The translations under genes and the position numbers were made by a program. A model generated the notes under the pieces. That model saw nothing but the letters and a program-made list of their open reading frames with translations. It did no database searches and was not told the DNA's origin. Below, one piece after another: positions 1-64,000 of a DNA stretch of 64,000 bases (position 1 is the first letter of the stretch; every line of letters begins with the position of its first letter). The stretch comes from Octopus sinensis (lineage: Eukaryota). The DNA is taken from the NCBI RefSeq assembly GCF_006345805.1, contig NC_043026.1:9176001-9240000 (forward strand). Reading direction: 5' to 3'.

Positions 1-2077
<2,077 letters not shown>

Positions 2078-2108
2078 GAAAACCTTTTCTCTGTGAGTGG
2101 TGACTGAA

Positions 2109-2330
2109 CCCTTTACCATGCAGGTTATTCTGTCGAATGTGATGTTTATTTATTCACATTATTTTCAACTTGTCTTACATTATCTCACAGCTTTCAAGTT
2201 TTTTTACGATATGATTGTTTGTATTTAAATGACATTGTAGGGTAGGTGCAAGAGGCCAACTCTGGCTAGTTTGACCATAAGATAGATAGAAAATTTGGAC
2301 CAGGTATGGCCACTTTAAATGCTAAAGAGC
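2109..2330. mobile_element. Old TTAA/piggyBac-type MITE in ZNF-A 3' UTR
   Basis: CCCTTTA... ...TAAAGAG ends; homologous to the intact TTAA-flanked copy at 29248-29467. Confidence 0.6.
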
Positions 2331-2445
2331 TAACCCTACAAGTAACAAATTTCTTACTTCCTACAAGGACCATAGGGGACCATTTTTGACTGTCATTGAA
2401 AATCACATTTAATACAATTTATTTTAAATATCAGCAAATGCATTG

Positions 2446-2451
2446 AATAAA
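2446..2451 (+). terminator. Putative polyadenylation signal of ZNF-A
   Basis: AATAAA at the homologous position in B (10302-10307) and D (27130-27135, minus strand). Confidence 0.5.
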
Positions 2452-3040
2452 GGATTTGAAAATACATTCTTTTAGCATTTATTTACATGTGTGAAAAATA
2501 TATCTATGCACATATACTTGATATGATGCTCATGATTGCACATTCAATACAGTTGTAGAAATTAAAAAGTAATAAGCAGAATTGGTGAAAAATGACCGCT
2601 CGGTACTTCTGCTGTTAACTAAATGTGTATCTATTCATATAGATGTATGACTATCAATGTGACAATTCATAAGAACAATAAGCATTTTGAGCTTCTAAAA
2701 TTGTGGTAGTGTTGTGGGCTTTCTCCATGGCATTAACCAAACTATTCATCAGGGAATTGTTGTAATTGCGGAAGTTCCTTCTATGCCAAAACATAAAGAA
2801 TAAGGGACACTCTCTCTAACTATATATGTAATCACACAGGAGAGGAGATAGAGCTGTGTGTGATAACAGCCTCCTAACTCCAGAGTTTATTTCACCACAT
2901 CTCAGGTAACTCACCTGTGGGATATTTTTTTTTATTAAAAGCAACTTTTGTGTAGGTTTTAAATTTTGTCTTGCATGAATTTTAAGAATCTGTTAAAACC
3001 AATAGGTGTGGCCGTGTGGTATGAACCTTGCTTCCTAAGC

Positions 3041-3274
3041 AAGGCGGCCAGCTGGCAGAACCGTTAGCATGCTGGGCGAAACGCTTTGCGGTAATTCATC
3101 TGCCGCTAACGTTCTGAGTTCAAATACGGTTGAGGTCGACTTTGCCTTTAATCCTTTCGGGGTCGATTAAATAAGTACCAGTTACGCACTGGGGTCGATA
3201 TAATCGACTTAATTCGTTTGTCTTTCCTTGTTTGTCCTCTCTGTGTTTAGCCCCTTGTGGGTAGTAAAGAAATA
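3041..3274 (+). mobile_element. tRNA-derived SINE (family 2) nested in the head of a family-1 SINE
   Basis: GAGTTCAAAT B-box; GTCGACTTTGCCTTT..GGGGTCGAT central domain; 18-bp TSD GGTATGAACCTTGCTTCC at 3018-3035 and 3275-3292; duplicated near 10897-11129. Confidence 0.8.
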
Positions 3275-3451
3275 GGTATGAACCTTGCTTCCCAACTGCA
3301 TGCTTCTGGGATCAGTCCCACTACATGGCACCTTATGCAAGTCTATTCTACTAGAACACTAAGCCGAACAAACCCTTGTGAGTGGATTTTTTAGAGGGAA
3401 ACTGAAAGAAACCCAACATTTATATTTGTCTTCCTGGCTATTAATCTTTAA

Positions 3452-3653
3452 CCCTTTCGTTACTAACGGCTCTGGCTCTGATTACAAATGTCTTGTTTCC
3501 ATAAGTTTTGAATACAAATCTTCCACCAAATCTTAGTCACAATTTATGCTCCTAACACTAGCAATGATAACTAAGTTATTTTACTAAATTCTTTGTTATA
3601 TTTAAAGTAATTGAAAGAAACAGCATCTCAAAATAAATACAGTAACGAAAGGG
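3452..3653. mobile_element. piggyBac-type MITE
   Basis: TIR CCCTTTCGTTACT / AGTAACGAAAGGG flanked by TTAA / TTCA; second copy near 11307-11508. Confidence 0.75.
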
Positions 3654-4228
3654 TTCAATTATTACAAATGAGAAAATACATGAAGCCAAGTGAAATTGCA
3701 AGCACTGAAAATACTAGTTTCTCTTCCGGACCACCAGTCATTATATAAGGAATGGTCCTTACCGTTTTGTGCAGAGAGAAAGAAGGAGAGATGGAGATGA
3801 GATCAGGACAACTGATGCTGCCCAGCACACAGAACCAAACCAGGAAGATGCTACAGAATTTCAACTGTGATACAACTTCCACCGTTCCAGATAGAGTTTG
3901 TTAAAACTTGCCAAACCTGTTACTTCACAATATGTAAGACATTTGCCATGTATTTTATAAAGGGTTGTAATAAATAAATCGCATTGAATTTACGTGGTTC
4001 TTCTTGTCATTCTTTTGTATTGGGTAACTCCAGGCAGACAGACTAGACCAGTGAATGCATAACCAACACACAGGTACATCAAGATGAACCAGCCACAGTT
4101 AACTCGCAAGCAAAACTCATAACCAATGCTACAGAATTTCAACTGTGATACAACTCCCACTGTTCCAGATAGAGTTCGTTAAAACTCAACACCCCCTACA
4201 CTCTAATCATGCTTCCTTTGCAGTATCC

Positions 4229-4408
4229 TATTCCTTTACTACCCACAAGGGGCTAAACACAGAGAGGAGACAAACAAGGACAGACAAAGGGATTAAGTCG
4301 ATTACATCGACTCCAGTGCGTAACTGGTACTTATTTAATCGACCCCGAAAGGATGTCGACCTCAGCGGAATTTGAACTCAGAGCCTAACGTTCCTGCCAG
4401 CTCGCCAC
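4229..4408 (-). mobile_element. SINE family 2
   Basis: Same body on minus strand; TSD-like TTT(G/A)CAGTATCC on both sides; homologous copies near 12087, 34691, 48406, 60093. Confidence 0.75.
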
Positions 4409-5009
4409 ATTTACAGTATCCTGTCCCTTATATTATTACGTTTGAACCTTAAGGGTATGTCCTGGCCCTTGCCACCATCTATATCTCTTTCTTCCCTTAC
4501 TCAACGATCCCCATTTATGTTCTGATCCCCTCCCTAGTGAATACGCCCATCATTTTGCCACTATCTCCATCGTGTTGTCTCCCACCCTCTATCTCCTTCT
4601 CCTGCATTTCCCTCAGGCTGGGTAACCATGTATCTCCTTTGTGGCGGCACACCTGTTTCTGTCTTCATCCTGATCTCTCTCTCTCTCTCTGGCCTGGTAA
4701 ACTTGTACTTCCTCCACAGCAACAGACAGATCACAACAACAGATGCTGCCCAACACACGGAACCAAACCATGAACATGCTACAGAATTTCAACTGTGATA
4801 CAACTCCCACTGTTCCAGATAGAGTTCGTTAAAACTTGCCAAACCTGTTACTTGACAATTTGTAAGACATTTGCCATGTATTTTTATAAGGGGTTGTAAT
4901 AAATAACAGTGCTAGATCTTGTCATTTGTTTATACATGGTAACTCCAGGGACACCGACTACACCAGTTAATGCATAATCAGAGTGAGTGATTAGAATTTT
5001 ATTTTTGTC

Positions 5010-5295
5010 AGCGTCGCCTGACTGGCTGGCGTCTGTGTCGGTGACACAAAAGCACCAACCGATCGTGGCTGTTTGCCAGCCTGCTCTGGCTCCTGTGCCG
5101 GTGGTGGCACGTAAAAAACACCCACTACACTCACGGAGTGGTTGGCGTTAGGAAGGGCATCCAGCTGTAGAAACACTGCCAAATCAGACAAGAGGCTGGT
5201 GCAGCCTCCATGGCTTACCAGACCCCCGGTCGAACCGTCCAACCCATGCTAGCACTTAAAACGGACGTTAAACGATGATGGTGATGATGATGAGA
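5010..5295 (+). mobile_element. Retroposon 3' fragment with (GAT)n tail, probably RTE-related
   Basis: GGTTGGCGTTAGGAAGGGCATCCAGCTGTAGAAAC...CCAACCCATGCTAGCA..GGACGTTAAACGATGATG; copy near 12860-13140. Confidence 0.65.
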
Positions 5296-5343
5296 TGAGA
5301 TATATATATATATATATATATATAAACACACACGTTAATGATA

Positions 5344-5437
5344 GGCAGAAGTTACAGAGTGACAATGGCCCAATTCGTGTTTCATGAGTGCCAATACATG
5401 AAACTCTCAGCTTTTGACTTACTCTCAAACTTCTGCC
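5344..5437. repeat. Short element with terminal and internal inverted repeats
   Basis: GGCAGAAGTT / AACTTCTGCC termini; internal GTTTCATG / CATGAAAC. Confidence 0.4.
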
Positions 5438-5727
5438 GATGATATATATATATACGTACGTATAGGTGTCAAAAAATCTCATCACGCAATCAAACCAATG
5501 AAAGAGCCTCTACCTGGCCGCTCAACGCGCTAAAAATAGCAGCCAAAGTATCCCCCTACAAAATCACACGTCAGATTGAATCGATCCAGTAGGCAGGGTG
5601 CACCTTTTCTACGTATGCCGAAACTACGGGGAAGTCGACTGTGTGCCTTTTACCGTTTCGGGGTCAGTTTTGCCTTTCGCCTTTTTTCGGGATAAATAAA
5701 TTACCAGTTGACTACTAAGGTTCGTTA

Positions 5728-6118
5728 GTGGAGGCGCAATGGCCCAGTGGTTAGGGCAGCGGACTCGCGGTCATAGGAGAGCGCGGTTTCGATTCCCAGA
5801 CCGGGCGTTGTGAGTGTTTATTGAGCGAAAACACCTAAAAGCTCCACGAGGCTCCGGCAGGGGATGGTGGTGATCCCTGCTGTACTCTTTCACCACAACT
5901 TTCTCTCACTCTTACTTCCTGTTTCTGTTGTACCTGTATTTCAAGGGGCCGGCCTTATCACTCTCTGTGTCACGCTGAATATCCCCTAGAACTACGTTAA
6001 GGGTACACGTCTCTGTGGAGTGCTCAGCCACTTACACGTTAATTTCACGGGCAGGCTGTTCCATTGATTCGGATCAACCGGAACCCTCGTCGTCGTAACC
6101 GACGGAGTGCTTCCATCC
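5728..6118 (+). mobile_element. tRNA-derived SINE (family 3)
   Basis: A-box TGGCCCAGTGG, B-box GGTTTCGATTCC; TSD-like ACTA(A)GGTTCGT; copies near 13573-13960, 41365-41660, 53356-53662. Confidence 0.8.
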
Positions 6119-6204
6119 ACTAGGTTCGTGTAATCGACTTAGGCACCCCCCCTCTCCTCACCGAAATTGCTGGCCTTGTGACAAAAGGTGAAATGAATAT
6201 TTCA

Positions 6205-6374
6205 TACGCATGCGCACTAATCGCATTTCCGCCTCCATTCCTGAAATCTCTGCGCACATGTCTGGTGCCAGAATTTCTCTCAATTCACTCCCAAACACAT
6301 TTGTAATACATTTCTCAACCACCTGAAGCACTTCTAACAACAACACCATCCTTTATAAAGACATTTCCGTAAGT
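6205..6374 (+). promoter_or_regulatory. Putative promoter / non-coding exon 1 of ZNF-B
   Basis: TACGCATGCGCA (NRF1/EWG-like) 6205-6216, GTAAGT donor 6369-6374; matching TTTCAG acceptor ending 7541; module conserved in 7 paralogs. Confidence 0.6.
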
Positions 6375-6900
6375 ATTAAACAACGAAATCGTTTAATCTT
6401 TCAATACTTTGGTGTTTTAGATGTCCTTTGATGTGTGCGACATTTGGCTGCTATTTCTAGCTATGGCGGCAACCTCCTACACGCTCCATCGTTTCCCCAT
6501 GTGTTTTTCCCACCCACTACGAATCCCGATCTTGTCTCCAATGAGTGTAGTGGGTGCTTTTTACGTGCCACCGGCCTCCAGGCGAGGCCGGCGGCTGGCA
6601 GCGGACGAACGATGGTGCTTAACGTGCCACCGGCCCGGGGGCCAGTCGGGGCTGGCAGCGGACACGAACGGATGGTGCTTTTACGTGCCACCGGCCCGGG
6701 GGCCAGTCGGGGCTGGCAGCGGACACGAACGGATGGTGCTTTTACGTCCCACCGGGGCGGCGCCGGCAGCGACCACGATCGGATGGTTCGCTTAACCACT
6801 GCTGCAACTTCCACTGATGTTGATCGACCTCGATTTTGGTTCTGCTTTCTGATATCTGATTTCATTTCCTTTGATTTTGACTTTGATTTTGATTGTTCTC

Positions 6901-6930
<30 letters not shown>

Positions 6931-6935
<5 letters not shown>

Positions 6936-7336
6936 TACTCTTTTCTTGTTTCAGTCATTTTGACTGCGGTCATACTGGAGCACCGCCCTTTTAATCGAGC
7001 AACTCGACCCCGGGACATAGTAACCCAGACCATGGGATATTTCTAAGCCCAGTACTTATTCTATGGGTCTCTTTTGCCGCCGCCAAGTAACGGGGACATA
7101 AACACACCAGCATCGGTTATCAATCAATGCTAGGGGGACAAACACAACACACACAACACATATATATATATATACGACGGGCTTCTTTCAATTTCCGTCT
7201 ACCAAATCCACTCACAAGGCTTTGGTCGGCTGAGGCTATAGTAGAAGACACTTGGCCAAAGTGCCATGCAGTGGGACTGAACCCGGAACCATGTGGTTGG
7301 TAAGCAAGCTACTTACCACACAGCCACTCCTGTGCC
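6931..7336 (-). mobile_element. tRNA-derived SINE (family 1)
   Basis: Head GGCACAGGAGTGGCTGTGTGGTAAG..GGTTCAGTCCCAC, internal (TA)/(TG)n, tail GACTGAAACAAG..AAAAGAGTA; copy at 14685-15087. Confidence 0.8.
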
Positions 7337-7856
7337 TTGTGTGTGTATTTATTTTTAAATGTGAATGTGTAATTGGAGTTTACAAATATGTTAGCTTCAC
7401 ATAAGATGTAAATTTTAATAAATTTAAAATTCTGTTGTTCAGGTAAATGTTTATTTCTACAGTTTATCTTTATGGAAATGTTGAATCAGTATTTTTTAAG
7501 TAGCCTCTATATCTTACACTGTTGTTTCTTTATTATTTCAGAATATCAGATGACATTGGTATAACTGAAGATACATTCTCATTATTTATCATCTTTTAAA
7601 GACCAAAATATTGTACAGAACAGAGATGTATAAGATTGTTTCTGAAAATGTGTCGTAGAATTCCACTTTGAAATGTGTTCTTAGCAAACTTTCTGGACTT
7701 CACTGGCTGGAGTGTCTACAAGATGTGTCTGTGTGGAATTTAAACTTGGATAAATTTACTGGACAGAAATACAGCAGTTGAAATATTTGTAAACAAAACA
7801 GTGTAGAAGCAAAGAGAAGGAAAAAATATATCTATTGTGATTTTCAAAGAAATAAA

Positions 7857-9934
<2,078 letters not shown>

Positions 9935-12900
9935 GAAAACCTTTTCTCTGTGAGTGGTGACTGAACCCTTTACCATGCAGGTTATTCTGTCGAATGTGAT
10001 GTTTATTTATTCACATTATTTTCAAATTGTCTTACATTATCTCACAGCTTTCAAGTTTTTACGATATGATTGTTTGTATTTAGAATGACATTGTAGGTAG
10101 GTGCAAGAGGCCAACTCTGGCTAGTTTGACTGTAAGATAGATAGAAAATTTGGACCAGGTATGGCCACTTTAAATGCTAAAGAGCTAACCCTACAAGTAA
10201 CAACATTTCTTACTTCCTACAAGGACCATAGGGGACCATTTTTGACTGTCATTGAAAATCACATTTAATACAATTTATTTTAAATATCAGCAAATGCATT
10301 GAATAAAGGATTTGAAAATACATTCTTTTAGCATTTATTTACATGTGAAAAATATATATCTATGCACATATACTTGATATGATGCTCATGATTGCACATT
10401 CAATACAGTTGTAGAAATTAAAAAGTAATAAGCAGAATTGGTGAAAAATGACCGCTCGGTACTTCTGCTGTTAACTAAATGTGTATCTATTCATATAGAT
10501 GTATGACTATCAATGTGACAATTCATAAGAACAATAAGCATTTTGAGCTTCTAAAATTGTGGTAGTGTTGTGGGCTTTCTCCATGGCATTAACCAAACTA
10601 TTCATCAGGGAATTGTTGTAATTGTGGAAGTTCCTTCTATGACAAAACATAAGAATAAGGCACACTCTCTAACTATAAATGTAATCACACAGGAGAGGAG
10701 ATAGAGCTGTGTGTGATAACAGCCTCCTAACTCCAGAGTTTATTTCACCACATCTCAGGTAACTCACCTGTGGGATATTTTTTTTTTTTATTAAAGCAAC
10801 TTTTGTGTAGGTTTTAAATTTTGTCTTGCATGAATTTTAAGAATCTGTTAAAACCAATAGGTGTGGCCGTGTGGTATGAACCTTGCTTCCTAAGCAAGGC
10901 GGCCAGCTGGCAGAACCGTTAGCATGCTGGGCGAAACGCTTTGCGGTAATTCATCTGCCGCTAACGTTCTGAGTTCAAATACGGTTGAGGTCGACTTTGC
11001 CTTTAATCCTTTCGGGGTCAATAAATAAGTACCAGTTACGCACTGGGGTCGATATAATCGACTTAATTCGTTTGTCTTTCCTTGTTTGTCCTCTCTGTGT
11101 TTAGCCCCTTGTGGGTAGTAAAGAAATAGGTATGAACCTTGCTTCCCAACTGCATGCTTCTGGGATCAGTCCCACTACATGGCACCTTATGCAAGTCTAT
11201 TCTACTAGAACACTAAGCCGAACAAACCCTTGTGAGTGGATTTTTTAGAGGGAAACTGAAAGAAACCCAACATTTATATTTTGTCTTCCTGGCTATTAAT
11301 CTTTAACCCTTTCGTTACTAACCGGCTCTGGCTCTGATTACAAATGTCTTGTTTCCATAAGTTTTGAATACAAATCTTCCACCAAATCTTAGTCACAATT
11401 TATGCTCCTAACACTAGCTCAATGATAACTAAGTTATTTTACTAAATTCTTTGTTATATTTAAAGTAATTGAAAAAAAGCATCTCAAAATAAATACAGTA
11501 ACGAAAGGGTTCAATTATTACAAATGAGAAAATACATGAAGCCAAGTGAAATTGCAAGCACTGAAAATACTAGTTTCTCTTCCGGACCACCAGTCATTTA
11601 TAAGGAATGGTCCTTACCGTTTTTGTGCAGAGAGAAAGAAGGAGAGATGGAGATGAGATCAGGACAACTGATGCTGCCCAGCACACAGAACCAAACCAGG
11701 AAGATGCTACAGAATTTCAACTGTGATACAACTTCCACCGTTCCAGATAGAGTTTGTTAAAACTTGCCAAACCTGTTACTTCACAATATGTAAGACATTT
11801 GCCATGTATTTTTATAAAGGGTTGTAATAAATAAATCGCATTGAATTTACGTGGTTCTTCTTGTCATTCTTTTGTATTGGGTAACTCCAGGCAGACAGAC
11901 TAGACCAGTGAATGCATAACCAACACACAGGTACATCAAGATGAACCAGCCACAGTTAACTCGCAAGCAAAACTCATAACCAATGCTACAGAATTTCAAC
12001 TGTGATACAACTCCCACTGTTCCAGATAGAGTTCGTTAAAACTCAACACCCCCCTACACTCTAATCATGCTTCCTTTGCAGTATCCTATTCCTTTACTAC
12101 CCACAAGGGGCGACAAACACAGAGAGGAGACAAACAAGGACAGACAAAGGGATTAAGTCGATTACATCGACTCCAGTGCGTAACTGGTACTTATTTAATC
12201 GACCCCGAAAGGATGTCGACCTCAGCGGAATTTGAACTCAGAGCCTAACGTTCCTGCCAGCTCGCCACATTTACAGTATCCTGTCCCTTATATTATACGT
12301 TTGAACCTTAAGGGTATGTCCTGGCCCTTGCCACCATCTATATCTCTTTCTTCCCTTACTCAACGATCCCCATTTATGTTCTGATCCCCTCCCTAGTGAA
12401 TACGCCCATCATTTGCCACTATCTCATCGTGTTGTCTCCCACCCTCTATCTCCTTCTCCTGCATTTCCCTCAGGCTGGGTAACCATGTATCTCCTTTGTG
12501 GCGGCACACCTGTTTCTGTCTTCATCCTGATCTCTCTCTCTCTCTCTGCCTGGTAAACTTGTACTTCCTCCACAGCAACAGACAGATCACAACAACAGAT
12601 GCTGCCCACACACGGAACCAAACCATGAACATGCTACAGAATTTCAACTGTGATACAACTCCCACTGTCCAGATAGAGTTCGTTAAAACTTGCCAAACCT
12701 GTTACTTGACAATTTGTAAGACATTTGCCATGTATTTTTATAAGGGGTTGTAATAAATAACAGTGCTAGATCTTCTTGTCATTTGTTTAACATGGTAACT
12801 CCAGGGACACCGACTACACCAGTTAATGCATAATCCAGAGTGATTAGAATTTTATTTTGTCAGCGTCGCCTGACTGGCGTCTGTGTCGGTGACACGTAAA

Positions 12901-14044
12901 AGCACCAACCGATCGTGGCTGTTTGCCAGCCTGCTCTGGCTCCTGTGCCGGTGGCACGTAAAAAAACACCCACTACACTCACGGAGTGGTTGGCGTTAGG
13001 AAGGGCATCCAGCTGTAGAAACACTGCCAAATCAGACAAGAGGCTGGTGCAGCCTCATGGCTTACCAGACCCCGGTCGAACCGTCCAACCCATGCTAGCA
13101 CTTAAAACGGACGTTAAACGATGATGGTGATGATGATGATATAATATATATATATATATATATATAAAACACACCGTTAATGATAGGCAGAAGTTACAGA
13201 GTGACAATGGCCCAATTCGTGTTTCATGAGTGCCAATACATGAAACTCTCAGCTTTTGACTTACTCTCAAACTTCTGCCGATGATATATATATACGTACG
13301 TATAGGTGTCAAAAAATCTCATCACGCAATCAAACCAATGAAAGAGCCTCTACCTGGCCGCTCAACGCGCTAAAAATAGCAGCCAAAGTATCCCCCTACC
13401 AAAATCACACGTCAGATTGAATCGATCCAGTAGGCAGGGTGCACCTTTTCTACGTATGCCGAAACTACGGGGAAGTCGACTGTGCCTTTTACCGTTTCGG
13501 GGTCAGTTTTGCCTTTCGCCTTTTTTGGCGGGTCAATAAAATAAATTACCAGTTGACTACTAAGGTTCGTTAGTGGAGGCGGCAATGGCCAGTGGTTAGG
13601 GCAGCGGACTCGCGGTCATAGGAGAGCGGTTTCGATTCCCAGACCGGGCGTTGTGAGTGTTTATGAGCGAAAACACCTAAAAGCTCCACGAGGCTCCGGC
13701 AGGGGATGGTGGTGATCCCTGCTGTACTCTTTCACCACAACTTCTCTCACTCTTACTTCCTGTTTCTGTTGTACCTGTATTTCAAGGGGCCGGCCTTATC
13801 ACTCTCTGTGTCACGCTGAATATCCCTAGAACTACGTTAAGGGTACACGTCTCTGTGGAGTGCTCAGCCACTTACACGTTAATTTCACGGGCAGGCTGTT
13901 CCATTGATTCGGATCAACCGGAACCCTCGTCGTCGTAACCGACGGAGTGCTTCCATCCATGAGGTTCGTGTAATCGACTTAGGCACCCCCCCCCTCCTCA
14001 CCGAAATTGCTGGCCTTGTGACAAAAGGTGAATGAAATATTTCA

Positions 14045-14213
14045 TACGCATGCGCACTAAACGTATTTCCGGCTCCATTCCTGAAATCTCTGCGCACATG
14101 TCTGGTGCCAGAATTTCTCTCAATTCACTCCAAACACATTTATAATACATTTCTCAACCACCCGAAGCACTTCCAACAACAACACCATCCTTTATAAAGA
14201 CATTTCCGTAAGT
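14045..14213 (+). promoter_or_regulatory. Putative promoter / exon 1 of ZNF-C
   Basis: TACGCATGCGCA 14045-14056; GTAAGT 14208-14213; acceptor AG 15288-15289. Confidence 0.55.
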
Positions 14214-15602
14214 ATTAAACAACGAAATCGTTTAATCTTTCAATACTTGGTGTTTTAGATGTCCTTTGATGTGTGCGACTTGGCTGCTATTTCTAGCTAT
14301 GGCGGCAACCTCTACACGCTCCATCGTTTCCCCATTTGTTTTTCCCACCCACTACGAATCCCGATCTTGTCTCCAATGAGTGTAGTGGGTGCTTCTTACG
14401 TGCCACCGGCCCGGGGGCAGGCGAGGCTGGCAGCGGACACGAACGGATGGTTGCTTTTACGTGCCACCGGCCCGGGGGCCAGTCGGGGCTGGCAGCGGAC
14501 ACGAACGGATGGTGCTTTTACGTGCCCCGGGGCGGCGCCGGCAACGGCACCCCACGATCGGATGGTTCGCTTAACCACTGCTGCAACTTCCACTGATGTT
14601 GATCGACCTCGATTTTGGTTTGCTTTCTGATATCTGATTTCATTTCCTTTGATTTTGATTGTTCTCACTGTGTGTGTGTGTGTGTACTCTTACTCTTTAC
14701 TTGTTTCAGTCATTTTGACTGCGGTCATACTGGAGCACCGCCTTTTTATCGAGCAACTCGACCCCGGGACTTATACTTTTGTAAGCCCAGTACTTATTCT
14801 ATGGGTCTCTTTGCCGATCCGCCAATGTAACGGGGACATAAGCACACCCAGCATCGGTATCAAGCAATGCTAGGGGGACAAACACAAACACACACATACA
14901 TAATATATATATATAATATTAATATATACGACGGGCTTCTTTCAGTTTCCGTCTACCAATCCACTCACAAGGCTTTGGTCGGCCTGAGGATATACTAGAG
15001 ACACTTGCCCAAAGTGCCATGCAATGGGACTGACCCGGAACCATGTGGTGGTAAACAAGCTACTTACCACACAGCCACTCCTGTGCCTTGCGTGTATATT
15101 TATTTTTAAATGTGAATGTGTAATTGGAGTTTACAAATATGTTAGCTTCACATAAGATGTAAATTTTAATAAATTTAAAATTCTGTTGTTTCAGTAAATG
15201 TTTATTCTACAGTTTATCTTTATGGAAATGTTGAATCAGTATTTTAAGTAGCCTCTATATCTTACACTGTTGTTTCTTTATTATTTCAGAATATCAGATG
15301 ACATTGGTATAACTGAAGATACGTTCTCATTATTTATCATCTTTTAAAGACCAAAATATTGTACAGAACAGATGTATAAGATTGTTTCTGAAAATGTGTC
15401 GTAGAATTCACTTTGAAATGTTTCTTAGCAAACTTTCTGCACTTCACTGGCTGGAGTGTCTACAAGATGTGTCTGTGTGGAAATTAAAACTTGGATAAAT
15501 TTACTGGACAGAAAATACAGCAGTTGAAATATTTGTAAACAAAATAGTGTAGAAGCAAAGCTAAGGAAAAAATATATCTATTGTGATTTTCAAAGAAATA
15601 AA

Positions 15603-15754
15603 ATGGAAAATAGTGAGGAACCAAAGGATTTGACTTTTCTAGAAGACAAAGTGAAGAAGAGACGTATATTGTCACATAAACGTGATGTCTGTAAAAAGTC
15701 CTTCTCTGAAAGGGTAACTTGAATAAGCAGAAATGTATTCATACAGGGGAAAAG
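15603..15754 (+). pseudogene. ZNF-C: 5' fragment truncated after the first finger
   Basis: Near-identical to 7857-8010, then an abrupt switch to unrelated sequence. Confidence 0.8.
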
Positions 15755-15787
15755 TCTGAGCGAGGTATGAACTGTAACTGCACAACA

Positions 15788-16178
15788 TTGTGAAGTATAT
15801 TTGCCACCTAAATGTGGCTAACCCTTAAGGTTGATGCTACTGTAGCTTGTAGCCCCAGGAAGACATCTCCTCCAGCTGGCTATTGACACACTTTCTGTGC
15901 CCTATCAGTATTTGCAAAGGGAAGCTGTCCTTCCCATCTTCAACCTGATGTGATACACACGGATCCGAGTTTCTGGACATTGACCTGTCCAGAAACTCCG
16001 GTCCATGTGTATAATGTCAGACTGGAGAAGGGAAGGATGGCTTCCCTTTGCAAATACTGATAGGGCACAGAAAGTGTTTCCATAGCCAGCTGGAGGAGAT
16101 GTCGTCCTTGGGCTACAAGCTACAGTAGCATCAACCCTTAAAGGTTAGCCACATTTAGGTGGCAAATATACCTCACGG
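15788..16178. mobile_element. ~390-bp near-perfect palindrome (foldback MITE)
   Basis: ~190-bp arms around a 6-nt loop TTGACC (15980-15985); TA follows the right end. Confidence 0.8.
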
Positions 16179-17272
16179 TATATATATATGTATATTTATA
16201 TATATTTTAGTGGGGTAGGTCGACTTCATTGACCCTGCTGCCTCACTGCTACTTTCTTTATCGACCCTGAAAGAATTAAAAGCAATGTCAACTTTGGCAG
16301 AATGTGAACTGAGAGTGCAAAGATGGACGGAATGGCGCTAAGCATCTTGTCCGATTTGCTCACGACTCTCCAAGCTTGCCCCGGCAGAATCGTTAGCACA
16401 CCAGGAGAAATGATTAGCAGTATTTCGTTTGCCTTCACATTCTGAGTTCAAATTCCGTCTACCAAATCCACTCAGAAGGCTTTGGTTGGCCCGAGGCTAT
16501 GGTACAAGACACTTACCCAAGGTGCCATGCAGTGGGATTGAACCCAGAACCACACAGTTGGGAAGCAATCTATACAGATATACACATCTATTCTTTTATT
16601 CTTTTACTTGTTTCAGTCATTTGACTGCGGCCATGCTGGGGCTTCACCTTGAAGCGTTTTTGTCAAACAATTCGACCCCCCCCCCCAGGTAAGTATTCTA
16701 TCAGTTGCTTGCCGAACCGCTAAGTTATGCAGACATCAATACAAACCACCGACTCCTGTTCTCAAGCGCTGATGAGTGGACAAACGCAGACACACACACA
16801 CGTTTATATTTGTATGTGTGTCTGTGTTTGTCCTCTGACCAGCGCTTGATAGCCGATGTTGGTTTGTTTATATCCCCATAACTTAGCAGCTCTGCCTGTA
16901 AACATTCAGTGATGCTCTACATATCGCTAATAGCTTACCGGCTGCTATTTCTAGCAATGATCGTACTTCGTGTACGCCTGCTTTCTATATTTATAATTCT
17001 ACCTTTTATGGTGCTTTATTCTTGCTGAGCAATAAAATTATTTTCAATAATATTTATATTTGTATATATATACACACACGTGTATGCATACCACTTCTAC
17101 ATACACTCATTTATGTGTGTAAGCATATATACATATATGCATTTACGCGTGTAGAATCATACATCTCCCTCTCTCTGTATCTATCAACTCACTGAAAATG
17201 TTCAACACTTGATATTTCCTTTATAGTGAATTCTTGTGTAGTAAATACACACACACGCACACACACACTTTA

Positions 17273-17579
17273 TCGGTCGCATATTGATAGTGTATGTGTT
17301 TTGTTTATCCGCCAGTTTGTTGCGGGATAGCATTCTGTGGAGACTCCCTACATAACGACGGGTGTTAAAGAACACTGAATGCATGGTACCTGGGAACTAC
17401 AATAATGGGGAAATATCGATATCTACCATTCTAGCTCATGTAGGGGACAGTTCTCTGTCCTGCTCGGAGACATTCAGTGTTCTTTAACACTCGGGGTCGC
17501 GTAGGGAGATTTCCCTCAATGCTATTCCGTGATAAATGTGTGTATAAAGATAATATATACACTATGCATGTACAGCCGA
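17273..17579. mobile_element. Diverged MITE with ~110-bp inverted arms
   Basis: GGGTGTTAAAGAACACTGAATG (17360-17381) vs CATTCAGTGTTCTTTAACACTC (17471-17492); pairing extends outward with mismatches. Confidence 0.6.
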
Positions 17580-17699
17580 GACTGTTTGTATATACAAGTA
17601 CCTGGATGTCTGGGTTATATTTGACGATCTGCTATGTCTTGTTTCTTAAGGAACCACTTGATATGTTGGCGAACAGTGAAAGGTATCGTTGAGAAAAAC

Positions 17700-18679
17700 A
17701 AAGTTAGCTGAGATGGAGGTGTGGCAGGCATCTGCATATTAGAAACAAGTTACCTGTATCATGATGATCCAACCCAGGTACCCAAATGCCAACATCCTGA
17801 CTGGTGCTCAACGCTTTGTGAACATTTTTAAGGCTGTAACACGTGACATGGAGAACTGCAATGGAGACTATGACACCATGGCCAGAAGGAAAGGGTACAT
17901 CAGTGGTCCTGACTGGATCTGAATGCCAAGGTTCATCCCACAACGGCAAGGGAAGGGGATGTAAGACCCAAACAAAGGAATGTGGGCTTTGGTGAGCGAG
18001 GTGGGTGTCAGAGTTGCCACTGTGAAGCTGATCCTGAAGAAGGACCTGTGCTACCACTACACGACTGGTAGCAAAGGACAAATTCTGATAGCCAATTCAA
18101 GGAGGACCTCCTGACCAAGGCCAAAAGATCTCCTGAACAAGGTAAGGCATCCCGTTGAACCAAGAATTGTCTGGTTATTCACAGTCGTAAGAAAACAAAT
18201 CCACGTGATGTGCTGTGTATCATGAAAAACAAAGTTGCCCAAAACAGTGATTGTCTTTGAGGGTATCTTGAGTGAGGGTGACATCGTGCTACCCCTCAGG
18301 GCTTTTGGGTCAATTCAAACGGTTATGTGGAGACTCTGTTGAAACCCTGGCTGGAGAAATTTCTGCTGGAATGCCATATGTGTGGAAGCAGGATTACTAT
18401 GTCCCCATACTTCCAGAAATAATCAAAAGTGGTTGTCGGAGAATTTATTTAACTTCACCAGCCCCCATTTCTTAATTTCTAAACCCCCTGATAGCAAATC
18501 CATGGATTATTATTGTGCAGTGCAGTTAGGAAAGACACGAACCGCTCTCTCTGCAACACAAAGTCTGAGCTGATGGCCAAGATGAAGAAGGCATTCGAAG
18601 ATCATCTGAGAAACTCAACGAGGAACACAAGGGCTAGGTTCCAGAGACGCCTTGAGGCCCTGGTGGCTACTTTGATTAA

Positions 18680-18680
<1 letters not shown>
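17700..18680 (+). mobile_element. Decayed Tc1/mariner-superfamily transposase (DD37D/maT-like)
   Basis: Frame-split peptides YVWKQD, HTSRNNQKWLSEN, PPDSKSMDYY, KSELMAKMKKAF, RFQRRLEALV match the QQD-APxH / WPPNSPDLNPxDY / RLEAVV pattern. Confidence 0.7.
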
Positions 18681-18715
<35 letters not shown>

Positions 18716-19439
18716 TCTACGTTGCTTTTTCATATGCTAGTCTGTGGCCATGCTGGGGCACTGCCTTCATTAATTTAAATAATCAAATTGACTGCAGTAT
18801 TATTATTATTTCCTTATTTGGACTGAAAGTCTGACAGTTTATTCTATTGCCCTGGTTCGCCAAACTGCAAGGTTACATGGACGTAAACAAACCAACACCT
18901 GCTTCCAAATAGTGCAAAGGAACAGACAAAAACTCATCAGCCTTCTTTTTAGTTTCCAACAAAGAAATCCCTCTTGAGGATTTGGTTGGATTGGGGCTAT
19001 AGTAGAAGACAATTATTCTATTGCTCTGGTTCGCCAAACTGCAAGGTTACATGGACGTAAACAAACAAACACCTGCTTCCAAATAGTGCAAAGGAACAGA
19101 CAAAAACTCATCAGCCTTCTTTTTAGCTTCCAACAAAGAAATCCCTTCTTGAGGATTTGGTTTGATTGGGGGCTATAGTAGAAGACACTTCCCCAAGGTG
19201 CCACTTCGTGGGACTGAACCCAGCAACGTGCGGTTGGGAAATAAGCTTCTTACCAAGTAGCCATTACTGGAAGCAGCCCAACACTGATTGGGATTCATGA
19301 TCAAAAGCATTCCATCCATGACCGTCCCAAAATTTTACATCTATTTTGAACTGCACTATCTAAGGGGTCTTATGATATAAGACAAGGGTGTGATTAACGG
19401 CAAAATTGGCTGCTATTTCTTGTCTGTTGATTTACCACG

Positions 19440-19941
19440 TACCACAAGAAAACCATCCGAACGTGGCCGTAGCCAGTACCCCCGCATGGACTGGCCTCCG
19501 TGCTGTGGGCACGTAACAAACACCATCCGATCGTGGCCGTTTGCCAGCCTCGTCTGGCACCTGTGTCGGTGGCACATAAAAAACACCATCCGAGCGTGGC
19601 CGTTTGCCAGCCTCGTCTGGCACCTGTGTCGGTGGCACATAAAAAACACCATCTCCGAGCGTGGCCGTTTGCCAGCCTCGTCTGGCACCTGTGTCGGTGG
19701 CACATAAAAAAACACCATCCGAGCGTGGCCGTTTGCGCCTCGTCTGCACCTGTGTCGGTGGCACATGGTCACCCACTACACTCTCGGAGTGGTTGGCGTT
19801 AGGAAGGGCATCCAGCTGTAGAAACACTGCCAGATCTGACTGGACTGGTGCAGCTTTCGGGCTCCCCAGACCCCAGTTGAACCGTCCAACCCATGCTAGC
19901 ATGGAAAGCGGACGTTAAATGATGATGATGATGATGATGAT
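19440..19941 (+). mobile_element. (GAT)n-tailed retroposon with ~62-bp internal tandem repeats
   Basis: 4-5 units of CACCATCCGAGCGTGGCCGTTTGCCAGCCTCGTCTGGCACCTGTG, then the shared 3' tail. Confidence 0.7.
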
Positions 19942-20384
19942 AGCCCCTCATTAGCTGAGAGTGTATGTTCTGTTTTGCTGATAAGAGAAGACTTTGGTCA
20001 ACATTGTTAATCTAATCTGCTAAAAACAACAAAGAGAGAAGAGCAGTTTATCAGGAGATTATGTCATGCGTTGGTAACATTGCTCATGTGTTGCAAGGTT
20101 GCTTAGTGATTGAGTTGGCGAGGGTGGGCATGGATGGCCCCATTGTCACTGCTTAACACAGGACATAATGGGAACAAAGTCATTCCAAAGAACATATTTC
20201 AATATCTGAAGTGGTATTTAAAGTGGTGTGTGTCATATGGAGAGGTGTCTGATAAACAAGTACAAGAAAACTGTGTGTATGTATGTTGTATCCATGTGAA
20301 TGCATATATGTGGGTATATATGTGTATGTATAGATAGATATATATGTGCATGTGTGTGTGTGTGTATATATATACACACACACA

Positions 20385-20760
20385 GAACGCAAAGATGGAC
20401 GGAATGGCGCTAAGCATCTTGTCCGATTTGCTCACGACTCTCCAAGCTTGCCACGGCAGAATCGCTAGCACACCGGGAGAAATGATTAGCAGTATTTCGT
20501 TCACCTTCACATTCTGAGTTCAAATTCCGTCTACCAAATCCACTCAGAAGGCTTTGGTTGGCCCGAGGCTATGGTACAAGACACTTACCCAAGGTGCCAT
20601 GCAGTGGGATTGAACCCAGAACCACACAGTTGGGAAGCAATCTATACAGATATACACATGTATTCTTTTATTCTTTTATTCTTTTACTTGTTTCAGTCAT
20701 TTGACTGGGGCTATGCTGGGGCTTCACCTTGAAGCGTTTTTGTCAAACAATTTGCACACA
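20385..20760. repeat. Direct duplicate of 16315-16690 (composite SINE fragments)
   Basis: Near-identical ~370-bp block ~4.07 kb apart. Confidence 0.8.
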
Positions 20761-20929
20761 CACCCCACCCCCCCTCCACCCCACCCTCACCCTGGGTACT
20801 TCACCAAAGCAGTGGCAGAAGCAAGTGAAGTCCTGGGGCTGAGGAGAGAGAAGAGGAGGAGGAGGAGGAGGAACGTCAGCTCTGCAGACCCAAAAGTGTG
20901 TCCCTTGATCCCTTATCTGGTGGTCATTC

Positions 20930-21725
20930 TGGAAACTAGGGATAGATGAATTGTTGGTGAGAGCTGTACAAGCCATGTACAGCGATGCTGTCAGTAAGGT
21001 GAGGGTTGGCAATGAGTATAGTGAAGAATTCCAGGTGGATGTAGGGGTTCACCCTCAACCCCCTTTTGTTCATCATAGCCCTCCAGGCAATAACAGAGAC
21101 ATTCAAGACAGGATGACCCTGGGAGCTCCTCTATGCTGGTGACCTTGCTCTAATAGCTGAGTCACTGTGAGAACTAGAGAAGTTTCAAGTGTAAAAGCAA
21201 GGTCTAGAATCGAAGGGCCTTAGAGTCAACCTAGCAAAAATCTTAGTAAGTGGGAAGGCAGACAAACCACAAAATCTCTTCAGGTAGATGGCCCTGCTCG
21301 ATCTGTAGGAAAGGCATAGGTAGAAACTCCATACGATGTACCTGGTGTAAGCTATGGACACATAAGAGGTGCAACAATATCAAAGGTATGTTAATAGGGA
21401 AGATAAATTTTGTGTCACAGATGCACAGAGACAATAAACACTGAAGATGTACAGAAAACAGATACCATCACATGCCAGGGAGAAAAACTAGAAATAGTTG
21501 ATAGTTTCCGTTACCTAGGTGACCAAGGGAATAGCAGGGGGCGGGGATGCTCTGAGCGCATAGCTGCTAGGATAAGAATAACTCCTACCCCTGCTGGTAA
21601 AAAAGGGTCTCTCACTCAGAGTGAAAGGTAGACTGTATGACGCATGTGTGTGAACAGCTATGTTACATGTCAGTGAAACATGGGCTGTGACTGCTGAAGA
21701 CATGCTCAGGCTTCAAAGAAATGAA
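20930..21725 (+). mobile_element. RTE-clade LINE ORF2 fragment (reverse transcriptase with Cys-rich insert), degenerate
   Basis: LVRAVQAMY..KVRVGNEYSEEF..GVH, PWELLYAGD (degenerate YADD), WPCSICRKGIGRNSIRC..WTHKRC, VDSFRYLGD. Confidence 0.85.
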
Positions 21726-21865
21726 ATTATTAGGTTGTCACCCATGAAATGTTGTATTTGAAAGGTAATAATAAAATGTTTCAGAAGTGTCAGAGAACTG
21801 ATTTATTTAATCAAAGTATGATCCATTTTCATTTGTGATGTTTACCCAACGTTTCTCTGTCATAT

Positions 21866-22610
21866 GGATGGAAGCACTCCGTCGGTTACGACGACAAGGG
21901 TTCCGGTTGATCCGAATCAACGGAACAGCCTGCTCGTGAAATTAACGTGTAAGTGGCTTAGCACTCCACAGACACGTGTACCCTTAACGTAGTTCTCGGG
22001 GATATTCAGCATGACACAGAGAGTGACAAGGCCGGCCCCTTGAAATGGATGGAAGCACTCCGTTGGTTACGACGACGACGAGGGTTCCGGTTGATCCGAA
22101 TCAACGGAACAGCCTGCTCGTGAAATTAACGTGTAAGTGGCTGAGCACTCCACAGACACGTGTACCCTTAACGTAGTTCTCGGGGATATTCAGCATGACA
22201 CAGAGAGTGACAAGGCCGGCCCCTTGAAATGGATGGAAGCACTCCGTCGGTTACGACGACGACGAGGGTTCCGGTTGATCCGAATCAACGGAACAGCCTG
22301 CTCGTGAAATTAACGTGTAAGTGGCTGAGCACTCCACAGACACGTGTACCCTTAATGTAGTTCTCGGGGATATTCAGCGTGACACAGAGAGTGACAAGGC
22401 CGGCCCTTTGAAATACAGGTACAACAGAAACAGGAAGTAAGAGTGAGAGAAAGTTGTGGTGAAAGAGTACAGCAGGGATCACTACCATCCCCTGCCGGAG
22501 CCTCATGGAGCTTTAGATGTTTTCGCTGAATAAACACTCACAACGCCCGGTCTGGGAATCGAAACCGCGAGTCCGCTGCCCTAACCACTGGGCTATTGCA
22601 CCTCCACCTA
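21866..22610 (-). mobile_element. SINE family 3 with triplicated ~180-bp 3' part
   Basis: Three copies of GGATGGAAGCACTCCG.. at 21866, ~22046, 22231; TGTCATAT flanks both ends. Confidence 0.8.
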
Positions 22611-22996
22611 TGTCATATATTCCATCTTTAAAAAAAAAAAAAATTTCTTCTTTTGCTGTGATAAACTGTCCGAATGCTTCAATTACCTCTTCTCTATTTA
22701 AGAATGTTTTATTGCTTATGAAAAGCTCAAAATGCTTAAAGAAGTGATGCTCCGTAGGAGAGATATCAGGGCAATAGGAACTGTGCAGCGGTTTTTAAGG
22801 CATCTTTCCATGCCAGCATGGAAAGCGGATGTTGATGATATACACATACATACATGCATATATATATACATACACATACATACACACATATACACATACA
22901 TACATGAATAGGCTTTCGATACAACAGCTGCCCCCACAAAGCAAATTAAATAAAATTTGGGATTTTTCAGAGGGTCAAAATTAGTAAGAAAAACAG

Positions 22997-23395
22997 GACT
23001 CTTTTACTCGTTTTAGTCATTTGACTGTGGCCATGCTGGAGCACCGCCTTTAATCGAGCAACTCAACCCTGGGACTTATTCTTTTGTAAGCCCAGTACTT
23101 ATTCTATCGGTCTCTTTTGCCGAACCGCTAAGTAACGGGGACATAAACACACCAGCATCGGTTGTCAAGTAATGTTAGGGGGACAAACACACATACACAA
23201 ACATATACACACACATACATATATACATATATATGACAGGCTTCTTTCAGTTTCCGTCTACCAAATCCACTCACAAGGCATTGGTCGGCCCGAGGCTATA
23301 GTAGAAGACACTTGCCCAAGATGCCACGTAATGGGACTGAACCCAGAACCATGTGGTTGGTTGGTTGGTAAACAAGCTAATTACCACACAGCCAC
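22997..23395 (-). mobile_element. SINE family 1
   Basis: Near full-length match to 6931-7336. Confidence 0.8.
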
Positions 23396-23734
23396 TAAAT
23401 AAAAAAAAGGAAGGGCTGCTAAGCCTAAACAAGGTTGTGGTGGCAAACGCATAAATCAAGTTTGGACAGGAGACAAAATCCCTAATTTTATTAAATTTGC
23501 TTTAATAAAATTTGCGGGAGCAACTGTTTCGTCGAAAGCGGATCTTGTTGTGAAATGCTCGAAATATGAGAGTAGAAAAAACAGCCAACGACTGATGAAG
23601 GGTCGTTCTTTTGTGTTGCTTGTCTTGTTTTCCATTTGTGTCTTTTCGCTGTTTGAAAAAATACTTTGTATTCCATGTACTCGTACTTCCTGTTTTTTTT
23701 TTAACGTTTCATGATGTCCAGTGCTTCACATATG

Positions 23735-24275
23735 CATCATCATCATCATCATCATCGTCACCATCATCATAATAATAATCATCGTCACCATCATTATCAT
23801 TGTCATCATCATCGTCACCATCATTATCGTCACCATCATCACCATCATCATCATCATCATCGTCACCATCATCACCATCATTATCAGTCATCATCATCGT
23901 CACCATCATTATCATCGTCATCATCATCGTCACCATCATTATCATCGTCATCATCATCGTCACCATCATTATCGTCACCATCATCACCATCATCATCATC
24001 ATCATCGTCACCATCATCACCATCATTATCAGTCATCATCATCGTCACCATCATTATCAGTCATCATCATCGTCACCATCATTATCATCGTCATCATCAT
24101 CGTCACCATCATCATAATAATAATCATCGTCACCATCATTATCATTGTCATCATCATCGTCACCATCATCATAATAATAATCATCGTTACTATCACTATC
24201 ATCGTCATCATCATCACCATCGTTATCATCATCATCTTTGTCATCATCATCATCATCATCATAATCATCATCATC
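23735..24275. repeat. Compound (CAT/CAC/CGT)n trinucleotide repeat, the expanded tail of a minus-strand retroposon extending to ~24660
   Basis: Direct reading; continues into CGTTTAACGTCCATTTTCCATGC, the reverse complement of the shared tail. Confidence 0.9.
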
Positions 24276-24710
24276 GTTTAACGTCCATTTTCCATGCTGT
24301 CATGGGTTGGACGGTTCAACTGGGGTCTGGGAAGCCAGAAGGCTGCACCAGGCTCCAGTTTGATCTGGCAGTGTTTATACAAATGGATACCCTTCCTAAC
24401 GCTAACCACTCCGTGAGTGTACTAGGTGCTTTTTACGTCCCACAGGCACAGGTGCCGGACGAGGCTGGCAAAAAGGCCATGATCGGATGGTGCATTTTAC
24501 ATGCCACCGGCACGGGGGCCAGGCGATGCTGGCAACGGCCACGAACGGATGGTGCTTTTTACGTGTCACCGGCATGGAGGCCAGTCGGGGCGGTGCTGGC
24601 AACGGCCACGTTCGGAATGGTTCTCTTACGTGCCATCGGCACTGGTATCTCAGCTACAATTTCCATTGATGTTGATCGATTTTCATTTTCATTTTCACTA
24701 TATATATATA

Positions 24711-25097
24711 GGCGCAGGAGTGGCTGTGTGGTAAGTAGCTTGCTTATAAACCACATGGTTCCGGGTTCAGTCCCACTACGTGGCATCTTGGGAAAGTGTC
24801 TTCTGCTATAGCCCTGGGCCAACCAATTCCTTGTGAGTGGATTTAGTAGACGGAAACTGAAAGAAGCCTGTCGTATATATGTATGTGTGTGTATGTTTGT
24901 GTCTGTGTTTGTCTCCCTAGCATTGCTTGACAACCGATGCTGGTGTGTTTACGTCCCCGTAACTTGGCGGTTCGGCAAAAAGAGACCGATAGAATAAGTA
25001 CTGGGCTTACAAAAGAATAATTCCCTGGGTCGATTTGCTCGGCTAAAGGCGGTGCTCCAGCATGGCCAGTCAAATGACTGAAACAAGTAAAAGAGTA
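24711..25097 (+). mobile_element. SINE family 1, full length
   Basis: GGCGCAGGAGTGGCTGTGTGGTAAG ... AAACAAGTAAAAGAGTA. Confidence 0.85.
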
Positions 25098-25486
25098 TAG
25101 ATGTAAGTATGTACATATATGTATGTATATATGCATATATATATCTATATATATATTATTTATATGATACACACATATACATTAACCTCAACCAGTCGCT
25201 CTTAATAATCTTGAATCATCTAACAATGGCCAGTGTTTCGTGTATGTTTGTGTCGGTATCTTTTATTTTGTACTTGTTTCAGTCATTTGGCTGTGGCCAT
25301 GCTGGGGCACCACCTTGAAGAACTTTTAGTTGAATGAATCAACCCCTGAACTTAGGTTTCTGTGAAGCCTGGTACTTATTCCATCAGTCTCTTTGCTGAA
25401 CTGCTAGGTTACAGTGACATAAACCCATCAGCATTCGTTGTCAAGCGATAGTAGGGGTCAAAACACAGACACACACACAAATATAT

Positions 25487-25519
<33 letters not shown>

Positions 25520-25520
<1 letters not shown>

Positions 25521-25943
25521 GACACGTAAAAGCACCCTCCGTTCGTGGCCGTTTGCCAGCTCTGTCTGGCCCCCGTGTCGGTGGCACGTAAAAGCACCAT
25601 CCGTTCGTGGCTGTTTGCCAGCTCTGTCTGGCCCCCGTGTCGGTGGTACGTAAAAGCACCATCCGTTCGTGTCCGTTGCCAGCCTCGCCTGGGCCCCGTG
25701 CTGGTGACACGTAAAAGCACCATCCGTTCATGGCCGTTTGCCAGCTCTGTCTGGCACTTGTGCAGGTGGCATGTAAAAAGCACCCACTACACTCACGGAG
25801 TGGTTCGCGTTAGGAAGGGCATCCAGCCGTAGAAACACTGCCAGATCTGACTGGGCCTGATGAAGCCTTCCAGCTTCACAGACCCCAGCTGAACCGTCCA
25901 ACCCATGCTAGCATGGAAAGCGGAAGCTAAATGATGATGATGA
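25520..25943 (+). mobile_element. (GAT)n-tailed retroposon with 62-bp tandem repeats, inside a family-1 SINE
   Basis: Four repeat units plus tail; SINE halves at 25260-25500 and 25965-26120. Confidence 0.7.
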
Positions 25944-26179
25944 TATATATACACGCACACACACAGATGAGCTTCTTTCAGTTTCTGCGTTCCAAATCCA
26001 CTCACCACGCTTTGGTCGACCCAAGGCTATAGTAGAAGACACTTGCCCAAGCTGCCATGCAGTGGGATTGAACCCAGATCCATGCAGTGGGGAAGCAAGC
26101 TTCTTACCACACAGCCACACCTTTCATAACAAAATTCATGCAAAACAAATTCAAAATCTGGAAGAAATTGCTTTCATTA

Positions 26180-27095
26180 AAAAAAGTATCCCACAGGTAA
26201 GTTACCTGAGATGTGGTGACATAAACTATAGAGTTGGGAGGTTGTTATCACACACTGCTCTACTTCCTCTCCTGTGCGAATACATTTATAGTTAAAGAGT
26301 GCCCCTTTTCTTTCTTTGGCCTAAAAGGAGCTTTGACAATTACAGCAATTCCCTGATGAGTAGCTTGGTTATTGCCATGGAGAAAGCCCACAACACTATC
26401 ACCAATTTAGGAGGAGCTCAAAATGCTTATTGTTCTTATGAATTGTCACATTGATAGTCATACATCTATATGAATAGATACACATTTAGTTAACACCAGA
26501 AGTACCGAGCGGTCATTTATCACCAATTCTGCTTATTACATTTTAATTTCTACAACTGTATTGAATGTGCTATCATGAACATCATATCAAGTATATGTGC
26601 ATAGATATATATTTTTATGGAGAAAGCCCACAACACTACCATTTTAGGAGGAGCTCATGTTTTTAAAAAGCATATCGCACAGGTAAGTTATTTTACAAAC
26701 TATAGAGGTGGGAAGTTGTTACCACACACAGTTCTTTCTCCATTCCTGTGTGAATATACAGTTGTAGAAAGTGTCCCTTATTTATTTACTTTTTTGTCAT
26801 AGAAGGAACTTCCACAATTACATCAATTCCCTGATGAGTAGCTTGGTTACTGCCATGGAGAAAGCCCAGAACACTATCACCAATTTAGGAGGAGCTCAAA
26901 ATGCTTATTGTTCTTATGAATTGTCACATTGATAGTCACACATCTATATGAATAGATACACATTTAGTGAACACTACAAATGCCGAGGGGTCATTTATCA
27001 CCAATTCTGCTTATTACTTTTTAATTTCTACAACTGTATTGAATGGTGCAATCATGAGCATCATTTCATGTGTATAGATATATAATTTTTGCATG
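26180..27095 (-). repeat. ~480-bp tandem duplication in the ZNF-D 3' flank
   Basis: CAATTCCCTGATGAGTAGCTTGG at ~26346 and ~26824; homologous to 2480-2940. Confidence 0.75.
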
Positions 27096-27419
27096 CAAAT
27101 AAATGCTAAAAGAATGCATTTTCAAATCCTTTATTCACTGCATTTGTTTATATTTAAAATAAATTCTATTACATAAAAATTTTCATTGGCAATCAAAAAT
27201 GATTGCCATGGTCCTTGCACTAAGAAATATTGGTATTTCCTGTGTTAATCTTTTAGAATTTAAATCAGCCATATCCGGCCCAAATTCTCTACTTATTTTT
27301 TAATCAAACTAGCCAGACTTGGCCTCTTATGCCTACCCGACAATGTCATTCTAAAAATAAACACTCCATTCAAATTTGAAAGCTGTCAGATAATGCCCGA
27401 CGAATTCAAAATAATGTGA

Positions 27420-28006
<587 letters not shown>

Positions 28007-28921
28007 TCAGTCATATGGCTTCTCTCCTATATGGAAACGTTTGTGAGTAGCTAAGCTGTCACTTTGGCAGAATGATTTACCACAGACATCACAGTGACAA
28101 GGCTTCTCCCCAGTATGAATACGTTTGTGTACAGTCAAGTTATAATTTCGAGAAAATGATTTACCACAGATGTCACAGTCAAATGGTTTCTGCCCTGTAT
28201 GAATGCATTTGTGTTTAGTTAGGGTAATACTTTTAGAGAAAGACTTGCCACAGATGTTGCAGTGATATGGCTTCTCCCCTGTATGAACACGTATGTGAGT
28301 AGTTAAAACACTACTTTGAGAGAATGATTTACCACAGATGTTACAGTGAAATGGCTTCTCTCCTGTATGAACGCGTATGTGAGTAGTTAAGATACTTTGG
28401 TCAGAGAATGATGTACCACAGACATCACAGTGATAAGGCTTCTCTCCTGTATGAAGACGTTTGTGTGAAGTCAAGCTACCTTTCTGAAAGAATGATTTAC
28501 CACAAATGTCACAGTGAAATGGCTTCTCTCCTGTATGAACACACTTGTGATAATTTAAGGCACTTCGGTTGGAGAATGACATACTACAGACATCACAGGG
28601 ATATGGCTTCTCCCCTGTATGCAGACGTTTGTGTCTAGTCAAGTTATGTTTTTGAAAGAATGATTTACCACAGATGTCACAGTGAAATGGCTTCTCCACT
28701 GTATGAATACGCTTGTGTTTAGTTACATGAAGTTTTTGAGAGAATGATTTACCACAGATGTCACAGTGAAATGGTTTCTCTACTGTATGAATAAGTTTGT
28801 GCTTATTTAAGTAAGCCTTTTGAGAGAAGGACTTTTTACACACATCACAGTCATGTGACAATTTTTGTTTCCCTTTTTCTTCTGGAAAAATCAGTTCCTT
28901 TAATTTCCCACTCTTTTCCAT
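28007..28921 (-). CDS. ZNF-D: C2H2 protein, 10 intact fingers (304 aa)
   Basis: Uninterrupted [19 protein letters not shown].. with canonical linkers. Confidence 0.92.
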
Positions 28922-28939
28922 TATTTTTCTTCGAAAATC

Positions 28940-28985
<46 letters not shown>

Positions 28986-29247
28986 CTTCTTTTCTGCTTC
29001 TAGAGTTTTTTTTGTTTTTTTTTACAAATATTTCATTTACTGTATTTCAGTCCATTGTTACTTTTGTCTCAAAACTCTTTAGTGAATTTATCCAAGAGAC
29101 ACATCTTGTAGACACTCTGGCCAGTGATGTCCAGAAGGTTTACTAATAACACATTTCAGAGTAAATATATCAGAGGAATTCTGCCATAGATTTATAGAAA
29201 CAATCTTATATATCTGTTCTGTACAATATTTTCATTTTGGTCTTTAA

Positions 29248-29467
29248 CCCTTTAGCATTCAAACCGGCCATATCCGGCCAAAATATTTAACCTGTTTTAT
29301 ATTGAAACTGACCAGATCTCGCCTCTCACCCCAGCCCTACCATGTCATTCTAAAACTAAAAAATCACATCACTGAAATCTCTAAACTACAAGATAATCCA
29401 GGATTAATTCAAACCATTTTAGATAAATAAACATCACATTTGACAGAATAATCTGAACACTAAAGGG
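29248..29467. mobile_element. piggyBac-type MITE inserted in the ZNF-D 5' UTR
   Basis: TTAA-CCCTTTAG...CTAAAGGG-TTAA; empty site GGTCTTTAAAAGATG in paralog E (~40400). Confidence 0.85.
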
Positions 29468-30054
29468 TTAAAAGATGATAAATAATGAGAATGTATCTTC
29501 AGTTATGCCAATGTCATCTGATATTCTGAAATAATAAAGAAACAACAGTGTAAGATATAGAGGCTACTTAAAAAAATACAGATTCAACATTTCCATAAAG
29601 GTAAGTTCTAGAAATAAACATTTACCTGAACAACAGAACTTTTTAATTTATTAAAATTGACATGAGAAAATCTTGTGTGTAGCTAATGTGTTTGTAAACT
29701 CCAGCTACACATTCACATTTATATATATATATGTAAAGTTGAAGTTGTCTGTGTATGGCAGGTTTGGTAGCCTTCAACTAACACTATCTCCTCTGAGACC
29801 CTGCAGCGCAAGTTGACCAAAATTGAGAGTATGATAGAAGAAGACTTGCTCTTCTTTCCCACCAAAAATTATTTACATCAAAAAGGTGCTTTTTTTCTAT
29901 GAAACGAAAGATTGCCAAAATCGATATTTTAATCTGCAATCTCAATTACAATCGGGTTGAAAGTTGGGGAAAATTTTCTTGAAAATAAAAAAATGGACCT
30001 GCAACCTATTTTCAGTCCTAAACATAATGTAGCAATACCCACAGTATAACAATT

Positions 30055-30342
30055 GGGGAGGCACATGGCCTAGTGGTTAGAGCAGCGGACTAGCGGTCGA
30101 CGGATCGCGGGTTCGAATCAGAGACCGAACGATGTGTGTGTTTATGAGCGAAAACACCTCGGCTCCGGCAGAAGGTAATGGTGAAACTTCTGCTGACTCT
30201 TTCGCCACAACTTTCTCTCACTCTTTCCTCATGCATCTTGCAGCTCACCTGCGACGGACTGGCGTCCAGTCCAGGTGGGGAACCTATACGCCAGGGAAAC
30301 CGGCCCTTATGAGCAAGGCATGGCTCGGGAAGGAACGAACAA
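30055..30342 (+). mobile_element. tRNA-derived SINE related to family 3
   Basis: A/B boxes; 15-bp TSD CACAGTATAACAATT at 30040-30054 and 30343-30357. Confidence 0.85.
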
Positions 30343-30666
30343 CACAGTATAACAATTACGAACACGTTGGGAGAAATAGGAAATTACTCATTTTGCCCCG
30401 CTTACTAATTTCGTCCCCATCCTATTATCGGGAAACAAGCATTCGATAAATTATAATAAAGCATTGGATTCTCAGCATTTCTGTGGTTGGAGTTTATTTT
30501 AAGAACATTTCCTCAACTAAAACACACAACAAACAAACTTAAAGAAGAAACGATGGAGCGTGTAGGAGGTTCCCGCCATAGCTAGAAATAGCAGCCAAAT
30601 GTGGAACAGATCAAAGGACATCTGAGATACGAATTATTAAAAGATTAAATGTTTTTATTGTTTAAT

Positions 30667-30839
30667 ACTCACGAAAATGTTTTTACAAAGGATGGTGTTG
30701 TCGTTGTTATGAGTGCTTCAGGTGGTTGAGAAATCTATTATAAATGTGTTTGGGAGTGAATTGAGAGAAATTCTGGAACCAGACACGTGTGTCAAGACGT
30801 AATGAATGGAGACGGAAGTACGTTTCGTGCGCATGCGTA
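30667..30839 (-). promoter_or_regulatory. Putative promoter / exon 1 of ZNF-D
   Basis: TGCGCATGCGTA 30828-30839, CGGAAGT (ETS-like) 30813-30819, GTGAGT donor at 30672-30667, acceptor at 29526. Confidence 0.6.
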
Positions 30840-31145
30840 TAAAATACTGGCTTCAAATTTTAGCACAAGGCCAGCAATTTTGGGGGGGTGAAATATTGGT
30901 TTCAAATTTTGGCACTAGGCCAGCAATTTTGGCAGAGGGGTGGTGCGTAATTTGATTCCATGGACCTCAGTTGTCGAATTCCAGAAAAAAAAGGATATTT
31001 TCTAATGAAATTTTCAACAAATTCGCTTCAGATGCTGTAGATTACGACTGTGAAAAAGTCGTTTTGTCTTCTGCTATAGCCTCGGGCCGACCAAAGCCTT
31101 GCGAGTGGATTTGGTAGACGGAAACTGAAAGAAGCCCGTCGTATA

Positions 31146-31205
<60 letters not shown>

Positions 31206-31206
<1 letters not shown>

Positions 31207-31250
31207 TAGCAGTATCGCCCGGCGTTGCTCTGGTTTGTAAGGGAAATAAC
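31206..31250 (-). mobile_element. Helitron-like 3' terminus fragment
   Basis: Minus strand CCAGAGCAACGCCGGG imperfect hairpin, then CGATACTG-CTAG and T, inside (TA)n. Confidence 0.5.
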
Positions 31251-31844
31251 ACACATACACACACACATATATATATACATACATACGACAGGCTTCTTTC
31301 AGTTTCCGTCTACTAAATCCACTCACAAGGCATTGGTCAGCCCGGGGCTATAGCAGAAGACACTTGCCCAAGATGCCACGCAGTGGGACTGAACCCAGAA
31401 CCATGTGGTTGGTTAGCAAGCTACTTACCACACAGCCACACCTGCGCCTATATATATATATATGTATATATACGACGGGCTTCTTTCAGTTTCCGTCTAC
31501 TAAATCCACTCACAAGGCATTGGTCGGCCCGGGGCTATAGTAGACAACACTTGCCCAAGATGCCACGCAGTGGGACTGAACCCGCAACCATGTGGTTGGT
31601 TAGCAAGCTACTTACCACACAGCCACTCCTGCGCCTATATATAAAAAAATACAAATTTTACGGAAAGTGACGATGTTCTTCAAATGTAAACAAATACACA
31701 TGATGTAAACGGGACTAATATCGAAAGAATACCCTATGGTAGAAGACACTTGCCCAGTGTCATATAGTGGGATTGAACCTAGAACCATGAGGTTGAGAAG
31801 CAAATTATTTACCACATAGCCACTCTTGCACCTATGTATATACA

Positions 31845-32735
31845 CCATCATCATCATCGTTTAACGTCCATTTTCCATGCTAGCATGGGTTGGACGGTTC
31901 AACTGGGGTCTGGGAAGCCAGAAGGCTGCACCAGGCTCCAGTCTGATCTGGCAGTGTTTCTACGGCTGAATGCCCTTCCTAACGTCAACCACTCCGTGAG
32001 TGTAGTGGGTGCTTTTTACGTACCACCGGCACAGATGTCAGACGAGGCTGGCAAACGGCCACGATCGGATGGTGCTTTTTACGTACCACCGGCACAGGTG
32101 CCAGACGAGGCTGGCAAACGGCCACGATCGGATGGTGCTTTTTACGTACCACCGGCACAGGTGCCAGACGAGGCTGGCAAACGGCCACGATCGGATGGTG
32201 CTTTTTACGTGCCACCGACACAGGTGCCAGATGAGTCTGGCAAACGGCCACGATCGGATGGTACTTTTTACGTACCACCGGCACAGGTGCCAGATGAGGC
32301 TGGCAAATGGCCACGTTCGGATGGTGCTTTTTACGTACCACCGGCACAGGTGCCAGACGAGGCTGGCAAACGGCCACGATCGGATGGTGCTTTTTACGTA
32401 CCACCGGCACAGGTGCCAGACGAGGCTGGCAAACGGCCACGATCGGATGGTGCTTTTTACGTGCCACCGGCACGGAGGCCAGACAGGGCTGGCAAACAGC
32501 CACGATCAGATGGTGCTTTATACGTGCCACCGGCACAGGTGCCAGACGAGGCTGGCAAACGGCCACGATCGGATGGTTCTTTTTACGTACTACCGGCACA
32601 GATGCCAGATGAGGCTGGCAAACAGCCACGATCGGATGGTGCTTTTTACGTGCCACTGGCACGGAGGCCAATTGGGGCGGTGCTGGCAACGGTCACGTTC
32701 GGATGGTTCTCTTATGTGCCACCGGCACTGGTATC
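31845..32735 (-). mobile_element. (GAT)n-tailed retroposon carrying a 63-bp minisatellite (~11.5 units, 32008-32730)
   Basis: GGTGCTTTTTAC recurs at 32008, 32071, 32134 ... 32638. Confidence 0.85.
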
Positions 32736-33090
32736 ACTTTTATTCATTCACTTGTTTGTCATTTTTGACAGTGGTCATGCTGGAGCACCGCCTTTAGTAG
32801 AACAAGTCAATTCCAGAATTTATTCTTTGAAAGCTTAGCACTTATTCTATCAGTCTGTTTTGTTAAACCGCTAATACTGTAATTCTTTTGTGTGTGTGTG
32901 TCTAGGTGTGAGTATATACAAACAATAGCTTCTTTCAAATTTCATATACCAAATCGACAAGGTTTGGGTCAACCTCAGACTATATAAGAAGACATTTGAC
33001 CAAGGTGCCATGCAGTGGGACTGACCCCAGAACAATGTATTTGGGAGCAGGGTTTTTACCACACATTTATGCTAATTGGTTTTGACACTT

Positions 33091-33657
33091 AGTGAACTGG
33101 CAGAATCGTTAGCACGCCGGCAAAATGCTTAGCGGTATTTCGTCTGCCGCTAAGTTCCGAGTTCAAATTCCGCTGAGGTTGACTTTGCCTTTCGTCCCTT
33201 CGGGGTCGATTAAATAAGTACCAGTTACGCACTGGGGTTGATATAATCAACTTAATCCCTTTGTTTGTCCCTTCTGTGTTTAGCCCCTTGTGGGTAGTAA
33301 AGAAATAGGTATTTCGTCAGCCGCTACGTTCTGAGTTCAAATTCCGCCGAGGTCGACTTTGCCTTTCGTCCTTTCAGGGTCAATTAAATAAGTACCAGTT
33401 ACGCACTGGGGGTCGATATAATCGACTTAATCCGTTTGTCTGTCCTTGTTTGTCCCCTCTGTGTTTAGCCCCTTGTGGGTAGTAAAGAAATAGGTATTTC
33501 GTCTGCCGCTTAGTTCTGAGTTCAAATTCTGCCGAGGTCGACTTTGCCTTTTGTGGTCGCTTAAGTAAGTACCAGTTACGCACTGGGGTCGATATAATCG
33601 ACTTAATCCGTTGTCTGTCCCCTCTGTATGTAGCCCCTTGTGGGTAGTAAAGAAATA
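33091..33657 (+). mobile_element. Head-to-tail trimer of SINE family 2
   Basis: Junctions AAAGAAATA|GGTATTTCGTC; outer TSD GGTTTTG(A/G)CACTT at 33078-33090 and 33658-33670. Confidence 0.8.
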
Positions 33658-34019
33658 GGTTTTGGCACTTTTGTAACAAAACTCATGGAAAACAAAATTT
33701 TGCGATCTGAGAAAAATTGCCTTTATTAAAAAATATCCCACAGGAAAATTGTCTTAGCTGTGGCGACATAAAACCCTGATTGGGAGGCAGTTACCACACA
33801 CACTTGAACCACATCTCCTGTGTGAATACATTTATAGTTAGACAGTGTGTCACCTTTTTTCCTTTTCTGTTCTGGCATAGAATGAACTTTGACAAATCCA
33901 GCAATTCCCTGATGAACAGCCTGGTTTTTGCCATGGAGAATGCCTGCAGCACTACCACCAATTTAGGAATTTAAAATGGTTATTTTTCTCATGAATTGTC
34001 ACGTTGATAGTCACACATA

Positions 34020-34190
34020 GGCGCAGGAGTGGCTGTGTGGTAAGTAGCTTGCTAACCAACCACATGGTTCCAGGTTCAGTCCCACTGCATGGCATCTGGG
34101 GCAAGTGTCTTCTGCTATAGCCCCGGGCCAACCAATGCCTTGTGAGTGGATTTGGTAGATGGTAACTGAAAGAAGCCTGTCGTATATGTG

Positions 34191-34221
<31 letters not shown>

Positions 34222-34432
34222 ATGCGTTTGTGTCTGTGTTTGTCCCCCTAGCATTGCTTGACAACCGATGCTGGTGTGTTTACATCCCCGTTACTTAGCG
34301 GTTCGGCAAAAGAGACTGATAGAATAAGTACTGGGCTTACAAAGAATAAGTCCCGGGGTCGATTTGCTCGACAAAAAGGCGGCGCTCCAGGATGGCCATA
34401 GTCAAATGACTGAAACGAGTAAAAGAGTAGAG
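34020..34432 (+). mobile_element. SINE family 1, full length, at the left edge of the large duplication
   Basis: Match to 24711-25097. Confidence 0.85.
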
Positions 34433-36039
34433 TACATCTCCCTCAACCTATGTCTTCCACCCACATGTAACAAGAAAACTTTTTACACACCCTACCCCCA
34501 ACAAACCAATCTACATCTCTTCTTCACATTCCTTCCATACACTATGCCTACCTCTCACTCCCCCAATCCTGTCCTCATGGTGCTGTTCCTCTTTATCATT
34601 GCTATCGGTAGCGCCCTGACCCTATATAATACCCAGCTTGTCATCACTCAACGCCCCCTACACTCTAATCATGCTTCCTTTGCAGTATCCTATTCCTTTA
34701 TTACCCACAAGGGGCTAAACACAGAGGGGAGACAAACAAGGACAGACAAAGGGATTAAGTCAATTACATCGACCCCAGTGCATAACTGGTACTTATTTAA
34801 TCGACCCCGAAAGGATGAAAAGCAAAGTCGACCTCAGCGGAATTTGAACTCAGAGCCTAACGTTTCTGCCAGCTCACCACCTTTGCAGTATCCTGTCCCT
34901 TATATTATGACGTTTAAACCTCAAGGGTATGCCCTGGCCCTTGCCACCATCTATATCTCTTTCTTCCCTTACTCAACCATCCTCATCTATGCTCTAATCC
35001 CCTCCCTAGTGAATACGCCCATCATTTTGCCACTATCTCCATCGTGTTGTCTCCCACCCTCTATCTCCTTCTCCTGCATTTCCCTCAGGCTGGGTAACCA
35101 TGTATCTCCTTTGCGGCAGCACACCCGTTTCTGTCTTCATTCCACATCTCTCTCTCTCTCTCTCTCTCTCTGGCCTGGTAAACTTGTACTTCCTCTACAG
35201 CAACGGACAGATCACAACAACAGATGCTGCCCAACACACAGAACCAAACCATGAAGATGCTACAGAATTTCAACTATGATACAACTCCCACTGTTCCAGA
35301 TAGAGTTCGTTAAAACTTGCCAAACCTGTTACTTCACAATATGTAAGACATTTGCCATGTATTTTTATAAGGGGTTGTAATAAATAATAGTTGCATTGAA
35401 TTTACCTGGTTCTTCTTGTCATTCTTTTATATAAAGGTAACTCCAGGCACACAAACTAGACCAGCCACAGTTAACTCGCCAGCAAAACTCATAACCAATG
35501 CTACAGAATTTCAACTGTGATACAACTTCCACTGTTCCAGATAGAGTTCGTTAAAATTTCTGATGGTTCAACTGGGGTCTGGGAAGCCAGAAGGCTGCAC
35601 TAGGCCCAGTCTGATCTGACAAAGTTTCTATGGCTGGATGCCCTTCCTAATGCCAACCACTCCGTGAGTGTCATGGTTGCTTTTTATGTGCCACCGCATG
35701 GGGGCCAGGCGAGGCTGGCAACAGCCATGATCGGATGGTGCTTTTTACGTGCAACCTGCACGGAGGACAGACGGGCTGCGCTGGCAGCGGCCACATTCGG
35801 ATGGTTCCTTTGTCTGTGTATATGTCTATAAACTACTCGTAGTAATACCTGTCATTAATTGGGTAATTGCTTTTATTCTTTCTTGAGAGCCACATTCAGA
35901 GTATTATTATATGTATAGTTTACCCCTCCTGTATGTGTGTATTTTATAAGAGAAAAATGAAATAACTGAAGTAGGAAAAAGACCAGTTTCATACACAGGC
36001 TTCTGTTTTATTTATCAAAACACTAATGGCAATTATATA

Positions 36040-37015
36040 CTCTTTACTCTTTTACTTGTTTCAGTCAGTGACTTTGAGTAAGTCCTCAACACCACCGTCT
36101 TCCTTTCAAGCTCTTTTAACCATTTTTTGGGAGCTGTCAAGTCCCACACAAGAAATTCCTTTGCCATTTCAACACAAAGTTCAATTACAGTTCAAAATGT
36201 AAGAAAATAAAACAAGACACAAAAAAAGAAGGGAAGAAATAAAATAAAAAATAACAGTTCAAAAAAGAGTTCTTTTATTTTTTAAAATAAACGAAAGCTT
36301 TGAAGAAGAGAGTTCAAATCCAGGCAAAGAAATAAATTAATTTTCGGCTGAAAAGGTTCTCCTGGCCAAATGTACATAGGTTCCTTGGTATGAATCGTCT
36401 TTACCCGTAATTGGTAAAAGAAATCCAAACACAATACTGGCTACAGCCAACGGTAACTGTAACAGGTTCTAATCATTCGGGCGAGGATACGTCCCTCCAC
36501 TGTTTTTTTTTTTTTAATGAATCCAAAATATTCACACTAAATTCACAAAACAGCAGGCGAAATTTGTTAACAAAAAATAATAATATAACAAATTACACCC
36601 AGCTCAGATAAAACACAATCACTTGCCTCGACAACCTTCTCTGTTTTTGTTCTTTTTTCTTGTAATTGGCCAGAGCCAAAACACTCACGTCCACCTTGCA
36701 AAAACAGTCCTTCCTGCCTTGGTAATCCTTGGTAATCCACAGACACAAAGATAATTTTCGCAAAGAAATTAATCTTTGCAGAGGGGCTACGCCTCCTCGA
36801 AAACACAATTCTCACTGCAAAGTGAGTCTTTATAGGCGGCCACAGGCAGGAAAATGTCTGGAGCAGACTGGAGTCTATTACTCACCAAAAAATATTAAAT
36901 ACAGGGCAACAAACTCCACTAAGCCCTCAAAAAATACGACAAACGTCTACCTGTAGTCGAGCCTCAAAGTTCAATATTTCACGACGAAAGACGTGACATC
37001 AAGCAGCAAGAACTC
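36040..37015 (-). mobile_element. 5' region plus first ~33 codons of an ORF1-type retroelement, joined to a family-1 SINE tail
   Basis: ATG at 36167 gives MAKEFLVWDLTAPKK.., paralogous to the ORF starting at 38377. Confidence 0.65.
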
Positions 37016-37217
37016 GTGGGCTGGACATAGACATTAATGAACGATGGTGATGGAACAAAGATGGTGATGGGAGAAGACGAAAGCGCCCGCCGACCCCTGC
37101 TTCTCTAAGACAATGTCCTTTTTTTCAATAAGTTCAAAAATGTTCAAAATTTTACAAATGTCACAAGAGGCAATGAACCTCTTTTTCAATATGATGCACA
37201 GCATCCACAGGTTTCAG

Positions 37218-38377
37218 TTACCCGGCCGACCAGCGCTCTTGCTTCCTTGAAACACTCACCCGCTTCCAACCAGGCCGCACAAGTAGAAATGTAAAGGTAT
37301 TCGCGATCCTGCACAGATCATTTTCCAATAGGAGCTCCGCAGCTACCTGCGAAGGCCACTTAGGGTCCTCTGTGCAGGACCGGAGACCCTTCCATTGGCC
37401 TCTCCATTTCATTTTCCTTATCTTGTTCTCCATGGTCCCTCCCTTGTGGAAGAGGACCACATAATTGACCTCCGACGGTTCATCTACCTGAGGAGGCTCG
37501 GGAGAGGCCGTCTGTGTGTCAAAATCCGCCTGCGGCGTCCCGTTTCTTTTCTTTTTTCCTTGGGCCGCGGGAGGTTTAGGTTCCGGTGTTGCACACAACG
37601 GATCCTCTTTTTCTCTCACAGCTTCCGGGTCTTTTGGTGGGTCACCATTGTTTCCCACTTTTCTTTTTCTCGTTGAGGAAGTTACTGCTTCCTCGTTCTG
37701 TTTCTCTCCCTCCTTTGAGGGGACAGGAAGAGGCTCCAACATCAACTGCTCTAGCATCCTACTTTGGTCCTTGGGGCAGTTCTTCTTAATGTGGCCGGTC
37801 TCCAGGCACAGGTGACACCTGGGGGGGGGGGGCGTCCCTCAAGCATCACCGGATACCTGGACACGGCCATCCTCAAGAAATCTGGGAAAACCAGACTTTT
37901 GGCTGATTGGGTCCACAGGGTCAACACAGCTTTTGCCCCTTCCCAATCAGCCCCAGGCAACACTTTTACATTCAGCAGCTTGGAACTGCTACCATCCAGA
38001 CCCCAGCGGATAGAATCCTCTATCCACTCGGGTTCAACGCCGGGTGGTAAGCCGCAGATCCAGGCTCTCAATAATTTTTCTCCCTTGTGATTTGGGAGAA
38101 ACAACACTTCTTTGCCCTCAAGGGGCTGGCTTGCAAAATCGCAAGCTTCTTTTGGGGAGTCAAACAGCAACCAGACCGTTGCGTATTTCACTCCCCGTGC
38201 GATAAATTTAAGGGCTGGCATGTAATCCGCCAGCTCGTTCAGTATGGTGGCCTTCGGGAAGACGGCTGTGGTGTGGAGCGACTTCGAGTAAGTCCTCAAC
38301 ACCACAGCCTCCTCCTCCAGCTCTTTTAAGTACTTTTTGGGAGGTGTCAATTCCCACACCGTAAATTCCTTTGCCAT
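37218..38377 (-). CDS. ORF1/gag-like nucleic-acid-binding protein of an L1/Tx1-type non-LTR retroelement with CCHC zinc knuckle; one frameshift
   Basis: Joining ORFs 37751-38470 and 37218-37757 across the G12 run (37821-37832) gives ..EGRPP-RCHLCLETGHIKKNCPK (C-x2-C-x4-H-x4-C), then a basic low-complexity tail. Confidence 0.75.
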
Positions 38378-39270
38378 GGTAACACAAAGTTCAATAACAG
38401 TTCGAAGTATAAAGAAATAAAAATAGACACAAAAAGGAGAATGAAAAATACAACAGAAGGGAAGAAACAAAATTAGAAATAGCAGGTCAAAAAAGTTCTT
38501 TTTCTAAAAATAAATGAGAGCTCGAAGAAGAGAGTTCAAATCCAGACAAAGGAATTAAATTTTTTCTTTTTTCTCTTTTCTCTTTTTTAGGCCAAAAAAG
38601 GTACTCCAGGCCAAATGTCCAGCTGGTAAAACACCTTGCAAAAAGAATCCATGGTACTCCGTGGTAAATCCGGTGGAAAACACAAAGACAATTTCAAAAC
38701 ACATTAATTTTTGCGGAGGGGCTACGCCTCCTCGCAAACACAATTCTCACTGCAAAATGAGTCTGTAAAGGCGGCCACAGGCAGGAAAATGTCTGGAGCA
38801 GACTGGAGTCTATTACTCACCAAAAAATATTAAATACAGGGCAACAAACTTCACTAAGCCCTCAAAAAATACGACAAACGCCTACCTGTAGTGGAGCCTC
38901 AAAGTTCAATATTTCACAACGAAAGATGTGACATCAAGCACCAAGAACTCTCCGCCAAAGATAACCAAGCTACTTACCACACAACTACTCCTGTTTACTC
39001 AATTTGAAAACTCTTTGTATTGTCTTTTGTCTCCTGTGTCTGTGTGTGTGCGCCTAAGTTCATATATGATAGTGTCCATTTATATCACGCAAAAATTGAT
39101 AAAAATTTGAGAATTAAAATTAAATATCTTTTTCTAATTGATAGAATTTTACTAAACCTTTGGATGGCAAATTGAAAATAATGTGAATAAATAAACATCA
39201 CATTCGACAGAATAACCTGCATGGTAAAGGGTTTCAGTAACCCCTTAGAGATTATGATTTAGCGCAAATA

Positions 39271-40107
39271 TTAGTGGGATTGCTTCTTCCCCTTATGAAC
39301 ACATTTGTGAGAAGTTAAGCTGCTATGTTGAGTGAATGACCTACCACAGATATCACAAGGATATAGCTTCTCTCCTGTATGGATACGTTTATGGGTCATT
39401 AGGTTACTACTGGTAGAGAAAGATTTATTACAGACATCACAAGAATATGGTGTTTCTCCTGTATGAAAACGTCTGTGTCCAGTTAAGTTAGAACTCACGG
39501 TGAATGATTTACCACAGATATCACAATGATAGTGTGACTCTCCTGTATGAATACGTTTATGATAAGTTAGAGCACTTTTACCAGGAAATAATTTACCACA
39601 GATATTACAGGAATATGGCTTCTTTCCTGTATGAATAGGTTTGTGATTAGTTAAAGCACTTCTTTGAGAGAATGATTTACCACAAATATCACACTGAAAT
39701 GACTTCTCTCCTATATGAAGACGTTTATGATAAGTTAGAGCACTTTTACCAGAAAATGATTTACCACAGATATTACAGGAATATGATGTCTCTCCTGTAT
39801 GAAGAAGTTTGTGTTTAGTTAAAGCACTTCTTTGAGAGAATGATTTACCACAGATTTCACAGTGAAATGGCTTCTCTCCAGTATGAACACGTATGTGAGA
39901 ATTTAAATGATTTCGGTCAGAGAATGATTTACCACAGATTTCACAGTGAAATGGCTTCTCTCCTGTATGAATACGTTTGTGCTTATTTAAGTTACCTTTA
40001 CTTGAGAAAGACTTTTTACACACATCACAGTCATGTGACAATTTTTGTCTCTCTTTTTTGCTATCTTCTGGTAAAATCTGTTCCTTCACTTTCTCACTCT
40101 TTTCCAT
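39271..40107 (-). CDS. ZNF-E: C2H2 protein, 9 fingers (278 aa), intact
   Basis: Uninterrupted ORF MEKSEKVKEQILPED.. to KKQSH*. Confidence 0.95.
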   Translation of the reverse strand: MEKSEKVKEQILPEDSKKERQKLSHDCDVCKKSFSSKGNLNKHKRIHTGEKPFHCEICGKSFSDRNHLNSHIRVHTGEKPFHCEICGKSFSQRSALTKHKLLHTGETSYSCNICGKSFSGKSALTYHKRLHIGEKSFQCDICGKSFSQRSALTNHKPIHTGKKPYSCNICGKLFPGKSALTYHKRIHTGESHYHCDICGKSFTVSSNLTGHRRFHTGETPYSCDVCNKSFSTSSNLMTHKRIHTGEKLYPCDICGRSFTQHSSLTSHKCVHKGKKQSH

Positions 40108-41944
40108 TATTTTTCCTTCAACTTCACAATATACCTTCTTTTTTTATTCTTTTTGCTTCTGTAGTCTTTTGTTTACAAATATTTCAACTGTTGTATTTCT
40201 GGCCACTGTTACCTTTGTCACAAAACAACTAAATTTATCCACGTTCAATCTGCAAACAGACACATCTTGTAGACACTCCAGCCAGTGATGTCCAGAAGGT
40301 TTGCTAATAACACAATTCAGAGTAAATATATCAGAGGAATTCCACCACAGATTTATAGAAACAATCTTATATATCTGTTCTGTACAATATTTTCATTTTG
40401 GTCTTTAAAAGATGATAAATAATGAGAATGTATCTTCAGTTATGCCAATGTCATCTGATATTCTGAAACAATAAAGAAACAACAGTGTAAGATATAGAGG
40501 CTACTTTAAAAAATACAGATTCAACATTTCCATAAAGATAAACTCTAGAAATAAACATTTAACTGAACAACAGAACTTTCTAATTTATTAATATTGACAT
40601 CACAAAATCCTGTTTGAAGCTAACATATTTCTAAACTCCAGCTCCACATTCATAAATACACACACACACTTTTTTACTGGTTTCAGTTGTTTTGACTGTG
40701 GTCATGCTGGAGCACCAACTTTAAAGGCTTCAGTCAATAGAATCAATGCTAGGACTTATTTTTTGAGCTTAGCACTTATTCTATCAGCCACTTTTGCCAA
40801 ACCACAGGTTTATGGGGACATAAACACACCAACACTGTTTGTCAAGTGTTGAATAGTTGGGAGGACAACACACCCACCCACACACAAATACCTAACAGCT
40901 CACAATTTCTTCTCTTTAACTCCATAAAGAGAAAAATTTACTGGAAATAGTCATTACTCATTTTGCCCCACGAGGAGATTCCACGAATGATTACAAAAAG
41001 TTTATCAGCTAAGCAAATGGCCTTCCCTGAATGCATTGAAAACATTATAACAGAATCAGTATTTCAGGAAATTATCATTGTTCTCTTTGAGTGTGTAGAA
41101 AGAGAAATTTGGCAGAGGCAAGAAAAGGTGAAATTGTCTCTCTCAAATTATCCAGAATTATATTTGAAAACAAAGACTCAAACACATCAAATTCTATCCT
41201 TCGACATCTTAAAGATCAGAAATGCAAAAAGCTATTAAGTATCGAATTCAAATGAAAGAGAATCAGAGAAAAATTGCAAATGATGTGAAATTAATGAATA
41301 TCGAATAAATGGGGGAAAAAAAATCAACATAAAATATCATCAACAGTTTCTTCAAGATCTCTTCGTGGTTAGGGCAGCGGACTCGCGGTCGTAGGATTGC
41401 GGTTTCAATTCCCAGACCGGGCGTTGTGAGTGTTTATTGAGCGAAAACACCAAAAAGCTCCACGAGGCCCCGGCAGGGGATGGTGGTGATCCCTGCTGTA
41501 CTCTTTCACCACAACTTTCTCTCACTCTTACTTCCTGTTGTACCTGTATTTCAAAGGGCCGGCCTTGTCACTCTCTGTGAATATCCCCGAGAACTACGTT
41601 AAGGGTACACGAGTTTCTGGAGTGCTCATCGTCGTAACCGACGGAGTGCTTCCATCCACTGACAAGAGATTATTGAAAGTAGTCATTACTCATTTTGCCC
41701 CATCTTAGTCATGATATTTGATAATTGAAAATTACCAAATTAGACACTAAACGGGGGGGGGGTAAAAATTGATCTGGAATCTAAGAGAGAGAAGAATATT
41801 GATGGTTAAACACCGAACATCATCCAGATAATTTATTAGTAACCTCGATTATTATCGGGTTGAGAGTTGAGGGAAAATTTCTTGAAAATAAAAAGGACCT
41901 GCAACTCCAACTACTATAAGGACAAATTCCCAGTCCTAAATATA

Positions 41945-42489
41945 TATTTCTTTACTCACCACAAGGGGCTAGACACAGAGGGGACAACAAGGACAGAAAA
42001 ACGGATTAAGTCGATTATATCGACCCCGAAAGGAGAATGAAAGGCAAAGTCGACCACGGCGGAAATTTGAACTCAGAACGTAACGGAAGACGAAATATCA
42101 TCTTTTTTTTACTGCCCACAAGGGGCTAAACACAGAGGGAAAGAAACAAGGACAGACATAGGTATTAAGTCGATTACATCGACCCCAGTGCGTAACTGTA
42201 ACTTTATTACTCACCCGCCGGAATTTAAACTCAGAACGTACCGGCAGACGAATACGACGCCACGCAACGGCAGACGAAATATCTATTTTTTTACTGCCCA
42301 CAAGGGGCTAAACACAGAGGAAGAAACAAGGACAGACATAGGTATTAAGTCGATTACATCGACCCCAGTGCGTAACTGGTACTTTATTTATCGACCCCGC
42401 CGGAATTTAAAACTCAGAACGTAACGGCAGACGAAATACGCCCACGCATTTCGCCCGGGGTGTTAACCCTTCTGCCAGCTCGCCGCCAT
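41945..42489 (-). mobile_element. Multimer of SINE family 2 (3 units; 2 units in the paralogous site 53945-54300)
   Basis: Repeated bodies; CCCAGTCCTAAA(A)TATA flanks both ends. Confidence 0.75.
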
Positions 42490-42846
42490 CCCCAGTCCTA
42501 AAATATAATGTAGCAATACTCACAAAATCATAAATCCAAACAAATTAGGAGAACGGGAAAATACTCATTTTGCCCCCGCTTACTAATTATGTCCCTTACC
42601 TTATATCAAGAAACAAGGGTTCGATAAATTATAATAAAGCATGGATTCTCAGCATTTCTGTGGTTGGAGTTTATTTTAAGAACATTTCTCCTCCACCTAA
42701 ACACACAAACAAACAACTTAAAGAAGAAACGATGGAGCGTGTAGGAGGTTGCCGCCATAGCTAGAAATAGCAGCCAAATGTGGAACAGATCAAAGGACAT
42801 CTGAGACACCAAAGTATTAAAAGATTAAATGTTTTCGTTGTTTAAT

Positions 42847-43021
42847 ACTTACGGAAATGTCTTTATAAAGGATGGTGTTGTTGTTGGAAGTGCGTCAGGT
42901 GGTTGAGAAATCTATTACAAATGTGTTTAGGAGTGAATTGAGAGAAATTCTGGCACCAGACTTCAAATGTTTGTCGTAACGTAATGAATGGGGGCGTACG
43001 TACGTTTAGTGCGCATGCGTA
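42847..43021 (-). promoter_or_regulatory. Putative promoter / exon 1 of ZNF-E
   Basis: Motif 43010-43021; GTAAGT donor at 42852-42847; acceptor at 40463. Confidence 0.6.
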
Positions 43022-43384
43022 TGAAATATTGGTTTCAAATTTTGGCACAACGCCAGCAATATCGGCGGAGGTGTTGGGGGGGGGGCCTAAGTCGCTTACC
43101 TTGACCTCTGTAGACAACTAGTATTTATTTTATTGTGTCCCGCCCCAGCAAAGATATTAAAGGCAAAGTCGACCTCGTCGTAATTTACGCATATATACAT
43201 AAATATCGATGTAGGCACAACACGTGCACCCCACCGATGTCTGGTGTTTTTTTTTGGGGGGGCGGGGGTCCCAAAAATGTTTTTCGGATTCTGATATCAT
43301 CGATATAGAATACGATTTTGGCAACTATCGCGTTTTCGTAGAACACCTATTTACTGTATCTGTAGAAAAACGGCCGTTGAAGAA

Positions 43385-44049
43385 AATATCTTACAAATAT
43401 CTTACAAACTACAGAATTTTCTCAATAAAGCCAAGAGGAAAAGATGTTTTTATGTAACACATTCTACCAGTATACGAAGTTTAAAACTTTTTAGTTACCT
43501 AGAAATTATGTTAAAAACTGCCGTTCAAACAGAAAAGATCCCCAATCTGTTTCTTAAACAAGGGACATATTCATACGGCACAGAATGTTTTTTTACCTCA
43601 ATAGACGTGAGTGATTGGTTGAAATTGCCGAAATGCTTGAAATTAAAGACGAAATTCTTACAAACTACACAATTTTCTCAATGAAGCCAAACAGGAAAAT
43701 ATGTTTTATGTAACCCATTCTACCAGTATACGAAGTTTAAAACTTTTTAGTTACCTAGAAATTATGTTAAAACTGCCGTTCAACAGAAAAGATCCCCAAT
43801 CTGTTTCTTAAACAAGGGACATATTCATACCGGCACAGAATGTTTTTTTACCTCAATAGACGTGAGTGATTGGTTGAAATTGCCGAAATGCTTGAAATAA
43901 AGACGAATATCTTACAAACTACACAATTTTCTCAATGAAGCCAACAGGAAAAGATGTTTTTATGTACACATTCTACCAGTATACGAAGTTTAAAACTTTT
44001 TAGTTACCTAAAATTATGTTAAAAACTGCCGTTCAAACAGAAAAGATCC
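43385..44049. repeat. 256-bp tandem repeat, ~2.6 units
   Basis: GAAAAGATCC at 43532, 43786, 44040. Confidence 0.9.
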
Positions 44050-44216
44050 ATAAACTTTGCCTTTCACTTTTTTTTTTCTGCTGGGTTCAATAAAATAAAT
44101 ACCAGTTGACTACTCGGGTCCATGAAATCGACTGACACTTGACCCTCCCCGAAATTTCTGGTTTTCTACCAAATCTTTAAAAAACAAAAGAAAAAAGAAG
44201 AAAAACCAGTATTTCA

Positions 44217-44384
44217 TACGCATGCGCACTAAGCGTATTTTCCGCCTAATTCTTCATTTTAACAAACTTGATTTCAGTCGGAATTTCTCTCAATTCACTC
44301 CCAAACACATTTATAATACATTTCTCACCCACCTGACGCACTTCTAACAACAACACCATCCTTTTTTAAACCATTTCCGTAAGT
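44217..44384 (+). promoter_or_regulatory. Putative promoter / exon 1 of ZNF-F
   Basis: Motif 44217-44228; GTAAGT 44379-44384; acceptor AG 45949-45950. Confidence 0.6.
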
Positions 44385-44945
44385 ATTAAACTATTTAATT
44401 TCTAAATACTTCCTGTCTCAGATGTCCTTTGATTGTGCGACATTTGGCTGCTATTTCTAGCTATGGCGGCTACCTTCTACACTTTCCATCATTTTTCCCA
44501 CGTTTCTTGTGTTTTCACTGTGGATAAATGCCAGAAACGGCCTCAGACCTCACCGATATTTTAAATCGTAAACAGAAGCAACCAGGGGCGAAGAATAGGG
44601 TTGAAAAAAAATCATAAATGTGTTTTATGAGAGAAAAACTTCAAAGATGGGAAAGTGAAACTAGGAGGGTTGTCTTAGGATCTGCTAGAAACAACAGCCA
44701 AATCTCCCCTTAAATCACAACTTTTTCCTTTGAAAATATTTACAATTTTATTTTTTGTTACCGAAAAGGTTTCTTCTCCATCGTTTTTAAGGGCAAAAAT
44801 ATGTTTTTTTTTTTGTTTTTTTTTTCAAGTGAAAAGTGAAGGGGCTGGTGGTAAATGAAATTTTGAAAATGCGATTTTTCGAAAAAAGTTTTTTCAGATC
44901 GGATTTCTCCAAGAACCAAGTGGGATTCCGTAAAAAAAAAAACAG

Positions 44946-44985
<40 letters not shown>

Positions 44986-45086
44986 CAAAATGGGACAAGA
45001 CGCAAAACATCCAAATAGACGATACAAAAAACACGGACGGGTCATTGGAAGCCTTCTTCAGTCAAGAACCGGATCATCCTCGCAAT

Positions 45087-45315
45087 CCCTTTTACCCTAA
45101 CTTATGACGGAAAAATCGATCTTGTACATTTTCCGAATGTCCCCCCCCCCCGGTCGTTAGCACAGTTTTTTTTTTTTTTTTCATCATTTTCGTTTTCTAC
45201 ATAGTTTACGGACAAAACCCTTTGTAACTTTCGTCCTGTGTTTTTGTCCCTTTATGTTTTAATTGATTTTTGTTAGCCCTTGTGGCCAATAAACGAACGA
45301 ATTATTATTATTATT
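45087..45315 (+). mobile_element. Probable 3' end of a non-LTR retrotransposon
   Basis: T-rich UTR ending TTAGCCCTTGTGGCCAATAAA plus (ATT)n; resembles the family-2 SINE tail. Confidence 0.45.
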
Positions 45316-45690
45316 TTGTTGTCTTTGAACGACGATAATTTCCTGAACAGTGATTCTGTTATAATGGTTTCAATGCATTTAGGGAAGGCATTTGCTTTAG
45401 CTGATGTACTTTTTGTAGGCATTTAAACAAGAGGTCTATAAGTCCCCTATTCATCAATTTTCACAATATCACATCATCATCATCGTTTAGAGCATCCGTT
45501 TTCCATGCTAGCATGGGTTGGACGGTTCAACTGGGTCTGGGAAGCCAGAAGGCTGCACCAGGCCAGTCTGATATGGTAAAGTTTCTACGGCTGGATGCCC
45601 TTCCTAACGCCAACCACTCCGAGAGTGTAGTGGGTGCTTTTTACGTGCCAGACGAGTCTGGCAAACAGCCATGCCCGGATGGTGCTTTTT

Positions 45691-45744
<54 letters not shown>

Positions 45745-46321
45745 TATGAATGTTGTGCAGTAAGAATGTGTAACTGGAATTTAGAAATATGTTAACTTCA
45801 CACAAGATTTTCTGATGTAATTTTAATAAATTAAAAAAGTTCTGTTGTTCAGGTAAATGTTTATTTCTAGAGTTTATCTTTATGGAAACGTTGAATCTGT
45901 ATTTTTTCAGTAGCCTCTTATCTTACACTGTTGTTTCTTTATTATTTCAGAATATCAGATGACATTGGCATAACTAAGAAGATACATTCTCATTATTTAT
46001 CATCTTTTAAAGACCAAAATGAAAATATTGTACAGAACAGAATATAAGATTGTTTCTACAAATCTGTGGTGGATTCCTCTGATATATTTACTCTGAAATG
46101 TGTTATTAGCAAATCTTCTGGACATCACTGGCTGGAGTGTCTACAAGATGTGTCTCTTTGCAATTAAACTTGGTAAAATTTACTAACGAGTTTTGGGACA
46201 AAGGTAACAGTGGACAGAAATACAGCAGTCGAAATACTTGCAAACAAAAGACTATAGAAGTACAAAGAAGAAAACATATATTATCTATATATATATATAA
46301 TATATATATATTATATATGTT

Positions 46322-47630
<1,309 letters not shown>

Positions 47631-49694
47631 TATTTGTGCTAAATCATAATCTGTAAGGGGGTGACTGAACCCTTTACCATGCAGATTATTCTGTCGATGT
47701 GAGGGTTATTTATTCACATAATTTTCAATTTGTCCTGCATTAACCCACAGCTTTCAAATTTTGATGATATGATTGTGTATTTTCACAATGACATTGTAGG
47801 GTAGGTGTAAGAAGCCGACTCTGACTAGTTTGATCATAAAATAGGTAGAATATTTGGGCCAGATATGGCTGGTTTAAATTCTAAAGAGTGGGACACTAGA
47901 TGCACCAAGTTGTCTGATCTGGCAGTGTTTCTACAGCTGGATGCCCTTCCTAATGCCAACCTGTCTGTGAGTGTAGTGGGTGCTTTTTACGGTGCCACCT
48001 GCACAGGTGCCAGACGAGGCTGGCAAACGGCCACGATCGGATATTTTAAATACAGTCCTGCCCTGTCTCACTGTAGCATTGCTCTCCGCTAGTCCTGACC
48101 TGTATGTTCCACCCCCATTCCCTGTCTTACTGTATTATTGCTACTACTGGCTTGCCCTCAACCTATGTCTTCCACCCACATGTAACAAGAAAACTTTTTA
48201 CACACCCTGCCCCCACAAACCAATCTACATCTCTTTTTCACATTCCTTCCATACACTATGCCTACCTCTCACTCCCCCAATCCTGTCCTCATGGTGCTGT
48301 TCCTCTGTATCATTGCTATCCGGTAGCCCCCTGACCCTATATAATACCCAGGTTGTCATCACTCAACACACCCTACACTCTAATCATGCTTCCTTTGCAG
48401 TATCCTATTCCTTTACTCCCCACAAGGGGCTAAACACAGAGGGGACAAACGGATTAAGTCGATTACATCGACCCCAGTGCATAACTGGTACTTATTTAAT
48501 GGACCTCGGCGGAATTTGAACTCAGAGCCCAACGGCAGGCGAAATACCGCCTTTGCAGTATCCTGTCCCTTATATTATGACGTTTAAACCCCAAGGTTGT
48601 GCCCTGGCACTTGCCACCATCTATATCTCTTTCTTCCTTTACTCAAATCCCCATTTATGTTCTGATCCCCTCCCTAGTGAATACGCCCATCATTTAGCCA
48701 CTATATCCATCGTGTTGTCTCCCACCCTCTATCACCTTCTCCTGCTTTTCCCTCGGGCTGGGTAACCATGTATCTCCTTTGTGGCGGCACACCCGTTTCT
48801 GTCTTCATCCTGATCTCTCTCTCTCTCTGGCCTGGTAAACTTGTACTTCCTCTACAGCAACGGACAGATCTCAACAACAGATGCTGCCCAACAAACAGAA
48901 CCAAGCCATGAAGATGCTACAGAATTTCAACTGTGATACAACTCCCACTGTTCCAGATAGAGTTTGTTAAAACTTGCCAAACCTGTTACTTCACAATTTG
49001 TAAGAAATTTGCCATGTATTTTTATAAAGAGTTGTAATAAATAATAGTTGCCTTCAATTTACCTGGTTCTTCTTGTCATTCTTTTATATAAAGGTAACTC
49101 CAGGCACACAAACTAGACCAGCCACAGTTAACTCGCCAGCAAAACTCATAACCAATGCTACAGAATTTCAACTGTGATACAACTTCCACTATTCCAGATC
49201 GAGTTTGTTAAAATTTCTGACGGTTCAACTGGGGTCTGGGAAACCAGAAGGCTGCACTAGGCCCAGTCTGATCTGACAAAGTTTCTACAGCTGGATGCCC
49301 TTCCTAATGCCAACCACTCCGTTAGTGTAGTGGTTGCTTTCACGTGCCACTGGCACGGAGGCCAAACGATGCTGGCAACAGCTACAATCGGATGGTGCTT
49401 TTTACGTGCAACCTGCACGGAGGACAGACGGGCTGCGCTGGCAGCGGCCACGTTCAGATGGTTCCTTTGTGTGTGTATATGTATATATACTACTCGTAGT
49501 AATACCTGTCATTAATTGGGTAATTGCTTTTATTCTTTCTTGAGAGCCCCATTCAAAGTATTATTATATGTATAGTTTACCCCTCCTGTATGTGTGTATT
49601 TTATAAGAGAAAAATGAAATAACTGAAGTAGGAAAAAGACCAGTTTCATACACAGGCTTCTGTTTTATTTATCAGAACACTAATGGCAATTATA

Positions 49695-50734
49695 TACTCC
49701 TTACTCTTTTACTTGTTTCAGTCATTGACTTTGAGTAAGTCCTCAACACCACCGTCTTCCTTTCAAGCTCTTTTAACCATTTTTTGGGAGCTGTCAAGTC
49801 CCACACAAGAAATTCCTTTGCCATTTCAACACAAAGTTCAATTACAGTTCAAAATGTAAGAAAATAAAACAAGACACAAAAAAAGAAGGGAAGAAATAAA
49901 ATAAAAAATAACAGTTCAAAAAAGAGTTCTTTTATTCTTTTAAAATAAACGAAAGCTTTGAAGAAGAGAGTTCAAATCCAGGCAAAGAAATAAATTAATT
50001 TTCGGCCCGAAAAGGTACTCCTGGCCAAATGTACATAGGTTCCTTGGTATGAATCGTCTTTACCCGTAATTGGTAAAAGAAATCCAAACACAATACTGGC
50101 TACAGCCAACGGTAACTGTACCAGGTTCTAATCATTCGGGCGAGGATACGTCCCTCCACTGCTTTTTTTTTTTTTTAATGAATCCAAAATATTCCCACTA
50201 AATTCACAAAACAGCAGCAGCGAAATTTGTTAACAAAAATAACAATATAACAAATTACACCCAGCTCAGATAAAACAAAATCACTGGCCTCGACAACCTT
50301 CTCTGTTTTTGTTCTTTTTTCTTGTAATTGTCCAGAGCCAAAACACTCACGTCCACCTTGCAAAACAGTCCTTCCTGCCTTGGTAATCCACAGACACGAA
50401 GATAATTTTCGCAAAGAAATTAATTTTTGCGGAGGGGCTATGCCTCCTCGAAAACACAATTCTCACTGCAAAGTGAGTCTTTATAGGCGGCCACAGGCAG
50501 GCAAATGTCTGGAGCAGATTGGAGTCTATTACTCACCAAAAAATATTAAATACAGGGCAACAAACTCCACTAAACCCTCAAAATATACGACAAACGCCTA
50601 CCTGTAGTCGAGCCTCAAAGTTCAATATTTCACGACGAAAGACGTGACATCAAGCAGCAAGAACTCTCTGCCAAAAACAAACACGTCCGTCTCCGACAAA
50701 GGTAAGCAAGCTACTTACCACACAACTACTCCTG
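49695..50734 (-). mobile_element. Composite: SINE-1 head + retroelement 5' region/ORF1 start + SINE-1 tail
   Basis: Head at 50701-50734, tail at 49695-49730; a further copy at 60737-61766. Confidence 0.65.
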
Positions 50735-51014
50735 TTTACTCAATTTGAAAACTCTTTGTATTGTCTTTTGTCTCCTGTGTCTGTGTGTGTGCGCCTAAGT
50801 TCATATATGAGTAGTGTCCCTTTAATATCACGCAAAAATTGATAAAAATTTGAGAATTAAAATTAAATATCTTTTTTCTAATTGATAGAATTTTACTAAA
50901 CCTTTGGATGGCAAATTGAAAATAATGTGAATATATAAACATCGCATTCGACAGAATAACGTACATGGTAAAGGGTTTCAGTAACCCCTTAGAGATTATG
51001 ATTTAGTTTAAATA

Positions 51015-52019
51015 TTAGTGGGATTGCTTCTTCCCCTTATGAACACATTTGTGAGAAGTTAAGCTGCTATGTTGAGTAAATGACCTTCCACAGATATCAC
51101 AAGAATATGGTGTCTCTCCTGTATGAATACGTTTATGGGTCATTAGGTTACTACTGGTAGAGAAAGATTTATTACAGACATCACAAGAATATGGTGTCTC
51201 TCCTGTATGAATACGTTTATGTTTAGCTAAGTTGCCACTTTGAGAGAATGATTTACCACAGATTTCACAGTGAAATAGTGTCTCTCCTGTATGAATACGT
51301 TTGTGTAAAGTCAAATAAATATTTTCAGAGAATAATTTACCACAGATATCACAAGAATATGGTGTTTCTCCTGTATGAATACGTCTGTGTCCAGTTAAGT
51401 TAGAACTCATGGTGAATGATTTACCACAGATATCACAAGGATATGGTGACTCTCCTGTATGAATACGTTTATGATAAGTTAGAGCACTTTTACCAGGAAA
51501 TAATTTACCACAGATATTACAGGAATATGGCTTCTTTCCTGTATGAATACGCTTGTGATTAGTTAAAGCACTTCTATGAGAGAATGATTTACCACAGATG
51601 TCACATTGAAATGGCTTCTCTCCTGTATGACAATGCTGGTGATTATTTAAAACACTTTGGTCAGAGAATCTTGTACCACAGACACTACAATGATATGGTG
51701 ACTCTCCTGTATGAATACGTTTATGTTGAGTTAGAGCACTGTTATCAGAAAATAATTTGCCACAGATATTACAGGAATATGGCTTCTCTCCTGTATGAAT
51801 ACGTTTATGTTTAGCTAAGCTGCCACTTTGAGAGAATGATTTACCACAGATTTCACAGTGAAATGGCTTCTCTCCTGTATGAATACGTTTGTGACTATTT
51901 AAGTTACATTTACTTGAGAAAGACTTTTTACACACATCACAGTCATGTGACAATTTTTGTCTCTCTTTTTTGCTAACTTCTGGTAAAATCTGTTCCTTCA
52001 CTTTCTCACTCTTTTCCAT
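51015..52019 (-). CDS. ZNF-G: C2H2 protein, 11 fingers (334 aa), intact
   Basis: Uninterrupted ORF. Confidence 0.95.
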   Translation of the reverse strand: MEKSEKVKEQILPEVSKKERQKLSHDCDVCKKSFSSKCNLNSHKRIHTGEKPFHCEICGKSFSQSGSLAKHKRIHTGEKPYSCNICGKLFSDNSALTQHKRIHTGESPYHCSVCGTRFSDQSVLNNHQHCHTGEKPFQCDICGKSFSHRSALTNHKRIHTGKKPYSCNICGKLFPGKSALTYHKRIHTGESPYPCDICGKSFTMSSNLTGHRRIHTGETPYSCDICGKLFSENIYLTLHKRIHTGETLFHCEICGKSFSQSGNLAKHKRIHTGETPYSCDVCNKSFSTSSNLMTHKRIHTGETPYSCDICGRSFTQHSSLTSHKCVHKGKKQSH

Positions 52020-54658
52020 TATTTTTCCTTCAACTTCACAATATACCTTCTTTTTTTATTCTTTTTGCTTCTATAGTCTTTTGTTTACAAATATTTCAAC
52101 TGTTGTATTTCTGGCCACTGTTACCTTTGTCACAAAACAACTAAATTTATCCACATTCAATCTGCAAACAGGCTCATCTTGTAGACACTCCAGCCAGTGA
52201 TGTCCAGAAGGTTTGCTAATAACACATTTCAGAGTAAATATATCAGAGGAATTCCACCACAGATTTATAGAAACAATCTTATATATCTGTTCTGTACAAT
52301 ATTTCCATTTTGGTCTTTAAAAAGCTGATAAATAATGAGAATGTATCTTCAGTTATGCCAATGTCATCTGATATTCTGAAATAATAAAGAAACAACAGTG
52401 TAAGATATGGAGGCTACTTAAAAAAATACAGATTCAACATTTCCATAAAGATAAACTCTAGAAATAAACATTTAACTGAACAACAGAACTTTCTAATTTA
52501 TTAATATTTACATCACAAAATCCTGTTTGAAGCTAAAATATTTCTAAACTCCAGCTCCACATTCATAAAAACACACACATACACTTTTTTACTGGTTTCA
52601 GTTGTTTTGACTGTGGTCATGCTGGAGCACCAACTTTAAAGGCTTCAGTCAATAGAATCAATGCTAGGACTTATTTTTTGAGCTTAGCACTTATTCTATC
52701 AGCCACTTTTGCCAAACCACAGGTTTATGGGGACATAAACACACCAACACTGTTTGTCAAGTGTTGAAGGGGTGGGAGGACAACACACCCACATATATAT
52801 TGGGCTTCCTTCAGTTTCCATCTCCCAAATCCATTCACAAGGCCAGAGGATATTGTAGAAAATGTATGTCTGTGACTAGTTACCTAACAGCTCACAATTT
52901 CTTCTCTTTAACTCCATAAAGGGAAAAAATTACTGGAAATAGTCATTACTCATTTTGCCCCATGAGGAGATTCCACGAATGATTACAAAAAGTTTATCAG
53001 CCAAGCAAATGGCCTTCCCTGAATGCATTGAAAACATTATAACAGAATCACTATTTCAGGAAATCATCATTGTTCTCTTTGAGTGTGTAGAAAGAGAAAT
53101 TTGGCAGAGGCAAGAAAAGGTGAAATTGTCTCTTCAATTTATCCAGAATTACATTTGAAAACAAAGACTCAAACACATCAATATCTATCCTTCGACATCT
53201 TAAAGATCAGAAATGCAAAAAGCTATTTAAGTATCGAATTCAAATGAAAGAGAATCAGAGAAAAATTGCAAATGATGTGAAATTAATGAATATCGAATAA
53301 ATGGGGGGAAAAAATCAACATAAAATATCATCAACAGTTTCTTCAAGATCTCTTCGTGGTTAGGGCAGCGGACTCGCGGTCGTAGGATTGCGGTTTCGAT
53401 TCCCAGACCGGGCGTTGTGAGTGTTTATTGAGCGAAAACACCAAAAAGCTCCACGAGGCCCCGGCAGGGGATGGTGGTGATCCCTGCTGTACTCTTTCAC
53501 CACAACTTTCTCTCACTCTTACTTCCTGTTTCTGTTGTACCTGTATTTCAAAGGGCCGGCCTTGTCACTCTGTGTCACGCTGAATGTCCCCGAGAACTAC
53601 GTTAAGGGTACACGTGTTTGTGGAGTGCTCATCGTCGTAACCGACGGAGTGCTTCCATCCACTAACAAGAGATTATTGAAAGTAGTCATTACTCATTTTG
53701 CCCCATCTTAGTCATGATTTTTGATAATTGAAAATTACCAAATTAGACACTAAACGGGGGTTAAAAATTGATCTGGAATCTAAGAGAGAGAAGAATATTG
53801 ATGGTTAAACACCGAACATCATCCAGATAATTTATTAGTAACCTCGATTATTATCGGATTGAGAGTTGAGGGAAAATTTCTTGATATTAAAAAGGACCTG
53901 CAACTCCAACAACTATAAGGACAAATTCCCAGTCCTAAATATATATTTCTTTACTCACCACAAGGGGCTAGACACTGAGGGGACAAACAAGGCCAGAAAA
54001 ACGGATTAAGTCGATTATATCGACCCCGAAAGGATGAAAGGCAAAGTCGACCCCGGCGGAATTTGAACTCAGAACGTAACGGCAGACGAAATATCTATTT
54101 TTTTACTGCCCACAAGGGGCTAAACACAGAGGGAAGAAACAAGGACAGACATAGGTATTAAGTCGATTACATCGACCCCAGTGCGTAACTGGTACTTTAT
54201 TTATCGACCCCGCCGGAATTTAAACTCAGAACGTAACGGCAGACGAAATACGTCCACGCATTTCGCCCGGGGTGTTAACCCTTCTGCCAGCTCGCCGCCA
54301 TCCCCAGTCCTAAAATATAATGTAGCAATACTCACAAAAATCATAAATCCAAACAAATTAGGAGAAACGGGAAAATACTCATTTTGCCCCGCTTACTAAT
54401 TATGTCCCTTACCTTATATCAAGAAACAAGGGTTCGATAAATTATAATAAAGCATTGGATTCTCAGCATTTCTGTGGTTGGAGTTTATTTTAAGAACATT
54501 TCTCCACCTAAAACACACAACAAACAAACTTAAAGAAGAAACGATGGAGCGTGTAGGAGGTTGCCGCCATAGCTAGAAATAGCAGCGAAATGTGGAACAG
54601 ATCAAAGGACATCTGAGACACCAAAGTATTAAAAGATTAAATGTTTTCGTTGTTTAAT

Positions 54659-54833
54659 ACTTACGGAAATGTCTTTATAAAGGATGGTATTGTTGTTGGA
54701 AGTGCGTCAGGTGGTTGAGAAATCTATTACAAATGTGTTTGGGAGTGAATTGAGAGAAATTCAGGCACCAGACTTCAAATGTTTGTCGTAACGTAATGAA
54801 TGGGGGCGTACGTACGTTTAGTGCGCATGCGTA
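54659..54833 (-). promoter_or_regulatory. Putative promoter / exon 1 of ZNF-G
   Basis: Motif 54822-54833; donor at 54664-54659; acceptor at 52376. Confidence 0.6.
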
Positions 54834-55194
54834 TGAAATATTGGTTTCAAATTTTGGCACAACGCCAGCAATATCGGCGGAGGTGTTGGGGGGGGGACCT
54901 AAGTCGCTTACCTTGACCTCAGTAGACAACTAGTATTTATTTTATTGTGTCCCGCCCCAGCAAAGATATTAAAGGCAAAGTCGACCTCGTCGTAATTTAC
55001 GCATATATACATAAATATCGATGTAGGCACAACACGTGCACCCCACCGATGTCTGGGTGTTTTTTTGGGGGGGGCGGGGGTCCCAAAAATGTTTTCGGAT
55101 TCTGATATCATCGATATAGAATACGATTTTGGCAAACTATCGCGTTTTCGTAGAACACCTATTTACTGTATCTGTAGAAAAACGGCCGTTGAAG

Positions 55195-57142
55195 AAAATA
55201 TCTTACAAATATCTTACAAACTACAGAATTTTCTCAATAAAGCCAAGAGGAAAAGATGTTTTATGTAACACATTCTACCAGTATACGAAGTTTAAAACTT
55301 TTTAGTTACCTAGAAATTATGTTAAAAACTGCCGTTCAAACAGAAAAGATCCCCAATCTGTTTCTTAAACAAGGGACATATTCATACGGCACAGAATGTT
55401 TTTTTACCTCAATAGACGTGAGTGATTGGTTGAAATTGCCGAAATGCTTGAAATTAAAGACGAAATATCTTACAAACTACACAATTTTCTCAATGAAGCC
55501 AACAGGAAAATATGTTTTATGTAACACATTCTACCAGTATACGAAGTTTAAAACTTTTTAGTTACCTAGAAATTATGTTAAAAACTGCCGTTCAAACAGA
55601 AAAGATCCCCAATCTGTTTCTTAAACAAGGGACATATTCATACGGCACAGAATGTTTTTTTACCTCAATAGACGTGAGTGATTGGTTGAAATTGCCGAAA
55701 TGCTTGAAATTAAAGACGAAATATCTTACAAACTACACAATTTTCTCAATGAAGCCAACAGGAAAAGATGTTTTATGTAACACATTCTACCAGTATACGA
55801 AGTTTAAAAGTTTTTAGTTACCTAGAAATTATGATAAAAACTGCCGTTCAAACAGAAAAGATCCCCAATCTGTTTCTTAAACAAGGGACATATTCATACG
55901 GCACAGAATGTTTTTTTACCTCAATAGACGTGAGTGATTGGTTGAAATTGCCGAAATGCTTGAAATTAAAGACGAAATATCTTACAAACTACACAATTTT
56001 CTCAATGAAGCCAACAGGAAAAGATGTTTTATGTAACACATTCTACCAGTATACGAAGTTTAAAAGTTTTTAGTTACCTAGAAATTATGATAAAAACTGC
56101 CGTTCAAACAGAAAAGATCCCCAATCTGTTTCTTAAACAAGGGACATATTCATACGGCACAGAATGTTTTTTTACCTCAATAGACGTGAGTGATTGGTTG
56201 AAATTGCCGAAATGCTTGAAATTAAAGACGAAATATCTTACAAACTACACAATTTTCTCAATGAAGCCAACAGGAAAAGATGTTTTATGTAACACATTCT
56301 ACCAGTATACGAAGTTTAAAAGTTTTTAGTTACCTAGAAATTATGATAAAAACTGCCGTTCAAACAGAAAAGATCCCCAATCTGTTTCTTAAACAAGGGA
56401 CATATTCATACGGCACAGAATGTTTTTTTTACCTCAATAGACGTGAGTGATTGGTTGAAATTGCCGAAATGCTTGAAATTAAAGACGAAATATCTTACAA
56501 ACTACACAATTTTCTCAATGAAGCCAACAGGAAAATATGTTTTATGTAACACATTCTACCAGTATACGAAGTTTAAAACTTTTTAGTTACCTAGAAATTA
56601 TGATAAAAAACTGCCGTTCAAACAGAAAAGATCCCCAATCTGTTTCTTAAACAAGGGACATATTCATACGGCACAGAATGTTTTTTTTACCTCAATAGAC
56701 GAGTGATTGGTTGAAATTGCCGAAATGCTTGAAATTAAAGACGAAATATCTTACAAACTACACAATTTTCTCAATGAAGCCAACAGGAAAATATGTTTTA
56801 TGTAACACATTCTACCAGTATACGAAGTTTAAAACTTTTTAGTTACCTAGAAATTATGTTAAAAACTGCCGTTCAAACAGAAAAGATCCCAATCTGTTTC
56901 TTAAACAAGGGACATATTCATACGGCACAGAATGTTTTTTTACCTCAATAGACGTGAGTGATTGGTTGAAATTGCCGAAATGCTTGAAATTAAAGACGAA
57001 ATATCTTACAAACTACACAATTTTTCAATGAAGCCAACAGGAAAAGATGTTTTATGTAACACATTCTACCAGTATACGAAGTTTAAAACTTTTTAGTTAC
57101 CTAGAAATTATGTTAAAAACTGCCGTTCAACAGAAAAGATCC
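55195..57142. repeat. 256-bp tandem repeat, ~7.6 near-identical units
   Basis: ORF-track starts 55256/55512/55768/56024; eight GAAAAGATCC from 55343 to 57133. Confidence 0.95.
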
Positions 57143-57307
57143 ATAAACTTTGCCTTTCACTTTTTTTCTGCTGGGGTTCAATAAAATAAATACCAGTTGA
57201 CTACTCGGGTCCATGAAATCGACTGACACTTGACCCTCCCCGAAATTTCTGGTTTTCTACCAAAATCTTTAAAAAAACAAAAGAAAAAAAGAAAAACCAG
57301 TATTTCA

Positions 57308-57476
57308 TACGCATGCGCACTAAGCGTATTTCCGCCTAAATTCCTTCATTTTAACAAACTTGATTTCAGTCGGAATTTCTCTCAATTCACTCCCAAACAC
57401 ATTTATAATACATTTCTCAACCACCTGACGCACTTCTAACAACAACACCATCCTTTTTTAAACCATTTCCGTAAGT
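57308..57476 (+). promoter_or_regulatory. Putative promoter / exon 1 of ZNF-H
   Basis: Motif 57308-57319; GTAAGT 57471-57476. Confidence 0.6.
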
Positions 57477-58030
57477 ATTAAACTATTTAATTTCTAAATA
57501 CTTCCTGTCTCAGATGTCCTTTGATTTGTGCGACATTTGGCTGCTATTTCTAGCTATGGCGGCTACCTTCTACACTTTCCATCATTTTCCCACGTTTCTT
57601 GTGTTTTCACTGTGGATAAATGCCAGAAACGGCCTCAGACTCACCGATATTTTAAATCGTAAACAGAAGCAACCAGGGGCGAAGAATAGGGTTGAAAAAA
57701 AATCATAAATGTGTTTATGAAGAGAAAAACTTCAAAAGATGGGAAAGTGAAACGAGGAGGGTTGTCTTAGGATCTGCTAGAAACAACAGCCAAATCTCCC
57801 TTAAATCACACTTTTTCCTTTGAAAATATTTACAATATTTTATTTTTTTGTTACCGAAAAGGTTTCTCCATCGTTTTTAAGGGCAAAAAATATGTTTTTT
57901 TGTTTTTTTTTCAAGTGAAAAGTGAAGGGGCTGGTGGTAAATGAAATTTTGAAAATGCGATTTTCGAAAAAAGTTTTTTCAGGATCGGATCCTCCATAAC
58001 CAAAAAGTGGGATTCCGTAAAAAAAAACAG

Positions 58031-58083
<53 letters not shown>

Positions 58084-58085
<2 letters not shown>

Positions 58086-59322
58086 GAGAAACTAAAGAAT
58101 CTGACTTTTCCAGAAGAAAAAGGGAAACAAAAATTGTCACATGTCTGTGATGTGTGTAAAAAGTCCTTCTCTGAAAAGGGTCACTTGTATAAGCGCAAAC
58201 GTATTCATACGGTAGAGAAGCCATTTCATTGTGACAACTGTGGTAAATCATTCTCTCAAAAGGGTCGCTTGAATATGCACAAGCGTATTCATACAGGGGA
58301 GAAACCATTTCACTGTGACACCTGTGGTAAATCATTCTCTCAAAATAATAACTTGACTAAACACAAACGTATTCATACTGGAGAGAAGCCTTATCGTTGT
58401 GATGTCTGTGGTAAATCATTCTCTGACCGAAGTGATTTAAATTCTCACAAGCGTATTCATACAGGAGACACCATATTCTTGTGATATCTGTGGTAAATCA
58501 TTCACTCAAAGTGGGAACTTAGCTAAACACAAACGTTTCCATACAGGAGAGAAGCTATATCAGTGCAACATCTGTGGCAAATCTTTCTCTGCCAGTAGGA
58601 ACCTAACTACTCATAAACGTATTCATACAGGAGAGAAGCCATATCAGTGCAACATCTGTGGCAAATCTTTCTCTTCCTGTAGTAACATAACTAAACACAG
58701 ACGTATTCATACAGGAGAGACACCACATTCTTGTGACATCTGTGGTACATCATTCTCTCAAAGTGGGAGTTTAAATGCTCACAAACGTATTCATACAGGA
58801 GAGAAGCTGTATTACTGCGACATCTGTGGCAAATCTTTCTCTCTTAGTAGTAACCTAACTACACATAAGCGTATTCATACAGGAGAGAAGCCCTATCACT
58901 GTGATGTCTGTGGTACATCATTCTCTCAAAGTGGGAACTTAACTGCTCACAAACGTATTCATACAGGAGAGAAGCTGTATCAGTGCGACATCTGTGGCAA
59001 ATCTTTCTCTCTTAGTACGAACCTAACTAGACATAAGCGTATTCATACAGGAGAGAAGCCCTATCACTGTGATGTCTGTGGTACATCATTCTCCTACCAA
59101 AGTGCTTTCATTTCTCACAAACATATTCATACAGGAGAGACACCATATTCTTGTGATATCTGTGGAAGGTCATTCACTCAACATGGCAACTTAACTTCTC
59201 ACAAACGTATTCATACAGGAGAGACACCATATTCTTGTGATATCTGTGGAAGGTCATTCACTCAACGTGGCAACTTAACTTCTCACAAACGTGTTCATCA
59301 GGGGAAGAAGCAATCCCACTGA
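58084..59322 (+). pseudogene. ZNF-H: ~14-finger C2H2 array; acceptor and ATG deleted; one 2-bp frameshift near 58467
   Basis: ORF 58134-58484, continuing in the shifted frame to KKQSH* (TGA 59320-59322). Confidence 0.85.
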
Positions 59323-62046
59323 TATTTGTGCTAAATCATAATCTGTAAGGGGTGACTGAACCCTTTACCATGCAGATTATTCTGTCGAATGTGAGGGTTA
59401 TTTATTCCCATTATTTTCAATTTGTCCTGCATTAACCCACAGCTTTCAAATTTTGATGATATGATTGTGTATTTTCACAATGACATTGTAGGGTAGGTGT
59501 AAGAAGCCGACTCTGACTAGTTTGATCATAAAATAGGTAGAATATTTGGGCCAGATATGGCTGGTTTAAATTCTAAAGAGTGGACACTAGATGCACCAAG
59601 TTGTCTGATCTGGCAGTGTTTCTACAGCTGGATGCCCTTCCTAATGCCAACCTGTCTGTGAGTGTAGTGGGTGCTTTTTACGTGCCACCTGCACAGGTGC
59701 CAGACGAGGCTGGCAAACGGCCACGATCGGATATTTTAAATACAGTCCTGCCCTGTCTCACTGTAGCATTGCTCTCCGCTAGTCCTGACCTGTATGTTCC
59801 ACCCCCATTCCCTGTCTTACTGTATTATTGCTACTGGCTTGCCCTCAACCTATGTCTTCCACCCACATGTAACAAGAAAACTTTTTACACACCCTGCCCC
59901 CAACAAACCAATCTACATCTCTTTTTCACATTCCTTCCATACACTATGCCTACCTCTCACTCCCCCAATCCTGTCCTCATGGTGCTGTTCATCTGTATCA
60001 TTGCTATCCGGTAGCCCCTGACCCTATATAATACCCAGGTTGTCATCACTCAACACCCCCTACACTCTAATCATGCTTCCTTTGCAGTATCCTATTCCTT
60101 TACTACCCACAAGGGGCTACACACAGAGAGGAGACAAACAAGGACAGATAAAGGGATTAAGTTGATTACATCGACCCCAGTGCGTAACTGGTACTTATTT
60201 AATCGACCCCGAAAGGATGAAAAGCAAAGTCGACCTCGGCGGAATTTGAACACAGAGCCTAACTTTTCTGCCAGCTCGCCACCTATGCAGTATCCTGTCC
60301 CTTATATTATGACGTTTGAACATCAAGGGTATGCCCTGGCACTTGCCACCATCTATATCTCCCTCTTCCTTTACTCAACCATCCTCATCTATGCTCTAAT
60401 CCCCTCCCTAGTGAATACGCCCATCATTTTGCCACAATGTCCATCGTGTTGTCTCCCACCCTTATCTCCGCCTGCATTTCCCTCAGGCTGGGTAACCATG
60501 TATCTCCTTTGTGGCGGCACACCCTTTCCTGATCTCTCTCTCTCTCTCTCTGGCCTGGTAAACTTGTACTTCCTCTACAGCAACAGACAGATCACAACAA
60601 AAGATGCTGCCCAACACACAAAACCAAGCCATGAAGATGCTACAGAATTTCAACTGTGATACAACTTCCACTGTTCCAGATAGAGTTACTTAAAACTTGC
60701 CAAACCTGTTACTTCACAATTTGTAAGACATTTATATACTCTTTACTCTTTTACTTGTTTCAGTCATTGACTTTGAGTAAGTCCTCAACACCACCGTCTT
60801 CCTTTCAAGCTCTTTTAACCATTTTTGGGGAGGTGTCAAGTCCAACACAAGAAATTCCTTTGCCATTTCAACACAAAGTTCAATTACAGTTCAAAATGTA
60901 AGAAAATAAAACAAGACACAAAAAAAGAAGGGAAGAAATAAAATAAAAAATAACAGTTCAAAAAGAGTTCTTTTATTTTTTAAATAAACGAAAGCTTTGA
61001 AGAAGAGAGTTCAAATCCAGGCAAAGAAATAAATTAATTTTCGGCCGAAAAGGTACTCCTGGCCAAATGTACATAGGTTCCTTGGTATGAATCGTCTTTA
61101 CCCGTAATTGGTAAAAGAAATCCAAACACAATACTGGCTACAGCCAACGGTAACTGTAACAGGTTCTAATCATTAGGGCGAGGATACGTCCCTCCACTGT
61201 TTTTTTTTTTTTTAATGAATCCAAAATATTCCCACTAAATTCACAAAACAGCAGCCGCCGAGAGCAGGCGAAATTTGTTAACAAAAAAGAACAATATAAC
61301 AAATTACACCCAGCTCAGATAAAACAACATCACTTGCCTCGACAACCTTCTCTGTTTTTGTTCTTTTTTCTTGTAATTGGCCAGAGCCAAAACACTCACG
61401 TCCACCTTGCAAAAACAGTCCTTCCTGCCTTGGTAATCCACAGACACAAAGATAATTTTTGCGGAGGGGCTACGCCTCCTCGAAAACACAATTCTCACTG
61501 CAAAGTGAGTCTTTATAGGCGGCCACAGGCAGGCAAATGTCTGGAGCAGAGTGGAGTCTATTACTCACCAAAAAATAATAAATACAGGGCAACAAACTCC
61601 ACTAAACCCTCAAAATATATGACAAACGCCTACCTGTAGTCGAGCCTCAAAGTTCAATATTTCACGACGAAAGACGTGACATCAAGCAGCAAGAACTCTC
61701 CGCCAAAAACAAACACGTCCGTCTCCGACAAAGGTAGCCAAGCTACTTACCACACAACTACTCCTGTTTACTCAATTTGAAAACTCTTTGTATTGTCTTT
61801 TGTCTCCTGTGTCTGTGTGTGTGCGCCTAAGTTCATATATGAGTAGTGTCCCTTTAATATCACGCAAAAATTGATAAAAATTTGAGAATTAAAATTAAAT
61901 ATCTTTTTTCTAATTGATAGAATTTTACTAAACCTTTGGATGGCAAATTGAAAATAATGTGAATATATAAACATCACATTCGACAGAATAACGTGCATGG
62001 TAAAGGGTTTCAGTAACCCCTTAGAGATTATGATTTAGTTTAAATA

Positions 62047-63051
62047 TTAGTGGGATTGCTTCTTCCCCTTATGAACACATTTGTGAGAAGTTAAGCTGCT
62101 ATGTTGAGTAAATAACCTTCCACAGATATCACAAGAATATGGTGTCTCTCCTGTATGAATACGTTTATGGGTCATTAGGTTACTACTGGTAGAGAAAGAT
62201 TTATTACAGACATCACAAGAATATGGTGTCTCTCCTGTATGAATACGTTTATGTTTATCTAAGTTGCCACTTTGAGAGAATGATTTACCACAGATTTCAC
62301 AGTGAAATAGTGTCTCTCCTGTATGAATACGTTTGTGTAAAGTCAAATAAATATTTTGAGAGAATAATTTACCACAGATATCACAAGAATATGGTGTTTC
62401 TCCTGTATGAATACGTCTGTGTCCAGTTAAGTTAGAACTCACGGTGAATGATTTACCACAGATATCACAAGGATATGGTGACTCTCCTGTATGAATACGT
62501 TTATGATAAGTTAGAGCACTTTTACCAGGAAATAATTTACCACAGATATTACAGGAATATGGCTTCTTCCCTGTATGAATACGCTTGTGATTAGTTAAAG
62601 CACTTCTTTGAGAGAATGATTTACCACAGATGTCACATTGAAATGGCTTCTCTCCTGTATGACAATGCTGGTGATTACTTAAAACACTTTGGTCAGAGAA
62701 TCTTGTACCACAGACACTACAATGATATGGTGACTCTCCTGTATGAATACGTTTATGTTGAGTTAGAGCACTTTTATCAGAAAATGATTTACCACAGATA
62801 TTACAGGAATATGGCTTCTCTCCTGTATGAATACGTTTATGTTTAGCTAAGTTGCCACTTTGAGAGAATGATTTACCACAGATTTCACAGTGAAATGGCT
62901 TCTCTCCTGTATGAATACGTTTGTGACTATTTAAGTTACATTTACTTGAGAAAGACTTTTTACACACATCACAGTCATGTGACAATTTTTGTCTCTCTTT
63001 TTTGCTAACTTCTGGTAAAATCTGTTCCTTCACTTTCTCACTCTTTTCCAT
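62047..63051 (-). CDS. ZNF-I: C2H2 protein, 11 fingers (334 aa), intact; closest paralog of ZNF-G
   Basis: Uninterrupted ORF; acceptor at 63408; exon 1 lies beyond the window. Confidence 0.95.
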   Translation of the reverse strand: MEKSEKVKEQILPEVSKKERQKLSHDCDVCKKSFSSKCNLNSHKRIHTGEKPFHCEICGKSFSQSGNLAKHKRIHTGEKPYSCNICGKSFSDKSALTQHKRIHTGESPYHCSVCGTRFSDQSVLSNHQHCHTGEKPFQCDICGKSFSQRSALTNHKRIHTGKKPYSCNICGKLFPGKSALTYHKRIHTGESPYPCDICGKSFTVSSNLTGHRRIHTGETPYSCDICGKLFSQNIYLTLHKRIHTGETLFHCEICGKSFSQSGNLDKHKRIHTGETPYSCDVCNKSFSTSSNLMTHKRIHTGETPYSCDICGRLFTQHSSLTSHKCVHKGKKQSH

Positions 63052-64000
63052 TATTTTTCCTTCAACTTCACAATATACGTTCTTTTTTTATTCTTTTTGC
63101 TCCTATAGTCTTTTGTTTACAAATATTTCAACTGTTGTATTTCTGGCCACTGTTACCTTTGTCACAAAACAACTAAATTTATCCACATTCAATCTGCAAA
63201 CAGGCTCATCTTGTAGACACTCCAGCCAATGATGTCCAGAAGGTTTGCAAATAACACATTTCAGAGTAAATATATCAGAGGAATTCCACCACAGATTTAT
63301 AGAAACAATCTTATATATCTGTTCTGTACAATATTTCCATTTTGGTCTTTAAAAAGCTGATAAATAATGAGAATGTATCTTCAGTTATGCCAATGTCATC
63401 TGATATTCTGAAATAATAAAGAAACAACAGTGTAAGATATAGAGGCTACTTAAAAAAATACAGATTCAACATTTCCATGAAGATAAACTTTAGAAATAAA
63501 CATTTAACTGAACAACAGAACTTTCTAATTTATTAATATTTATATCAGCTTAGCACTTATTCTATCAGCCACTTTTGCCAAACCACAGGTTTATGGGGAC
63601 ATAAACACACCAACACTGTTTGTCAAGTGTTGAAGGGGTGGGAGGACAACACCCACACCCACACATATATATATATTGGGCTTCCTTCAGTTTCCATCTC
63701 CCAAATCCATTCACAAAGCCAGAGGATATTGTAGAAAATGCATGTCTGTGACTAGTTACCTAACAGCTCACAATTTCTTCTCTTTAACTCCATATAGGGA
63801 AAAAATTATTGGAAATAGTCATTACTCACTTTGCCCCATGAGGAGATTTCACGAATGATTACAAAAAGTTTATCAGCCAAGCAAATGGCCTTCCCTGAAT
63901 GCATTGAAAACATTATAACAGAATCACTATTTCAGGAAATTATCATTGTTCTCTTTGAGTGTGTAGAAAGAGAAATTTGGCAGAGGCAAGAAAAGGTGAA

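Follow-up and report, generated by a model that had tools for sequence, protein, structure and literature searches.

Does a SINE that lands at GGT in the head of another SINE share this target with the LINE that moves it? The question is raised by a stretch of 64,000 nucleotides of Octopus sinensis DNA (the window), which lies in a tandemly duplicated C2H2 zinc-finger gene cluster of a 2.72-Gb genome. At position 3018 a SINE of one family (family-2, here SINE-2) is inserted in the head of a SINE of another family (family-1, here SINE-1). The original prediction took this and other junctions of the window as the work of a single LINE/SINE pair acting at one GGT(A) site. LINE families are lettered A to E below, and L-numbers designate fetched genomic loci. 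The SINE-2 insertions of the window, with their surroundings, are the following.

3004..3035, plus strand: host SINE-1 head, A-box region; 3018-3035 is the 5′ copy of an 18-bp target site duplication (TSD)
3036..3274, plus strand: full-length SINE-2 monomer with its LINE-derived tail at the end
3275..3430 (end approximate), plus strand: 3′ TSD copy (3275-3292) and remainder of the host SINE-1
4229..4409, minus strand: internally deleted SINE-2 with a 12-bp TSD starting GGATAC
10873..11146, plus strand: segmental duplicate of the 3018 insertion, not independent (flanks 98.6-99.5% identical)
33091..33657, plus strand: SINE-2 trimer, one head and three bodies, with two internal joints at GGTATTTCG
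41945..42488, minus strand: SINE-2 array with GATATTTCG joints (42.1-42.3 kb) and an outer TSD of the TATATTT type; paralogue at 53944-54299

All the junctions on which the original prediction was built are present in the window, including the 18-bp TSD at 3018-3035 / 3275-3292. The outer TSD of the trimer (33078-33090 / 33658-33670) is 13 bp long and starts with GGTTTTG, and that of the minus-strand copy at 4229-4409 reads GGATACTG(T/C)AAA, a junction seen again at 12087, 34691, 48406 and 60093. Because the window is a tandemly duplicated cluster, its independent junctions are few: once segmental duplicates are removed only four outer ones are left, GGT (3275), GGT (33658), GGA (4228) and TAT (41944). 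The host head at 3018 has GGTATG in both TSD copies, as opposed to the usual GGTAAG of SINE-1; GGTAAGTAG was found in 8 of the 14 other SINE-1 heads tabulated from the window, and most of the other window heads have GGTAAG. The C2H2 zinc-finger genes lie at 1-2100, 7900-9950, 27400-29000, 39250-40150, 46400-47650, 51000-52050, 58100-59350 and 62000-63090; several are frameshifted, and they were duplicated along with their repeats. The segment 44990-45310 was found at 18 further places on the same contig, and a unit of ~257 bp is repeated in tandem at 55207-57142 and 43340-44050.

The exact 25-nt tail of SINE-2 occurs 88,011 times in the genome and is followed by GGT in 47,975 cases (54.5%), which is far above chance given a GGTA background of 0.003 per base and strand in the fetched loci. 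The GGT bias foreseen from the window is therefore genome-wide. About half of the GGT-joined tails are head-less repeats of the SINE-2 body itself, with 22,202 tails running into GGTATTTCG, the sequence at position 49 of SINE-2. A second self-joint, AGAAACG, is rarer and falls in the SINE-2 head near position 17 (L018, L022, L028, L329). A hand count of the first 100 tails listed, all from one contig and obtained with a pattern that excluded G at the 15th base, gave 39 self joints, 22 TA, 17 other GGTA and 22 others. Outer junctions were read in 129 insertions from fetched loci that had not been picked by outer target (L081-L110, L171-L189 and L391-L412 were left out) and that, as in the SINE-2 samples generally, come mostly from the first contig; they comprised 48 GG, 43 TA, 19 AG and 19 others. 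A TSD, mostly of 17-19 bp, was detectable in 61 of the 129, and the 5′ copy began with the same three nucleotides in 18 of the 19 GG-class insertions. GGT opens both TSD copies and is therefore target sequence, as had been proposed; the possibility that it is part of the SINE-2 tail was ruled out on this ground. Position -1 is a pyrimidine in 45 of the 61 insertions with a TSD, and in 18 of the 19 in the GG class. The outer class follows the tail variant, since 20 of 24 copies with GGTAAT tails are of the GG class compared with 1 of 25 with GGCAAT tails (p=7e-9). SINE-2 has a loose preference for RY^(GG/TA/AG)WA sites and also inserts in its own head.

SINE-1 has the tRNA-like head with A and B boxes of a tRNA-derived SINE, and tRNA-Ala of this genome aligned colinearly with it (z 5.2), the best of 27 tRNA sequences that represent few isotypes. 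In SINE-2 a B-box-like motif was recognized by eye, the best tRNA alignment reached z 3.1, and Rfam gave no match. No tRNA was detected in the window by ARAGORN or Rfam. Elsewhere in the genome, locus L469 contains at least six distinct tRNA-Cys-like genes clustered within 3 kb. Although exact SINE-1 heads number 117,861 genome-wide, the SINE-2 tail was joined to the usual SINE-1 site GGTAAGWAGYTT only 41 times, against ~108 or more expected by hand arithmetic from 117,861 heads among ~16 million GGTA sites and ~17% of at least 88,011 tails at non-self GGTA, an expectation that takes no account of the relative ages of the SINEs or of a lean towards GGTAT and that still excludes enrichment. A canonical SINE-1 head was found at only 1 of the 129 outer junctions. 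The predicted enrichment of SINE-2 in SINE-1 heads did not hold, the genome-wide count being at or below chance, and the idea that SINE-2 is aimed at these heads was rejected. The SINE-1 head at 3018 happened to have GGTAT, and the insertion there is an ordinary, chance-level event of that type.

The LINE-like sequences of the window belong to an element that encodes ORF1 only and to the 3′ end of a different LINE.

36040..36069, minus strand: 3′ tail of the host SINE-1
36070..37017, minus strand: remnant of a second stacked ORF1-only copy, with 5′ UTR and ORF1 start; the deletion extends into the tail of the host SINE-1
37018..38959, minus strand: near complete ORF1-only (HAL1-like) retroposon, with 5′ UTR, ORF1 from 38377, and 3′ UTR
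38960..38995, minus strand: SINE-1 head that precedes the ORF1-only element, with the 16-nt landing site (38975-38960) as its last part
45208..45300, plus strand: 5′-truncated LINE-C 3′ end followed by (ATT)n, a family distinct from LINE-A and LINE-E
49727..50736, minus strand: paralogue, with SINE-1 head, landing site (50716-50701) and 5′ UTR/ORF1 start of the ORF1-only element
60768..61768, minus strand: second paralogue with the same remnant; landing site from 61748

The window holds two ORF1-only copies stacked in one SINE-1, both damaged by deletions. The near complete one has a CCHC knuckle and one frameshift in ORF1, is missing the last ~30 nt of the 3′ UTR, and is 73.6% identical over 2037 columns to the full copy at L073. 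Pfam recognized in the window's ORF1 only a zinc knuckle, below threshold. ORF2 is absent from the window, which was not matched by tblastn with ORF2; among L061-L080 this search matched L063 only. Elsewhere in the genome the ORF1-only copies measure 2.0-2.5 kb between site copies, have open frames of 400-426 aa and a 3′ end of their own, and are thus complete elements encoding ORF1 only with LINE-type ends. A search with the N-terminal 199 aa of ORF1 returned 9005 first-look candidates, a figure that should not be taken as a copy number. In a sample of 50 loci picked by protein similarity and not by target, four of them without a readable end (including the window copy and a paralogue), 50 of the 51 distinct readable 3′ ends lay at the SINE-1 site, or at the same site fronting a stacked element, with the joint AAG(T/A)AG..; in the remaining one (L036) the SINE-1 site was joined in inverted orientation. 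The original prediction had this element joined 19 nt after the same GGTA as used by SINE-2 (50701-50719), and the 19 nt, counted from the start of GGT, recur at 38960-38978 and 61733-61751. The element's cut is GGT^AAGTAGCTT in SINE-1 heads, 3 nt beyond the SINE-2 cut, and the 19 nt are for this reason 3 + 16. The LINE-A site in SINE-1 is a near-palindrome (e.g., window 34038-34056). The same site in SINE-1 also holds stacked 5′ ends of other elements, distinct from those of LINE-A and of the window's ORF1-only family (L035, L039, L055, L058, L066, L071, L121, L125, L142, L153), so the target is common to more families.

The cut of the ORF1-only element is also that of LINE-A, a 5.4-kb LINE without poly(A) that encodes ORF1 and ORF2 (endonuclease-RT-zinc finger), and the 3′ ends of both, ..GAAATA, are joined to AAG(T/A)AGCTT in SINE-1. 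All 30 LINE-A copies picked by ORF2 were at this site, as were 16 of the 17 readable older matches (20 fetched, 3 unreadable), and the exact 28-nt junction pattern occurs at least 752 times in the genome. Protein and DNA searches favour the best-scoring copies, and degenerate off-target copies are therefore under-sampled in these figures. An intact LINE-A (L211) has zf-CCHC in ORF1 and Exo_endo_phos, RVT_1 and zf-RVT in a 1130-aa ORF2. The best PDB match of LINE-A ORF2 is L1 ORF2p (E 3e-65, vs 6e-20 for R2), and its domain order (N-terminal APE, RT, C-terminal zinc-binding), the lack of LTRs and the short target duplication are those of the L1 group. Full copies are bounded by the 16-nt site, of which the first ~9-10 nt match on both sides and the rest are borne by the element. 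Only 7 of 28 full copies had the same 16-mer on the 5′ and 3′ sides, and the 5′ 16-mer recurs by element subfamily, which indicates that it is largely element-borne. Because LINE-A and the ORF1-only element thus bring along a 16-nt site of their own at the 5′ end, newer copies pile up at one place; in L063 a LINE-A lies between two ORF1-only copies, all stacked in one SINE-1. One 5′-truncated LINE-A with an upstream SINE-1 head and a short TSD was found (L214). The ORF1 of the ORF1-only element and that of LINE-A are only 24-31% identical over the aligned part, tail and target being common to both, and the ORF1-only element is therefore unlikely to be a recent deletion product of LINE-A. We infer that it borrows the LINE-A ORF2p in trans. 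The strict site of the two elements is likely set by a sequence-specific endonuclease nick.

A second LINE family uses the other SINE. LINE-E was recovered from L018, and all 30 of 30 copies were inserted at SINE-2 position 49, 19 of them in C-type and 11 in G-type heads, with the matching base in both TSD copies in 20 of 20 insertions. As LINE-E has C and not G at the site in 19 of the 30, GGT is not its determinant. Its copies are young (98-99% identical), and the family may be active. Intact ORF2 frames of 1134 aa were found in L312, L315-L317 and L330. The strict sites of LINE-A and LINE-E bear out the proposal that target-specific L1/Tx1-type LINEs use SINE heads. LINE-B lands in (CT)n (7/7) and LINE-D mostly in (TATC)n (0/45 at GG). 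LINE-C is the family of the orphan end at ~45275, which the original prediction had likened to the SINE-2 tail. Its ORF2 is 59% identical to that of LINE-A, and outside the window paralogues its tails were followed by ATT runs in 21 of 21 cases and by GGT in none of the 21, a count biased by a query that included the first ATT repeats and independently supported by 8 truncated copies with ATT runs on the 5′ side too. The (ATT)n landing and the ORF1-only element's own 3′ end exclude the orphan end as the 3′ end of that element. The ATT-run class is missing among the 129 outer SINE-2 junctions, so LINE-C and SINE-2 have no shared site there. The 3′ ends at L234 and L094 are Tx1-like, with other tails and landing sequences, and possibly represent a sixth and a seventh family.

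In a FastTree analysis of 22 proteins, which did not include LINE-D or a named Tx1 reference, LINE-A, LINE-B, LINE-C, LINE-E, an Argonauta protein and another protein formed one clade with support 100. The LINE ORF2 proteins are 51-71% identical and have, as a clade, five different landing sites. Sequence-specific insertion in multicopy targets, a trait of the Tx1 clade, was found for LINE-A (30/30), LINE-E (30/30) and LINE-B (7/7). The Argonauta protein is the closest named ORF2 homologue, with 63% identity over the RT region; closer matches, mostly to unnamed proteins, came from the RT-region search, the whole-protein search returning distant ones only. The protein atlas gave no clade name for the LINE ORF2.

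The SINE-2 tail is homologous to the tails of all five LINE families (z 3.4-12.5 vs shuffles; LINE-A z 8-12), in agreement with the proposed relationship between SINE and LINE tails. Over the last 40 nt it scored 59 and 53 with LINE-D, 50 and 56 with LINE-E, 26 and 32 with LINE-A, and 29 and 32 with LINE-C; over the full 62 nt LINE-A, with scores of 61-70, did no worse than LINE-D and LINE-E (58-67). Single-sequence folding, with no shuffle or covariation control, gave weak terminal hairpins for the tails. SINE-2 is found at the LINE-A site in SINE-1 (GGT^AAG) only twice in the genome, so that LINE-A is not its mobiliser despite the homologous tail. SINE-2 is likely mobilised by relatives of LINE-E and LINE-D. 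LINE-E is the closest partner candidate, yet it accepts the C-variant site that SINE-2 avoids. C-type heads made up 44 of 100 SINE-2 heads among the matches listed, whereas the self joints were C in 243 cases vs G in 22,202. With C-variant use in 19 of 30 LINE-E insertions vs 243 of 22,445 SINE-2 joints, present-day LINE-E cannot simply explain the SINE-2 joints. The avoidance would reflect either another or older ORF2p, or pairing between RNA and target.

We consider it probable that the window samples a clade of L1/Tx1-type LINEs with homologous 3′ tails and different sites, in which LINE-A and the ORF1-only element insert strictly in SINE-1, likely through an endonuclease nick, and SINE-2 inserts loosely and in its own head, likely moved by relatives of LINE-E and LINE-D and not by LINE-A. 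The single pair of the original prediction would read GGT(A) in tRNA-SINE heads and target both SINE-1 and itself, the ORF1 element and the 45.3-kb end being its two ends. The GGT after 54.5% of the SINE-2 tails, the homology of the tails (z 3.4-12.5 vs shuffles) and the insertion of both LINE-A and SINE-2 in SINE-1 heads, at sites no more than 3 nt apart, all agree with such a pair. It is nonetheless very improbable: the cut sites differ, with SINE-2 at the LINE-A site in 2 copies, SINE-2 is under expectation in SINE-1 heads, a C in the first position is accepted by LINE-E, the ORF1 element ends in a 3′ sequence of its own, and the 45.3-kb family lands in (ATT)n. Equally hard to credit is the suggestion that LINE-A and the ORF1-only element are composites with SINE-1 ends that move as a unit, with no targeting of SINE-1. 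The 16-nt site that they have at the 5′ end and the SINE-1 sequence that always flanks them could be read in this manner, but different families are stacked in succession inside one SINE-1, and the downstream SINE-1 variant changes from copy to copy, following old or young SINE-1 types.

The origin of the SINE-2 chains admits more discussion. The favoured reading is that GG-class copies enter heads already present, their 5′ ends being joined by homology, and that local duplication follows. It may instead be that chains are copied whole, by Pol III read-through of a one-head multimer whose RNA is retrotransposed as a unit with its GGTATTTCG joints inherited, a possibility that we regard as less likely but as a serious rival. 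A single outer TSD encloses each chain, the SINE-2 reference copy has no run of four T, and few nested copies show both a TSD and a second head (60 matches only, many of them in local tandem runs). Chains with C-type heads and G-type joints exist (L373, L386, L387, L389; L372, L375), although they are also predicted by head replacement during homologous 5′ joining. Against whole copying, the first and last units of 34 closed arrays showed 12 different tail-variant combinations, and the last unit looks older, with a slightly higher divergence (4.0 vs 3.2% in the first, p=0.044; 20 of the 34 arrays); an earlier test of unit age on 17 arrays was not significant (p=0.17). That the chains are tandem duplications at the DNA level, by unequal exchange or slippage and without self-targeting, is improbable as a general account. 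At least two private mutations are common to 33 of 86 adjacent unit pairs vs 1.8% of random pairs, and the long chains at L224 and L225, whose units have private mutations in common, were clearly amplified locally. On the other side, the units of 26 of 35 dimers are independent, with fewer than two private mutations in common, the last body of several chains comes from a related SINE family that has another tail, and the fixed breakpoint is the LINE-E site. DNA duplication is insufficient for most dimers and holds for a subset. The related SINE at the ends of chains has the same head and a different tail (L336, L371, L379, L380, L384, L386, L388, L390). Local tandem runs of a 65-67 bp fragment of the SINE-2 head form small satellites (L395-L403 and further matches).

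In the mechanism that we propose, the LINE-A ORF2p would recognize the 3′ tail common to LINE-A and the ORF1-only element, nick the bottom strand at GGT^AAG and reverse-transcribe from the nick, and the 5′ end would be joined when the site carried by the element pairs with the overhang of the target. The same ORF2p would serve the ORF1-only element in trans. Head-less SINE-2 chains would arise mostly when a GG-class copy enters an existing one at position 49 and its 5′ end is joined by homology; the long chains are extended further through local DNA duplication, as the private mutations common to their units reveal. A more speculative extension, which we put forward tentatively and with less than even confidence, is that the target of SINE-2 is inherited. 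The LINE endonuclease would provide only an RY^ nick, and the first bases after it would be set by pairing with the 3′ end of a read-through SINE-2 RNA, a copy of the landing site of the parent. Heritable GG, TA and AG lineages and self-feeding head insertions would result, within a guild of LINEs that divides two main SINEs and microsatellites. The classes linked to the tail variant (20/24 vs 1/25, p=7e-9) and the exclusion of C-type heads fit this idea, and successive or parallel LINE partners account for the same data equally well. If the target is inherited, SINE-2 copies in SINE heads would breed more head insertions.

Target-primed reverse transcription by APE-type LINEs, specificity set by the endonuclease and the use of LINE tails by SINEs are described in PMC4494074, as are Tx1 families whose targets are other transposons and which are followed there by a SINE (Kojima 2015). 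The octopus families resemble the crocodilian Tx1-Mar/SINEU and Xenopus Tx1L in Tx1D of that account in that Tx1-type LINEs insert into another transposable element, a SINE has the same preference, copies are stacked in tandem at the site and there are sister families targeting microsatellites. The Tx1-Mar and Tx1L group targets given in that article are DNA transposons, LTR elements, snRNA genes and microsatellites, whereas in octopus they are single bases in SINE heads. Unlike Tx1-Mar/SINEU, octopus has two LINE families each on a different SINE and an ORF1-only follower, and unlike SINEU, SINE-2 does not have the target of the window's LINE. By landing site only, LINE-B in (CT)n, LINE-C in (ATT)n and LINE-D mostly in (TATC)n can be likened to the microsatellite-targeting Kibi and Koshi of the same article. 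The ORF1-only element is, as in the description of HAL1 (half-L1) in PMC5753468, a non-autonomous L1-group derivative encoding ORF1p only; it differs in being found in a mollusc, without poly(A), with a strict target and with an ORF1 24-31% identical to that of LINE-A. The single-base hotspot of SINE-2 within its own family recalls the single-nucleotide hotspot reported for Alu into Alu (Levy et al., PMC2836564), but nested SINE-2 copies lose the head and are joined into chains, and an autonomous LINE is strictly targeted to the same base. In Octopus vulgaris, 13 recently active L1-Tx1 families and abundant unclassified SINEs have been reported (PMC13282606); the main text of that article does not contain the words 'target', 'nested' or 'ORF1', and its repeat library or supplements may name these families. 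Target-specific insertion in the Tx group is noted in PMC3747384, and the available text of PMC5911963 covers tRNA-gene targeting with Tx1 unmentioned. A literature search, whose scope left Repbase/Dfam entries, supplements and most subscription journals as places that could hold them, returned no description of a Tx1 family targeting SINE heads or of these octopus families.

With these results, single bases inside SINE heads are added to the known targets of Tx1-type LINEs, and an ORF1-only parasite is seen to use the same strict site as an autonomous LINE. The sharing of a LINE tail does not identify the partner of a SINE, which is a warning for studies of such pairs, and SINE chains with nested LINEs will confuse the annotation of octopus repeats. 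The five landing sites within one ORF2 clade are a natural series for mapping how the specificity of APE endonucleases changes, a question that bears on targeted gene insertion.
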